A stretch of DNA of 64,000 nt. Origin: Trichormus sp. ATA11-4-KO1. GTDB taxonomy: Bacteria > Cyanobacteriota > Cyanobacteriia > Cyanobacteriales > Nostocaceae. Location: NCBI GenBank assembly GCA_019358915.1, contig JAHHIM010000036.1, positions 128,001-192,000 of the forward strand, written 5' to 3'. Both the position numbers and the translations under genes were made by a program. Under the pieces are notes generated by a model. That model searched no databases and was not told the origin of the DNA. It was given only the letters and a program-made list of their open reading frames with translations. The first letter of the stretch is position 1. Every line of letters begins with the position of its first letter. Shown in pieces: positions 1-64,000 of the stretch.

Positions 1-1
1 G

Positions 2-307
2 GGACGCATAGTTATGCGCCGTGCCTTAGAAGGTATTCTCCCAGAAAAAGTTCAATGGCGAGGAGATAAAACCAATCTGACACCAAATTTTTATGATGGA
101 CTTTTAAAGCGCGATCGCCAAATTTTAGATGATGTCATGTCCAACAAGCTAGGAATTATTGAAAAATATCTAAATATAGATTTTTTACAATCAGCTTATC
201 AACGAATAATCTCAGAAGAAAACCAAATTAATAATGAAGACATTATGGCAGTTTGGCAAGCAGTTACCTTAGCTTTGTGGCTAGACCATAAACAGGTAAA
301 TTTGTAG
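2..307 (+). CDS. Lasso peptide cyclase / asparagine synthetase-like protein, C-terminal fragment (gene starts upstream of window)
   Basis: Frame is open from the window edge (GRIVMRRALEGILPEKVQWRGDK). R.ivRrAl.giLP..v.wR.dK and the terminal W..v.LalWL are typical of Asn-synthetase-like C-termini. Directly upstream of a lasso-type precursor. Confidence 0.85.
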   Translation, partial: GRIVMRRALEGILPEKVQWRGDKTNLTPNFYDGLLKRDRQILDDVMSNKLGIIEKYLNIDFLQSAYQRIISEENQINNEDIMAVWQAVTLALWLDHKQVNL

Positions 308-437
308 TTTTAGCTTGGCAGGTTGTGAATATCGGTAGGCAATATTATACTTATTTATTGTTACCAGTACACACTGTAAGTCCAAGTCACAGGTAAATTC
401 CACTAAATTTCAATTACTCTAAATGAGGAGTTTTAAA

Positions 438-662
438 ATGAAAAAACAGTACAGCACACCAACCCTGAAAACTCACGGAAACGTTGAAGAAATCACCCAG
501 TTCTTCGGCGCTTCCTCTCAAAATGATTTCTTGTTCTTTGCTGGAAATAATTCTCCTATCTCTGCTCCTGGTGGCCCCATCACTGGTGGTGGTTCTATTG
601 ATGGGGTTATTAATCCATCTGAAAACAGCGTTCGATCAAGAGGAACATTACAAGGAAATTAG
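438..662 (+). CDS. Lasso peptide precursor (74 aa: 21-aa leader + 53-aa putative core)
   Basis: SD GAGGAG at 425-430, ATG at 438. Leader MKKQYSTPTLKTHGNVEEITQ has YxxPxL, a conserved Gly and Thr at -2. Core starts FFGASSQND (Asp at position 9). Confidence 0.85.
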   Translation: MKKQYSTPTLKTHGNVEEITQFFGASSQNDFLFFAGNNSPISAPGGPITGGGSIDGVINPSENSVRSRGTLQGN

Positions 663-720
663 TTCTTTAGGTAAAATCTTTTGATTGAACCTTTTGATAC
701 TACCTGAGTAAACTGCCAAA

Positions 721-749
721 GAGGCAAAACTAAATCTTAGTTTTGCCTC
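721..749 (+). terminator. Stem-loop downstream of lasso precursor (terminator or 3' stabilising hairpin)
   Basis: Perfect 13-bp inverted repeat GAGGCAAAACTAA-atc-TTAGTTTTGCCTC, about 60 nt after the precursor stop; no strong U-tract. Confidence 0.6.
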
Positions 750-854
750 ATAAAATATGTATCTTTCTTGGTGTCTTAGTGCCTTTGTGGTTCAAAATTA
801 AAAAAAACACAATAATAAAAAGCCTAATTGATTTGCAATCAATAAAAACATGTG

Positions 855-1757
855 ATGAAAACTTATCAAGCCTACAATCTATCAATTGCTTCCGAATTGT
901 TGTTGCCCGAATTAATTGAAATAGAAAAAGAAGGCAACCCAGACGTAATTGTACGGTTTGGTAAGCCAGAGGATATCACTAATGTGGAATTTGATCGGGG
1001 TAGCAAATTTCGTGGGGATGTAGCCGAAGTTGGCATGTTTTTGGTTCAGAAAGGATGTGAAATTACTATTGCTCCTGAGCCGGGAGTTGATGAAGCTCTT
1101 CTGTGTACCATACTTCTAGGTCCCATATTATCGATACTATTACGACAACGAGGACTGCTGGTTCTCCATGCTAGTTGTGTTGACATCAACAACAAAGCAG
1201 TGGCGTTTATGGGTGGTTCAGGCTGGGGTAAGTCAACCTTGGCAACAGCTTTTCATACAAGTGGCTTTGATGTCTTAAGTGATGATGTCATGCCGATCCA
1301 AATTGATTCAGGACAGCCAATAGTATTTCCTGCCTATCCCCAGTTCAAACTTTGGCCGGAAGCGGCTGCTTCTTTGGGACAGGATACCGAGAGTTTGTCT
1401 CCTATTCACCAAAACGCGCCTAAACTAGGCTACAAATTTGCTCGTGGTTTTCAACAAAATCCCCTGCCGTTACAGCGAATTTATGTACTGGCTAGGGGAG
1501 ATGAGCATGAAATTACTGAACTGCAACCCCAAGATGCCTTTGTCGAATTAGTGCGTCATACCCGTGCTATGAGTTTAGTAACAGAGCAGGAATTCCTGAC
1601 TTCCCATATGCGTCTGTGTACAGAACTAGTGAAAAAAGTGGATTTCTGTAGGTTTACTCGCAAGCCTTCTTTAGCAGATTTGCCCGATTTAGTCAAGCTA
1701 ATTGAAAATGATGTAGCAGACAACAACAAAAGCACTTTAACGTTAGCTGTCCAATAA
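855..1757 (+). CDS. HPr kinase-like / lasso peptide kinase
   Basis: LHASCV, Walker A GGSGWGKST and LSDD motifs typical of HprK-like kinases found in lasso clusters. Confidence 0.85.
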   Translation: MKTYQAYNLSIASELLLPELIEIEKEGNPDVIVRFGKPEDITNVEFDRGSKFRGDVAEVGMFLVQKGCEITIAPEPGVDEALLCTILLGPILSILLRQRGLLVLHASCVDINNKAVAFMGGSGWGKSTLATAFHTSGFDVLSDDVMPIQIDSGQPIVFPAYPQFKLWPEAAASLGQDTESLSPIHQNAPKLGYKFARGFQQNPLPLQRIYVLARGDEHEITELQPQDAFVELVRHTRAMSLVTEQEFLTSHMRLCTELVKKVDFCRFTRKPSLADLPDLVKLIENDVADNNKSTLTLAVQ

Positions 1758-1794
1758 TTGCAAAATATCTGGGAATTTAGAGGGTTTTAATATC

Positions 1795-3660
1795 TTGAAC
1801 AGCAAACTCCGTAGCGCAAAGACCATACTCTCCCATGTCATCAAAACATTTAAATTAGTCTGGGTGGCATCTCACTACTGGACTGTAACCTGGATGGTAG
1901 CGCTGTTTGTTCAAGGATTGCTACCTGCCGCCTCCATTTCCCTCACGCCTCAAGTAGTCAACGCTTTAGTTAAAGCCACTGGCTCCGGCGTTTCTATGGC
2001 AAGTGTGCAGCAGATTCTCCTTCCTGTGGGATTGATGGCAGGGATCATGGTATTGGGGGAGGTTTTGAATAGTGCTAGTGAATGGATTCGCACTGCTCAA
2101 TCAGAGCTAATACACGACTACATCACTGGTTTAATTCATAAACAATCAGTGGCAGTGGATTATGGCTTTTATGAATACTCTGAATACAATGACAAGCTAG
2201 AGAGAGCGCGAGAGGGAGCTAGTGGGCGATCGCTGGCTTTATTAGAAAGCACTGGTAGTTTATTGCAAAACACAGTGACTTTGTTGGCAATGGCCACAAT
2301 TCTGCTTTCCTATGGTCTGTGGTTACCTGCAATTCTGGTGATCAGTGCTTTCCCGGCTTTTTATTTTTTGACGTATATAAATAAAGTACAGTATCAATGG
2401 TCACAACGGACGACAACTGATCGTCGATGGCTCATGTACTACGATTACCTATTGACAAACAGTGCGATCGCCGCAGAAATCCGCTTGTTTGACTTTGCTG
2501 ATTACTTCCAATCTTCTTACCAAAATCTGCGTCGGCGACTCAGACGTGAACATTTCAACTTGTTGAAATTACAAACAGCAGGCCGCCTGATTGCTGTACT
2601 GATTGCTTTGATCATTGCCGGTTCTGCTTTAGCCTGGATGGGACGGCAAGTTTTATTAGGAATTTTAACTTTAGGCGATTTAGCCTTATTTTTCCAAGCT
2701 TTCAATCAAGGACAAAGCATTGTCAAAAATCTTTTAAGCAACTTGGGGCAAATTTATCGCAATGGCTTGTTTCTGGGTAACTTGTTTGAATTTTTACAGA
2801 TTCAGCCAACAATTGTCAGTCCACCTAACCCGATTCCTGTACCATCAGCGCTTAAACAGGGAATTAAATTTAGACAAGTTTGCTTTCGCTACCCTGGCAG
2901 TCAAGAACCAGTGTTAGATAACTTTAACCTAACGCTACCGGCTGGTAAAATTGTGGCGATCGTCGGTGACAATGGTGCTGGCAAAAGTACTTTAATTAAG
3001 CTCTTGTGCCGCTTCTATGACCCGGATTCGGGAAGTATTGAACTAGATGGCATAGATTTTCGCAGCTTTTCTGTCAAAGAACTCCGCCGCTTAATTACTG
3101 TATTGTTCCAGTCTCCCATCCCATACAACACAACGGCTGGTGAAAATATTGCTTTGGGTAATATATCAACGGCATTTAACCAAAAAGACATTGAAGTAGC
3201 TGCTCAAGCATCGGGCATCCATGAAAAATTGTTACGCTTGCCTCTAGGGTATAACAGCATGTTGGGTAAGTTGTTTCCTGACGGCACTGACTTAAGCGGC
3301 GGCGAGTGGCAACGTCTGGCACTGGCACGGGCATTTTTCAGACGTGCCCAAATTATTATCTTGGATGAACCAACTAGTGCTATGGACCCGTGGGCTGAAC
3401 ATGACTGGCTGGAGAGGTTCCGTAAATTGGCAAGCGATCGCACTGCGGTTGTGATTACTCACCGCTTTACACTAGCGATGCAGGCAGATATTATTCACGT
3501 TATGCGTGCTGGTAAGATTGTAGAATCGGGAAATCATGATGAACTTCTAGCCTTAGATGGACTGTATGCTCAATCTTGGAAAACCCAAATGGAAGCTAAT
3601 TTCCATCGCGTTGTCGAGAACAGCATTGCTGAGAATTGTGTGCCCAATACGCATGTTTAG
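1795..3660 (+). CDS. ABC transporter, fused permease/ATP-binding exporter
   Basis: N-terminal TM helices; Walker A GDNGAGKST, signature LSGGEWQR, Walker B IIILDEPT. Confidence 0.95.
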   Translation: MNSKLRSAKTILSHVIKTFKLVWVASHYWTVTWMVALFVQGLLPAASISLTPQVVNALVKATGSGVSMASVQQILLPVGLMAGIMVLGEVLNSASEWIRTAQSELIHDYITGLIHKQSVAVDYGFYEYSEYNDKLERAREGASGRSLALLESTGSLLQNTVTLLAMATILLSYGLWLPAILVISAFPAFYFLTYINKVQYQWSQRTTTDRRWLMYYDYLLTNSAIAAEIRLFDFADYFQSSYQNLRRRLRREHFNLLKLQTAGRLIAVLIALIIAGSALAWMGRQVLLGILTLGDLALFFQAFNQGQSIVKNLLSNLGQIYRNGLFLGNLFEFLQIQPTIVSPPNPIPVPSALKQGIKFRQVCFRYPGSQEPVLDNFNLTLPAGKIVAIVGDNGAGKSTLIKLLCRFYDPDSGSIELDGIDFRSFSVKELRRLITVLFQSPIPYNTTAGENIALGNISTAFNQKDIEVAAQASGIHEKLLRLPLGYNSMLGKLFPDGTDLSGGEWQRLALARAFFRRAQIIILDEPTSAMDPWAEHDWLERFRKLASDRTAVVITHRFTLAMQADIIHVMRAGKIVESGNHDELLALDGLYAQSWKTQMEANFHRVVENSIAENCVPNTHV

Positions 3661-4079
3661 GTAGTCAATCATAATATCCTAGTAATAGGATGTAATACTA
3701 GTAAAAATCTTACTTGATTAAAGATTTTGAAGAAAAATTGGGAAATTATCACTTATTTGTATATTTACAGGTTGAAATTTTTTTTTAATGATATATTGAA
3801 TCCGAATACTCAAGATAATAAATTTTCGCGAATACATAGTTTATTTGAGTATTTTGGTCAAAAATCTGAGGTTCTGCATATTCACAGTAAATACTTTAGT
3901 CATGTCACAAACAACATAAGTCAAAATTAAGAGGATACTTCTGTCATTGTGATAACTCACCGCTTAACCTGGGCGAACTTACATCTTTATATCTCAACAG
4001 GTGTTGACTACAGTATCGAACTAGTAAGCTCTGGATTTTAGTTCTGGGCAAAAGGACACAAACTTAATCTCAAGTTCTG

Positions 4080-5210
4080 ATGAAAACCAAACCCGATACT
4101 GAAAATCAGGAAATTACAAATCGCCCTGAGGTTGAGCTACTTCTTTGTATTGCTCGTACTCATCCAGATACCGCAACTATTGAACGCATCAAAACCCTGC
4201 TTGAGCAAGACCTTGACTGGGCCTACATAATTCAAACAGCAACATTTCACAAGGTCATGCCACTGCTGTACCAAAACTTGAATACTAACTGTACAGAGCT
4301 AGTTCCCAAAGATGTTTTGGCGGATCTGCTGTATTATTTCAAAGCCAATGCTAGACGCAACTTGTTCCTGACTAACGAGTTGCTTAAACTGCTGAATCTA
4401 TTTGAATCCCATGACCTCACCGTAATTCCAATTAAAGGAGCTATCCTTGCTGTCTCAGTCTACAATAATCTCGCACTCCGACAGTTCACAGACATAGATA
4501 TCTTAGTTCGCCCGCAAGATGCCATAGTAGCTAGGGATCTGCTGGTTGCTCAGGGATTTCAAAATACATACAATCATACTCGAGACCAAGAAGTCGCCAG
4601 GCTACAATCTCCATTCTGCAAGGATAATAACTACACACACAAACATACAGGGGTTAATTTAGACCTTCACTGGCAACTCTTGCAGAAATATCTATCTTTT
4701 CCCATTGCACATGAACGCCTGTGGGAGCGTCATGGGGCAATATCCTTGGCAGGTAAAACAGTAATTAACCTATCACCAGAAGATAACCTTTTATTCCTCT
4801 GTGTACATGCTTGCAGGGATCGTTGGAACAAGTTGAGTTTAATCAGCGATGTTGCTACACTCATCTGTGTTTCGTCAGAGATGAATTGGGATTGGGTTAT
4901 AGAGCAAGCCAAGCTATTAGGTTGTTGGCGGAGATTATTGCTTGGTATGCTCTTAGCTAAGAATTTACTGGAAACAGAGATTCCCGAAATAATTTTGCAA
5001 AAAATAAAGGCTGAATCTGGGCTAAAAACAATTACGAAACAAGTGGAAGAAAGGCTTTTTATTCAAACTTACAAGCCACCCACACTCTGGACAAGATATT
5101 TTTTCGATTTGAGCCTAAGGGAACGTCTACAAGATAAAGTTCAGTACGGTGTTTACCAATCTGTCCTGATTACTGCCAGAAGCAATAAACTATTCCCGGC
5201 TTGGATATAG
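4080..5210 (+). CDS. Nucleotidyltransferase family protein (NTP_transf_5-like)
   Basis: PIKGAIL...RQFTDIDILV and LDLHW motifs typical of this family, which often accompanies lasso clusters. Confidence 0.85.
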   Translation: MKTKPDTENQEITNRPEVELLLCIARTHPDTATIERIKTLLEQDLDWAYIIQTATFHKVMPLLYQNLNTNCTELVPKDVLADLLYYFKANARRNLFLTNELLKLLNLFESHDLTVIPIKGAILAVSVYNNLALRQFTDIDILVRPQDAIVARDLLVAQGFQNTYNHTRDQEVARLQSPFCKDNNYTHKHTGVNLDLHWQLLQKYLSFPIAHERLWERHGAISLAGKTVINLSPEDNLLFLCVHACRDRWNKLSLISDVATLICVSSEMNWDWVIEQAKLLGCWRRLLLGMLLAKNLLETEIPEIILQKIKAESGLKTITKQVEERLFIQTYKPPTLWTRYFFDLSLRERLQDKVQYGVYQSVLITARSNKLFPAWI

Positions 5211-5733
5211 TAGGGTATTTAAAAACTTAGGTTTTATCCCTTATTGGGTGACTATATCCTTCAAGCTGTGAGCCAATAAAAAGCAAAAGCCACTGTGAAA
5301 CAACAAGCTATTTCCTTAATATCAGTTTAAAAGGGAATAGTGGTAATGACTACTTATGGCATAAAGCAATTTGGGTTATTAAAGTAATTTAACTTTGCCA
5401 TAAGTTAATGAATCGTCATTTCTTTTTCCTGGATGATTCGCTTGTAGTAAGGGCTTCAGCCCTGGTTTTATGCAACTCGAATGCTCATTAGCTTATCAAT
5501 AACCAAAAGTCTTGCTATACAAGATTTTGAAAGCTATCAGATTTTACCTGCCTGTAGAATGCTTTTTGCATGACATTTACGTATTTTCTCTAACACTGCT
5601 TCTGCAAATAGTGAGTTAACCTCAAAAACATTGTACTGCCACCCCCCATTTACACGGTTCCGTTAATACAAAGGAACTACAAAATTTTCAAAATTTTAGT
5701 GTCGCCAACTTAATTTGTTCCAGGATTTTTATC

Positions 5734-7176
5734 ATGAATAAGCATACTTCTCTTTTGTGTTCAGTTCTTGCATCTTCTGTTTTCTTAGCTCAGCCATCAG
5801 GCTATACGTTGGCAAATACACCTGTTACGATTACAGTTAAACAAGGAGCAAGACAAGCGCTTCAAGGCTTAGGTGCTAGTCAAACTATTGGTGGTGGCAG
5901 AAATTATTCAAAACTGGCACAATCTGAAAAAAATACGCTGCAAAAACTTGTGTGTACTGACATAAAGTTTAAAATTGTCAGGTTATGGTTTAATCCTTCT
6001 CAATATGCACCTGAGCCTGGTGTAGAAGATAATTCTGCGTTTTTAAAATCTTTTGTAAACTCAGGATTTATTTCTGATGCCTTGGTCAATGGCTGTAACA
6101 CACTTCTACTTGCTCCCACCGGAATTCCAGCATATATGGGTCCTTCTAGTGGACGTGGCTACATTCGTGACTCTCAGGTCAAAAATTATGCCGCACTCTT
6201 AGCAGATTTTATATATAAAGTGAAGCAAGAAAACGGAGTAACAATTCACGCTACAGGTGTGTTGAATGAGCCAAACGACCGTCCTATAAAATTCTCAGAT
6301 GAGCAGTGGCCTGTCATCATCAAAAATCTCCGTAAAGAGCTTGATAATCGTGGGTTGAAAGATGTGAAAATTATTGCCCCAGAACTAGCAAATGCCGATG
6401 CTGTAGCGGATCGAGTGATTAAAGCTATAAAGCAAGACCCTGAAGCATGGGAAGTTTTGGACGGGATCTCAACCCACTCCTATAACATGGCAGCGAGACC
6501 AAGTATTTCCAATTTGATTGAGGGAACAGATAAAGAATATTGGATGACAGAAGCTGGTACTAACGGTCCAGAAGAACCAGGGGATGCATTAAACGCTGCT
6601 GCTGCGGCTACTCGGTTTCTCAATGACATGAACCATAGAGTTAGTCACTGGATTTGGTTTATTGGTCACGCATCAGCAGATCCCAAAGATAATGCTACAC
6701 GCCTGATTCGTTATTCGTTTGATCCATTTCGTTATGATATTTTTCAGAAGTATTACTACTTTCTCCAACTCAGCAAGACATTTGACTTGGGGGCAGTATT
6801 TAGAAAAAGTGTAAGTTCCCTAGACGGCAACATGACCTGGACTTACGGTAAAAAGCCCCGAATTACTGTCGCTAGTGCCAAAAATCCAGATGGTTCTTGG
6901 GGAATAGCTGTCAGCAACTTTACAGACGATAGGTTTGAGGTTACCCTTCCTAACGGTTACAAAGTGTCAAACCCACAAGGGGGTCGTGCAGCAGAGGATT
7001 TTGCGGTAACAGTCTTTGTGGAGGAACTTGCCCAAGCAGGAGACAAAACAATGAGAATGTATCGCTCAAATAGTAATGTCAATAACGTATATGTTGGTGA
7101 TGCTGTGATGCGTAGAGGAAAGGTGACTATACCTAATGTACGCAGTTTGGATTTAATTACTTTGCGAAGTCAATAA
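5734..7176 (+). CDS. Secreted glycoside hydrolase, clan GH-A (GH30-like)
   Basis: Signal-peptide-like N-terminus; NEP acid/base motif (VLNEPND), STHSY and WMTE nucleophile motif. Confidence 0.7.
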   Translation: MNKHTSLLCSVLASSVFLAQPSGYTLANTPVTITVKQGARQALQGLGASQTIGGGRNYSKLAQSEKNTLQKLVCTDIKFKIVRLWFNPSQYAPEPGVEDNSAFLKSFVNSGFISDALVNGCNTLLLAPTGIPAYMGPSSGRGYIRDSQVKNYAALLADFIYKVKQENGVTIHATGVLNEPNDRPIKFSDEQWPVIIKNLRKELDNRGLKDVKIIAPELANADAVADRVIKAIKQDPEAWEVLDGISTHSYNMAARPSISNLIEGTDKEYWMTEAGTNGPEEPGDALNAAAAATRFLNDMNHRVSHWIWFIGHASADPKDNATRLIRYSFDPFRYDIFQKYYYFLQLSKTFDLGAVFRKSVSSLDGNMTWTYGKKPRITVASAKNPDGSWGIAVSNFTDDRFEVTLPNGYKVSNPQGGRAAEDFAVTVFVEELAQAGDKTMRMYRSNSNVNNVYVGDAVMRRGKVTIPNVRSLDLITLRSQ

Positions 7177-7205
7177 ATCCTCAAAACAAGTAGTTGAAAA
7201 AAATA

Positions 7206-7269
7206 AAAGTTTGTAGTCAGTGGCTCTAGCCCTGAAAACCTTGAATATAAGCGCTAAAGCACTCACTAC
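7206..7269. repeat. 64-bp GTAG-type REP doublet, copy 1
   Basis: 63/64 identical to the reverse complement of 8664-8727; internally GTAG...CTAC with short palindromes. Confidence 0.9.
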
Positions 7270-7404
7270 ACACTATTAGGCAATAAAATTCAGTTAATTT
7301 TGGGTTTGTTTTTCAACTCAATGTTAACTGAATTATCTTATTCTCTAGCTGTAATTTACAATTTTGCAAATTAATTTTCTTATTTTGTATAAGAGCTTTA
7401 TTGA

Positions 7405-8583
7405 CTATTTAATAAATTGTTGGTAAATGTCCATTAATTGCCGATAATTAGTTTTAGGAGTATACTTACTTTCATAAGTATGGCGAGCATTCTTTCCCAT
7501 ACAAATTATATCTTGGGGGTTATCTATAGCCCATTTAATTTTTGCTGCCAAACTTACAGAATCTCCTGCTTGAAAATGTAAACCGTTTACACCATTTTCT
7601 ACAATTTCTGCCATACTACCTAATTTAGGAGCTAGCACAGGTAGACCACAAGCAAAAGCTTCTATGATCGTTAAAGGAAAACCTTCATACCAAATCGAAG
7701 GAAACACTAAAAAATCTGCATTATACATTAATTCAAAAACTGTTTCTCTGTCCTGAAAGCCTAGAAATTCAATTAACTTTCCATAACCTGTGTGCTGGGC
7801 TTTCTCTTGCAAAACCTGGTATAACGGCCCATCACCAACAATTTTTAGAGGTATAGATAAGTCGTTTTGGATATAAGCATCAATCAGAATTGAAACTCCT
7901 TTTTCTTCTGATAGCCTACCTACAAAAAGTAAGTAGCTACCACGCTTAATATATTTGTCAGAGTAATCGCTATGGAAAATAAAATTTGGTTTGATGTGGA
8001 TTTTATCGCCTGGCATTCCAGCTTGAACCATCTTGTCTTTTTGAAATTGTGTAAAAACAATATAAGCATCTACTCGCTCATGCCAAGTACCTCTTAGTCG
8101 GTGGTAGGTAGTCATTGCTGCCACAACCGAGCTTTGGAGACGGGAGTTGCGGTAACAGCCATGTACAATTGCAGACCAAGGTATTAACGTACCAATACAA
8201 TCTTCGCAAATTTTGCCGTCTCGAAATGGCATTGCTTTAGGACAAGCAAGTCGATAGTTGTGCAGAGTTTGTACAACAGGTACTCTGGCACTACGGCAAG
8301 CATCGTAAACCGAAGGAGAAAAGAGCGGGAAAAAGTTATGCACGTGGACTATTTCGGGACAAAAGCGACTTATTGCTGCTTTGACCTGCTTTTTAGCTGC
8401 AAAAGAGTAGATAGCCTTTCCCGATGCAACAGTCGTGTCCCAAATATTGGCAATTTTGTGATTATTTTCTTCCAATAAAATCACTTCATGCCCGTTGGCT
8501 TCTAATAGGTTTTTCTCTTCCTGAACTACCCTATCTTCTCCACCTGCAAATCGGTAGCGATTATGTAAAATTAACAGCTTCAT
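7405..8583 (-). CDS. Glycosyltransferase family 4
   Basis: HNRY..GGE N-terminus, LFVGRLSEEKG, PSIWYEGFPLTIIEA (EX7E). Confidence 0.93.
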   Translation of the reverse strand: MKLLILHNRYRFAGGEDRVVQEEKNLLEANGHEVILLEENNHKIANIWDTTVASGKAIYSFAAKKQVKAAISRFCPEIVHVHNFFPLFSPSVYDACRSARVPVVQTLHNYRLACPKAMPFRDGKICEDCIGTLIPWSAIVHGCYRNSRLQSSVVAAMTTYHRLRGTWHERVDAYIVFTQFQKDKMVQAGMPGDKIHIKPNFIFHSDYSDKYIKRGSYLLFVGRLSEEKGVSILIDAYIQNDLSIPLKIVGDGPLYQVLQEKAQHTGYGKLIEFLGFQDRETVFELMYNADFLVFPSIWYEGFPLTIIEAFACGLPVLAPKLGSMAEIVENGVNGLHFQAGDSVSLAAKIKWAIDNPQDIICMGKNARHTYESKYTPKTNYRQLMDIYQQFIK

Positions 8584-8663
8584 GCTTGTTTTTCTAAGCT
8601 GAATATAGATAGTCTACAAGTAAGCAAGTAGGTGCAATTCAAATCTCAATATACTCATGCCTC

Positions 8664-8727
8664 GTAGTGAGTGCTTTAGCGCTTATATTCAAGGTTTTCA
8701 GGGCTAGATCCACTGACTACAAACTTT
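8664..8727. repeat. 64-bp GTAG-type REP doublet, copy 2 (inverted relative to copy 1)
   Basis: Reverse complement of 7206-7269 with one mismatch. Confidence 0.9.
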
Positions 8728-8785
8728 CCTTTACTTAAATGAGACATAACCCAGCAATATTATCAAAATTTGTCAAATTAGGTAT

Positions 8786-10024
8786 CTACTGCTGAGTGCA
8801 GATTTCTTTATATAGTTGAGACAGGAAAAAACCTTTAGTTTCCCAACTAAAAACATCTTTTACTCTCTTTTGTCCTGCTTGACCCATACGCAATCTCAAC
8901 TCTGGGTCTTTAACCAAAAATAACATTGCTTTAGCAATACTTTGTACTGCTTCTTCAGGTGTACGTGCCTGAATTTTAAAGCCAGTTTCTTCCGTAACCT
9001 GAACAGATGGACCTCCCAAATCCAAACAAATTACTGGACACCCTGCTGCCATTGCTTCTAAGCAAACCCAACCACCAGAATCATGCAGGCTAGGGTGAAC
9101 TAGCACCGCGCACTCGCTAAGTTTACACAAAGTTTCATTTCTGGATAATCTACCCCAAAATTTAACTTGGTGAGCAACACCAAGTTCTGCGGCAAAAGTC
9201 TTTAATCGTTCCAGTTCAGGCCCGTCTCCCAAAATCCAGTATTCTGTATTTTCAGGTAAATCTGCTGTAGCAAATGCTTGCACTCCCAGATGAAACCCTT
9301 TCCAGTGCAACAATCTGGCCATACTAATAAACCGAATTGGTAAAATATCAGAATTATTATGCTGGGCAAGTTGCTGAATTTCCTCTTTTGATAAACCTGA
9401 CTCAGGAAGAATTTGGACATTTTTTGCACCCATTTGGTGCAGTCGTTGAGCGGTATCTTTTGTTGTTGCCCAAGCTAAAATACTACGCCTAGCAGTCAGG
9501 CGAACAAAGGGGTCGTTTTCCCCAAACAAGCGGGCTAGATTTCGCAGAAATTCATAAATTTTGCCACGCCAGCTAAAATTTTGCCAAAAGGTTTTGGGCG
9601 CTAATTCTCCACCTCCCACAGGACCCCAGATAAAAGGAATCGGTAAAAGTGCAAGAAAACTGGGACTAGAGTATTTAACATAGGTTACATGATGTGAAAT
9701 ATCAAAGCAAATATCTTGATGTAGTGAGCGACTGACAAAATATGCTTTAATTTGCCAGAGATAGTAGTGAAAATAAACCCATTTTTGTGTGTGCTTTCCT
9801 TTTGGACTCCAATCTATAATCCAGCCCCAGGGATCTAGATAAATGAAGTGTAAGTTGGGTATTGGGCTACGTGCAAGTTCAGCTTCAATGCCTGAGCGGT
9901 GGCAATTTGATGTTAAGACCCAGACATGACAATACTTGCTTACTTCCCGGACAACATTCCAGCCTACTCCTGGTTCGGAGCCTTGACCTGGTTCACAGGC
10001 GTATGCAGAAATCAGAATATTCAT
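8786..10024 (-). CDS. Glycosyltransferase family 4
   Basis: SAYACEPGQGSEPGVGWN; RLLHWKG; HPSLHDSGGWVCLEAMAAG. Confidence 0.92.
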   Translation of the reverse strand: MNILISAYACEPGQGSEPGVGWNVVREVSKYCHVWVLTSNCHRSGIEAELARSPIPNLHFIYLDPWGWIIDWSPKGKHTQKWVYFHYYLWQIKAYFVSRSLHQDICFDISHHVTYVKYSSPSFLALLPIPFIWGPVGGGELAPKTFWQNFSWRGKIYEFLRNLARLFGENDPFVRLTARRSILAWATTKDTAQRLHQMGAKNVQILPESGLSKEEIQQLAQHNNSDILPIRFISMARLLHWKGFHLGVQAFATADLPENTEYWILGDGPELERLKTFAAELGVAHQVKFWGRLSRNETLCKLSECAVLVHPSLHDSGGWVCLEAMAAGCPVICLDLGGPSVQVTEETGFKIQARTPEEAVQSIAKAMLFLVKDPELRLRMGQAGQKRVKDVFSWETKGFFLSQLYKEICTQQ

Positions 10025-10042
10025 AATTTGAAAGCATATTTT

Positions 10043-11338
10043 TTAAGTCAGAATTTCGGGATGAGTTTTATAAATTTTTATTGCTGCTAGACCTACACCA
10101 TACATTGTCCAGAGCCAAATACCACCTGTAGGCCCTTCAATAATTACTTCAAATGTTGTGACTGTCATACAAGCTACCCAATAAGCAAGCAGCGTCAAAA
10201 ATATTCCAGCCCATTTTGTTTGTCCTTTTGCTCTGCATTGCAAATACTTGGCTAGTATGGTTCCAGCCCAACTTAATTGAACCAGTAGCCACAGAACGAG
10301 GCCAGGAACACCAGTACGACCCAGAACTGTTATGTGCCCATTGTGCGGACTACGAACTATACCACCACCTATAGGATCAAAGCCGATTCCAGCACCCAAA
10401 TTGAAACCAAATCCTCTACCCGTCCAAAAGTAATCTCCAAAAATAGTAGTGTCGATTATGTATGTCCACCATTCTAAACGATACTCTTTTGAACCCTGTC
10501 TTTCTTGGTTATCAACAAAAATACTATTTATTCTTACAAACAAAGGTTCAAATATTTCTGGATTTATTATAAATAATACTAAAATTACAAATATTAAAAT
10601 TGTTAATATCTTCCAAATTTTACTATTTTTATACTTAGTAAAGCTGATAAAAGAAAAAGCATTTAAAAATGCCAAAATTCCTGATCTATTTGAACTAGTA
10701 CCAACCACAGCTAAATTTATTAGAAATACTAATATAAAAAATGCAGTTTGCAATCTCAATAAATTTGAGCCAATAAAAAATGCAGTAATTGTAGACAAGT
10801 GAGTCATTGTGTCAGCTGGTTTAAGAGTAATTATCTCAACAGCCGAACCAGGTACACGTGGTAATGATATTGTTCTTGATATTAACCAAATGAATGGCAT
10901 GAGAATAATAAAAATTCTGCTAAAACGTTCATATTGGTTAATTATAAAAGTAAAACGATGTGGTTTACCAACTAATAATGCAGCAATTATCAGGGCAAAA
11001 GAACAGTAATACCACAAAGCAGCATCACGTATTGAGTCTAAGCCATATTGAGGAAAATAGGGTATGGTGTTGATGCAACACCATAGCATAAATATTATTA
11101 GAAACCAGGTTTGAGGTAGTTTGAGTATTTTGGGAATGGATTTATTAATACTTAAAGTTATCAATCCAAATAATAGAGTAATTTCACCAATGTAAGCAGG
11201 AGGAATACCCCAGTAAGAAAAACCTCTACCACAAAGGGCATAACCTAGAAGAACCCAGCTATGCCAGGTTAAAAATTTATCGGCAAGTGCAAATTTTTTT
11301 CCAGATTTATTCGCTGAAACACTTGTCTCTCCTAGCAT
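10043..11338 (-). CDS. O-antigen ligase / Wzy polymerase family membrane protein
   Basis: About 10-12 hydrophobic segments; S.R.G motif and periplasmic loop GRGFG...RSPHNGHITVLGRTG with the conserved His. Confidence 0.8.
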   Translation of the reverse strand: MLGETSVSANKSGKKFALADKFLTWHSWVLLGYALCGRGFSYWGIPPAYIGEITLLFGLITLSINKSIPKILKLPQTWFLIIFMLWCCINTIPYFPQYGLDSIRDAALWYYCSFALIIAALLVGKPHRFTFIINQYERFSRIFIILMPFIWLISRTISLPRVPGSAVEIITLKPADTMTHLSTITAFFIGSNLLRLQTAFFILVFLINLAVVGTSSNRSGILAFLNAFSFISFTKYKNSKIWKILTILIFVILVLFIINPEIFEPLFVRINSIFVDNQERQGSKEYRLEWWTYIIDTTIFGDYFWTGRGFGFNLGAGIGFDPIGGGIVRSPHNGHITVLGRTGVPGLVLWLLVQLSWAGTILAKYLQCRAKGQTKWAGIFLTLLAYWVACMTVTTFEVIIEGPTGGIWLWTMYGVGLAAIKIYKTHPEILT

Positions 11339-11532
11339 CTTATTTTCTACCTGCTATAATTGGTTGTGAAATTTATTTAAGTAATTACGCTTTTGCCATT
11401 GAAACAAAGGGTAGAAACAAATAGCAATCTTAAATCATTATTCGTAGTGATTGATTTAGTGTTTAAGCTCAGGTTTAAAGCCTTTATCAGATACTTGGTT
11501 TTAATTTTATTTTGGCTGTTATTGACCTTAAT

Positions 11533-12711
11533 TTAAATTTTTGAGAACTTGCGACTAGAAACCAGTTCGTAAATTTCCATTATTCGGTGGTAGTTTTGCT
11601 GCGCTGTGTATTTGGCTATAAACTCAGCTCGTGCTTCTTGGCGCATCTGAGCAAGCATAATTGGATTTGCTATAGCCCACTGTACCTTAGATGCAAGATC
11701 CTCTGGGTCACCAGGAGAGAAATGTAAGCCTGTTCGACCAGATTCTATTAATTCTGCGATCGCTCCAATATTAGCAGCAATTACAGGGGTACCTTTGGCA
11801 AAAGCTTCAACTGCTACCCGACCAAAGGTTTCGTACCATTTGGAGGGGAAGATTAAAAACATTGCTTCCCCCATCAATTGATGTACTTCTGACATCGGTC
11901 TACGTCCTAGCCATTCCACCTTAGGCAATTTTTTTGCTGATTCCACTACCTCAGAAGCCAAGGGACCATCACCGACAATCTTTAAAGGGATTTTCCCTTC
12001 TAAAAGTTGCCAAGCAGCAAGCAGGGTATCTAATCCCTTTTCAGTAGAAAGTCTGCCTACAAAAAGGGCATAGCCACCAGAACCGCCACCGATACCAGGA
12101 TCTGGATGCACAAAGTTAGGCTTAACTACAATTTTTTCTGCGGGCAAACCACCTGCAATAAATTTTTGGCGTGCAAACTCAGTTAAACAAATGTAAACAT
12201 CTACCATTTCGCTCCATGTACGCATGGCACGATGCAAGGTTAACATTGTTGCTACAGCAACAGTTGCTGGGCGATTTTCGCGGTAGCAGCTATGTAAAAC
12301 TCCAGGATAGGGAACAAACTTCCCCAGACAATCTTCACAGACTTGCCCATCACGGAAAAATAAGCCATTAGGACAAAGGAGTCGGTAATTCCTTAGTGTC
12401 TGGACTACGGGTACACCTTCTGATTTGGCTGCGTAGTAAACAGATGGGGAAATCAGGGGGAAAAAATTTTGGATATGGACTAAATCGCAGTCAGACTGCC
12501 TAAGTTTTTTTTTAACTATGTTGTAAGACTCTGTTGACCAAACGGTTCTAAGTGCCATTGGTACAGCGCCAATAGCTGCTACCCGATCATTGTGTTCTTG
12601 GTAGACATCAACTTCATGACCCATTTCCCGTAATAGGCGTTCCTCTGACTCGCGGGATTCATCCTCCCCGCCACGAATTTGATAGTTGTTATGAACACTT
12701 AGGATTCGCAT
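11533..12711 (-). CDS. Glycosyltransferase family 4 (paralog of 7405-8583)
   Basis: HNNYQIRGGED, LFVGRLSTEKG, PSKWYETFGRVAVEAFA. Confidence 0.93.
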   Translation of the reverse strand: MRILSVHNNYQIRGGEDESRESEERLLREMGHEVDVYQEHNDRVAAIGAVPMALRTVWSTESYNIVKKKLRQSDCDLVHIQNFFPLISPSVYYAAKSEGVPVVQTLRNYRLLCPNGLFFRDGQVCEDCLGKFVPYPGVLHSCYRENRPATVAVATMLTLHRAMRTWSEMVDVYICLTEFARQKFIAGGLPAEKIVVKPNFVHPDPGIGGGSGGYALFVGRLSTEKGLDTLLAAWQLLEGKIPLKIVGDGPLASEVVESAKKLPKVEWLGRRPMSEVHQLMGEAMFLIFPSKWYETFGRVAVEAFAKGTPVIAANIGAIAELIESGRTGLHFSPGDPEDLASKVQWAIANPIMLAQMRQEARAEFIAKYTAQQNYHRIMEIYELVSSRKFSKI

Positions 12712-12726
12712 AGCTCTTGTTAGTGT

Positions 12727-13168
12727 TAGGACTTACGCAACTGGCACAAACAATGGGTGGTACGGGATTGGATAAGAGCAGAATATAACTCAAACTAATG
12801 TCATACGAATATCCGGCGTTTGAGTTGCTGAGCCAATAAGAATTAATTGCATCATGACTGATACTTTTCAAATGCTCTGCTAAATTAGTAATGGTATAAT
12901 TGACTTGACTGCTAAGTAAATACTGGCAATAATCTAATTTAGTGAATTTCATACTCAATAACCAGTCAGCGATTAATATCTATTAATTATTTTCCCAGAT
13001 CAAGCAAAATCCGTCTATTTTTAGAATTTATTATTTTTGGATATCAAAGTCTATTTTTACAGTTGTAACATTTGTTTTTTACCTAATTTTAGCTTTTTAA
13101 ACTAGTTTGATTATCGATGGTACGGCTACGCCGTACCGAGACTCATTGTGCCAGTTGCGTAAGTCCTA
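12727..13168 (-). mobile_element. Internally deleted IS701-like element (442 bp, non-autonomous)
   Basis: Perfect 23-bp TIRs TAGGACTTACGCAACTGGCACAA (12727-12749 and 13146-13168). Flanking direct repeat AGTGT (12722-12726, 13169-13173). Carries a transposase N-terminal remnant. Confidence 0.88.
12836..12952 (-). pseudogene. IS701-family transposase N-terminal remnant
   Basis: MKFTKLDYCQYLLSSQVNYTITNLAEHLKSISHDAIN resembles cyanobacterial IS701-family transposase N-termini; similarity is lost after about 40 aa. Confidence 0.75.
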
Positions 13169-13177
13169 AGTGTGTCT

Positions 13178-14431
13178 TTAAGCTAAAGCTTTACCACTGT
13201 AATCATTATCATGAATAATTGTTTCATAGAGCTGTGTTAAAGATTTAGCCTTCATATCCCAGTTAAAGAATTGAGCAACTCGCTTTTGTCCTACCTGACC
13301 CATCCTCACTCGTAATTCTGAGTCCTTAGCTAAACAAGCCATAACCTCAGCTAGGTCATGTATTGCTTGGGTGGGGGTGTTAGCCGGAACTTTGAAGCCT
13401 GTTTCTTCTGTGACCTGAACGGCTGGACCACCTAAATCTAAGCAAATCACTGGACGGCCTGCTGCCATTGCTTCTAAACAGACAAATCCTCCCGATTCAT
13501 GTAAACTTGGATGTACTAATACATGGCAGTTTCCTATCTTGCTTAAGGTCTGTTCCCTTGACAAATTACCCCAAAATTTAACTTGTTGAGCAATACCTAA
13601 TTGTTGAGCAATCATTTCCAGGCGTTGCTTCTCCAATCCCTCTCCTACAATCCAATACTCACAATCAGGGAGGTTGGCTTGAGCAAATGCCTTTAATCCC
13701 AAGTCAAATCCTTTCCAATGTAACAGTCTACCTACGCTGATAAACCTGAGAGGAAGATTGTCGGATATTGTGTAATTGGCGAGTTTGGCTAATTCTTCCT
13801 GCGATATCCCTAACTGAGAACATACCTGAACATTTTTAGCTCCTATCTTATGTAACCTTTGACTTGTATCATTGGTTGTCCCCCAAGCTAAGATACTGCG
13901 CCGCGCAGTCATACGAACAAAAGGGTCTTTTTCTCCAAGCCAACGCAACAAATTTCGTGCATACTCGTAAATTTTGCCACGAAGACTAAAATCCTCCCAA
14001 AATGCTTTTGGGGCAGACTCCCCACCTCCAACAGGACCCCAGATGAAGGGTATTGGTAGGAGTGAAAGAAAACTTGGTGATGAATACCTGACATAAGTTA
14101 TGTGATGTGCTAAATCAAAGCTGATATTACTGTGCAACTTGCGAGCAACCAAATAGGCTTTAATTTGCCAAATATAGTTGTGAAGATGTACTCCCCCAAT
14201 ACCTCGTTTCCACCATTTAGATCCGGGTAAGTCAACATACACAAATTTTATTTTAGATATGTAGTTATTATTTGTTAACTCAGCCTCAATAGATGTGCGA
14301 TTATCTTCTCGAGTCAGTACCCATACTTGATGATATTTAGCCAGTGCTTGAACTGTATTCCAACCTACTCCAGGTTCGGAACCCATATTCGGTCTACAGG
14401 AATAAGCAGACACTAAAATTTTTAAAGACAT
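13178..14431 (-). CDS. Glycosyltransferase family 4 (paralog of 8786-10024)
   Basis: SAYSCRPNMGSEPGVGWN; GRLLHWKG; HPSLHESGGFVCLEAMAAG. Confidence 0.92.
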   Translation of the reverse strand: MSLKILVSAYSCRPNMGSEPGVGWNTVQALAKYHQVWVLTREDNRTSIEAELTNNNYISKIKFVYVDLPGSKWWKRGIGGVHLHNYIWQIKAYLVARKLHSNISFDLAHHITYVRYSSPSFLSLLPIPFIWGPVGGGESAPKAFWEDFSLRGKIYEYARNLLRWLGEKDPFVRMTARRSILAWGTTNDTSQRLHKIGAKNVQVCSQLGISQEELAKLANYTISDNLPLRFISVGRLLHWKGFDLGLKAFAQANLPDCEYWIVGEGLEKQRLEMIAQQLGIAQQVKFWGNLSREQTLSKIGNCHVLVHPSLHESGGFVCLEAMAAGRPVICLDLGGPAVQVTEETGFKVPANTPTQAIHDLAEVMACLAKDSELRVRMGQVGQKRVAQFFNWDMKAKSLTQLYETIIHDNDYSGKALA

Positions 14432-14512
14432 TATTATCTAATCCATTACTATACTGAATTTCAACCAAAGTCTTGGGAAAATTTGATGCCTTGCGAACAA
14501 AAGGTATTGTTT

Positions 14513-15655
14513 TTAAACTTCATTTTCTAACACTGCTTCATAGATACCTTCCAAAATTTTGATTTGCTTAAAGTTATCAAAATTTTTTCGCATATTTTCC
14601 CGTCCTTTTAAGCTGAAGTATTGCCACTGTTCAGAGTTTTTCAATAACTGCAAAGCATATTCTGCAAGCGCTTGTGAATCTCTTTCGGTTGCCAAGAAAC
14701 CAGTTGTTCCATGAATAACTGCTTCTGGGATACCTGCATGAACTGTACTAATTACAGGGAGTCCCATAGCTTGAGCCTCAACAACAACTGTAGGCAATCC
14801 CTCCGAATCTCCTTCGATAGCAGTGACACTTGGTGCTGCAAGTAATTGAGCGCGATTCATCCAACTTTTAACAACATCTGAAGGCTGAAGTCCCAGAAAT
14901 TGATAGCGATAAAGCATTTTTGTTGCTTGTGCTTCTAAGTCTAACCGCAGAGGACCATCACCAATAATTACTAGTTTTACATTAGGAAGAACTGACTGCA
15001 CTTTAGCCATTGCCTTAATCAGGTATTCACACCCTTTCTTTTCTGTCAATCTCCCAACAAAAAGCACCACTGGCTCTCGTGGTACTGCTGGATCTGGTTG
15101 AAATTTATTAATATCTATCCCATCATAATGCGTAATAACTTTATTACTGGGAAACCCCTGTTCTAATAGTTTTGCTTTGATAAAATCAGAGACGGCAATA
15201 AACAACTGCGCTTCACGCTTAAGTGTTTCACGGCGGCGATAGTAAATCCAGTGGTTAAAGGAGGAATAGCGGGCGTACTCTTCTTTAACAGTGGCATCAG
15301 CACCTCGAAAGTGAACTAATAAAGGAATATTGAGGTTTTGTGCCAAAGGAAGTGCTAGCACCCCACTTAGCCCAAACTGGGCATTGATTAAAACGGGATT
15401 CACATGCTGAACTTGTCGATATAATTTAGGAGCAAATCCTGCAAGTTTGAATAACCCTTCTACTGATTGACCTAAAAACCCTCCTTGATTAACAACTAGA
15501 GTGCGTTCTGGAGGTAAGGTTAATCCTTTTACTAAACGTGAGCCTACGTAGTAAGGAGTAAAGTGTTGCAATTGTTCGCCCAACAAATCGCGAACAAAGG
15601 TTTGAGAAGGAGGAAGCAGTAAACTACTAAATATAACTATATTGGGTTTGACCAT
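14513..15655 (-). CDS. Glycosyltransferase family 4
   Basis: LFVGRLTEKKG; GDSEGLPTVVVEAQAMG. Confidence 0.92.
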   Translation of the reverse strand: MVKPNIVIFSSLLLPPSQTFVRDLLGEQLQHFTPYYVGSRLVKGLTLPPERTLVVNQGGFLGQSVEGLFKLAGFAPKLYRQVQHVNPVLINAQFGLSGVLALPLAQNLNIPLLVHFRGADATVKEEYARYSSFNHWIYYRRRETLKREAQLFIAVSDFIKAKLLEQGFPSNKVITHYDGIDINKFQPDPAVPREPVVLFVGRLTEKKGCEYLIKAMAKVQSVLPNVKLVIIGDGPLRLDLEAQATKMLYRYQFLGLQPSDVVKSWMNRAQLLAAPSVTAIEGDSEGLPTVVVEAQAMGLPVISTVHAGIPEAVIHGTTGFLATERDSQALAEYALQLLKNSEQWQYFSLKGRENMRKNFDNFKQIKILEGIYEAVLENEV

Positions 15656-15714
15656 GCCCTGGCTTTTACTCCTGTGACATATAGCAATTTAATTTCAACA
15701 TAATAATTGAACAT

Positions 15715-17055
15715 TTACAATTGTACTCCGTTAAATTCATCCCATGCTTTTTTAACTTTTTTACCTGATTCTAAAGCACGATTTCTTTCAGCAAGAACTT
15801 TCAGAAAGAGAGCAGAACTTATTTCAGGTAATTTTATCAAAAAATCATCTAATGAAGTTATTATAACTTCTTTATTTATTGTTTCAATATCTTGTACCCA
15901 TTCATCCATACCCAGTCTTCTAAATAATTCTTTTGTCTTAAATTCATAGGCAATAGGAAATACAGGAGTACCAGCTATCAAAGACAAGATGGCCATGTGC
16001 ATTCTTGTTGCTATAACTACATCATAATTTCTAATTATTCCTACTAGTTTTTTTGGAGAGTGAAAATCTTTATTCAAGTGAACTTGTTTTTGAATTTGAT
16101 TAGGAAGCAAATTAATAATTTCTTCAGCTACTTTTGAATCGTCAGTCCAATATTCAGGAATACCCTGGCAAGTAGAAATATATGTAATTTCAGCATTATA
16201 TTTCTCAATTAAATATTGAGTAACTTCACTCATGACTTCTACAAAATTTGTGAATCCATCTTTTTGACTAACTTTTGTGAAGTGATTCCAGTACCTCACC
16301 GAAATTGCTATTTTTACTCGCGAACTACTTACATTTTTTTTATAAATATCTTTGTGAAATCCCACATCATCGGTAAATGAAAATACTACATCTGAGCTAA
16401 TTAGCACTTTGTTCAGGTTAGCATTTATTTGTTTAAGATTATCATAAGATGCTTCATCCCGCAGCATAACAAGAGTAGACTTATTAAATATTTTTCTGAA
16501 TATATTTTGGTTTTTTATTTTATTAAATGGACCTAATGACTGGGTAAAAAACACTAGTGGTCGTCTCAGCATTAGTGTCATTTTATAATCGAATATCCTA
16601 GCTTTAAGTGAATATTTTTCTATTAGATATGTTCCACCTGTACTTACTACTAAATCAGCAGAACTGTAGTTTTTAAAATCTTGTATTTCTTCGCTATTTA
16701 ATAGAAATTTAACAGCAAAGTAGTTCTGATTTCTCCAGAGCCATACTGCTAAATATAGTCGAATAGGATTAATCATTAATATTATTTTTATAAAAATAAC
16801 CAAGAAATTTCTTACAGTAGATCCAAATAGAGACTTTCCTAAAAAATTCATAGAGGGAGGCTGTGTCGCTTTCAAATATACCAGTTTGCGAAATAATAAA
16901 TTAGAATAATATTTACTGGCTATTTCTGGCTGACTATCATAAATAATAATTTCTGTATCTTGACCAAATTCGAGACGAAGTAAGTCAACAATTGAAAAAA
17001 GAATAGCCGCGTCTCCACCATTCAAAGCGACAGTATTAGTGATAATTATTTTCAT
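15715..17055 (-). CDS. Polysaccharide pyruvyl transferase family protein (WcaK-like)
   Basis: N.GD.AI N-terminus, STGG, QSLGPF, LRDEAS, ATRMHMAILS, IAYEFK. Confidence 0.88.
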   Translation of the reverse strand: MKIIITNTVALNGGDAAILFSIVDLLRLEFGQDTEIIIYDSQPEIASKYYSNLLFRKLVYLKATQPPSMNFLGKSLFGSTVRNFLVIFIKIILMINPIRLYLAVWLWRNQNYFAVKFLLNSEEIQDFKNYSSADLVVSTGGTYLIEKYSLKARIFDYKMTLMLRRPLVFFTQSLGPFNKIKNQNIFRKIFNKSTLVMLRDEASYDNLKQINANLNKVLISSDVVFSFTDDVGFHKDIYKKNVSSSRVKIAISVRYWNHFTKVSQKDGFTNFVEVMSEVTQYLIEKYNAEITYISTCQGIPEYWTDDSKVAEEIINLLPNQIQKQVHLNKDFHSPKKLVGIIRNYDVVIATRMHMAILSLIAGTPVFPIAYEFKTKELFRRLGMDEWVQDIETINKEVIITSLDDFLIKLPEISSALFLKVLAERNRALESGKKVKKAWDEFNGVQL

Positions 17056-17417
17056 GATTTTTAACTGATTTCTAAGATAGAGTTGAATTCTTTGACAAAA
17101 TAAAATTTTGTTTTTAAATATGCAAAATTACAAGAATTTTGTAGTGTTTTTTATTGCTAGCAACTTTTGCATCCATATTAGTCTATTTTTTTGACCTATT
17201 GTCAGCTTAATCTACCCATAATGTAAATATAAAAGGGGCTAAATTCTTAAATCCTTCTTCTTTAATTGTATTTCAAGCTACTTTTGGAACTACATTTAAT
17301 TTAGTTTACAAGCATAGGGCAATACTAAAACTTTTAGTCTATTTTAATTTACTAATTTATGATGCCCATATGGGACACAGCACAGAAAACATTTTTGATA
17401 ATTAATGCTAAGAAAAA

Positions 17418-18566
17418 TTAGAACAATAGTTTTTTATACTCCTCTAAAGTAAAAGATGCAATTTTTTCCCACTGGAGATTGTCGAGCACATAATGCCTTC
17501 CTGCCAAACCCATTTCTTTCCACTCTGAACGGCGTTGAAGTAATTTTCCAATACCTGACTTAACATCTGATATGTTTGATGCAACTACAACACCACAACC
17601 GCTAGCTTCAACATGAGGTGCAATGCCTGCAATTTCCGAAACCAATAAGACCCGACCTGCTAGCATAGCTTCTACAGCAGCTAAACTAAAGCCTTCAAAA
17701 CGTGAGGGAATACAAAATACATCATGACTTTGTATAAGGAAAGAAGGAGATTTATCGAAATCAGGATTAAGAAATGAAACTTTTTTGTCAAGGTTTAGTT
17801 TTGCTACTTGTGCTTGTAAAGTCTGCTTATCTCCCCAATCTGGACCCTGTATTGTCAGATGAATATTTTCCTTTTCAGCAATTTGAGAAAAAGCATCTAT
17901 GAGGATATCTAATCCTTTATTATATGAATCTATACGGCCTAAGAAAAACAATTTGGCATTATCATTTTTTTGCCATTGCAGTGATGACTCCGGATAAACA
18001 TCTTTTGCAGAAAAACCATTATATACGGTTAAAACAGGAGTATTAACTTGCCGTTGATGTAGAAATTTAGCATGTCGAGAGTCCAGAACCTGAATAGCCT
18101 TTGCTTGCTTCAACATTTTTCGCTCAAAAAGGTACCAGTATGGTAACTTCAAATGAGCATTTTTACTAAAGATAGCAGGACTATAAGGATCATGTGGTGC
18201 GACAATATATGGCACTCCATACTTTTTTAGTATGCGAGACATGGAGTATACACCTGCATGAAAGATGCCATTCAGAATTACAAGGCTTTTGTCATCTAAA
18301 TAATCGCGAATGTAGTTTTGCAAATCAAATGCAATATTGAATTTTCGTGGGTTCATATTTGAGCTACCAAAAGCTATAATTTCATAGCCAGATTGGGTTT
18401 CATACAAACCTTGCTTCGATGAGTGTGTTTCACATAGGACTTTTACTCTAGCTCCGCAGTTGACTAACCCTGAAGCCAATCCATGTACAGCCTTAATTGT
18501 TCCCTGTGGTAGCATTACTTTATCACCCAATGGTGGAAAGTTTTTTAGATAAAAATAAATATTCAT
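17418..18566 (-). CDS. Glycosyltransferase family 4
   Basis: FLGRID..KGLD; PSRFEGFSLAAVEAM. Confidence 0.9.
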   Translation of the reverse strand: MNIYFYLKNFPPLGDKVMLPQGTIKAVHGLASGLVNCGARVKVLCETHSSKQGLYETQSGYEIIAFGSSNMNPRKFNIAFDLQNYIRDYLDDKSLVILNGIFHAGVYSMSRILKKYGVPYIVAPHDPYSPAIFSKNAHLKLPYWYLFERKMLKQAKAIQVLDSRHAKFLHQRQVNTPVLTVYNGFSAKDVYPESSLQWQKNDNAKLFFLGRIDSYNKGLDILIDAFSQIAEKENIHLTIQGPDWGDKQTLQAQVAKLNLDKKVSFLNPDFDKSPSFLIQSHDVFCIPSRFEGFSLAAVEAMLAGRVLLVSEIAGIAPHVEASGCGVVVASNISDVKSGIGKLLQRRSEWKEMGLAGRHYVLDNLQWEKIASFTLEEYKKLLF

Positions 18567-18777
18567 AGCTTACCATTGAAGAGATTTTGATATTTAAACT
18601 TAACCTATTCTTAATTTGAATTAAGTCTTGAAACAATCGCAATTTCGCAATTAGTTCCAAAATAATATTTTTGGACGAGTTCGGAAACCCTTGTAGTACA
18701 ACAAGCATTTACATGTTATGTAATAAAATGTAACTTGCATTTAAACGTGTAATATGATTACTTACTACATATCTTAC

Positions 18778-19641
18778 TCAAGCCAAACCTAACCACCCTT
18801 GCATCCTACCTTGAAATGTAAACCAATAAGATCGAACTTTATCTAAACGACCTTGTAAAAGTGATATTGCTATTCCCATCAATGGGCGAACCCAATTATA
18901 AATCACGAACCACAAGGGAGCTTTATGTTTACGAAGAACGCGACCTCTACCCATTGCGTAAGCATAAGTTTTGGAATAGGTTGCATTTTTGCTGGCTTTA
19001 ATAAGTTGGATAGGTTCTGATGGTGTTAACTTGATTGGATGAATTACAGTTATCGAGGGTTCGTAATATAAGCCAGTGTTAATTGCACGCAACAAGTAAT
19101 CAGTTTCCTCAGCGGAACCCCAAGGTGTATTTGCTCCAACTCCTAAACTTTCATCAAATTTACCTACCTGCATTACAGTAGCTCGGCGAAGAAATATAGT
19201 ATACGAAATACCCCTTCGCCACACATTAAATTGGTTAATTAATCCAGGTGGACTGCCAAGATGTCTACCAGAGTCTCTACCTTGCTCATCAATAGAACTT
19301 CCTGTTAAACCATTTAACTCGGGATGATTAATAAAAAAACTCGCTACACGCTCAAGAATATCTGGTGGATAAGCGCAATCATCATCAGGGAAAGCCACAA
19401 TATCACCATTAATCTGCTCCAAAGCAACATTACGAGCGCGGGAAAGCCCTGGGGCTGAACGCAGGTGTATGATGGGATATCTATGCTGATAAATCTGGAT
19501 AAATTTTACAAGGCGGTCATCTGGATTTTGATCTACAACAATCAAATCAAAGCTACGATAAGTTTGACAATCTAAAATTTTTAAAAAATTTTCAACCTCA
19601 GCAGTACGATTTAAAGTTGCTAGAATTAGGGAAAACTTCAT
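18778..19641 (-). CDS. Glycosyltransferase family 2
   Basis: IVVDQN, GLSRARN, FPDDD (DxD). Confidence 0.92.
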   Translation of the reverse strand: MKFSLILATLNRTAEVENFLKILDCQTYRSFDLIVVDQNPDDRLVKFIQIYQHRYPIIHLRSAPGLSRARNVALEQINGDIVAFPDDDCAYPPDILERVASFFINHPELNGLTGSSIDEQGRDSGRHLGSPPGLINQFNVWRRGISYTIFLRRATVMQVGKFDESLGVGANTPWGSAEETDYLLRAINTGLYYEPSITVIHPIKLTPSEPIQLIKASKNATYSKTYAYAMGRGRVLRKHKAPLWFVIYNWVRPLMGIAISLLQGRLDKVRSYWFTFQGRMQGWLGLA

Positions 19642-19701
19642 GATTTTACTTCCTATTAATTAGTTACAAGTGCTACCACTTTCAGGTTTATGGTAAAGCT
19701 G

Positions 19702-20694
19702 TTACTTTGCTATTAAGTAAAATTTATCCTTGAATTTAATTAAATTTTTATGTCCTTCACGTCCGAATATTATTAATATCAATCCAGTTAATATGTATGT
19801 TCCAGAAATAGGTAAGAATTGCAATAAACTAAGTGTGTAACGTAAAGCTAAAAATCTATTATTTGCATCAACCGCTTTTCCTAATCGATTTACTTGTATA
19901 ATTGAAGTTTTTAACCCTACACACTCACGATAACCTTTATATCCAAGATGCTGTTTTATAATTGAACCCCACTTATTTTCAAATATATGAAAACCTTGCA
20001 AGTTAGCTGATAGATTGCCTCCAATTTGCTTATTATGAAAATATCTGATGATTAATGGTTCGTTCACAGTAAGAAAGTGATTATTAGCTTGAGCTAAACT
20101 TAGCCATAGGTCATAATCTTGAAAGCTAGGTAACCTTTCGTCAAAGCCACCGACATCTATTAAAGCGGAGCGCTTAATCATAAAAAGGGATGTAGTTGGA
20201 GGTAACCATCCTCTTAATAAATGATTAAAAACATCCCCCTCATGGGCAATCAAATTTGGCAGTTTCTTGCGTTGGATTGATTCATAATATTCATATCCCG
20301 AACAATAAACTACAGTGGCATGAGGATTATCACTAGACTGGAGACGAGCTAACTGTAATTCTAGTTTTCTGGGTAGCCATTCATCATCACTATCTAAAAA
20401 AGCTATATAGTCTGCACGCGCTGCTTTAATACCTTGATTTCGTGCATGGCTACCACCGCAATTTTTTCCTAAAGGTAAAAATCTAATTCGTGGATCTATA
20501 AAGTTCTTAACTACTTCATCTGTATTATCTGTAGAACCATCGTCTACAATAATTAATTCAAAATTTGAAAATGTCTGTGCAAGAACGCTAGAGATCGCTC
20601 TTGGTAGTAGATTAGCTCGGTTAAAAGTGGGTATGACAACACTAACAGTTAGCTGATTTTCAAGTGTTAACGACACGTTGCCTGAAACTGCCAT
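19702..20694 (-). CDS. Glycosyltransferase family 2
   Basis: VSVVIPTFNR, VDDGSTD, FLDSDD. Confidence 0.95.
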   Translation of the reverse strand: MAVSGNVSLTLENQLTVSVVIPTFNRANLLPRAISSVLAQTFSNFELIIVDDGSTDNTDEVVKNFIDPRIRFLPLGKNCGGSHARNQGIKAARADYIAFLDSDDEWLPRKLELQLARLQSSDNPHATVVYCSGYEYYESIQRKKLPNLIAHEGDVFNHLLRGWLPPTTSLFMIKRSALIDVGGFDERLPSFQDYDLWLSLAQANNHFLTVNEPLIIRYFHNKQIGGNLSANLQGFHIFENKWGSIIKQHLGYKGYRECVGLKTSIIQVNRLGKAVDANNRFLALRYTLSLLQFLPISGTYILTGLILIIFGREGHKNLIKFKDKFYLIAK

Positions 20695-20746
20695 TGCTTT
20701 AATCCTTTAAGCTAAAATCTTTTACAACTTCTACAATAACCTCTTT

Positions 20747-22012
20747 CTAGTTAGTCAAAGCAGCTAAGTTTTTAACTAAGGCTATAACTTGAGAACGAAT
20801 TTTTTCCATTTCAAATAGATTGATTAATTCAGACTGTCGTTTAAACTCGTCGTCTTCCAAAATTTTTAGTACTTGCAATACAACTTGTTCATTTAGTACA
20901 GATACTGTATGTTTAGATATCCCCAAAGTCGAAAAAAAATTTTCTATTTTGGGACCGACAAAAAGCCCTAGCACCGGAACACCCTCAGCAAGAGCCAAAA
21001 TAGCTGAGTGTAACCTAGTAGCAAGGACAGCTGTACTAGAACGCATCAAAGTTCTAAGTTGCTCAACATTGGTGCAAACATGAAGGCTACTACTAGATGT
21101 TGACAACTGGCTGAGTATAATTTTCGCTCGTTTAATATCTCCTGAATTACCAGTTGTGAACAACTTGACACAAGATTGGTTGTTTCCTGAATGTTTATCT
21201 AACCATGCGTTAATTATTTTACAAAGGACATCATCATACCTAGATTGGTAATGGGAAACGTGCTTTTTGTAAGCCATTACATTTACAGCTAATATTTGCT
21301 GGTTTGAAGTATGTGGCATTAATTGCCTTGGCTTGATTGCAAGTAAGGCAAAATCACCAAAAACTGGAACCTGAGTTCCTAGTCTTTGTGACAAACGGTT
21401 TGCTGTATTATGGTCTCTTGTAGCTATAAAATAACAAGATTTAGCAAAGGCAGTAATTATTTTTTCACCTTGTTTAGACCATTCAGTTTCTGCACTACAG
21501 CCTAGACAGATTAGTGGAATTTGAAGCTTTTTAGATGCCCACATAATTGTAGATAGAGATTGGGGAAAATGCAAATCCGTATCTGATAGCAATGCTCCAC
21601 CTCCAACCATAATTACTTGAGCATTTTTTAGCTTTGGTATGAGCTTTTGTATTCGGATGCGCTGAATTATTGGTCTAAGTCCTCGTTTTAAAATTTTAGT
21701 TAGTTCTATCTTTAAACTATAAAAATTGCTGGGAGAAGAAATGTTTTTGAAAGATGAGTATGGGGTCTTATAGTTCATTTCTTTAGGAAAATAGACTTCA
21801 CCAGACTTTTCGTGCGAAGAGAGTAGATGTATGGGATTTTGAACAGGTTTTAAAGTTCCAAAATTATAGGCATCAACACTGTAACCAGCCTTTTGAAAAA
21901 ATTCAGTCACACCTTGACAAATAGCTCTGTCCCCCAAATTTGTAGTGTTCCATTCTCCAAATGCAGCAATTTTTATATCTTTGCTTTTATCCACTTCCAT
22001 ATTTTTATCCAA
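20747..22012 (-). CDS. Polysaccharide pyruvyl transferase family protein
   Basis: NLGDRAI, VGGGALL, TRD, ATRLHSAILAL. Confidence 0.82.
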   Translation of the reverse strand: MDKNMEVDKSKDIKIAAFGEWNTTNLGDRAICQGVTEFFQKAGYSVDAYNFGTLKPVQNPIHLLSSHEKSGEVYFPKEMNYKTPYSSFKNISSPSNFYSLKIELTKILKRGLRPIIQRIRIQKLIPKLKNAQVIMVGGGALLSDTDLHFPQSLSTIMWASKKLQIPLICLGCSAETEWSKQGEKIITAFAKSCYFIATRDHNTANRLSQRLGTQVPVFGDFALLAIKPRQLMPHTSNQQILAVNVMAYKKHVSHYQSRYDDVLCKIINAWLDKHSGNNQSCVKLFTTGNSGDIKRAKIILSQLSTSSSSLHVCTNVEQLRTLMRSSTAVLATRLHSAILALAEGVPVLGLFVGPKIENFFSTLGISKHTVSVLNEQVVLQVLKILEDDEFKRQSELINLFEMEKIRSQVIALVKNLAALTN

Positions 22013-22060
22013 AATTAAATTTATTTATTGTTAATATTTATTTGTTCTCATAAGTAATTA

Positions 22061-22906
22061 TCAATCAACTTTAATTAGTTCAAGAGCAGTTTTTTGCCTA
22101 GTTACGAAATGTAAAAAATTAGCTATTTTAATCAGAAGAATTATTGAATAAGTACTATGAGACTTGTTGAGTATCCAGTTACTTGTTTTAGGAGAAAACA
22201 TAGCTCTACCAATGGAGACACCTTTAAGCTTTTCAAGTATACTGAAGTTAGCATTTTTGAATACAGAGCCACAGTTAGGTGCCGTATTATCTTGATGTTC
22301 TTTTGCCCAAATTTGTCTTGAGACTAAAGGATTGTCATTAAATTCTGTTCGTTCAAACTTGAAAACCGCACTTAATATCAGTTTAGAATGTATACCAGTA
22401 AATATCGTCTCTCTATAACCTCGCACAATTTGATTATTTTGAAGTGTTTTAATACATCCATTCTCAAAGAAAGTTACACTTTCAACAAAATCATATATTG
22501 TACATCCATATTGTCTCCCTCTACCAGCATTCATTGCTAATGCACCTCCAATCGTTGCCGGGACAGACGCAAGATAATAAAAAGAATTCATGGAGTTTTG
22601 GTAACAGTGTTTTAAAACCTCCATGATTAAAACTGAAGAAGATATTTCTAATTTATCTTCAGTTAAAGAATTTATGTACTTAGGTAGTTTGTTTTTTAGT
22701 ATCAATGATTTGATATTTTTTTTCACGAACAAGGTATTGGAGCCATTTCCAATTATGTAAATGTTTACTTTGTTTTCTTTTGCCCAAATACAGTACTCAC
22801 GGAGGTCATCTAAACTACTAATTTCTCCTACTCGCTCAAAATGATGGCGAGTTCTATAGTGAGAAAGACTAGTTGATGTTAAAGACTCAATTTTTAAATT
22901 AGACAT
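22061..22906 (-). CDS. MurB-like FAD-dependent enolpyruvyl reductase (divergent, inside the polysaccharide cluster)
   Basis: MurB motifs IIGNGSNTLF, VPATIGGALAMNAG, GYRETIF, PNCGSVFKN and a C-terminal LE. Confidence 0.82.
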   Translation of the reverse strand: MSNLKIESLTSTSLSHYRTRHHFERVGEISSLDDLREYCIWAKENKVNIYIIGNGSNTLFVKKNIKSLILKNKLPKYINSLTEDKLEISSSVLIMEVLKHCYQNSMNSFYYLASVPATIGGALAMNAGRGRQYGCTIYDFVESVTFFENGCIKTLQNNQIVRGYRETIFTGIHSKLILSAVFKFERTEFNDNPLVSRQIWAKEHQDNTAPNCGSVFKNANFSILEKLKGVSIGRAMFSPKTSNWILNKSHSTYSIILLIKIANFLHFVTRQKTALELIKVD

Positions 22907-22917
22907 CTTCTCTCTTT

Positions 22918-24090
22918 CTACTCCTTGCTACACTCAACCTTATTTTTATTACGGTCTGCTCCTTCTGTAATTGCTTCCAGTAAATATTTTTTTGATTCCA
23001 AAATTTTTAATTCCAAAACTTTAGACACTATTTCATAGTCTATATCAAAAGCTTTTTCTTTTACTTGGGATATAGTATTTTCTGAAAATATCCTATCTTC
23101 CAATGATAAATCTCTAAGTAAATCGGTTACTTTGTTCGATTTGTTGCTAGGAACAAATACACTAAAAGGTTTTTGAAAAATAATTGCAAATATAGTTCCA
23201 TGATAAGTATTAGTTACAATGTATGATGCTTGGCTGAACGCTCCAATCCATTCCTGTGGACAAGCATTTTCTAGATTCACTTTTGCTACTTGATTACATT
23301 TACCAATTGAAACTATATTTAATCCATGACGTTCTGCTATTGATTTCACTAAATCCTCCTCAGTCGAAGCTAATTCATCCTGGTTATAAATTAAAAGATA
23401 TTTACCTTCTATTTTGGGAATATGTTTAATTGCATCATAGTTAATTAAAAACGTAGGATCTAAAACTTTTTTAGCTACCATATTACATTGATTTACAATT
23501 ATTCGCTCGCTGTTAGAATCACGAACCAAAATCGTTTGAAATTGATTAACTAGATTACATATTTCTTCTCGATGATTATTTAGTACTGTTAACTCGCCAA
23601 AACTAGCTGCATAACTTATCTTACGGGTAGCTTGATTATTAACAAAATCTAAAAAGAAAGAGGCATCAAATCCTCTGATAGAATTGAGAGACCATATTTG
23701 ATCACTACCGCATATTACTACATCATATTTACTATTAAAGTGTTGCAAGCCTTTTTTTCTATAAAATTTCCTCTGGCTTAACCTGACGTGGGAAAGCAAA
23801 AATTGCCTGATTTTCCAAGCTCTAGAAATATTGACGAATATCTTTTCATTAATATGGAGTTGATGAATACTAAGCTTTTGACTTTCATGAATGCTAAGTT
23901 TTTTCCTTCTGATAGGTCTTAAACTTTTTGTATAGTATCTAACTGCCCTATAAGGCCTATAGTCTATTATTTCAACGTCATAGCCTTGACTGTTAAGGAA
24001 ATTCCATAGAGCATAAGCTTGAAGTGTTGCCCCGTAGTTATCTATATGGTGAAAAGTTATAATTCCTATTTTCATCTTTGCTGTCTCCAA
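22918..24090 (-). CDS. Polysaccharide pyruvyl transferase family protein
   Basis: KIGIITFH..NYGATLQAYAL, GSDQIW, ISYAASFG, VRD, LDPT, TYHGTIFAIIF. Confidence 0.9.
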   Translation of the reverse strand: METAKMKIGIITFHHIDNYGATLQAYALWNFLNSQGYDVEIIDYRPYRAVRYYTKSLRPIRRKKLSIHESQKLSIHQLHINEKIFVNISRAWKIRQFLLSHVRLSQRKFYRKKGLQHFNSKYDVVICGSDQIWSLNSIRGFDASFFLDFVNNQATRKISYAASFGELTVLNNHREEICNLVNQFQTILVRDSNSERIIVNQCNMVAKKVLDPTFLINYDAIKHIPKIEGKYLLIYNQDELASTEEDLVKSIAERHGLNIVSIGKCNQVAKVNLENACPQEWIGAFSQASYIVTNTYHGTIFAIIFQKPFSVFVPSNKSNKVTDLLRDLSLEDRIFSENTISQVKEKAFDIDYEIVSKVLELKILESKKYLLEAITEGADRNKNKVECSKE

Positions 24091-24289
24091 ATCAAAGTAC
24101 TAATTTGATATATCACACATTTCGTAAGCTAATTTACAAAATTATTTTGATTCTAGCTTTTGTTTCTTATGTTTCTTAAATAAATTCATTTAAACTTCTC
24201 CTGGCTATATTAAGTTGATTTTATTCAGTTATAATCTAATTTTAAAATTTACTTATTTAAGTTAGGTACTCATTAATGTATGAAAAATT

Positions 24290-25798
24290 TTATATCTTTT
24301 TTTTTCTTTTAAGCTTGATGTTTACAAAATCGGTTAAGCCAAGAATCTTTTTGAAAAGCTTTGGTGATATTACAAAAACGATAAAAATATAACTTAAAGT
24401 ACCAACTAAGATTAAACTAGCTGTTAATAACTTCATTTCAATGCCAATAAATGTTACCAATAAATATTTAATAGCTATCATACTTCCAATCATCCCTAAA
24501 GAAGCTACTAAAGGTACCATATATAAACGCAAATATTGAATAAAATTAAGTTTAACCAATTTGTGAATAGCCACCAGTGAAATAGGTAAGAGTAGATAAC
24601 CACGAATTACATAAGCAGATGCTACAGCTAAGATACCCCATTTTACTACTAGTATAAAAGATACGACATTAACAACTGTATTTATAATTTGTATCCATAA
24701 CCTCCAGGCGGGTTTGCCCAATGCCATAATCACAGAACTGTTATAGAAGGCAATTATATGAACAGGCCCAATAAGTGCTAGAACTTGCATTACTGGAATA
24801 CTTTGAGTCCATTGCTTACCAAATAAAATTTGGACTAATTCAGGTGCCAAAACTGTGAAGCTAAGAAACATCGGAAAAGCAATGGTACTACCAACTTCAG
24901 TAACATTATAGAAAGCTTTTATTAACCGTTCTGGTTCTCCCTGCAATCTAGAAAATACCGGGAATGCAACTTTACCTATCGTACTAATTAAAACTTGTGT
25001 CATTACTTGTAATATTCTGTAAGCAACAGAGTAATAACCTAGTGCAACTGATCCAAGGTAGCGTCCAATGAGTAAATCATCTGACCTACGATTAAAAAAG
25101 TTAATTATACTAAACGCAGTTACATTAATGCCAAAAGCATAAAGTTCTTTAGCATGAATGGCTGAAAATTTAAATCCTGGTCGCCAATCGCTAACTCGCC
25201 ACAAAACCAAAACCTGCAATAAGCTATTAGATATTTGTTGACCCACGAGGCTCCAAACTCCAAAGTTTAGAAAAGCCATTCCTACACCAACCATTCCACC
25301 GAATACAACTGCGATTAGTGAACGTATTGCTAAAGTCTTGAAAGCAAGATTACGTGTAAGAATAGCGCTTTGTACACTGCTTAAACCACTAAATATAAAA
25401 CTTATTGATAAGTACTGAATAATTGGTGTTAATTGGGGTTGGTCAAAGAAATTAGCAGCTAATCCGGCACAAGATATACTTAATACGGTCAAGAATACAC
25501 TAATTGTTAAAGTTGTCCAGAAGGCTGTATCTAGGTGTTCTGCTTCTAATTCTTGACGTTGGATAAGTGCTTGAGAAAATCCTTGATCAAGAAAAATTTG
25601 CACAAATCCAAGAAAAACTGAAGCTAAAGCAACTAGACCAAAAATTTCTGGATTGAGTAACCGAGCTAGAACGAAGAAAACAATTAAGGAAACTCCTTGG
25701 CGTCCCCAATTTTCAATAGCAGACCAAGCTAAACCTTTAACTGCCTGTTTTCGTAAATTTGATGGCTTTTCAGGTGATTCCATTATCGGATTTACCAA
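24290..25798 (-). CDS. wzx: MOP-family polysaccharide flippase (Wzx-like)
   Basis: LARLL.PE.FG motif, about 12-14 TM segments, G.YSVAYR. Confidence 0.88.
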   Translation of the reverse strand: MVNPIMESPEKPSNLRKQAVKGLAWSAIENWGRQGVSLIVFFVLARLLNPEIFGLVALASVFLGFVQIFLDQGFSQALIQRQELEAEHLDTAFWTTLTISVFLTVLSISCAGLAANFFDQPQLTPIIQYLSISFIFSGLSSVQSAILTRNLAFKTLAIRSLIAVVFGGMVGVGMAFLNFGVWSLVGQQISNSLLQVLVLWRVSDWRPGFKFSAIHAKELYAFGINVTAFSIINFFNRRSDDLLIGRYLGSVALGYYSVAYRILQVMTQVLISTIGKVAFPVFSRLQGEPERLIKAFYNVTEVGSTIAFPMFLSFTVLAPELVQILFGKQWTQSIPVMQVLALIGPVHIIAFYNSSVIMALGKPAWRLWIQIINTVVNVVSFILVVKWGILAVASAYVIRGYLLLPISLVAIHKLVKLNFIQYLRLYMVPLVASLGMIGSMIAIKYLLVTFIGIEMKLLTASLILVGTLSYIFIVFVISPKLFKKILGLTDFVNIKLKRKKKI

Positions 25799-26000
25799 TT
25801 AAAGGGTTAACGACTTTGATGATGTGTCAATCAAGTTAGTGCATGAGATAAAAATTGAAAGTTGTACAAGACTTGATTTACAGCATTCTTGTATAAAGTA
25901 TTACCTTAGTCTTGCTTGTACAGAATAAGTACACAGTAACAGTAAGCACAAGAGAAGAAATTACTCGTGCTTTTCATGAAACCGTTACAGTACCGAACTT

Positions 26001-26795
26001 TCAGTCACCTGTTCCCAGGAAACCCCCTGCAAAACGACTTGATGAAAGCATCTGTTTAGTCGCCAACCAAATAAAGGGCGGAATTGTTGTACCATAACGC
26101 CGCCAGAGTCGGCGCGGCTCTTGAACCCAGCGATAAAGCCACTCAAACCCTAGGTCTCGAACTATGCGGGGTGCGCGCTTTTGAATGCCTGCATAAACAG
26201 GGAAAACCCCACCCACGCCAATCATGACTGCCTGAATTTTATCTTGATGCTGAGCCATCCACTTTTCTTGTTTTGGACACCCCAGGGATACAAAAACTAC
26301 CCCAGCGCCACTGGAGTTAACTGTATTTATTAAAGCCTCGTCTTCAGTCTCAGTTAGAGGGCGAAAAGGTAAAGGTTCCATCGCCGCTACTTTTAGCTTA
26401 GGAAATTCATCTTCTAGACGTTCTCTCATCCTAGAAAGAATTTCGGTTTGCGAACCAACAAAGAAAACACTGACATTTTGCGTTTGAGCTTTTTCACACA
26501 AAGCTAGAAAAAGATCCATTCCCGCGACACGGTCTTGGTAACGCGCCCCCATATACCTCATCATCCACACGAGGGGCATACCATCAGGGGTCACTAAATC
26601 TGCATTGTGTAGTACGTTAGCAAACTCTGGATTCCAGTGAGCTTCCATCAGCATGTGTACATTCGCTACACATACAGCTTTACTCTCACGAGCGATCGCC
26701 CACCTCAGTATTGTTTGTATCTGATCATCAAAGCGCAAAGCAGTAATAGGGAAATCAAGCACTTTTTGAGTAGGCAGAAAAGTTCTTCCTACCAT
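26001..26795 (-). CDS. WecB/TagA/CpsF family glycosyltransferase
   Basis: ANVH, PDGMP, RVAGMDL, LGCPKQE, GFEWLYR..QEPRRLWRRY. Confidence 0.95.
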   Translation of the reverse strand: MVGRTFLPTQKVLDFPITALRFDDQIQTILRWAIARESKAVCVANVHMLMEAHWNPEFANVLHNADLVTPDGMPLVWMMRYMGARYQDRVAGMDLFLALCEKAQTQNVSVFFVGSQTEILSRMRERLEDEFPKLKVAAMEPLPFRPLTETEDEALINTVNSSGAGVVFVSLGCPKQEKWMAQHQDKIQAVMIGVGGVFPVYAGIQKRAPRIVRDLGFEWLYRWVQEPRRLWRRYGTTIPPFIWLATKQMLSSSRFAGGFLGTGD

Positions 26796-27543
26796 AAATC
26801 ACTCCTTGTGTCAAGAACAAAAACTAGACATTACCTAAGGCATTCCCAAATTTAAAAAATCAAGTAAGATAGCCTCCTTGATTCCTTTTTCAGGTTTGTA
26901 AGATGCTCATACGTAAACACATGGAGATGAATCATTGTCTCAGTAATTTTATTGTTTATCGTAAATTACTACAATTTCCAATAAACGTATATTAGCTTAC
27001 TGTGTGAATTAAGACTTGTTACATCCTTGACAACAAACTTTATCATTATTTCATATTTTTCTGCAACTTGTTTCACGCAAGCATTACAATTTTGCAAAAT
27101 ATTTTACATAATCATATTAATTACAGCCAAATGACTTTGATAGTAAAACGAAAGCCTAGACTGTAATGCCGCCAAATTCTGAGGTATGACTATAGAGAAT
27201 CGCCAATTTTGATTTAAAATACTGTAGTTTTAAGAATCAAATGATATTTTTTTTTAATACTTTGCAGGAATCTTACCCATCTTTACTTTTGCAGAGACTT
27301 TGGGGCAATTAACCTTGAGGGGTTTAACCCCTCAATATCAAAATTTTTAACTTTACGTTGTCTACTTGCCCTTATATAAATTTTGGGTCAATGGGCTAAT
27401 AGCTAAAATGTGTTTTAACGTATTGCAATTAAAGCAAATTCTTCTTAATGCAATACAGTGTAGTAAAAAGAATTGTAGCAAGAATATTGGGAGCAAATGG
27501 ATGTCTGACGATGCCGTTTTAATCAAGCACACAACTTAAACTA

Positions 27544-27747
27544 CTAAAAATTCTCTAAGAAAAAGGGGGAAGATTTTTTCTCTTCCCCCTGGCGATTATT
27601 TTGAATGTTGTCTGGTTTATTATTTTCTTTTAGCTTTTGTCGTAGCATCTGCCTTTGTTTTTTGAGTTGTCGTTTTCTGGCTGAACCGCCTCTACCTTTC
27701 TCATTTCTCCCTTCTCTACGGGGGGATTCCCATCTTTTCAGTCGCAT
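27544..27747 (-). CDS. Small basic protein (67 aa); candidate alternative ribosome-rescue factor
   Basis: SD AAGGA upstream of ATG; 17 of the first 40 residues are K/R; KGRGGSARKR motif; intrinsic terminator inside the 3' end of the CDS. Confidence 0.6.
   Translation of the reverse strand: MRLKRWESPRREGRNEKGRGGSARKRQLKKQRQMLRQKLKENNKPDNIQNNRQGEEKKSSPFFLENF
27557..27590 (-). terminator. Intrinsic terminator inside the 27544-27747 CDS, upstream of its stop codon
   Basis: Minus strand: AGGGGGAAGA-gaaaaaa-TCTTCCCCCT-TTTTCTT (perfect 10-bp stem plus U-tract); TAG stop follows about 10 nt later. Confidence 0.8.
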
Positions 27748-27912
27748 ATTGGTTTTTCCTTAAAACAAACACGATATACACTAAAATGTAGCATATATGT
27801 TTACACTAGCTATCTGACTTGAAATGCTGAGTAAAAGTCAATAAATCAGTAAAGAAGACTTTCATTCGTCTTGGTTACATAGTTCACGATCGCTAGTTAA
27901 AATCTTTAGAAG

Positions 27913-27996
27913 TGGGCAGGAGGAGAATCGAACTCCTATGACCGCAAGGCCGCCACATTTTGAGTGTGGTGCGTCTACCAGTTTCGCCACCCGCCC
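27913..27996 (-). tRNA. trnL: tRNA-Leu(CAA)
   Basis: GGGCGGG...CCTGCCC-A acceptor, anticodon arm CCACA-CT CAA AA-TGTGG, long variable arm, GTTCGA T-loop; TATAAT -10 box at 28014-28019. Confidence 0.96.
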
Positions 27997-28107
27997 TTAG
28001 GTGCAACTTTACTATTATAGTCTATAGAGTGAATTTGCAACAAGTAAATTCAAAATTTTTTTGGGATCTGATTTGATTCCAGTTGAATGGACTCTGGTTT
28101 AGTTTAA

Positions 28108-28304
28108 CGTGAGTTCGATGAACCTCACCCCAACCTCTCTCCGACACGGAGAGGGGCTTAAATATCTTGAAAGCTCAACGAGAAATTAAGATTTTGAAGC
28201 CTCTAACGCCACGTGCTACAACGCGGGGAACCCGCGCAACGCAGTGGCTCCTCCTTGCAGGGGAGAGGTTTGGAGAGGGGTTTTTTCAACTTGTCGAACT
28301 CACG
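28108..28304. mobile_element. MITE-like element (197 bp) with nested small repeat
   Basis: TIRs CGTGAGTTCGA / TCGAACTCACG; 9-bp flanking direct repeat TTAGTTTAA (28099-28107, 28305-28313); internal GC-rich hairpins. Confidence 0.8.
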
Positions 28305-28955
28305 TTAGTTTAAAGTAACTAAACTAGAGTCCACATTTTGTAGCTGGGTACAGCCACTGAGAGCCATTGCCACGTTTAACTCATTTTGTAGCAGCGAAAT
28401 GACATGAGATACACCGGCTTGTCCTCCTACTGCTAGTCCCCACAAAATAGGTCGTCCTATCATTAAGGCTTTTGCTCCTATTGCTAGGGCTTTGAGAATG
28501 TCTGTACCTCTGCGGATACCTCCATCTAATAGCACCTCTACTCTGCCATCTACTGCTGCTACTATCTCAGTTAAAGCATCTAAAGAGGCGATCGCTCCAT
28601 CTAGTTGTCTGCCACCATGATTGGAAACTACAATTGCCTTAGCTCCATACTCCACAGCACGCACAGCATCATCTCCCCGCAAAATTCCTTTGATTACCAA
28701 AGGTAGTGGTTGCCCTAAAATAGAGGTACTAAGATAGCGATCGCTTACATCTACCAATATCCGAGGTCTGAGTTTAATTCGCTCAAAGGCAGTACGATTA
28801 TCTCGCAGTGTGATTTCATCCCCAGCGCCACTACTGTAGTAATCAAAAGCCATCTGAGACAGATGCTTTTTTGCTAGCTGTTCGTATTCAAATAAGTTAA
28901 TGGGTTGGCAATAATCATCGTTTGCTAAAGCTGGTAAGCTCACCAATTGCGCCAC
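28305..28955 (-). pseudogene. FMN-dependent alpha-hydroxy acid (lactate/glycolate) oxidase with large in-frame internal deletion
   Basis: N-terminus ([24 protein letters not shown]) joins directly to the C-terminal half ([27 protein letters not shown]). The IAPMA...WFQLY...LTVD block is missing; 216 aa versus about 360 typical. Confidence 0.8.
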
Positions 28956-29815
28956 CCACCCTGGGATGCAACTTCACCCTGAGAATTCAACCCGTGATTT
29001 TGCAATAAAGATTGATATTCTGTACTGCTGGACCAACGGTCAATTTCTTTAGCTCGTAGTACTGGTACCGGATGGGTTAATTGAGCTGTGCGGGCTTCTT
29101 TGACCATTTCACCCAGTTCAGTTTTACTAATATCATCGTAAGCACGAGCTTGGGCAACGAAAGCATCTAAATTAAGTTGTGGTGCTAGGGTTGGTGAACC
29201 ACCTGCTAGTTTCATCAACACCGACATGACAACTTTAGGGTCTTGGGTAGCTAACAAGGCGGCGCGATCGCAGGTAAACTCAGCACAGCGTACCCATTCT
29301 AATAGTTGTGCCTGTATCGCTTGGGCAATAAAAGCTCCGACATTAGGCACAATCGCAGCTGCTAGCACTAATAAGTTTACAGGCGTCAGATAAACACTGT
29401 GGTCACACTTAAGATGCCCCAACTCATGGGCAATTACTGCCTGTATTTCGGCTGGTGTGAGGATATCAACTAGAGAAGTGTGCAGCACAATAAACGGCTG
29501 TTTACCCCGCATAGCAAAGGTGTAGGCATTAGGAGCCGGATGTTGGCGGATATACAACTGGGGAGGTTCTATATCTAAGATTTTGCAAGCTTCTAATAAT
29601 AGTTTGTATAAATCAGGCAATTGTTTTTCACCCACCAGAACACTGGCGGCAATATTTTCCACATAAAAAACCTGTTCTGCCATTGGTCCGAGCCAATTTC
29701 GCACCATCATATCCAGACCTGGTATTTGCTTGAGAGATTTAGTTGCTTCCAGGTCTAATGGGTGACGAAATGAATCAGCTTTTAAACCGATTAATGGAGT
29801 TTTAAAGAAGGACAT
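28940..29815 (-). CDS. M48 family Zn metallopeptidase
   Basis: PNAYT, AHELGH (HExxH), EFTCDRA, THP. Confidence 0.93.
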
Positions 29816-29874
29816 GATGTAGCCAGCTGGAAAAACGAAATATCAACAGCCTCCCACAGTTAGTATAACGAGTA

Positions 29875-30048
29875 TGAGTGCTGAGTGCGCTTGCCCTGAG
29901 CGAAGTCGAAGGGGAGTGCTGAGTGCTGAGTAAAAAATACCAGTCCCCAGTCCCCAGCGATGCACTAAGCTTATCGTACAGCCTACGGCATAGCTGCGCT
30001 TAGCGCGGAGCGTCTCGCACAGAAGGTCCCCAGTCCCCAGTCCCCCAT
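29875..30048. repeat. STRR heptamer arrays (GTGCTGA, CCAGTCC) with embedded small dispersed repeats
   Basis: Tandem heptamers interrupted by GC-rich units; 29875-29924 is 49/50 identical to the reverse complement of 60450-60499. Confidence 0.85.
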
Positions 30049-30064
30049 CTCTGGCGAAGTAATG

Positions 30065-31414
30065 CTACTTAGAAGCTAATTCTGCATCTGTTGACACTTC
30101 GCCTACGCGCCGGATTTTAGCTCCTAATTGCTGTAACTTGAGATCAATTTGGTCATAGCCACGATCAAGGTGGTGTAATCCCTGAACTGTAGTTTGTCCT
30201 TCGGCTGCCAATCCTGCTAAAACTAATGCTGCTGATGCCCGTAAGTCTGTACCTATTACTGGTGCGCCCGATAACATTGGTACTCCCCTAACAAAAGCGG
30301 CATTGCCTTTAACACGAATGTCTGCTCCCAAGCGATTCAACTCGGAGGCATGACGCAAGCGATTTTCAAAGACAGATTCATTAATCAGGCTGTCACCTTC
30401 AGCCAATGCCAGCAAGGCCATAAATGGGGCTTGCATATCTGTAGGAAAGCCAGGATGAGGTAAGGTTTCGATGTCCCTGGCTCTGAGAGTTTCTGCTGGC
30501 AGGATGCGTAAGCAATCTGGCGCATCCTCAATAATCGTCACTCCAATTTCCCGCAGTTTGGCAATTATTGGGATTAAATGGTCTGGTAACACTGGCGACA
30601 GACTAATTTCTGAACGGGTAATAGCTCCAGCAACCAAGAACGTTCCTGCCTCAATGCGATCAGGGATAATGCTGTAGTCGATAGAATGCAGCTGGGCAAC
30701 ACCAGCGATTGTAATCTTACTACTGCCTGCACCCTGAATTTTAGCTCCCATGGCATTACAAAAATTTGCCAGATCGACTACTTCTGGCTCCCGCGCGGCG
30801 TTTTCAATGATTGTTTCGCCATCTGCGAGAGTGGCGGCCATCATCAAAGTTTCCGTTGCTCCTACACTGGGGCTGTCTAGGTAAATTGTGGCTCCTTTTA
30901 ATCTGCCATTACTACCAGGAACATAAGCATTACAGATACCATGCTCAATCTGCACTTCGGCTCCCATTGCTTGCAGTCCTCGGACATGCAAATCAACAGG
31001 CCTAGCACCAATTGCACAACCACCTGGTAATGGCATTTGTGCCACTCCTAGCCGTGCCAAAATTGCCCCAATGGCAAAAAAACTTGCCCGTAGTTGGGTA
31101 ACTAGTTCGTAAGGAGCTTTTGATGTGGTAATTTCGCTGGCATTGATATCTAAAATGTCGCCTTGTCGTGTTAGGCGCACACCCAAAGCTGATAAAACCT
31201 GACCCATCCGCTCGACATCCGCTAATAAAGGCACATTACGGATACGACAATCACCTGAACACAGCAAAGAGCCAGCCATGATCACCAATGCTGAATTTTT
31301 GGCCCCGCTAATTTTCACATGCCCTCGCAAAGGATGCCCACCCCATATTTGCAAGACTGAGGAGTCTGCTTCAGGAGAAAGCTTGGCATCTGGTAAGCTG
31401 CTAGAAGGATTAAT
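30065..31414 (-). CDS. murA: UDP-N-acetylglucosamine 1-carboxyvinyltransferase (probable ATT start at 31414; ORF track starts at TTG 31354)
   Basis: [42 protein letters not shown]. Confidence 0.97.
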
Positions 31415-31707
31415 AAGCCTACCTCCAAAAAAATACGTAATTTTATAGGTTAGAAGTTGGTTTTGATTCTACAGTAAAGAATTGGTTTGTCTACATTTTG
31501 TCTTTATATCTTGCAGGAATAAATTTTGTCCTAGATGTGAAATAATCGCTGTAAACAAGTAGCAGCAAGCTTTATCAGCATTTGGCAATTCCAGTCTGAA
31601 CAAATGCTCAACTATACCCTTTGAGCAAAACTCAATACACAGTGAAGTTACGATAGGGTTACTTAGATACTGGGCATGGGGATTAATTCCTTCTCTTCTT
31701 TAGTATC

Positions 31708-31736
31708 TTGACAAACATAAATAAATAGGCAATAAT
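31708..31736 (+). promoter_or_regulatory. Sigma70-type promoter for tRNA-Leu(CAG)
   Basis: TTGACA (31708-31713), 17-nt spacer, AATAAT (31731-31736), 30 nt upstream of the tRNA. Confidence 0.7.
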
Positions 31737-31765
31737 AAGAAATTGTCGATAAATATAGATATTAA

Positions 31766-31847
31766 GCGGAACTGGCGGAATTGGCAGACGCGCTAGATTC
31801 AGGTTCTAGTGCCGCAAGGCTTCCGGGTTCAAGTCCCGGGTTCCGCA
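31766..31847 (+). tRNA. trnL: tRNA-Leu(CAG)
   Basis: GCGGAAC...GTTCCGC-A acceptor, anticodon arm CTAGA-TT CAG GT-TCTAG, long variable arm, GTTCAAG T-loop. Confidence 0.96.
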
Positions 31848-31927
31848 TGATTGTGTTGAGTGCTAAGTTTTTGAGTCCTGAAGAAGGTAAAAACTCAGCA
31901 CTTTGTATTTAGCACTCCGAAGTTTTA

Positions 31928-32707
31928 ATGTTAACTAGTTTACAAAACTCCTTAGTTAAACAAATCCGTAAGCTACACTCAACCAAGGAGAGGCATAAGC
32001 AGCAGTTATGTTTACTGGAAGGGACACACCTGTTGCAGGAAGCTTGTGCGGTGAATTACCCACTAGAAACGGTGTGTTGCACCCCAGCATGGCAAATAGC
32101 CCACCCTTCACTCTGGGAAAAAGTTTGTAGCAGCTGTGAACGAGCAGAAGTTGTCAGTGAAGAAATTTTAGCGGCGATCGCTACTACAGTTCAACCAGAT
32201 GGTGTAATCGCGACGGCAAAACGGGATCATCAAACTCAAGTGCCATTTAGTGGTTTAGTCCTGGCTTTGGAGACTATCCAAGATCCAGGTAACCTAGGAA
32301 CAATGATTCGCACTGCGGCGGCGGCTGGCGCATCAGGGTTGTGGCTAAGTGGAGATAGTGTAGATTTAGATAACCCCAAAGTCTTACGTGCTTCGGCTGG
32401 GCAATGGTTTCGCTTACCAATGGCGGTGACTGAAAATTTAAAAGCGACGGTGCAACAAAGTCAGCAAGCAGGAATGCAGGTAATAGCAACCTTACCAACA
32501 GCAAATTTAACTTACTGGGATGTAGATTGGCGAAAACCCAGTTTAATTTTACTGGGCAATGAAGGTGCTGGTTTGTCGGCAAATTTAACCAGCATAGCAG
32601 ACAAGCAAGTAAAAATACCCCTGAGTCCAGGAGTAGAGTCCTTGAATGTGGCGATCGCAGCTGCTTTAATGTTGTACGAAGCTCAACGGCAACTGAGAAA
32701 GATGTGA
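31928..32707 (+). CDS. TrmH/SpoU family RNA methyltransferase
   Basis: IQDPGNLGTMIRTA, GNEGAGL, VESLNVAIA. Confidence 0.95.
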   Translation: MLTSLQNSLVKQIRKLHSTKERHKQQLCLLEGTHLLQEACAVNYPLETVCCTPAWQIAHPSLWEKVCSSCERAEVVSEEILAAIATTVQPDGVIATAKRDHQTQVPFSGLVLALETIQDPGNLGTMIRTAAAAGASGLWLSGDSVDLDNPKVLRASAGQWFRLPMAVTENLKATVQQSQQAGMQVIATLPTANLTYWDVDWRKPSLILLGNEGAGLSANLTSIADKQVKIPLSPGVESLNVAIAAALMLYEAQRQLRKM

Positions 32708-32720
32708 AATCTCAGCACGT

Positions 32721-32957
32721 TTATTTTGACCTTTTTTCCAAATATTCTTCAATATCAGCAACTGCATCTTCTAAAGCCGCTAAATCAACAGTTGTCAAAT
32801 CTTCCACGAGTTCGACTTCGCTGGTACTACCATTATGGGATGTCGGCGTTGCTTCATTATCTGTCGAATCCTCTTGCAAGATATCCTCCAATTGTTCGAG
32901 GGATTCTTGAAACTCTTGATCGGCGGCGCGGCGCTCTTGATGCTGATTTTGCTCCAT
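32721..32957 (-). CDS. Small acidic hypothetical protein
   Basis: Plausible 78-aa ORF with helical ends (EFQESLEQL; LEDAVADIEEYL); no function assignable. Confidence 0.65.
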   Translation of the reverse strand: MEQNQHQERRAADQEFQESLEQLEDILQEDSTDNEATPTSHNGSTSEVELVEDLTTVDLAALEDAVADIEEYLEKRSK

Positions 32958-33187
32958 AATACTGAATGAAAGGTTACAGAGAAATAATATGTGTAATTAA
33001 TTCTGTTTAGCTATTTAGTTAGCCAAGAAATTTGTTTCTTAGCTCGATATTGGTTAGGTGTAAGATTTTCATTTAACTATTTTGCCGTCAGTCCCCTAGC
33101 ATAAGTACCAACGCATAAATATTTAGCCATTTTTCCACACGAATAAAATCCCTCTATTCCCATACGTCCCCTATCACCTATTACCTG

Positions 33188-33607
33188 TCACCTTGGTGTG
33201 TTTATCAGCCGATCCCGAATTGCTATTAGTTGCTCTTGGGTACTAATTGGGTATCGTGGCGCTGGTAGTTCGGTATTAGGCCAGTCGGGTAAATTATTAC
33301 AAGGACACAACAAGGCTGGCATTCCCAAGCTGCGAACAGGTACTGGCATCTCACAACGACCGCAAGGCGACATTTCCCAAGCGGGCGTTAGCAATTCGCT
33401 AATGGTTTCGTAAGTACCCTCCAGGTAACAATCACCTGTAGTTTGCGAGATAATTTTTTGCCAACACTCTTCAAATTCTTCGCTATAGCGATCGCCTTTT
33501 AGCACTGGTTGGGGCAAAAAGCTTGCTTGACCATTGCTCGTTACTACTTTCTTACCTAACTGAAACCAGTAGGCAAGATATCGTCTAACTTCTTGTTTAG
33601 TTGCCAT
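33188..33607 (-). CDS. Conserved cyanobacterial hypothetical protein with Cys motifs
   Basis: MAT..EV..YLAYWFQLGKK N-terminus; CGRC and CPC motifs. Confidence 0.75.
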   Translation of the reverse strand: MATKQEVRRYLAYWFQLGKKVVTSNGQASFLPQPVLKGDRYSEEFEECWQKIISQTTGDCYLEGTYETISELLTPAWEMSPCGRCEMPVPVRSLGMPALLCPCNNLPDWPNTELPAPRYPISTQEQLIAIRDRLINTPR

Positions 33608-33663
33608 TTCATCATCTTAAATTTTCGATGGGCAATTATTAAGGTTGAATGTTTAATTTTAAA

Positions 33664-34212
33664 TTAAGATTTTGGTACTGGTAATGGTGTACCCAGAACG
33701 CTGAGATTGAGCACATGACCACCAGTAACTAAATAAACAGCTTCGCAAATTGTACTTAACTGGCGTACTAAAGAACCCAAGCGATCGCGGAACTGGCGAC
33801 CAAGAGGATAAGCTGGAATCACGCCCCAACCTACCTCTTCCGCGACAAAAAGCATATCAGCAGCCACCAGTTCTACTGTTTCTAATAACTCTGCCAAGGT
33901 ATTTTCCCAGGTAACCTCATCTTGTGCCAAAAGATTAGCTACCCAAGTCCCTAAAGAATCTATTAACAGGCAGGTATCTGGCTTGGCATCAGCAAGGGTG
34001 GCAGATAATTCCACAGGTACTAAAAGCGTCACCCACTCCGGGGGACGGCGTTCTTGATGTGCTTGGATGCGTTTGTGCCACTCTTCATCGGCTGGGTTTT
34101 CAGTGGCTGTTGCTACATAAATAACAGCTTTTTCTGACTGCATTGCTAGCATTTCTGCCCATTCACTTTTACCAGATTTGGCTGGACCTGTGACTAAGAT
34201 GACTTTACCCAA
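33664..34212 (-). CDS. cobU: Adenosylcobinamide kinase / adenosylcobinamide-phosphate guanylyltransferase
   Basis: LVTGPAKSGKSEWAE, YVATA, HQERRP, EEVGWG, FRD; likely TTG start at 34212 with SD AAAGGA. Confidence 0.92.
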   Translation of the reverse strand: MGKVILVTGPAKSGKSEWAEMLAMQSEKAVIYVATATENPADEEWHKRIQAHQERRPPEWVTLLVPVELSATLADAKPDTCLLIDSLGTWVANLLAQDEVTWENTLAELLETVELVAADMLFVAEEVGWGVIPAYPLGRQFRDRLGSLVRQLSTICEAVYLVTGGHVLNLSVLGTPLPVPKS

Positions 34213-34394
34213 AGCTATTTCCTTTAGTATATTTAATGAATAATTGAGATCGTTAATTGCCAATAAATTTTATATAGCTAACAATTGGCACCAGCATTAT
34301 TATCTGTGCCAAAATTGGCAAAAGCGATAAATCCCAACGACCCAGTGCTGAATTATTCAATACCACTGGGGACAGCAAATTTCAGGTTATTTAT

Positions 34395-35180
34395 ATGAAA
34401 GCAGGTTTAAAGCGTATTGAGGCAACTCTACATGATTTGGGAAATCGGGGCACCGCCTCCACCGAAGCGGGTGATTCTACAAAGCAGTCTTTCTCCTTTA
34501 GAATTAGCGTTGGCGCAACGGAATCTACAACAGGTGCAGATACTTCATCTACCGACCTAAGCACAGAATCCCAAAGTGATTATACTGCCGAGCAAAACTT
34601 ATTTCCCCAGCATAACTCTGTGCAAACCTTTCCCGCACAAGAAATTGGTAGCAAAACACCGAGCTTACCCAAGTTTAAAAATCCTAGCTTCAGTAGCCAT
34701 CGCCACGGAGCTAATCCAGCATTAGCAATGAATATATTGCAAGAAATTCAAGAACATGTCGCCGGTTGGCAGACAGAACTACAAACAATCTTGCAGCAAA
34801 TTCAAGATATTTACTTAGAAGGCCCTATTGTCAATGGCTGGTTAGAATCCAACCCCAAGGAAGCAGAACAGGGAGGAACTGCCACGCTGCGCCATGCAGA
34901 AGTTGACCGCTTGATGGATTATGTAGAAGAAATTTGCACAACTAGTGGAAAAGTATCTTATCAATCCGCCCGTACTGGTTATCGCCTCTGTGGTTTGGAT
35001 GCTGCTGGTAAAGTCTGGTCACGTCCATGTCCCCCAGACCAATTACCTATTGTGAGTATGGCCATTGCTCGTCATCAAAAGTTACGCCAACTCTTGGGAC
35101 GCAAGCAATATCTAGAAACTCGCCTGAGTCAATTGGCTGAAACTCTGGTAGTTTTACACAGTAATATCCAACAAGTTTAA
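34395..35180 (+). CDS. Conserved cyanobacterial hypothetical protein
   Basis: 261-aa ORF with IYLEGPIVNGWLES and GYRLCGLD..G motifs; function unknown. Confidence 0.75.
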   Translation: MKAGLKRIEATLHDLGNRGTASTEAGDSTKQSFSFRISVGATESTTGADTSSTDLSTESQSDYTAEQNLFPQHNSVQTFPAQEIGSKTPSLPKFKNPSFSSHRHGANPALAMNILQEIQEHVAGWQTELQTILQQIQDIYLEGPIVNGWLESNPKEAEQGGTATLRHAEVDRLMDYVEEICTTSGKVSYQSARTGYRLCGLDAAGKVWSRPCPPDQLPIVSMAIARHQKLRQLLGRKQYLETRLSQLAETLVVLHSNIQQV

Positions 35181-35193
35181 CTAATTCGTAATA

Positions 35194-35320
35194 GTGGACT
35201 GACAAACCTAAAATGGTTCATGATGATTTTTGTGGAACAGGCATCTTGCCTGTTCTGGGCGGGCAAGATCCCCACCCTACAATCATTATTTTTTTGCAAC
35301 ATTTTAGCTTGGCCACATCA
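35194..35320. repeat. REP/MITE-like palindromic element
   Basis: Hairpin GAACAGGCA-tct-TGCCTGTTC (35235-35255), partner GGGCGGGCAAGATCCCCACCCTAC, imperfect outer inverted repeats. Confidence 0.6.
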
Positions 35321-35461
35321 ATAGAGTCTCCGAGAACATAATAGTTTAGATTTCATTTCCTACGTTGATGGATAACTTTGTGACAGTCTGGCTATTAAAA
35401 TCCCTCTGAAACTGTCCTGAATGTAGAAAACTGACAACTCACAAAATTTAAAATCGATTTT

Positions 35462-36460
35462 ATGCCAGATACCCAAATCTCTGCCATTATCTGCACTCAT
35501 AATCGAGATACCTATTTAGGTGCTGCGATTGATAGTTTATTGGCACAGGATTTCGTCGCTGACTTTGAAGTTGTGGTAGTGGATAATGGGTCTTGCGATC
35601 GCACCCGTGAAGTTGTAGAACAAAGACTCGGCAATTCCCGTGTTAAGTATGTCTTTGAACCCATTATTGGTTTATCTGTGGCGCGCAATACCGGGGCAAA
35701 AATTGCTAGTGCGGAAATTTTAGCTTATTTAGATGATGATGCCGTTGCTAGTGTTTCCTGGTTGCAAGTATTGTATGCTGCCTATCAAAATAACTCGAAA
35801 CTGGCGATCGCAGGTGGCAAAGTAACTCTCTTATGGCCTCCAGAAATCCAACCGCCACAGTGGTTATCTTCTGGGTTAGCTGGCAATTTAGGTGCATACG
35901 ACTTGGGCGATAACATGATCTATATTGAACAGCCAGGGTTAACACCTAGAGGGTTGAATTATTCTATCCGCCGCAGCTTCCTGGAAGAAATTGGTGGTTT
36001 TGACCCTCAACTCGGTCGAGTAGGGAAAAACTTACTATCTAATGAAGAACTGCAAATGACAGAATTTGCCCTACAACGTGGTTGGCAAGTTGCATACCTC
36101 CCTGATGCTTTGGTTGCTCATAATGTCGCTCCAGAGCGGATTAAACGCTCCTGGTTTTTAAATCGAGGCTGGTGGCAGGGGATCAGCGAGTGCTATCAAG
36201 AGCAACTTGCTGGTAAAGCCGATATTGGACAGTTACAACGGGGTAGTGAACGATTTTTGCGGGGTTTATATAAGGCATTACAATATTTTTCTCATCCAGC
36301 AGAACGCTTTGATAATCTTGTGTACGCATATGGTCAAATAGGTTATTTGAATGCTGCTATTCAAGGTCTACTATCCACCAATAAGAAAGAATGGGGGACA
36401 AGGGGACAAGGGGACAATGAATCAATTCAAAATTCAAAATTCAAAATTCAAAATAAATAA
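35462..36460 (+). CDS. Glycosyltransferase family 2
   Basis: SAIICTHNR, VVDNGS, GLSVARN, YLDDDA; C-terminal tail encoded by heptamer repeats. Confidence 0.93.
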   Translation: MPDTQISAIICTHNRDTYLGAAIDSLLAQDFVADFEVVVVDNGSCDRTREVVEQRLGNSRVKYVFEPIIGLSVARNTGAKIASAEILAYLDDDAVASVSWLQVLYAAYQNNSKLAIAGGKVTLLWPPEIQPPQWLSSGLAGNLGAYDLGDNMIYIEQPGLTPRGLNYSIRRSFLEEIGGFDPQLGRVGKNLLSNEELQMTEFALQRGWQVAYLPDALVAHNVAPERIKRSWFLNRGWWQGISECYQEQLAGKADIGQLQRGSERFLRGLYKALQYFSHPAERFDNLVYAYGQIGYLNAAIQGLLSTNKKEWGTRGQGDNESIQNSKFKIQNK

Positions 36461-36535
36461 ATATCTGTTACTTCCTCAATGCCCAATGCCCAATGCCCAA
36501 TGCCCAATGCCCAATAACTAATAACTAATGACTAA
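36394..36535. repeat. STRR heptamer tandem repeats (GGGACAA, AAAATTC, AATGCCC x5, AATAACT)
   Basis: Directly visible tandem 7-mers. Confidence 0.85.
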
Positions 36536-37091
36536 TGATGAATCTTTTGTAGATTTACGCAAATATGATCAATCCTGGTTTGATCGGGGGCGTTCTGGTT
36601 GGTATATTTTATTATGGTGGTTTGTACAAGCGATCGCCTTTCCCCTGACACCTCATCCTTTCAATAGTGTGCGTTGTAGTCTGCTACGACTATTTGGCGC
36701 GAAAATTGGCAAAGGTGTATTAATTCGACCTACTGCCCGCTTTACTTACCCCTGGAAAGTAACTATTGGTGACTACAGCTGGATTGGCGATGATGTAGTT
36801 TTATATAGTTTGGATGAAATTCGCATTGGTGAACACTGCGTCATATCCCAAAAAAGTTATTTATGTACTGGTAGTCATGATATCCGAGACCCTGCTTTTG
36901 GGTTGAAAACAGCGAGTATCACTATTGGTAATGGCGCATGGATAACAGCAGATTGTTTTGTGGGGCCAGGAGTGGAGATTGGTGCTAATGCTGTAATTGG
37001 CGCTCGTAGTAGTGTTTTTACTGATATGCCTGCTGGACAGGTGTGTTGGGGTAATCCTTGTCGTCCAAAGTATCTCAGGCAGGGTAAGTAG
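36528..37091 (+). CDS. WcaF-family hexapeptide-repeat acetyltransferase (resembles hormogonium polysaccharide acetyltransferase HpsU)
   Basis: LLRLFGAKIG, YPWKVTIGDYSWIGD, LCTGSHD, hexapeptide repeats, GNP. Confidence 0.88.
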   Translation: MTNDESFVDLRKYDQSWFDRGRSGWYILLWWFVQAIAFPLTPHPFNSVRCSLLRLFGAKIGKGVLIRPTARFTYPWKVTIGDYSWIGDDVVLYSLDEIRIGEHCVISQKSYLCTGSHDIRDPAFGLKTASITIGNGAWITADCFVGPGVEIGANAVIGARSSVFTDMPAGQVCWGNPCRPKYLRQGK

Positions 37092-37147
37092 CTAATATCT
37101 TAGCTCGACTTTATTTATTTTCCGGTGTTCCCCAAGTTTTATTCCCT

Positions 37148-38251
37148 TTAACAAACTGTTTCTCGGATTGATTCGGCATTAATGGGTTTGATCAGGTAAA
37201 GTCGCAACATATGGGAAATTATGGAGAAAACGGGAAGTATTCTTTGAAAGAACTTGACAATCTTTGGATGATTACTCTGTTTAATCTTTGTCAATTTCTC
37301 AGTGTTGATGAAACACTGTTCTAATCGCCAGAAAAAGGCTGGGTGGTTAGTATCCAAGATAAGGGGAAATGCCCGTGCAGAGGTTTTATTTGTCTCTTGA
37401 ATTACTCTGTTATTGTATTTGCGCGGGTGTATGCCAATGGCTTCATAAAATGTTGCGCGTTCAAATACTGTGATTGTATGGGTAACAAATACCGTTAGTA
37501 AAAAGAAACGCACCCATAACCTAGCTCTCCAATTGTTCCACAACTGAGGCAGCGTAGACGCGGAGCGGCTTGTCGGCAGACATCGCAGTAGTGCTTTGAA
37601 GAAATCTCCATGCCGATTTTCGTCCTGACACCAACTCTCAAATTTGCGGAAGAGCGGATAAAACTGGTATTCGGGATTTTCCTGCATGTGGCGATGCACT
37701 AAAATATAGCGCCAGTAACCAATTTTTTCCGATAGGTAAACTGTATAAATTACCCACTCAGGGGGGAAAAAGGTATATGTGCGATGTTTGGTTAAATAGC
37801 TTAAGTCTAGAGAAAGATTAAAGTCTGCCATCGATTTATTGAGAAATCCTGCGTGGCGTGCCTCATCCCGCGCCATATAATTAAAGGCATCTGCCAACAG
37901 GGGATTTCGGTCTTTGAGTCGGCGTGATAGTTCTTTGAACAACAAAAACCCAGAAAATTCTGAGGTGCAAGAACGTTCTAAAAAATCAATAAAAGCACAG
38001 CGTTTTTCTCCATCAACGTGATCCCATGATTGCTTAAATTCTTCATCGCGCACGAAGTGATGGCGGTTATAGTCAGCGCGTAACTCTTCGACAACCGCCT
38101 GCAACTCAGTTTCATGCGCCGAAATATCTAAATTTGCCACCGCATCAAAGTCAGTGGTATAGAAGCGGGGTGTTAATAATGTTTCCTGAACAGGCGCTTT
38201 AATACCTGGTTTCAGCAACTGAGGCTCTGGGGTTTCGAGAGACTTAACCAT
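37148..38251 (-). CDS. acsF: Mg-protoporphyrin IX monomethyl ester oxidative cyclase (probably the low-oxygen paralog)
   Basis: LLTPRFYTTDF, DYNRHHF, SCTSEFSGFLL, RDEARHAG, YLSEKIGYWRY, WCQDENRHGD; carries a 9-aa insertion. Confidence 0.95.
   Translation of the reverse strand: MVKSLETPEPQLLKPGIKAPVQETLLTPRFYTTDFDAVANLDISAHETELQAVVEELRADYNRHHFVRDEEFKQSWDHVDGEKRCAFIDFLERSCTSEFSGFLLFKELSRRLKDRNPLLADAFNYMARDEARHAGFLNKSMADFNLSLDLSYLTKHRTYTFFPPEWVIYTVYLSEKIGYWRYILVHRHMQENPEYQFYPLFRKFESWCQDENRHGDFFKALLRCLPTSRSASTLPQLWNNWRARLWVRFFLLTVFVTHTITVFERATFYEAIGIHPRKYNNRVIQETNKTSARAFPLILDTNHPAFFWRLEQCFINTEKLTKIKQSNHPKIVKFFQRILPVFSIISHMLRLYLIKPINAESIRETVC
37555..37581. mobile_element. 27-nt insertion splitting a HIP1 site within acsF
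   Basis: GCG[TAGACGCGGAGCGGCTTGTCGGCAGAC]ATCGC; removing it restores GCGATCGC and the frame LLRSLPQ. Confidence 0.8.
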
Positions 38252-38704
38252 GAGACTGCTTTCATCGTTTTATCTTTTAATAGCTATATAAACATGAAAT
38301 GTTATGGCAGCACATCAGTTAAATTATTGAAAAGCTATTTTCGCTAGATAACCTGATCGTCTGGTTGAATCAGGGTTAAGTACCTACGCATAAATATTTG
38401 GCCATTTTTCCAACTATCAACTTTCCCCTGTGATTTGCCAGCATTTTCAGTGAAAACAGCAAAATATAAAGAAATATTAATAGCTTTATAGTTATACAAA
38501 TATTGATAGTTAAATAATTTTATGAGAGAAAAATAAAAATAGCTGGGATCTGTATTGGCAATGGTATTTGCTGGATAGATTGATGCAGATCCTCTCTAAA
38601 TCCAGAATAACAATCCTCTAGCTCGGAAATTCACTGTTATTGGCAGCCATCCTGAGTTGGTGACTGCCTAGAAACCTTGCGCTTGAACATGAAGGAAGCA
38701 ACAA

Positions 38705-38794
38705 ATGAGTAGCAATCTAGCCGTTAAACTGCGCTCTGGCATTCAAAAAGCTCATAATGTGGCAGAAAATGTGGGATTTATGACATGGGCATAA
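38705..38794 (+). pseudogene. Heme oxygenase N-terminal remnant (29 aa)
   Basis: MSSNLAVKLRSGIQKAHNVAENVGFMTWA* resembles cyanobacterial heme oxygenase N-termini (L...LR.GT...H..AENVGF); immediately upstream of hemN. Confidence 0.82.
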
Positions 38795-38853
38795 AACATT
38801 AGTTACGTCTCCATTCCCTCATCCCCTTTTCCCACATTCACTCGGAGGTTTTA

Positions 38854-40236
38854 ATGGTTTTTGTTCTGCCTAGCGTCAAATTTGATCTGGATATGATCAA
38901 AAAGTATGATACTCCTGCACCTAGATACACAAGTTACCCACCCGCTACAGAGTTAACTACAGAATTCACCCCAACTGATTTTCAAGCCGCGATCGCCGCC
39001 TCAAACCACAGAAAATCGCCCCTATCTTTGTATTTCCATATACCCTTTTGTCAGAGTGCCTGCTACTTCTGCGGCTGTAATACAGTAATTTCTAATAATA
39101 AAGAGATTGCCAAACCTTATTTGGAGCATTTGGTTCGCGAAATCAAGAACATGGCAGCTTTGATCAATCCAGAGAGAAAAGTGCTGCAAATTCATTGGGG
39201 TGGTGGTACACCCAACTACTTAGATCACAATCAAGTAAAATTTTTGTGGAAACACATCACCCAATATTTCACCATCGATCCACAAGCTGAAATCTCCATT
39301 GAAATTAATCCCCGCTACGTTGATCAAGACTATATTTTTTTTCTGAGAGAAATTGGTTTTAACCGCATTAGTTTTGGTATCCAGGATTTTAATCGCCAAG
39401 TGCAAGTGGCTGTGAATCGTGTTCAGCCAGAAGAGATGCTGTTTGATGTCATGAGTTGGATCAAAGCAGCCAAGTTTGAAAGTGTGAATGTAGACCTAAT
39501 TTATGGTTTACCTCATCAAACCCTGCAAACATTTCGAGATACACTGCATAAGACGATGGCATTAGACCCTGATCGAATTGTGGTTTTTAACTTTGCCTAT
39601 GTACCGTGGATGAAGCCAGCACAAAAAAATATTCCGCAAGAAGCATTGCCTAAACCGCAGGAAAAGTTGGAAATTTTAAGAATGACTATTGAGGAACTGA
39701 CAAATAATAAGTATATATTCATTGGCATGGATCATTTCGCCAAATACAACGACGAACTAACGATCGCCCAACGAGGTCACACCCTCCAGCGCAACTTCCA
39801 AGGTTACACCACCCACGCGGAAACAGAATTATTGGGCTTTGGTGCTACATCCATCAGTATGCTAAATGATGCTTATGTCCAAAACCACAAGCAGTTAAGG
39901 GATTATTATCAGGCGATCGCCAAAGATAATTTACCGATTAGTAAAGGCATCAAACTTACTCAAGATGACATGATTAGACGAGATGTAATTATGTCGATCA
40001 TGTCTCACTTTCATCTCAATAAGCGAGATATTGAAAAGAAATATCACATCAGTTTCGATCAATATTTTTCCCCTGAATTAAAAGCATTAGAGCCATTAGA
40101 AGCTGACGGATTACTGAGGATATCAACCAACCACATCCAGATCACAGATATCGGTAGGTTACTAGTCAGAAATATTGCTGTAAAATTTGATACTCACAAT
40201 CAGTTCCCAGATAAACAGTTTTCACGTGCAATTTAA
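38854..40236 (+). CDS. hemN: Oxygen-independent coproporphyrinogen III oxidase
   Basis: PRYTSYP, HIPFCQSACYFCGC (radical SAM), HWGGGTP, IGMDHF, RNFQGY, FSRAI; SD GGAGG. Confidence 0.97.
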   Translation: MVFVLPSVKFDLDMIKKYDTPAPRYTSYPPATELTTEFTPTDFQAAIAASNHRKSPLSLYFHIPFCQSACYFCGCNTVISNNKEIAKPYLEHLVREIKNMAALINPERKVLQIHWGGGTPNYLDHNQVKFLWKHITQYFTIDPQAEISIEINPRYVDQDYIFFLREIGFNRISFGIQDFNRQVQVAVNRVQPEEMLFDVMSWIKAAKFESVNVDLIYGLPHQTLQTFRDTLHKTMALDPDRIVVFNFAYVPWMKPAQKNIPQEALPKPQEKLEILRMTIEELTNNKYIFIGMDHFAKYNDELTIAQRGHTLQRNFQGYTTHAETELLGFGATSISMLNDAYVQNHKQLRDYYQAIAKDNLPISKGIKLTQDDMIRRDVIMSIMSHFHLNKRDIEKKYHISFDQYFSPELKALEPLEADGLLRISTNHIQITDIGRLLVRNIAVKFDTHNQFPDKQFSRAI

Positions 40237-40447
40237 GCTAAGAATGGCAATTAAGACTTGCCAAATATGATTGTCTTAAAAAAGTTGGTAATTGGTAATT
40301 ATGGCAAAGTCCAATCATCACCAATTACCCTAAGAAAAGCATCAAAATTATTTAATTTACTCAGGAAGCATCCCCATTTTTGCAAAAACGAAACACAAAG
40401 CTGAAGAAGAAAGAAGACTTGTTCCTTCTTTCTTCTTGCTAAACAGG

Positions 40448-40551
40448 TTTAAATCCCCCACCAAATCATAGATGTGGTGAACTGCAATTGGTGGTGGGTT
40501 TAAATCCCCACCAATTTTCCTTCTGACTTCTGACTCCAACAGGACTTCCTT
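40448..40551. repeat. Palindromic/dispersed repeat
   Basis: TTTAAATCCCC(C)ACCAA occurs twice with an inverted partner; tail AATTTTCCTTCTGACT..CCAACAG.ACTTCCTT recurs at about 53677-53708. Confidence 0.6.
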
Positions 40552-40749
40552 ATTTAAACAATTGATTTTAGCTAATACCTAAGCTTATTTTGTTTAATTA
40601 AAAAAATATAAAATATTCTAGTGAATTCAAACAACTAACACCCAATTTTTTTATCTATCTTTTGGATTTAATATCTCCCTCGGCTGGTAGAAACGATTAT
40701 GAAGAATGGTTGATAACCTGAATACAGTTGAATTTTTTGAGGAGGTATT

Positions 40750-41022
40750 ATGAACCTTATTGCTTGGGCCATTTTAGGATTATTAGCTGGTGCGATCGGT
40801 AAAGCAATTTATCCCGGTTCTCAAGATGGCGGAATTCTTTCAACCATGATTTTGGGTATTATCGGTGCATTTGTCGGAGGTAGTTTATTTACATTACTGC
40901 AAACCGGGTCACTACAACTTACTGCCGCTAGTTTAAGTATTCCAGGTCTTTTTGTCGCAGTTATTGGTTCCATCATTGCTATTTACCTGTGGGGCTTGTT
41001 GACCAGAAGTCGTAGCGCCTAA
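40750..41022 (+). CDS. GlsB/YeaQ/YmgE family stress-response membrane protein
   Basis: IAWAILGLLAGAIGKAIYPG...LGIIGAFVGG; SD GGAGG. Confidence 0.9.
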   Translation: MNLIAWAILGLLAGAIGKAIYPGSQDGGILSTMILGIIGAFVGGSLFTLLQTGSLQLTAASLSIPGLFVAVIGSIIAIYLWGLLTRSRSA

Positions 41023-41291
41023 TTTAAATTAGCACCTAGCGAGCGTGAGATGAGAAACGTGCCTGCTAAATCTTCTCACACACTAATCTTACAAGCTTCG
41101 GGAATTGCGACGTTCTCCCCCGCTAGATGTTAATCTGTTTAAACTAACGCATCGATACTACTTTAAGTATTTTAAGTAGTATCTCAAGCGCATTCTTAGT
41201 TTGTCGAACTGAAGAGAAGAACTTAAAAAATGTCAAACTAATTGCCATAAAGACAATTAATTTGCATTGAGAACATTTTTAGGAATTTTGT

Positions 41292-41984
41292 ATGTTTTAC
41301 CACAAAAAAGAACCTATTCATGCTGTAAATATTGTTGAATCTGACCCTCGTTTTGCTCAATTACTTCTTGAGCAGTTTGGCGGTGCAACTGGAGAACTCT
41401 CAGCAGCTTTACAATATTGGGTACAATCCTTTCATGTAGAAAATGCGGGGATTCGTGACATGCTCCAAGATATTGCCATGGAGGAATTTAGTCACCTAGA
41501 GATGGTTGGTAAACTCATCGAAGGTCATACCAAAAATGTGGATCAAACAGAGGCATATAAAAGCACTCTCTTTGCAGTCCGAGGTATGGGCCCACACTTT
41601 CTAGATAGTCAAGGTAGTGCTTGGACGGCAAATTACTTGAATGAAGGTGGAGATGTAGTGCGGGATTTAAGAGCTAATATTGCAGCAGAAGCTGGCGCTC
41701 GTCAGACTTACGAAGAATTAATTAAGCTAGCAACTGATCAAGGAACAAAAGAGACCTTAGTTCATCTTTTAACACGAGAAATCTCTCATACACAAATGTT
41801 TATGAAGGCTCTCGATTCATTGGGTAAATTGACAGACCCACTCTTTGGCAATATTCAGCCTGATGAAACTGTTGCTCTCTATTACAACCTATCTACCGAT
41901 GGCAATGGTAAAGATGAACGTGGCCCTTGGAATTCTGAGCCATCATTTACATACATTGCTAATCCCCTGGAAAATCATTCCTAA
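41292..41984 (+). CDS. katB: Manganese catalase (KatB-like)
   Basis: LLEQFGGATGEL, DIAMEEFSHLEMVG, DLRANIAAEAGA, REISH. Confidence 0.93.
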   Translation: MFYHKKEPIHAVNIVESDPRFAQLLLEQFGGATGELSAALQYWVQSFHVENAGIRDMLQDIAMEEFSHLEMVGKLIEGHTKNVDQTEAYKSTLFAVRGMGPHFLDSQGSAWTANYLNEGGDVVRDLRANIAAEAGARQTYEELIKLATDQGTKETLVHLLTREISHTQMFMKALDSLGKLTDPLFGNIQPDETVALYYNLSTDGNGKDERGPWNSEPSFTYIANPLENHS

Positions 41985-42275
41985 CTAAAATATGCCTCGG
42001 CTAGAGGTTCAGCCAAAACTACATTTTTGTGCAAAATCTTCATACTCAATCAAGCATCATGCCTATTTGTGAGTAGTATAAGCGTAGGCGATCGCCAAAC
42101 TTATTTCCATGCACCTGTCCTGTAAACAACAATTGATGCTGTGTATCCAGATGTCATCAAACACAATCTCAACAGCCTTGTTGACTATTTGCTAGTTAAA
42201 ATTTAAGTTCCTAATAATGTCTCCGGTAAGTTGAGAACAGCGATACACTGGGAAATATTCTTTGAGGAAGCATTA

Positions 42276-42668
42276 ATGGCACGGTCAAACGGGGTAAAAA
42301 CTGAAGCATCTGCACAAGAATTGCCTATAGTGTCAGACATTCAAGATACGGTAGAAATTGAAGAACAGGATGAATTAGTGGCGGATGTGCAAGATATTGA
42401 CAGCATTTTGAACTCACTCAAAACTTTACTGAGTAGTGTAGAAAAGCTGCAAAAAATTCGGCAGGAAGTGGGTGACATCAAACCTTTGATTGGGCGGATG
42501 CTGGATGGAGAACTACTTGCTGGAGATGAGCTTGAGCAACTCAAAACAGGCGTGAGTGGTCTTTCTCGCCTCACTCGTGCTTATAGCGACCATCAAGCAG
42601 CCTTAGCTAAAGCACAACCTGCCAGAAACCTCCTAGACCAAGTATTGAAGGAAAGTAAAACTAACTAA
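42276..42668 (+). CDS. Hypothetical coiled-coil protein
   Basis: ATG at 42276 with SD GAGGA; helical composition. Confidence 0.65.
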   Translation: MARSNGVKTEASAQELPIVSDIQDTVEIEEQDELVADVQDIDSILNSLKTLLSSVEKLQKIRQEVGDIKPLIGRMLDGELLAGDELEQLKTGVSGLSRLTRAYSDHQAALAKAQPARNLLDQVLKESKTN

Positions 42669-43028
42669 TTCAAAACCACTTCAAGTCAAGAGGTGGAAAG
42701 CGTTGCAAAACAGAGTAGAAACTCAACTGGTCAAAATTTTTGTTTCCTTGCTGCTGAAGCTCGACTTTATCCATTTTTTTTGCAACGCGGTAAGCGCAGC
42801 TATATGCTTCCAAAGCTTCAGTTTGCTTTGATTTTCTGGTACATATTAATTTTTGGGAGAATTCTCTCAAAAATTAGCATATTAACCCGATTATTGATAG
42901 CTGTTGCTCTATAAATATATCTTTGGGTTGACAGATCGACTGATTGTAACTGTACATATGGCTGGAGTGGCAAACGTCGAGACTTATGCTAAATACATCA
43001 TGAGTATGGAATTTTACGCATGTGATTG

Positions 43029-44069
43029 CTACAGTTTATTCAAACCAGCAGAACGACGATACAGTAACCAGATAAATAAAGGTGAACCTAGTAAGGCAGT
43101 AACAGAACCTACTGGTAATTCCACTGCTCCTAGTCTAGAAAGTAAATCTGCAAAGGTGAGTAGCCAAGCACCCGCTAGCGCTGAAAGTGGTAAAACAAAA
43201 CGGTGATCTGTACCGACGATGAGGCGGACACCGTGAGGTACAACCAAACCAACAAACCCAATTAAACCACAGATACTAACTGCACCCGCCGCTAATAAAG
43301 TGGCAACACCACCAATTAATAGGCGCGATCGCGTTAACGAAACTCCCAAACCTACAGCTAAATCATCTCCCAAGGCCAGCACGTTTACTGATCGCGCCAG
43401 TAGCCATCCCCCCAGTAAGGCGACAAGAATATAAGGGCCAGCTGTAGAAATTTCTCGCCAACCCCTGCCATTTAAGCTCCCAACTAGCCAACTCAAAGCA
43501 ATTTGAATTTGACCATCTTCAGCTAATAGAAGTAATGTAGTTTGCACTGCACCCAATAAAGAACTCACTGCAACCCCGCCTAAAATCAACCGTTCCACCG
43601 AAATTCCCGACCCAGCACGACCAAGCAAAATGACAATAGCTGAAGTTAAAATTGCGCCTATCCATGCAGCTAAAGGAATCGCTATCGGGAATACTTGCAA
43701 AACGATCATCACAATCACAATCAGTCCTGCACCGGCGGAAATCCCTAAAATAAATGGGTCAGCCAGGCTATTGCGTAACATTCCTTGCAATAGCGCGCCT
43801 GACATTCCCAAGGCTGCACCAACGATCAGCGCAGCGACAATACGCGGGAGACGCAAATCCCAGACTATTGTTTGTTTGATGGGATCGCCTTTGTGGAGCA
43901 TCGCCTGCCAAAATTCCGAGACGGTTAAGGGTACTGCTCCTTGAGACAGAGAAAGCACTAAAGTTATTAATAGTCCCGTACTCAAGAGCAAAACAGCCCA
44001 GAGTATACGGTGTTTGGTAAAAGTGGCTGGCGATAGTATTTTCATTACATAAGATATGTACTCAGACAA
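43029..44069 (-). CDS. FecCD-family iron/cobalamin ABC transporter permease
   Basis: LRLPR, RNSLADPFILGISAGA, GLIGFVGLVVPH, ELPVG. Confidence 0.95.
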   Translation of the reverse strand: MSEYISYVMKILSPATFTKHRILWAVLLLSTGLLITLVLSLSQGAVPLTVSEFWQAMLHKGDPIKQTIVWDLRLPRIVAALIVGAALGMSGALLQGMLRNSLADPFILGISAGAGLIVIVMIVLQVFPIAIPLAAWIGAILTSAIVILLGRAGSGISVERLILGGVAVSSLLGAVQTTLLLLAEDGQIQIALSWLVGSLNGRGWREISTAGPYILVALLGGWLLARSVNVLALGDDLAVGLGVSLTRSRLLIGGVATLLAAGAVSICGLIGFVGLVVPHGVRLIVGTDHRFVLPLSALAGAWLLTFADLLSRLGAVELPVGSVTALLGSPLFIWLLYRRSAGLNKL

Positions 44070-44110
44070 AATTAACTATACGCATTAATTTCCCTGTCCC
44101 CTGTTCCCTA

Positions 44111-44890
44111 TCACATATATCTTGTCAGTTGAACTCGATAACGATCTTTTTTAGTAACTGCAATTTCCCCGACTTCTAAACGTCCCTTACTACGAATAGC
44201 GATTAAGTCGCCTGATTTCACCTGAAAACTAGATTGACTGACTTCTTTCCAATTAACACGGACATCACCACCATCGATTAAATTAACCATTTTGCTGCGG
44301 GACATACTAAACCCAGCCGAGGCGATCGCATCTAACCGCAAAGACGCTTCTACTGTAGTTAATTCTTTTTTCTTGGGTTCCCGAATCTTTAACTCGGTGA
44401 TTTCAATCGGCTGGGTTTTCACCTGCACTGATCGCACTTGTTGCAGACTCATGGCTAAAAATTCCGCCAATTCTGGAGCGACAATCGCCTGCGCTCCCCG
44501 TTCTCCCAGAACAATGATATCTCCTGTCTTTTCGCGAACAATTCCCGTTCCCAGCATTGCGCCTAAAAAGTCGCGGTGAGTGGCGGTATCAAAGAGAAAA
44601 TTACCAGCAATTTCCAGGGCGACAAGGGCGACTTGAGATTGATCTAGGGGAATTTCTGCACGAGCGATCGCTATTCTTTGGCGTTCTGCTTGGGGATAGC
44701 CACCCCACATCACCAATTGCACTTCTGTCAACCGATTGAACACTCGCTGAATTTCTGCCAACTCTGGCGGAGATAGGAAATCTGTCAAAACTACTTCCCA
44801 AGTTTTAATCGCTTGCTCTGCTTGATCAATTACACGAGCTACACTATCTCGATTTTCAACACCCTTTAATAGTTCTTCTCTTGGCAACAT
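44111..44890 (-). CDS. Photosystem II S4-domain protein (YlmH/Sll1252-like)
   Basis: TDFLSPPE, GGYPQAERQR, HRDFLGA, EASLRLDAIASAGF, S4 domain. Confidence 0.92.
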   Translation of the reverse strand: MLPREELLKGVENRDSVARVIDQAEQAIKTWEVVLTDFLSPPELAEIQRVFNRLTEVQLVMWGGYPQAERQRIAIARAEIPLDQSQVALVALEIAGNFLFDTATHRDFLGAMLGTGIVREKTGDIIVLGERGAQAIVAPELAEFLAMSLQQVRSVQVKTQPIEITELKIREPKKKELTTVEASLRLDAIASAGFSMSRSKMVNLIDGGDVRVNWKEVSQSSFQVKSGDLIAIRSKGRLEVGEIAVTKKDRYRVQLTRYM

Positions 44891-44940
44891 TCTCAAAAAT
44901 TATTAGTTATTTTTTAACTCAAAGTTAAAAACTTATCATG

Positions 44941-45471
44941 CTAAATCTGTCTTGATTCTAATTTTAGTTCCCATTTCCAGATATTTTCATTTCTATCAAT
45001 TTGTTGCATTCCCAGTTTTTCTAAAATGCGAATCGAAGCAGCATGATCATCAGGGGAATGAGAGATAATTCTTTTCAGTTCCGGCTGAGTAAAGGCAAAA
45101 TCAACCAAGGCTTGAATTGCTTCAAATCCATATCCCTGTTGGCGATAAGTCGATAGCACTTCATAACCCATTTCTACAGTTCCTTGCTCATCGGGTTTGC
45201 CACCAAATCCCAAATCACCAATCAGGGTAGCATCATCAATATGAATCATTAGCCACACACCCCAACCTAGCTGGGATGGATCATCTATCAGCATCTGAGC
45301 ATAAACTGGTAAAAAATCTAACACCTCAGAGGCATACCATTCATCAGGAACCCTGACTCCTAAAAGCTTTTCTACTTGTAATTTATTCTTTGCCGTAGCA
45401 GCTTCAGCCACCTCCAAAGAACAGGGCAGTAATTCAAGGCGGTGTGTTGTAATTTGTAAAGAATAGTTCAT
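44941..45471 (-). CDS. GNAT (RimJ/RimL-like) N-acetyltransferase
   Basis: IGDLGF.GKP, VEMGY, YRQQGYG.EA, SIRILEKLG. Confidence 0.9.
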   Translation of the reverse strand: MNYSLQITTHRLELLPCSLEVAEAATAKNKLQVEKLLGVRVPDEWYASEVLDFLPVYAQMLIDDPSQLGWGVWLMIHIDDATLIGDLGFGGKPDEQGTVEMGYEVLSTYRQQGYGFEAIQALVDFAFTQPELKRIISHSPDDHAASIRILEKLGMQQIDRNENIWKWELKLESRQI

Positions 45472-45474
45472 TAA

Positions 45475-45981
45475 CTAAACGCTAGTTGTGTCAGCATAAC
45501 CCTGGATATTTTCTGGCTCGAATTTACGTAATATGCGTGTTGCTTGCCGACTAATGGCTTCAGAAACCTGAACGACAAGGATGTATTTGCCCATGTCTAG
45601 GCGGTTGCGGTAGGGTAGAGCATCGCCACTACCCACAACTAAGCCAATTCCGCCACCGACAACCACACTACCCATAGCACCACTACCAGCGCCCAGTAGT
45701 CCCCCAACAATATGATTACCAATTTCACCTGCCCAAGCAAAAGTATCTAGACCTGTGATCAGACTAAAGGTAAAGCCTGCAAAAAAGCCGAATGGTACTA
45801 GCCAGAATGCCATGAGCTGTGCTTGCTTTTTGGCTTGCTCTTTGGGGTCAATCAAGCCAAACTCGTCAGCAGTTTTATAACCTTTACCCAGGATAGTACT
45901 GTTAATGCCCTCTTTTTCTAAAGCTAAGTAAGCGGCTTCGGCTTGGATGCGGTCTGGCAATACGGCAACAAGGTAATTCAT
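45475..45981 (-). CDS. Conserved hypothetical membrane protein
   Basis: Gly-rich hydrophobic hairpin; YRNRL..GKY. Confidence 0.75.
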   Translation of the reverse strand: MNYLVAVLPDRIQAEAAYLALEKEGINSTILGKGYKTADEFGLIDPKEQAKKQAQLMAFWLVPFGFFAGFTFSLITGLDTFAWAGEIGNHIVGGLLGAGSGAMGSVVVGGGIGLVVGSGDALPYRNRLDMGKYILVVQVSEAISRQATRILRKFEPENIQGYADTTSV

Positions 45982-46101
45982 TGATTAAATAACAGTTGTT
46001 TGATAAAAGTTCTTAATTAACAGCTTATCAGTGTAGGGTGAATCAATCTTGTACCTAATTTCTCTCTTGGTTTTCACTCAGGAAAAAAGCACTTTTTTCT
46101 A

Positions 46102-46479
46102 TCACTTTAGCGAATCTAGCGGCTCACAAAAATTATTTACGCCTTGTTTGAGAATATATATTAAAACTGGCGTTGCCAAAATTTTAGGAAATGTCGGCAT
46201 TGTTTTGAGATGTTCCATCATCCTCACAAAAGAGTTATTGAGTAAATCTTCCCGATATTCTTGTTCACAAATGACAGCACGCCATTTTCTAGCCAAAGCA
46301 TCTAACCATTCTGAATTAGTCATTCCTGGTTCCTGTCCCGCCCGGATAGCCAGTGTCATTGCTGCATCTTCTAAATCTCCGTCACAATCCTCAATTAAGT
46401 CCAGCGCTTCCATCGCTCTGGGGTCATCTGCTAATTGAGAACGAAACAGGGCAATTTCTTGCGATGTAACTGTGGTCAT
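46102..46479 (-). CDS. Conserved cyanobacterial hypothetical protein
   Basis: ALDLIEDCDGDLEDAA motif; collinear with flanking minus-strand genes. Confidence 0.75.
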   Translation of the reverse strand: MTTVTSQEIALFRSQLADDPRAMEALDLIEDCDGDLEDAAMTLAIRAGQEPGMTNSEWLDALARKWRAVICEQEYREDLLNNSFVRMMEHLKTMPTFPKILATPVLIYILKQGVNNFCEPLDSLK

Positions 46480-46553
46480 AGGGTCTTGATCAGCTGAGAA
46501 TTCAAATACTTAGCTATGGTAGTCCAATTTTGAATGTTGATTTGGTGTGTTAT

Positions 46554-47639
46554 TTATCTAGCAAGAGTTACTCTTAGCCTGTGACTAACCAACTCAGTTG
46601 CCAACTGGATTGCGGCTTTCATACTTGTAGCATCAGCAATTCCCTGACCGGCAATATCAAAAGCTGTGCCATGATCTGGTGAGGTACGCACAAACGGCAA
46701 ACCAATAGAAGTATTAACGGCGCGGTCAAAGGCCATCAGTTTCACGGGAATTAAGCCTTGGTCGTGGTAAAGCGCCAAATACGCATCGGCGGGATTTTGC
46801 ACAGGCGAATTACTATACCAAGCTTGACCAGGCTTAACCCACATTGTATCTGGTGGTATTGGCCCATCTAGCTGTAAATTCGGGCGATTTTGTCGTTCTT
46901 GTTCTAACCAAGAAATTAACCAATCTTGTTCTTCATGTCCTAGTTGTCCCTGTTCGCCACTGTGGGGATTCAAACCCGCGATCGCAATTCTGGCGTTTTC
47001 TAACCCAAAATCTTGCTCTAAACACTCTACCAACAAATCTAATTTTTTCGTCAACAACTGCGGTGTCAGTGTGTCTGCTACTTGACGTAGGGGAATATGT
47101 GTGGTAACCAGTAAAGTGCGGAGTATCCAACCAGTATGAGGCGATCGCGCTACAAATAACATGCCAAAGCGGTCAACACCAGATTTTTGAGCTAAAAGTT
47201 CCGTTTGTCCTGGATAATGATATCCTGCGGCTTTCCAAGCAGATTTAGCGATGGGGCCTGTCACAATACCATCAAATTCACCAGCCAGTGTTTGGGCGAT
47301 CGCACATTCCATGTAGGCAAAACTAGCCGCACCACTCGCCGCATTACCCGTACCAATGAGTATTTGACTGGCAATTTCTCTATCTACTGGCACATCAATA
47401 ATTTGCAGATGATCTGAATTTGCTAAATTCTCAGACAAATTTAGCTGTTGATAAGTCTTTAGCAGTAGGTCTCTATTACCTACCACTGTCAAGTTACAGT
47501 TTTGACTAACGGCTGGATCTGCTATAGCCTTTAAAATGACTTCTGTCCCAATTCCCGCCGGATCTCCCAGTGTTAGCGCCAAGCGTGGGCGATGTGATAG
47601 ATGTGAATTTACTAGCTGGTGATGATTAAGTTGATACAT
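46554..47639 (-). CDS. pdxA: 4-hydroxythreonine-4-phosphate dehydrogenase
   Basis: [41 protein letters not shown]. Confidence 0.97.
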
Positions 47640-47907
47640 ATTTGTCAGGCTGCTCCCATATTCCTAGTTTAGGGATTAGCCATAAAACTAGTTTAGAATT
47701 ATTTACACAGGTCTAATCCAAAAGTAGCCGTTGTAGAGCTTCTGGTAGAGCTATTTTACCTGAGTCTGCCTCAGGCACTTGGTAGACATGAAACCAATTC
47801 GCAATTCGCAATTCGCAATTGAATGAAACAGCCCCATATCCAGGAAATCTCAAGGGCAACCTTTAAAATGACCTTAAGTTAACTATTCGCAAAGGAGAAT
47901 CACACCA

Positions 47908-48012
47908 ATGGGCGGCGAAATTTTAAATGCAGCTCTGTTGTCTTTCGGTTTAATCTTCGTGGGTTGGGCCTTAGGTGCTTTGTTACTGAAAATTCAGGGT
48001 GCAGAGGAATAA
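47908..48012 (+). CDS. petM: Cytochrome b6f subunit VII PetM (not in ORF track)
   Basis: [34 protein letters not shown], 34 aa, SD AAGGAG; upstream of ycf39. Confidence 0.93.
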
Positions 48013-48124
48013 TTTCTCTGACTTGAAAGTGCTTTTCTAAGTGCTGAGTAAAAATCCCAGTTCTTAGTTCCCAGTCCCTCTTTCATAACTTAGCTGTGAA
48101 ACTCGTTTTATCGAGTTTGTCTGG

Positions 48125-48160
48125 AAAAATAGCGTGTCCGTTTTCCGGACAACGCTTTTT
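48125..48160 (+). terminator. Hairpin with T-tract downstream of petM
   Basis: AGCGT-GTCCG-ttttc-CGGAC-a-ACGCT-TTTT. Confidence 0.55.
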
Positions 48161-48272
48161 CCCATAGGTTCTCTGTATCAATTGAGTTCATTAAAAAAAA
48201 GTAAACTTTTGTTTACAGAGATAATTCTGTTAAGATTCTTTTCATAAAACTTAAAAATTTATTACTACCCTC

Positions 48273-49277
48273 ATGACTTTATTAATCGTCGGTGCCACTG
48301 GCACCTTAGGAAGACAAGTGGCTCGTCGTGCTATCGATGAGGGGTATAAGGTGCGCTGTCTTGTCCGGAGTACCAAAAAAGCTGCCTTTCTCAAAGAATG
48401 GGGTGCAGAATTAGTCCGAGGAGATTTGTGTAACCCCCAAAGTCTCACAGAAGCGCTAGCAGGTGTCACCGCAGTCATCGATGCTGCGACATCTCGTGCT
48501 ACTGATTCACTGACTATTAAACAAGTAGACTGGGATGGTCAGGTGGCATTAATTCAAGCGGCGAAAACTGCTGGTGTAGAGCGTTTTATATTCTTTTCTA
48601 TTCTTGATGCCGAGAAGTATCCACAAGTACCACTGATGGAAATTAAGCGGTGTACAGAATTATTTTTAGCTGAGTCTGGCATAAATTATACAATTCTACG
48701 TTTAGCTGGCTTTATGCAAGGCTTAATCGGTCAATATGGCATACCCATTTTAGAAAACCAACCAGTGTGGGTGACTGGTAATTCTTCGCCTATTGCCTAT
48801 ATGGACACTCAAGACATTGCTAAGTTTGCTATCCGCTCTTTGAGTGTGCCAGAAACAGAAAAACAAGCTTTCCCTGTAGTGGGAACTCGGGCTTGGAGTG
48901 CAGAAGAAATCATTAGCCTGTGCGAGCGTCTATCTGGTAGAGAAGCCAGAATCACACGCATGCCGATTAACCTACTGCGTACTATCCGCCGCATTATCCG
49001 CTTCTTTCAGTGGGGATGGAACGTTGCCGACAGACTGGAGTTTACAGAAGTATTAGCCAGTGGTAAACCGTTAAATGCTTCAATGGATGAAGTATATCAA
49101 GTCTTTGGATTAGACCAGCAACAAACCACCACTCTCGAAAGCTACCTGCAAGAGTACTTTAGTCGAATTATGAAGAAGCTCAAAGAGCTAGACTACGAGA
49201 AAAATAAATCCAAAAATAAAAATCAGAAACCCAAAAAAACTCCTTTTAAACAGTCTTCCAAAGTCAATAGTCAATAA
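48273..49277 (+). CDS. ycf39: Ycf39-like NAD(P)-binding SDR protein
   Basis: GATGTLGRQV, FLKEWGAEL, VPLMEIK, YMDTQDIA. Confidence 0.9.
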   Translation: MTLLIVGATGTLGRQVARRAIDEGYKVRCLVRSTKKAAFLKEWGAELVRGDLCNPQSLTEALAGVTAVIDAATSRATDSLTIKQVDWDGQVALIQAAKTAGVERFIFFSILDAEKYPQVPLMEIKRCTELFLAESGINYTILRLAGFMQGLIGQYGIPILENQPVWVTGNSSPIAYMDTQDIAKFAIRSLSVPETEKQAFPVVGTRAWSAEEIISLCERLSGREARITRMPINLLRTIRRIIRFFQWGWNVADRLEFTEVLASGKPLNASMDEVYQVFGLDQQQTTTLESYLQEYFSRIMKKLKELDYEKNKSKNKNQKPKKTPFKQSSKVNSQ

Positions 49278-49426
49278 AATCATTAGTCATTGGTCATTAG
49301 TTGCTTCCCTCACTCCTCGGAAAAAGATGGAATTCCCACCGATTTTTTTGAGACTAATGACTACATTGTCCAAAATATGTCACGATTACATAAGACAGAG
49401 CATCGCCTAAATTTGGATATTTAAGT

Positions 49427-50344
49427 GTGCCGAAAGCAGGCATTATCTACAATGACGTTAAACCGATAGCGGGTCGCATCGCTATCGAACTAAAAGACAA
49501 GCTAACCGCAGCCGGTTGGAATGTATGTATCACTACGAGTATTGGTGGCATATTGGGCTACTCTAATCCAGAGAGTCCCATCTGCCACACCCCAATTGAA
49601 GGACTAACGCCCCCTGGTTTTGATTCAGAAATGAAGTTTGCCGTGGTACTAGGGGGAGATGGCACTGTTTTAGCAGCGTCGCGTCAAGTAGCCTCCCGTG
49701 GTATCCCACTGCTCACAGTGAATACCGGTCACATGGGATTTTTGACGGAAACTTATCTGAATCAACTGCCTCAAGCCATAGAGCAAGCGATGGCGGGAGA
49801 GTATGAAATCGAAGAACGAGCCATGCTCACCGTCAAAGTATTTCGGGGAGATGCAGTGCTGTGGGAAGCTTTGTGCTTAAACGAAATGGTTTTGCATCGA
49901 GAACCATTAACTTCGATGTGCCATTTTGAAATTGCTGTAGGGCGACATGCGCCAGTAGATATTGCCGCAGATGGTGTAATAGTTTCTACACCAACTGGTT
50001 CTACAGCTTATTCATTGAGTGCTGGTGGGCCAGTAGTGGCTCCTGGGGTACCCGTATTGCAGTTAATACCGATTTGTCCTCATTCCCTGGCTTCGAGAGC
50101 ATTAGTGTTTCCTGATACGGAAACAGTCAACATTTACCCAGTCAATATCCCTCGATTAGTGATGGTGGTAGATGGTAACGGAGGGTGCTATATCTTCCCA
50201 GAGGATCGGGTATATTTAGAGCGATCGCACTACAGTGTCAAATTCATCCGCTTGCAACCACCGGAATTTTTCCGCATTTTACGAGAAAAACTCGGTTGGG
50301 GTCTACCACATATCGCTAAACCTACTTCGGTAGAATTACCTTAA
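49427..50344 (+). CDS. nadK: NAD(+) kinase
   Basis: GGDGT, GHMGFL, LNE, ADG...[15 protein letters not shown]. Confidence 0.96.
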
Positions 50345-50619
50345 AAAATGGGCATTGGTGAAAAAATCTTTCTTTTTCCTTGTTTAGTGATTTTCTTCCA
50401 GAATTGCTGGTATAAGGATGGAATTGGGAATTAGTGATTAAACTTGCACCCGAGAACTTAAATGGCTGATTCCCGATCCTACTCAAAAACTTGAGGTAAG
50501 GTATTAATTCAGGATTCGTCCATTAGTAAAAGCCTGTAATTGTTCCTCTAGTTGATTGATAGACTGTTTTAGGAACGTTTAGATAATGCCAAATCCCCAA
50601 TCCAAAATTCCAAATTGTT

Positions 50620-51306
50620 ATGACAGTTGCTCACAGTCCCTGTGTTCTGGTAATTGAAACCGATGAGAGTTTAGCAAGTCAGCTAGCTTTTGATTTGCAA
50701 GAAGCCGGTTATGAGCCGCTTATGGCTCATGATGCCGCAAGCGGTTTGCAATACTGTCGCGATCGCCAGCCTGCTTTAATTGTTGTAGACCGGATGCTCT
50801 CAGGAGAATCAGGACTCTCGTTGTGTAAAAATATCAGAAGTGCGGGAATGTGTGCCCCTGTGCTGGTATTGATGGCAAGGGATACAGTAGATGATCGCGT
50901 AGCCTGTTTAGAAGCTGGGGCTGATGATTACGTCCTCAAGCCTTATCGCCCAGAAGATTTTTTAAAATTGATTCGCCTGTATTTAAAACCTGATGTCGAT
51001 ACTACAGAACAGTTACGCTTTGGGGATTTGGTTTTAGACATAGCTACCCGTCGCGCTATACATAACGGGCGGACAATTGACTTGACCATGAAGGAATTTG
51101 AATTATTAAAGTACTTAATGGAACACCCACGCGAGGTATTAACCCGCGAACAAATTTTGGAAAATGTTTGGGGTTACGACTTTATGGGTGAATCGAATGT
51201 CATAGAAGTGTACATTCGCTACTTACGCCTAAAAATTGAAGATGAAAGTCAAAAGCGTCTCATTCAAACAGTGCGCGGCGTAGGCTACGTATTACGAGAA
51301 TCTTAA
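50620..51306 (+). CDS. nblR: OmpR-family response regulator NblR
   Basis: Atypical receiver (IETD, VDRM, LMARD) plus winged helix LTMKEFELL...NVIEVYIRYLRLK; follows NAD kinase. Confidence 0.85.
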   Translation: MTVAHSPCVLVIETDESLASQLAFDLQEAGYEPLMAHDAASGLQYCRDRQPALIVVDRMLSGESGLSLCKNIRSAGMCAPVLVLMARDTVDDRVACLEAGADDYVLKPYRPEDFLKLIRLYLKPDVDTTEQLRFGDLVLDIATRRAIHNGRTIDLTMKEFELLKYLMEHPREVLTREQILENVWGYDFMGESNVIEVYIRYLRLKIEDESQKRLIQTVRGVGYVLRES

Positions 51307-51326
51307 AATTACGGAAACATCAGGAA

Positions 51327-51707
51327 TTGAATATGGTAGAAGCTAAAAATGTACTAGGCACAAACTTAGAAGCTTGCTGCACTTCTCCCATGACTGGGTA
51401 TTACCGCGACGGATTTTGTAACACTGGTGGTCAAGATTTTGGGATGCACGTTGTTTGCGCCCAAGTGACGCCAGCATTTCTAGAGTTTACTAAATTACAG
51501 GGTAACGACCTTAGCACACCTGTACCCCAATTTAATTTTCCTGGATTGAGTCCAGGCGATCGCTGGTGTTTATGTGCAGCGCGTTGGCAAGAAGCTCTAG
51601 AAGCTGGCGTTGCTCCACCTGTTATACTTTCAGCTACCCACGCCAGAGCCTTGGAGGTTTGCTCTCTAGAGGATTTGCAAAAACACGCTTTGGGGAATAG
51701 GGAATAG
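51327..51707 (+). CDS. DUF2237 family protein
   Basis: NVLG..L..C...PMTG.YRDG.C, GNDLSTP, GDRWCLCA.RW. Confidence 0.9.
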   Translation: MNMVEAKNVLGTNLEACCTSPMTGYYRDGFCNTGGQDFGMHVVCAQVTPAFLEFTKLQGNDLSTPVPQFNFPGLSPGDRWCLCAARWQEALEAGVAPPVILSATHARALEVCSLEDLQKHALGNRE

Positions 51708-51749
51708 GAAATGGGGAAATCAAATGTCTCCTTGTCTCCCTCATCTCCC

Positions 51750-53147
51750 TTACTCTGGTAAATTACGCGGCGGTACAGTTCTCCCCTCGTAAAATTGCTT
51801 TTGCAGTTTACTCAGTCCTAACCATGCTGCCCCAAAAGCTAGAGGTGTTACTGTCTCAATGACAACTGCTACAGTAGATGTGGTATCAAAATATAAACTC
51901 AGAATTGGAATACTTACTAAAGCCAAGACTGCTAAAACTCCACACCAAAACCTCATCTGCTGAATTCTAGCCAGCGCATCTCTACAACTGGCACACTTGA
52001 CTGTATGTGAATGATACCTTTCTAGCAGATGTTCTTTAGGTCTTGGTGGTGGCAAACTCTGCCCTGGGAATGGTTCAGCATTGTACTGGTTTACCCACTG
52101 GTGCAATTCAAAAACAAAAGTGTCTGCTTTGGTAGGTAGGTAGAACGCCTTGGTAAAATTAGGACTGCCCCCCTTAGCTTCTAGATAACGTTCTTGATAG
52201 TGCAGAAAAATTTGGTCATCTTCTAAAACACCATTTTGTCCCATGTGGTAATACCAACGTGGTCTGAGCTTAATCAAGAAACCTGGTAGTTTAGTGGGAA
52301 ACTTAAAGGGAAAACGCGCAAATAAACGACACTCTCCCTTACGGATAGGTGTAGCATAAACAACAGTCAAGATTCTGCCACGCTGGGAGTTGATATCATG
52401 CCACATTAAAGCCGGGGCGACGAAGGTTGTGGATAGTTTTCCCGTTTGATTTGGTTTTAAACCTTGCTGCCAAATGCCTTGGAATCCCTGTTTTCCAGAT
52501 TCAATTACCTCTAGTCCTAAAGGTGCTACATTCTTTCTATTACCTACTGTTTTGTGATGTGTAAAGGATACATGGCTGGGGTCAAGGATATTTTCTAAAA
52601 GTGTTAGGGCATCGTAAGGTAAATCTCTAAATGTGTTGATTACTACCCATCCCTCAGGAGATTCTACTAACGGCTCAATCACAGGAACTTTGGTGTTTGC
52701 AGCATTTTCTGGTTTGCCGGCGAATACAAATAATAGTCCCTGGCGTGCCGTGGTGGGTAAAGATGTCGCGCTAGCTCGTTGAGAAGTCTCTGCTGTTCCG
52801 CCTGCAACTTGTTGGGGAATGTGTTGACAGTTACCATCTCCAGAGAAAGACCAACCGTGATAAGGACACTCTAACAGCCCATCGTCGTTAATCCTACCTT
52901 CGGAAAGCAGTGCTAAACGGTGAGGACATTGGTCTACAAAAGCTTTCCAAGACTGGGTTTGTCTGTCCCACCAAATCACAATATCTTTACCCAACAGCGT
53001 AAAAGGAGTTGGTTTCGATTTATCCAAGTCATCGAGGTAGTGGACAGGATACCATGCTTCTTGCCAATCAAAACAGTTGGGGTCACTACCACCGGGGCAG
53101 ATATCTTCTAAATAACTATCGCCTAAATTTGGCTCTATCTCTAGCAT
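51750..53147 (-). CDS. Rieske non-heme oxygenase, pheophorbide a oxygenase (PaO/Tic55)-like
   Basis: CPHR...CPYHGW Rieske motif, ENILDPSHVSFTH Fe site, HTVKCASC, C-terminal TM helices. Confidence 0.92.
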   Translation of the reverse strand: MLEIEPNLGDSYLEDICPGGSDPNCFDWQEAWYPVHYLDDLDKSKPTPFTLLGKDIVIWWDRQTQSWKAFVDQCPHRLALLSEGRINDDGLLECPYHGWSFSGDGNCQHIPQQVAGGTAETSQRASATSLPTTARQGLLFVFAGKPENAANTKVPVIEPLVESPEGWVVINTFRDLPYDALTLLENILDPSHVSFTHHKTVGNRKNVAPLGLEVIESGKQGFQGIWQQGLKPNQTGKLSTTFVAPALMWHDINSQRGRILTVVYATPIRKGECRLFARFPFKFPTKLPGFLIKLRPRWYYHMGQNGVLEDDQIFLHYQERYLEAKGGSPNFTKAFYLPTKADTFVFELHQWVNQYNAEPFPGQSLPPPRPKEHLLERYHSHTVKCASCRDALARIQQMRFWCGVLAVLALVSIPILSLYFDTTSTVAVVIETVTPLAFGAAWLGLSKLQKQFYEGRTVPPRNLPE

Positions 53148-53237
53148 TTTCTCAATTAAAAAATTTTAATCGCAAGTTATGTTTTTTGTTTTTGCTGCAA
53201 GTGAAGATGAAAATATTTCCTCAGCGTCAGCACTCAA

Positions 53238-53481
53238 TCAATGTCGCTCTTTCTTCTCAAAATATTGCTGATACTCTGCTGCTGCTAAATAATATTCACT
53301 AGCAGGTTTGATTTCTGTGACAATATTTTTATCAAATTTGCCGGACATTTGCAGTTTTGCTTTTGACTGCTGCGCTACTTCTGCCCATGTAGCCGACTGA
53401 AGTCGATTTTACCCCTTTTAGTTGGCGAAATGCTGCCTCGACACTCCAAAAACAGCCAGCACCAAATGTTGCCTTTTCCAT
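53238..53481 (-). pseudogene. msrA: Peptide methionine sulfoxide reductase MsrA, internally deleted and frameshifted (not in ORF track)
   Basis: [33 protein letters not shown] (GCFW motif), then in another frame [39 protein letters not shown]. Confidence 0.88.
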
Positions 53482-53878
53482 AGCGGGTTGCAATTTAAGT
53501 TCTGTAAAAATCCTAACGTGCTGACTTCTCTCCTCGCTAGAGAACTAAATATTACCCACATTTTGATGACAGCTTGCTATATTAGCATAGCCTGGCATTT
53601 TTAGTAAAATATCTGCATAGCGATAGAGCTTAAAATCTACTTTACAAGTCACTCGAGCCGCTCAGTAACCACCACTAATTTTCCTTCTGACTCCAACAGC
53701 ACTTCCTTCTTTAAGTTGTGGAAAAATATTTATTAATATTAGCGATCGCGAAGCATGGCGATCCTCAATGAAGAAGATCCGTGACTTTTTTTTCAAGATT
53801 TTGATTTTACTAAAATATATTGAGATTTTTCTAAATTTTTGAGAACCACTACTGAAAGTCAACTTTGTTTGAGTCTAT

Positions 53879-56230
53879 ATGCCACAATATTTCGGTCAAC
53901 TACCAGTAACTCACCAACCTTGGACAAGCATGGGGATGGTGCAAGCTGTCAATAAGAGTGCAAGCACTATCAGTTTTGCTTGTGGTGATGCACTTCTTAC
54001 TATCAGCATACTTGCTGCTAATTTAATTCGTGTGCGGTTAGCACCAACGGGAGAATTTATGCCCCGTCGTGCTTGGGCGGTAGCATTGGATGATGCAGAA
54101 TGGACAACAGTACCTTTTGAGGTACGGGAAACTGAAGCAACGGTAGAAATAGAAACAGCACAGATTTGTGTTCGTGTCCAACGGCAAAAATGTCAAATTA
54201 CTTGCTTTGACAAAGCTAATCGTCCATTTGCTGAAGATGCAGACATGGGTATGAGTTGGCGGATGGGTGCAGTTGCTGGATGGAAAAAAATTGCTACCGA
54301 TGAACATTTCTATGGCTTTGGTGAACGTACAGGCTTTCTTGATAAACTCAATGAAGTCAAAACTAACTGGACAGTTGATGCTTTAGATTACAATGCTTTG
54401 ACTGATGAAATGTACCAAGCCATTCCGTTTTTTATGGCTTTGCGTCCTGATATGGGTTACGGTATCTTTTTGAATTCCACCTTCTGGAGTCAATTCGATG
54501 TCGGTGTAGAACAACCTGGTGTCTGGAAGATGGAAACTCGTGGACGTGAATTGGATTATTACATTATTTACGGACCTGAACCTGCTCAAATTCTGCGTAC
54601 ATACACTCAGTTAACTGGTAGGATGCCACTACCACCAAAATGGGCGTTGGGTTATCACCAATGTCGTTGGAGTTACGATTCAGAAACCGTTGTCCGGGAA
54701 CTGGCGCAAGAATTTCGTCAACGCCGTATTCCCTGTGATGTGATTCACCTCGATATTGATTATATGGACGGTTATCGTGTGTTTACCTGGAGTCCTAAGC
54801 GCTTCTCTAACCCGGAAAAATTGATTAGTGATTTGGCATTAGATGGTTTTAAAACAGTGACGATTATCGATCCGGGTGTAAAGTATGAACCAGAAGCAAA
54901 TTATCACGTCTTTGACCAAGGAATAGACCACGATTATTTTGTACGTAAAGCTGATGGTGGTTTGTTTCATGGCTATGTCTGGCCTGATAAAGCTGTGTTT
55001 CCTGACTTTTTGCGTGCTGATGTACGTACCTGGTGGGGTGATTTACACAAAAGTTTGACTGATATTGGTGTGGCAGGAATTTGGAATGATATGAATGAAC
55101 CTGCTATAGATGATCGTCCTTTTGGAGATGATGGTAAAAAAATTTGGTTTCCCTTGGATGCACCACAAGGGGAAAATGCGACTCATGGAGAGGTGCATAA
55201 TTTGTATGGTTTGATGATGGCTAAATCAGCTTACACAGGATTGGAACGGCATCGTCCCACAAAGCGATCGTTTGTGTTGACGCGATCAGGTTATGCTGGT
55301 GTGCAGCGTTGGTCTGCTGTGTGGATGGGAGATAACCATTCATTGTGGGAACATTTGGAAATGTCTTTGCCCATGCTTTGCAATATGGGGCTTTCTGGTG
55401 TAGCATTTGTAGGTTGTGATATTGGTGGATTTGCTGGTAACGCTACACCAGAATTATTTGCTCGTTGGATGCAAATAGGAATGCTGTATCCTTTAATGCG
55501 CGGTCATTCAGCTTTGTCTACTGCTCGTCATGAACCTTGGGTATTTGGCGATCGCGTGGAGAATATCTGCCGAGAATATATTAATCTGCGTTACCAATTA
55601 TTACCATACATTTACAATCTTTTTTGGCAAGCAGCCACAACAGGCGCACCGATTTTAAGACCATTACTATATCATTTTCCCCAAGACCCGCAAACCTACA
55701 CCCTTTATGATCAGGTATTACTAGGAGCATCGCTGATGGCAGCACCAATCTACCGCCCTGGGGTTGAGCATCGGTCTGTTTACTTGCCCGCAGGTATTTG
55801 GTATGACTGGTGGACTGGTGAGGAATACGCAGGTTCAAGCCACATTCTCACCCATGCACCATTAGAAAGAATGCCTCTTTACGTCCGTAGCGGTGCCATT
55901 ATCCCCATGCAACCTGTTACACAATATATTGATATTGATGAACAACCACTCGACCACATCCGGTTACGAGTTTGGCCTGGTAATGGTAAATACACTTTTT
56001 TTGAAGATGATGGGCAAACATTTGAATATAACAAGCAAAATTTTTCCCTGAGAAATATCAATGTCTTTACAGAAAATAACCAAACAATCGTGGAAATTAG
56101 CTCAAGAGAAGGAGCATGGACACCTGCATCGCGGGAAATAATTGTGGAGCTTGTTGGATTTGGGGAGCAGCGTTTCCCAGATGATGGACAGGAACATAGG
56201 CTGAAATTGGGAAATTATGCACCAAGATAG
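53879..56230 (+). CDS. Glycoside hydrolase family 31 (alpha-glucosidase)
   Basis: WALGYHQCRWSY, LDIDYMD, GIWNDMNEP, WMGDN, GCDIGGF. Confidence 0.96.
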   Translation: MPQYFGQLPVTHQPWTSMGMVQAVNKSASTISFACGDALLTISILAANLIRVRLAPTGEFMPRRAWAVALDDAEWTTVPFEVRETEATVEIETAQICVRVQRQKCQITCFDKANRPFAEDADMGMSWRMGAVAGWKKIATDEHFYGFGERTGFLDKLNEVKTNWTVDALDYNALTDEMYQAIPFFMALRPDMGYGIFLNSTFWSQFDVGVEQPGVWKMETRGRELDYYIIYGPEPAQILRTYTQLTGRMPLPPKWALGYHQCRWSYDSETVVRELAQEFRQRRIPCDVIHLDIDYMDGYRVFTWSPKRFSNPEKLISDLALDGFKTVTIIDPGVKYEPEANYHVFDQGIDHDYFVRKADGGLFHGYVWPDKAVFPDFLRADVRTWWGDLHKSLTDIGVAGIWNDMNEPAIDDRPFGDDGKKIWFPLDAPQGENATHGEVHNLYGLMMAKSAYTGLERHRPTKRSFVLTRSGYAGVQRWSAVWMGDNHSLWEHLEMSLPMLCNMGLSGVAFVGCDIGGFAGNATPELFARWMQIGMLYPLMRGHSALSTARHEPWVFGDRVENICREYINLRYQLLPYIYNLFWQAATTGAPILRPLLYHFPQDPQTYTLYDQVLLGASLMAAPIYRPGVEHRSVYLPAGIWYDWWTGEEYAGSSHILTHAPLERMPLYVRSGAIIPMQPVTQYIDIDEQPLDHIRLRVWPGNGKYTFFEDDGQTFEYNKQNFSLRNINVFTENNQTIVEISSREGAWTPASREIIVELVGFGEQRFPDDGQEHRLKLGNYAPR

Positions 56231-56388
56231 ATTGTTTTCTCGCGATTATTTCTTAATCTAAACTCTGCAACAAGAAAATATGTATATAGGTAGAGAAAAA
56301 AACTAGCTAATAGCGAGTAGCCTAAAATACAAATAATCTAAATTTTAGCCCGGAAGAAATACTCAACATGACTACGCTAGACAGTTAG

Positions 56389-59300
56389 GTGGCAAAAACC
56401 TCAATGTTAAACGTCAACCGCTTGCGACTGCAAAACTTACAGAGATTACGAGTGGCGCAAGTTGCCAGTGCGTTCGCAAAGCGCTCCGCAGGAATCGCGA
56501 TCTTGGTCGGTGTTTTGGTATTATTTGGCTGGTATTTCGACATCAAACTTCTCAAGCAGTTTGGCTATGCCAGTCCGGTAACAATGAAACCCAATGAAGC
56601 CCTGTGTTTTGTACTGGCTGGGATATCGCTGTGGTTGTCGCAAATAGGACAAAGTAAAACTAAACCAGATCAAAAGCCTACTCCTCGGCATCGCCTGGCT
56701 TACTTACGCTGCTCGAGAATTTGTGCAGTAGCTGTTACCTTGATTGGTTTGCTCACACTCAGTCAATATTTCTTCGGCTGGAATTTGGGAATTGATGAGT
56801 TGCTGTTTCAGGATTCAGCAAATGCTTTATTTACATCCCATCCAGGGCGAATGGGATTCAATGCGGCATTGAACTTGATGTTAGTGGGTAGAGCCTTAGA
56901 ACTGTTGGCTTATCCGAGAACTAGCCGGAGTTATTGGTATGCCCAGATTCTCGCCCTGATAGCCGCTTTGATTTCCTTACAGGTGCTCATCGGCTATGCC
57001 TACAAAGTACAACTTTTTTCCCGCGTGGCCTCCTATACCACATTGATGGCATTACCTACAGGGCTGACGTTTACCGTGGTTTGTGTGGGCATTCTGTGGG
57101 CGCGTCCAGACCAAGGATTTATGCAAGTAGTCATCAGTGAGACTTACGGCGGCTTAATTGCCCGTCGTTTATTGCTGGCCGCGATCGCCATACCATTAGT
57201 TTTGGGATGGTTCATCTTGCAAGGTCAAATAGCAGGACAATACGGCTCGGCTTTTGCGATATCATTGTTTGCCATCATTTTAATTGTAATTTTTGCCATT
57301 TTTATTTGGCACAGCTCGGCAGTAATTGAACGCCTCTGTCGTCAACATGATGACGCTCAAAACAAACTGAGAGCTTATGAAGAAAAACTCAGGAGTTTTG
57401 TAGATGCCAACGTCATTGGCATTAAGTTTGGCGACGTGTACGGCGGTATCCACGAGGCTAACGATGCATTTCTGCGGATGATTGGTTACACACGAGAGGA
57501 TCTACTAGCAGGTAGATTAAGTTGGAGTGATATCACACCGCCAGAGTATTTATACTTGGATGAGCAAGGAATCGCCGAAGCTAAGGCAACTACCAACGGT
57601 GCTTGTACGCCTTACGAGAAAGAATATATTCACAAAGATGGCAGGCGGATTCCGGTTTTAGTTGGTTATGTGCTGCTAGGAGAAAAACGAGAAGAATCAG
57701 TAGCATTTATTCTCGACTTGAGCGAACGCAAGCAAGCCAGAGAACAGATATTACAACTTAACAAAAATCTTCAGCGCCGCGTTGCCGAATTACAAACTTT
57801 GTTTCAGGTGATTCCTATTGGCATTGGCATTGCCGAAGATCCGCAGTGTCAAAGTATCAAAGTCAACCCCAGTTTTGCCCAGCAATTGGGGATATCACCA
57901 AATGATAATGCTTCCCTTAGCGCTCCTAGTCACGAAAGACCCACAAACTTTAAAGTTTATCGCGATGGTAAGGAACTGTTGCCAGAAGAACTCCCCATGC
58001 AGTACTCAGCATCTCATGGTGTTGAAGTTCTAGATTTTGAAGTCGATATCATTCATGAAAATGGCAAACTTGTGAAGTTGCTGGAGTTTGTCGCCCCATT
58101 GTTTGATGAAGAAGGTAACAGCAGAGGCAGTGTTGGTGCATTTTTAGATATTACCGAGCGTAAGCAGATCGAGGAAGCAATCCATAATCAGCAAAAATGG
58201 TTGGAAGATTTGCTCAACATGATGCCGTTGCCATTACTGTTTATTGAACCAGAAACGGCGCGGGTGACATTTGCTAATCGAGCTGCTGATGAATTAGCTG
58301 GGGGTGAATTTCCTAAAGGTGTACCAGCAGCCGAGTATCACACAGCATACTACTGCACAAATGCGGCAGGCGATCGCATCCCTAACGAGCAAATACCTGG
58401 AGTGCGGGTTGCTCGTGGAGAACGTTTGGATGGATTGGAGATAGACTGGCACACAAGTGAGTGTGTGCGCTCCTTACATATATTTGCCGATACTCTACCA
58501 GCAATGCATGGTCATCCAGCTACCTGTGTATTGGCGTTCCAAGATATCAGTAAACTTAAGGAAATAGAAAAAGCGCTGTCATTGGGTAACAGAAGGCTTC
58601 AGCTACTCTTTAATACCGCCAACGATTTACTATCTAGCCAGCAGCCAGTGACATTAATTGACAGTTGCTTCCGTAAACTTGCTGAGCAGATTGGTTTAGA
58701 TGTTTACTTGAACTATTTAGTGGAAGAAAACTCTCAGATCATGCGGCTAGCATCCTTCACAGGCTTTTCAGAAGAGACAGCCAAAGAAGTAGAGTGGCTA
58801 GAGTTTGGTCAATCAGTGTGTGGTAGTGTAGCCCAGGTGCGCCATCCCATATCTTTAGAAAATGTCCAGCAATCAACTGACCCTAAAACAAAATTCATTC
58901 GGAATTTAGGAATTACAGCTTATTATAGTTATCCATTGATAGCTCAGGAACAGCTTTTGGGTACTCTTTCCTTTGGCAGCCGCAGTCGCTCTCGCTTCAG
59001 TGAAAATCAAAAAGGCATGATGCAAGCCGTATGTGACCAAATAGCGATCGCCATGGAACGAGCTAGTTTAATTGCTTCTTTACAGCAGCAAACTGAGCAA
59101 CTGCGAGAAGCAAACCGCATGAAAGATGAATTTCTCGCTATATTATCTCATGAATTGCGATCGCCCCTGAATGCTATCCTCGGCTGGGCGCAATTGCTAC
59201 GCGCCCGCAAACTCAGCGAAACTCAAACGGCTAAAGCGATGGAGACAATCGAGCGCAATGCCAGGGCACAAACTCAGCTGATCGAAGACCTGCTGGATAT

Positions 59301-60318
59301 TTCACGGATGATTCGCGGTAAATTACATCTCAATGTCCGTACTTGCGATTTAATTCCCCTGATTGAGTCAGCCATCGAGACCGTCAAATTAGCCGCCCAA
59401 GCCAAAGAAATTAATTTAAGCTTTTCCCTGACTCCCGCACTCGCATCGCAGCGAGATCATTCTCAATTCTTAGTTTCCGGTGATGTCGAGCGTGTACAGC
59501 AGATAATCTGGAATTTACTATCTAACGCCATCAAATTCACACCCAGAGGCGGGAGGGTAGAAATTCAACTTTCCCAAAGCATCGGTAACGAACAAGGGTT
59601 ACCAGGGAAGAGAAATCAACTAACTAGCTATGCTCAAATCCAAGTGAGTGATACAGGTATTGGTATCAGCCCTGAGTTTCTTCCTTACGTTTTTGACCGC
59701 TTTCGTCAAGCCGATAGTTCTAGTACTAGGTCTTATGGCGGATTAGGATTAGGTTTAGCAATTGTGCGTCATTTAGTAGAATTACATGGCGGTACTATCC
59801 ATGTAGACAGTCGGGGTCAAGAGCAAGGCGCAACTTTTACAGTCAAATTACCGCTTTTATTACAAAGCAAACAAGCCATTTCCGACTCAATCAGCAAGCC
59901 AGAAGATGATGCCCGTCTTTCCCTAACTCCCTGCCTTGTTGGCGTGCGGGTGCTAGTTGTAGACGATGAAATTGATACTCGTGACTTTGTTACCACCGTA
60001 CTCCAGCAGTGCCAAGCCGAAGTTCAGGCAGTGGGATCAGTTCCAGAAGCCTTGCAGATAATTTTACAGTGGCAACCAGATGTGTTAGTCAGCGACATCG
60101 GCATGCCGGAAGAAGATGGTTACTCATTAATCCGCAAAGTGCGATCGCAACCACCAGAACAAGGCGGTAAAATTCCCGCAGCCGCACTAACAGCCTATGC
60201 AAGAGCTGAGGATCGGACACGAGCTATACAAGAAGGTTATCAGCTACATTTGCCTAAACCGATTGAGCCAACTGAGTTAGCTACAGTTGTTGCTAGCCTT
60301 GTAGGACGCACTTCATAG
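56389..60318 (+). CDS. Membrane hybrid sensor histidine kinase (TM-PAS-PAS-PAS-GAF-HisKA-HATPase-REC)
   Basis: LSHELRSPL H-box, NLLSNAIKFT, DTGIGI, GLGLGLAI, receiver VSDIGMP, HLPKP. Confidence 0.95.
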   Translation: MAKTSMLNVNRLRLQNLQRLRVAQVASAFAKRSAGIAILVGVLVLFGWYFDIKLLKQFGYASPVTMKPNEALCFVLAGISLWLSQIGQSKTKPDQKPTPRHRLAYLRCSRICAVAVTLIGLLTLSQYFFGWNLGIDELLFQDSANALFTSHPGRMGFNAALNLMLVGRALELLAYPRTSRSYWYAQILALIAALISLQVLIGYAYKVQLFSRVASYTTLMALPTGLTFTVVCVGILWARPDQGFMQVVISETYGGLIARRLLLAAIAIPLVLGWFILQGQIAGQYGSAFAISLFAIILIVIFAIFIWHSSAVIERLCRQHDDAQNKLRAYEEKLRSFVDANVIGIKFGDVYGGIHEANDAFLRMIGYTREDLLAGRLSWSDITPPEYLYLDEQGIAEAKATTNGACTPYEKEYIHKDGRRIPVLVGYVLLGEKREESVAFILDLSERKQAREQILQLNKNLQRRVAELQTLFQVIPIGIGIAEDPQCQSIKVNPSFAQQLGISPNDNASLSAPSHERPTNFKVYRDGKELLPEELPMQYSASHGVEVLDFEVDIIHENGKLVKLLEFVAPLFDEEGNSRGSVGAFLDITERKQIEEAIHNQQKWLEDLLNMMPLPLLFIEPETARVTFANRAADELAGGEFPKGVPAAEYHTAYYCTNAAGDRIPNEQIPGVRVARGERLDGLEIDWHTSECVRSLHIFADTLPAMHGHPATCVLAFQDISKLKEIEKALSLGNRRLQLLFNTANDLLSSQQPVTLIDSCFRKLAEQIGLDVYLNYLVEENSQIMRLASFTGFSEETAKEVEWLEFGQSVCGSVAQVRHPISLENVQQSTDPKTKFIRNLGITAYYSYPLIAQEQLLGTLSFGSRSRSRFSENQKGMMQAVCDQIAIAMERASLIASLQQQTEQLREANRMKDEFLAILSHELRSPLNAILGWAQLLRARKLSETQTAKAMETIERNARAQTQLIEDLLDISRMIRGKLHLNVRTCDLIPLIESAIETVKLAAQAKEINLSFSLTPALASQRDHSQFLVSGDVERVQQIIWNLLSNAIKFTPRGGRVEIQLSQSIGNEQGLPGKRNQLTSYAQIQVSDTGIGISPEFLPYVFDRFRQADSSSTRSYGGLGLGLAIVRHLVELHGGTIHVDSRGQEQGATFTVKLPLLLQSKQAISDSISKPEDDARLSLTPCLVGVRVLVVDDEIDTRDFVTTVLQQCQAEVQAVGSVPEALQIILQWQPDVLVSDIGMPEEDGYSLIRKVRSQPPEQGGKIPAAALTAYARAEDRTRAIQEGYQLHLPKPIEPTELATVVASLVGRTS
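56473..56493. mobile_element. 21-nt insertion splitting a HIP1 site (SDR5-like) within the kinase gene
   Basis: GCG[TTCGCAAAGCGCTCCGCAGGA]ATCGC; adds FAKRSAG in frame. Confidence 0.8.
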
Positions 60319-60328
60319 GGTTGGATGA

Positions 60329-60507
60329 AGAGTGCTGAGTTAAAAGTGCTGAGTGCTGAGTTAAAAGACCGCCCACACTTCGACAGGCTCAGTGACCACA
60401 AGGGGCGGGGCATTTACCGAGTGCGAAAGTGCCGAGTATTCTTTTTATTACTCAGCACTCCCCTTCGGCTTCGCTCAGGGCAAGCGCACTCAGCACTCAG
60501 CACTGAG
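60329..60507. repeat. STRR (GTGCTGA/TCAGCAC) arrays with embedded small dispersed repeats
   Basis: Heptamer arrays in both orientations; CTTCGACAGGCTCAGTG and CTTCGGCTTCGCTCAGGGCAAG units. Confidence 0.8.
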
Positions 60508-60762
60508 TCCAGTAAACTAATTATCAAATCCGGACACAAAAAGATTTTTCCACCTGTCCCCTCTCCCCTGTACTCTGTTTCCTGTTATACATACAGTTGT
60601 CGTAATGCCATTAACAGTGTCATAAAGAGAAGGTAAAAGAATAGCCTTAGTCACATAGATGAGGAAAGTATTGATTGCTCAAAGCTGGGTTGATACTCAG
60701 CACTCAGCACTCAGCACTTAGCACTTTGCGTTCCCAGCTTCTAGGATAAACAAATCACACTC

Positions 60763-62394
60763 ATGACTGAAATCACATTACGCCTACAACAGGGAGATAC
60801 GGAAACAACAGTGTCAGTGAATCAAGATGAATTCACAATTGGACGTTTGCCGGAATGTAACTTGTATTTGCCTTTTGGGGGAATTTCTCGTCAACATGCC
60901 AGGCTAGTAAAATCAACCGATGGTGTGTGGAAGATTGAAGATTTAGGCAGTAAAAACGGGACGCAAGTAAACCAAAATTTGATTAGCCATGCGCAAGAGT
61001 TGCATCACGGCGATACGATTTGGCTGGGAAATGTCAACTTGGTAGTGCTATTTGCTAATCATGCTATGCAGTGTGTGCCCAATCATACTGTAGCTGCGGC
61101 TGCTGCCGAACCTAGAACGATTTTTCGCAACGTCAAGCAACTGCAACAGCAATGGATAGAAGCTGATAGCAAGGATGGAGAACCCAGCAATAAAGACAAA
61201 ACCATTGCCCGCCTCAAAGACTTGGTAGACATAGCCAAAAATCTCTGTGCAGCCGCATCCATAGAAGAAATTTTTTCCCAAGTGCAACAAGTTGTCTTTC
61301 GTTATCTTGATAGCATTGACCGCTTGGCATTATTAATTGATGTGAATGGGTGCGGTAATCTAGAGTTAGTGAATGCTGGCACTAGAGATATTTCTCAGCA
61401 AAAATATTTGGCAGGTGATGGCAATTGGATTAGTCGGAGTATCTGCCAGAAGGTATTTGAGGAAAAAGTTGCTGTGCAAACTGCTGATACTCATAAGGAC
61501 GAAAGGTTCTCTGGAGAACACAGTATTTTGGTTAAAGGCATCCGTAGCGCTATGGCTGTACCTTTGTGGGATGAAAATAAAGTAGTCGGCGTGCTTTATG
61601 CCGATGCTCATCTTTCTTCTTACCATTGGGCAAATGAAGGCGAAGCAGAACTGAGCTTTTTTTCGGCTTTAGCAAATCTTGTGGCTTCTAGTGTGCAACG
61701 TTGGCTATTGGCAGAGAAATTAAAAACTGAAGAAGTGATTCGTCATCGATTAGAGCGTTATCATTCTCCAGCTGTTGTGCAGCAGTTAATAGCTGTAGGC
61801 GGGTTACCAGACGGTCGTTTAGCTCCCGCAGAAAGCGAAATTAGTATTTTGTTTGCAGATTTAGTTGGCTTTACAGCAATTTCGGAAAGATTAACACCAA
61901 CCGCGATCGCTCAATTGTTGAATAATTTATTTGAAGAGATGTTGCAAGAAGTGTTTACCTACGGCGGTACTTTGGATAAGTACATTGGCGATTGTATCAT
62001 GGCATTTTTTGGCGCACCGGAATCACAACCAGATCATGCCGATCGCGCCACTGCTGCGGCTAAAGGAATGCTGGCTCGTCTAGAACGTATTAATGCCAAT
62101 GGTTTTTGGCAGGAACCACTACAATTACGTATTGCTATTAACAGTGGTAAGGCTGTCGTGGGTGATGTTGGTAGTTCCCAACGGGTAGACTATACGGCAT
62201 TAGGCGCAACGATTAATCTGGCAGCTCGCATGGAAGCAGTTTGTCCCCCCAGTGAATGCGTCATCAGTGAAGCCACCCATCTGATGCTTTCACAATCCTC
62301 GGACTTTCAAGAAATGGGGCATTATCGTTTTAAAGGTATTGATCGATTAGTGAAGGTGTATCAGACAAAATCAGTCAAGAGTGCTGAGTGCTGA
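60763..62394 (+). CDS. cyaD: Adenylate cyclase with FHA and GAF domains (CyaD-like)
   Basis: FHA (IGR, SRQHA, DLGSKNGT), GAF, class III cyclase (ILFADLVGFT, DKYIGDCIMA, YTALGATINLAARME). Confidence 0.9.
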   Translation: MTEITLRLQQGDTETTVSVNQDEFTIGRLPECNLYLPFGGISRQHARLVKSTDGVWKIEDLGSKNGTQVNQNLISHAQELHHGDTIWLGNVNLVVLFANHAMQCVPNHTVAAAAAEPRTIFRNVKQLQQQWIEADSKDGEPSNKDKTIARLKDLVDIAKNLCAAASIEEIFSQVQQVVFRYLDSIDRLALLIDVNGCGNLELVNAGTRDISQQKYLAGDGNWISRSICQKVFEEKVAVQTADTHKDERFSGEHSILVKGIRSAMAVPLWDENKVVGVLYADAHLSSYHWANEGEAELSFFSALANLVASSVQRWLLAEKLKTEEVIRHRLERYHSPAVVQQLIAVGGLPDGRLAPAESEISILFADLVGFTAISERLTPTAIAQLLNNLFEEMLQEVFTYGGTLDKYIGDCIMAFFGAPESQPDHADRATAAAKGMLARLERINANGFWQEPLQLRIAINSGKAVVGDVGSSQRVDYTALGATINLAARMEAVCPPSECVISEATHLMLSQSSDFQEMGHYRFKGIDRLVKVYQTKSVKSAEC

Positions 62395-62424
62395 ATTAAA
62401 AGATTGCCTATCTGGAATTGTTAC

Positions 62425-63999
62425 CTATTCTCTACTTCCCACTCCCAGTGAAGCAATTTGTTTGTAAACAGAAAGAGCCTGAGCTACACATTGATCCATG
62501 TTGTAATACTTATATGTCGCTAGCCGTCCTACAAAATGCACTCCTAGCATGGAATCTGCTAGCGCTTTATATTTCTGGTAAATTTCATTATTCTCAGGAC
62601 GGGGTACGGGGTAATAGGGGTCTCCCTCGGTTTGGGGAAACTCATAAACGATGCTAGTTTTGCTATGTTCCTGTCCAGTCAAATATTTGAATTCTGTGAC
62701 ACGGGTATATAAATGTTCATTGGGATAGTTAATGACTGGTGCTGGTTGAAACACAGGGGTGTTGTGGGTCTCATGCTGGAAATCGATTGACCGATAAGGT
62801 AGTTTGCCATAGCGATAATCAAAAAACTCATCAATCGGCCCGGTATAAACCATCTCACGACAAGGTATCACCTGCTCGATTTCTCGGTAATCGGTATTCA
62901 GCATCACCTTAATGTTGGGGTGGTTTAACATCTTCTCGAACATCCGAGTAAAGCCGTGCAATGGCATCGCTTGATAGGTATCAGTAAAATATCGATTGTC
63001 GCGGTTGGTACGAGTAGGCACTCTAGCGATGACTGATCTATCTAATTCTGAAGGGTCGAGTCCCCATTGTTTGCGAGTGTAGCCTTGGAAAAATTTCTTA
63101 TATAGTTCTTTACCAACTTTACTAATTACTACATCTTCTGATGTACGGATGTATTCTTTCGGTTCGGCAATAGACTTGAAGAACTCTTCCACCTCAAATG
63201 AATTGAGGTTCATGCCATAAAGTTTGTTAATGGTGTCAAGATTAATGGGGATAGGAACCAGTTGCCCATCAACACTAGTAAGAACACGATGTTCGTAAGG
63301 TCGCCATTGAGTGAAGCGGGAGAGGTATTCAAAGACTTCGCGGGAGTTGGTATGAAAAATGTGAGGGCCGTATTTGTGAATGAGAATGCCATGATCATCA
63401 TAGTGATCGTAAGCATTACCACCGATGTGATGACGTTTGTCCACAACTAGCACTCGCTTTCCAGACTGACTGGCCAAACGTTCAGCAATTACACTGCCAG
63501 AAAATCCCGCACCCACAATCAAGTAATCAAATATTAAATCTGTAGTAGCGGGTTCTGCTTTTTCATAAATTAGCATTGCACCATTGGAGTTGATTTTGTT
63601 TTCATCATGGCGGGCGGTCACTGCAAAGTCTATCAGCTTCATCATTGATAACCAAGTGCGATCGCAATCGACGCTACTAGGAAACGCATAGATGTTTGGG
63701 TGCTGATATTCTTTAATGGCGTGAGTACTTTGTTCCCCAATAAATACCAAGTCTGCAAGATGGAAAAGTTCTGTCTCGTATTCGGGGAATGCAGATGGTA
63801 CGCTTTTCATTGTGGGCAAATCATCTATGCAATCATACACAATTGCTTGAGGTTGCAAGTGGCGTGTAAAGGCGATCGCTTTTGATGTACAGTACCAGCA
63901 AATATACTTATAAATATTATTCTCAACAAACAAATCATTAATTAATGTTTGTAAATCTGCATTGATAGCCGCCTCACTCAAACCTTTTGGCAGATATGG
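62425..63999 (-). CDS. glf: UDP-galactopyranose mutase with N-terminal glycosyltransferase-like extension (5' end beyond window)
   Basis: IVGAGFSG, HKYGPHIFHTN, EFP....PYYP, GRLATYKYYNMDQ; frame stays open to the window edge (PYLPKGLSE...). Confidence 0.93.
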   Translation of the reverse strand, partial: PYLPKGLSEAAINADLQTLINDLFVENNIYKYICWYCTSKAIAFTRHLQPQAIVYDCIDDLPTMKSVPSAFPEYETELFHLADLVFIGEQSTHAIKEYQHPNIYAFPSSVDCDRTWLSMMKLIDFAVTARHDENKINSNGAMLIYEKAEPATTDLIFDYLIVGAGFSGSVIAERLASQSGKRVLVVDKRHHIGGNAYDHYDDHGILIHKYGPHIFHTNSREVFEYLSRFTQWRPYEHRVLTSVDGQLVPIPINLDTINKLYGMNLNSFEVEEFFKSIAEPKEYIRTSEDVVISKVGKELYKKFFQGYTRKQWGLDPSELDRSVIARVPTRTNRDNRYFTDTYQAMPLHGFTRMFEKMLNHPNIKVMLNTDYREIEQVIPCREMVYTGPIDEFFDYRYGKLPYRSIDFQHETHNTPVFQPAPVINYPNEHLYTRVTEFKYLTGQEHSKTSIVYEFPQTEGDPYYPVPRPENNEIYQKYKALADSMLGVHFVGRLATYKYYNMDQCVAQALSVYKQIASLGVGSRE

Positions 64000-64000
64000 C

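Follow-up and report, generated by a model that had tools for sequence, protein, structure and literature searches.

Lactyl ethers occur beyond peptidoglycan, in O antigens, capsules, and cyanobacterial exopolysaccharides (EPS). The Escherichia coli serogroups that review literature names as lactyl-bearing include O69, O150, and O124/O164, with a wfeP frameshift and loss of the lactyl group described there for O164. The EPS of Nostoc commune DRH-1 is reported to contain nosturonic acid (3-O-lactyl glucuronic acid), an (R) ether for which a role in the rheology and water flux of N. commune colonies has been proposed; we found no publication giving genes for it. The initial annotation of the locus described here knew of no described gene basis for this modification. 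That statement holds only in part, because E. coli genes are partly on record (wfeP, and the title of Knirel 2017) with other reductases; here the proposed reductase partner is a MurB paralogue.

The window, the whole 64,000-nucleotide stretch of Trichormus sp. ATA11-4-KO1 DNA that was analyzed, contains the following features.

22918-24072, minus strand: PvtB, 384 aa, PF04230 (147 bits), proposed enolpyruvyl transferase
22061-22906, minus strand: MurB*, 281 aa, PF01565 (39 bits) and PF02873 (27 bits), proposed enolpyruvyl-ether reductase
20747-22012, minus strand: PvtA, PF04230 (105 bits), ketal-type transferase by motif and tree
15715-17055, minus strand: PvtC, PF04230, WcaK-like with matches to WcaK models, ketal-type by motif and tree
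24290-25798, minus strand: Wzx flippase (PF13440/PF01943)
26001-26795, minus strand: WecG/TagA glycosyltransferase (PF03808), heading the cluster
7405-20694, minus strand: remainder of the Wzx/Wzy polysaccharide cluster, with six GT4, two GT2, and a Wzy_C protein (Pfam scan)

Sequence comparisons suggest, with a probability of roughly 0.8, that a two-step module made up of PvtB and MurB* places a lactyl (1-carboxyethyl) ether on a polysaccharide sugar. In the first step PvtB, as a PEP-using GT-B enzyme, would add a pyruvyl unit to one hydroxyl, yielding an enolpyruvyl ether without ketal closure. In the second step MurB* would reduce the C=C bond with a flavin hydride and a proton from Ser/Thr, as MurB does for MurNAc; this reduction is proposed because the catalytic residues are kept, and its product would most likely be the (R) ether. 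The acceptor could be a nucleotide sugar or a lipid-linked repeat unit of the Wzx/Wzy exopolysaccharide, and the leading product candidate in Nostoc would be 3-O-lactyl glucuronic (nosturonic) acid.

The gene order on the minus strand is wzx, PvtB, MurB*, PvtA. The PvtB open reading frame opens with TTG at 24090 (22918-24090), and the ATG at 24072, which has GGAG upstream, is the likely true start. As the initial annotation claimed, a divergent MurB with FAD-binding and GSVFKN motifs (PF01565 plus PF02873; GSVFKN is residues 213-218) lies 11 bp (22907-22917) downstream of one pyruvyltransferase-family (Pvt) gene, a second follows after 48 bp, and the EPS cluster has three such genes, all PF04230. 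Its pairing of the MurB with the flanking transferases stands for the upstream gene, PvtB, which is conserved, but not for the downstream PvtA, a ketal-type bystander. PvtA was rejected as the MurB* partner on its ketal-type motif (RLH; R-x-H in 99 of 106 PvtA homologues), its place in the tree, and the lack of a match in any other MurB* locus examined; it also showed no similarity to the O69 transferase. PvtC, surrounded by GT2, GT4, Wzy, and WecG genes, has the motif RMH and groups with E. coli WcaK (support 96/91). The conserved unit is MurB* and the upstream transferase only. A wzx gene adjoins this pair in many loci and a WecG/TagA gene is kept upstream of it; the PvtB-MurB* arrangement is not due to chance, because it is conserved across loci. 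A promoter scan returned 25 sites versus 29.9 expected.

The co-occurrence of this MurB clade with pyruvyltransferases, which the initial annotation had raised, was evident: a PvtB relative was present at 38 of 39 MurB* genome loci (mostly from Nostoc and thus not independent) and no more than 500 bp away in 37. No Pvt gene was found at any of 73 metagenome loci of housekeeping murB, including the 35 whose flanks extended 2 kb or more in each direction. Among MurB* loci in the metagenome set, only three of seven had a Pvt gene in view; L059 and L060, two of the three with long flanks, had sulfatase, rhamnosidase, and heparinase neighbors and no Pvt. MurB* copies in such degradative loci form their own branch (support 97). 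The Pvt and MurB* pair is also found in the fusobacterium Cetobacterium and in the haloarchaeon Natrinema pellirubrum; the latter, an archaeon, has no peptidoglycan. A natural Pvt-MurB* fusion exists (P0240, in a cluster of 3), and other MurB* relatives are fused to a formyltransferase (P0149) or an FrhB-like protein (P0236 and P0286).

The distribution of MurB* is patchy. It was present in 10 of 251 family genomes, all of them among the 21 that have a PvtB-clade gene. In the 11 PvtB-clade genomes without MurB*, a nitroreductase gene 31 to 34% like the E. coli O150 nitroreductase was no more than two genes away in six, and a nitroreductase was on another contig in one. The remaining four of the 21 (three from one genus) had neither reductase with the queries used, and a 302-aa open reading frame in a reductase-less locus resembles GT2 rather than a reductase. 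A phylum-wide search with the single MurB* protein matched 3 of 401, the query being too insensitive to define a range, and the Cetobacterium MurB* gene, used as a nucleotide query against E. coli genomes, had no match.

MurB* might instead be a second UDP-MurNAc reductase, fed by housekeeping MurA and serving EPS muramic acid or peptidoglycan backup, with PvtB as an independent ketal transferase. The only murA in the genome is 6 kb away, at window positions 30065-31354, and the MurB fold is intact: the predicted structure (pLDDT 97.5) has the three-domain MurB fold, and all 14 of the top listed Foldseek matches were MurB (TM 0.77-0.86). The catalytic Arg/Ser/Glu set is retained as R165, S214, and E276. 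The first two align to R188 and S238 of Staphylococcus aureus MurB, and at E276 (S. aureus E308) 73 of 74 housekeeping MurB rows have Glu in the same alignment column. The Ser and Glu positions (S238 and E308) have catalytic roles in MurB. Conservation across the MurB* alignment was 100/101 for R165, 100/101 for S/T/C214, and 101/101 for E276, counts biased toward the clade because the 101 rows were hand-picked from the best matches. The substrate site is altered. S. aureus Arg225 and His271 are substrate/NADP residues that are called essential in PMC11990925. The Arg225 position, Arg in 70 of 74 housekeeping rows, is Ser, Ala, Val, or Cys in MurB*, and the His271 position, His in 74 of 74, is Thr in 78 of 101 MurB* rows, so cofactor use or activity of MurB* may differ.

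MurB* also fell below all seven murB equivalog cut-offs (for example, 99.2 versus 144.5 for TIGR00179). The possibility that it is the sole murB of the genome was ruled out: the separate housekeeping murB that the initial annotation had looked to is beside murC on another contig (C1) and is 28% identical to MurB*, and a separate copy was present in five of five relatives examined. In a FastTree tree the two groups were split by a branch with support 98, and a recent duplication of the same genome's murB was rejected on that tree. Against a second UDP-MurNAc reductase are the altered substrate-site residues, the linkage of MurB* to Pvt rather than murA in distantly related taxa, one of them an archaeon, the Pvt-MurB* fusion, and the replacement of MurB* by nitroreductase in the same slot, which together make it quite improbable.

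The initial annotation's tie between the transferase family and lactyl sugars gained support, as PvtB belongs to the subfamily of lactyl-bearing E. coli O antigens. It is 29 to 33% identical over its full length to the E. coli O69, O150, and IAI1 transferases, and a 19-row clade (95/94) unites it with all reductase-linked Pvts while excluding WcaK, CsaB-like proteins, O156, PvtA, and PvtC. The PvtB model has a GT-B fold; the fold search gave generic GT-B matches only, and the PvtB alignment, when compared with PDB sequences, had no genuine match. The CsaB model scored 24.6 bits on PvtB versus its threshold of 213. PEP-site residues, matched by motif to CsaB residues given in the literature, were kept in the PvtB set: R184 (VRD), H291, and K/R314, each in 31 of 31. 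PvtB has the motifs GSDQ and NTYHG, the latter in place of the R-[LM]-H of WcaK, O156, CsaB-like proteins, PvtA, and PvtC. The R-x-H Arg missing from the PvtB clade is, in the available accounts of CsaB and Pvg1p, docked to PEP.

It is also conceivable, though very unlikely, that PvtB forms an ordinary ketal that MurB* opens reductively to the same lactyl ether. The review passages cited describe all characterized PF04230 enzymes as making ketals, and the MurB* substrate site is remodeled. However, MurB* retains the Arg/Ser/Glu set used in enol-ether reduction and the PvtB clade lacks the Arg docked to PEP in CsaB/Pvg1p. Furthermore, C=C reductases occur among enzymes of the FrhB family and of the nitroreductase fold, for example the BciB vinyl reductase.

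These other reductases occur in E. coli. The O69 cluster has FrhB-like, wzx, and Pvt genes; the O150 cluster has nitroreductase, wzx, and Pvt genes; and the O124/O164 family has wzx, FrhB-like, and Pvt genes, with Pvt split in three of six genomes, which fits the wfeP frameshift reported for O164. The reductase in these three structure-linked clusters is FrhB-like or a nitroreductase, never MurB*, and ketal-bearing O156 has Pvt and no reductase. Three DNA searches with distant queries did not recover the O58 or O146 cluster. Strain SE15 was rejected as an O150 representative because O16 genes are present. The reductase slot beside Pvt is filled by no fewer than three flavoenzymes that are unrelated to one another: MurB-fold, FrhB-like, and nitroreductase. 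As for such a partner beside PvtB, the sole FrhB match was on another contig and the nitroreductase query had no match in genome G000. That MurB* is a co-inherited sugar oxidoreductase or editing enzyme (removing lactyl or pyruvyl groups, for example) unrelated to lactyl synthesis is highly doubtful, because its degradative copies without Pvt are on their own branch and because MurB* and the reductases found in lactyl-bearing E. coli clusters replace one another, even though those copies, the formyltransferase and FrhB-like fusions, and the four PvtB genomes without a reductase favor it.

The suggested connection to N. commune was borne out in that N. commune proteins fall within MurB* clusters. 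One Nostoc genome, whose MurB* shares 95.7% identity with the NIES-4072 protein, contains two PF04230 genes only, PvtB beside MurB* and a CsaB-like gene; its single FrhB match was on another contig and the nitroreductase query found no match. The PvtB-MurB* pair is a candidate for the genes of a known yet unexplained Nostoc slime sugar, with two soluble enzymes named by the locus.

A broader reading, to which we give somewhat less than an even chance, is that the PF04230 subfamily with GSDQ and [ST]-[FY]-H is a convergent GT-B enolpyruvyl transferase that, paired with any of the three flavoenzymes, makes non-peptidoglycan lactyl ethers. The partner would set the stereochemistry, (R) for a MurB paralogue or FrhB-like protein and (S) for a nitroreductase; PvtB-MurB* would be the missing N. 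commune nosturonic acid pathway, reaching archaea; and lone degrader MurB* would strip lactyl groups in reverse. If so, the partner reductase gene would predict the lactyl configuration. The motif difference would separate likely lactyl from ketal "pyruvyl transferases", and the MurB* clade, which databases label as a peptidoglycan enzyme, is flagged.

Compared with MurA/MurB (MurB, EC 1.3.1.98), the proposed route likewise runs through a PEP-derived enol ether and its reduction, and MurB* shares the fold, FAD motifs, and catalytic Arg/Ser/Glu of MurB; however, PvtB is a GT-B PF04230 protein and not MurA, and MurB*, unlike housekeeping MurB, is sub-cut-off, has the Arg225/His271 equivalents replaced, and is accessory and tied to polysaccharide clusters. 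PvtB shares PF04230, the VRD Arg, and the PEP-binding His/Lys positions with the ketal pyruvyltransferases CsaB, WcaK, Pvg1p, and O156 Pvt, a type that PvtA and PvtC match, but it has GSDQ for GGG, [ST]-[FY]-H for R-x-H, and a reductase partner. The predicted product is of the type found in N. commune DRH-1, and MurB* is in the same species, although the structure comes from DRH-1 and the genes from other strains. The lactyl clusters of E. coli O69, O150, and O124/O164 (wfeP) resemble this locus in having a transferase of the same PF04230 clade near wzx and a flavoprotein gene; they differ in that the flavoprotein is FrhB-like (O69 and the O124 family) or a nitroreductase (O150), whereas here it is a MurB paralogue.

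The initial annotation's arrangement of a MurB-like gene between two PF04230 pyruvyltransferase genes was borne out by the gene coordinates:

22918-24090, minus strand: PvtB, the upstream PF04230 transferase, downstream of wzx
22061-22906, minus strand: MurB*, a 281-aa MurB-fold paralogue starting 11 bp after PvtB, with PF01565 and (barely) PF02873
20747-22012, minus strand: PvtA, the downstream PF04230 gene, 48 bp after MurB*

On this strand wzx, PvtB, MurB*, and PvtA are followed by PvtC, the third gene with PF04230 (WcaK-like, 15715-17055), along with GT2/GT4 genes and a Wzy_C gene. GC content is 30-31% across 22-25 kb versus 42-48% for the genes upstream, and the nearest relatives are Nostoc proteins (78-84%). 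The genome's only murA (30065-31354) is on the same strand and precedes the module by about 6 kb, and several Nostoc loci have murA at the same relative position. A 216-aa open reading frame at 28305-28955, which we take to resemble an FMN alpha-hydroxy-acid oxidase, matches 373-aa proteins of relatives at approximately 80-89% and, given this difference in length, seems internally deleted. A 480-aa open reading frame with a signal-peptide-like start (5734-7176), presumably resembling a glycoside hydrolase, stands at the end of the exopolysaccharide cluster. At 1-5210 on the plus strand, what we take to be kinase-like, ABC transporter, and nucleotidyltransferase-like genes behind an asparagine-synthetase-like tail recall cyanobacterial lasso-peptide clusters.

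MurB* is an accessory copy. It scores under the cut-offs of all seven murB models, and the separate housekeeping murB expected elsewhere in the genome is present beside murC on another contig (332 aa, 28% identical to MurB*). All five relatives tested also have their own housekeeping murB. The structure model of MurB* (pLDDT 97.5) has a TM score of about 0.84 to MurB structures. MurB* rows (9 relatives plus 92 hand-picked from 150, omitting fragments and sequences that were probably housekeeping MurB) were aligned with 74 housekeeping rows. R165 is kept in 100/101 MurB* rows, S/T/C214 in 100/101, and E276 in 101/101; this Ser and Glu have catalytic roles in MurB. The S. aureus His271 column, numbered through a separate alignment, holds His in 74/74 housekeeping rows versus Thr in 78/101 MurB* rows, the Arg of the Arg225 column is lost in MurB* rows, and R197 is new (90/101). 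Thus, the reducing machinery stays while the binding site changes; roles of Arg188, Arg225, and His271 in the S. aureus enzyme are treated in the accessible part of PMC11990925. In a FastTree tree a branch with support of 98 sets the housekeeping rows apart.

The proposed co-occurrence of the MurB* clade with pyruvyltransferases was upheld: 38 of 39 genome loci with MurB* have a PvtB relative, within 500 bp in 37, and the one exception begins at a contig end. When 80 metagenome loci were sorted by two local profiles into 7 MurB* and 73 housekeeping loci, a pyruvyltransferase was seen in 3/7 versus 0/73, with a profile that favors the PvtB type; the four MurB* loci without one comprised two short contigs and two loci amid polysaccharide-degrading genes. 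A pyruvyltransferase gene is immediately upstream in all three plasmid matches labeled FAD-binding protein that were inspected, out of 20 records (Natrinema pellirubrum, Cetobacterium somerae, and Novosphingobium), the Novosphingobium protein falling outside the MurB* clade. Protein P0240 is a natural fusion of PF04230 to MurB*. The partner is the upstream PvtB and not PvtA, which has no counterpart at the other compared loci. A PvtB-MurB* pair in the same genus (L167:11221-13189, G416) is 29-31% identical to the window's and lies in a different cluster, suggesting separate acquisition. N. flagelliforme plasmid pNFSY08 (L151:5158-8162) carries a flippase and a pyruvyltransferase, then only MurB* residues 1-54, amid transposases.

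The reductase slot beside the pyruvyltransferase is exchangeable among MurB*, FrhB-like, and nitroreductase genes. In E. coli, the O69 cluster has an FrhB-like gene, wzx, and a pyruvyltransferase; O150 has a nitroreductase instead of the FrhB-like gene; and the O124/O164 family has wzx, an FrhB-like gene, and a pyruvyltransferase that is split in 3/6 genomes, which carry no O124-versus-O164 annotation. O156 has a pyruvyltransferase and no reductase in its cluster. The accessible part of an E. coli review lists lactyl groups for O58, O69, O124, O146, and O150 and ketals for O112ac, O149, and O156, and attributes the absence of the O124 lactyl group from O164 to a wfeP frameshift. PvtB is 29-33% identical over its full length to the O69, O150, and IAI1 transferases; PvtA had no similarity to the O69 transferase in sequence comparison. 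A 30-row IQ-TREE tree, which drew a long-branch warning, placed PvtB with every reductase-linked pyruvyltransferase in a 19-row clade (95/94) without WcaK, CsaB-like, O156, PvtA, or PvtC. This clade has GSDQ/E and [ST]-[FYL]-H motifs where other pyruvyltransferases have R-[LM]-H, whose Arg is docked to PEP in CsaB and Pvg1p (PMC10435577, in the part available). Loss of this Arg may be what makes the product an enol ether instead of a ketal.

Among 251 genomes of the window's family, MurB* occurs in 10, all within the 21 that have a PvtB-clade gene. In the other 11, an O150-like nitroreductase is at most two genes away in six, on another contig in one, and not seen in four. The nitroreductase query matched, at 28% identity, one of nine other MurB* genomes and had no match in the window's genome. 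Because these genomes are kin and not independent, the counts are given without a statistic. Loci L197-L199 and L204 (G519, G493, G458, and G572), with PvtB-clade genes and no reductase found, are natural candidates for unreduced enolpyruvyl polysaccharide or an unfamiliar reductase.

The PvtB-MurB* locus is real and conserved, and probably a lactyl-ether module. PvtB, with a GT-B fold, would move enolpyruvate from PEP onto one hydroxyl, MurB* would reduce the enolpyruvyl group to a lactyl ether, and Wzx would export the modified repeat. We put the probability of lactyl-ether formation by enol reduction at about 0.78; anatomy, conservation, clade, and slot exchange are observed, and from them we infer the chemistry. 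Either a nucleotide sugar or a lipid-linked unit could serve as acceptor; the available text describes UDP-GlcLA for O124 (E. coli review) and a lipid-linked acceptor for CsaB (PMC10435577). PvtA and PvtC are probably ketal-forming enzymes that act on the same polymer.

Nosturonic acid is described, in the source text available, as (R)-3-O-lactyl glucuronic acid from N. commune exopolysaccharide. MurB* occurs in two N. commune records, one of them NIES-4072, the solved polysaccharide being from a different strain, DRH-1. Nostoc sp. CCCryo 231-06 has a MurB* 95.7% identical to that of NIES-4072, only PvtB and a CsaB-like gene as PF04230 genes, a single FrhB match on another contig, and no match to the nitroreductase query. 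MurB yields an (R) ether. Going by reference titles, the configuration is (S) in O150 and, judged from word order, (R) in O69; these two serogroups, with a nitroreductase and an FrhB-like gene, respectively, suggest that the reductase sets the lactyl configuration. We modestly favor an (R) product for the MurB* module. That the window's organism makes nosturonic acid is possible, if on balance somewhat doubtful.

Other contexts broaden the family. MurB* relatives at L059:5929-6843 and L060:5962-6819 lie without a pyruvyltransferase amid sulfatase, alpha-rhamnosidase, and heparinase-like genes, branch with P0149, and possibly run in reverse, stripping lactyl ethers during polysaccharide breakdown. 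P0149 (from a cluster of 14) is MurB* fused to a PurN-like formyltransferase. In P0236 and P0286 (674 and 678 aa) a ferredoxin/FrhB-like protein fused to MurB* would be either its electron donor or a second reductase in the same chain. The 364-aa FAD_binding_4 protein of the Novosphingobium plasmid (L046:9725-10819), which overlaps a pyruvyltransferase of the reductase-linked type, is perhaps a fourth reductase type. The galF-gnd cluster of E. coli IAI1 (L145:6217-8681), with an FrhB-like gene, a reductase-linked pyruvyltransferase, and no serogroup label, is predicted to produce a lactyl ether.

Klebsiella capsules K22, K37, and K66 bear lactyl ethers. A Klebsiella capsule paper, in the part available, notes pyruvyltransferase genes in K8, K22, K37, and K66 despite no pyruvylation. 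The accessible text of a 2019 pyruvylation review confines enol-pyruvylation to MurA and NikO and mentions neither MurB nor lactyl, and the accessible parts of PMC12679510 and PMC13721041 give no genes. A literature search, with most subscription papers beyond its reach, turned up no publication that gives a MurB paralogue a lactyl-ether role. The E. coli genes are reportedly the subject of Knirel 2017 and Liu 2008, where a scheme of transfer followed by reduction may already be proposed. The initial annotation's view that the lactyl ether had no described gene basis thus holds, within the searchable literature, for a MurB-type reductase in such a module but not for lactyl-ether modules themselves, which are of a kind already known from E. 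coli genetics.
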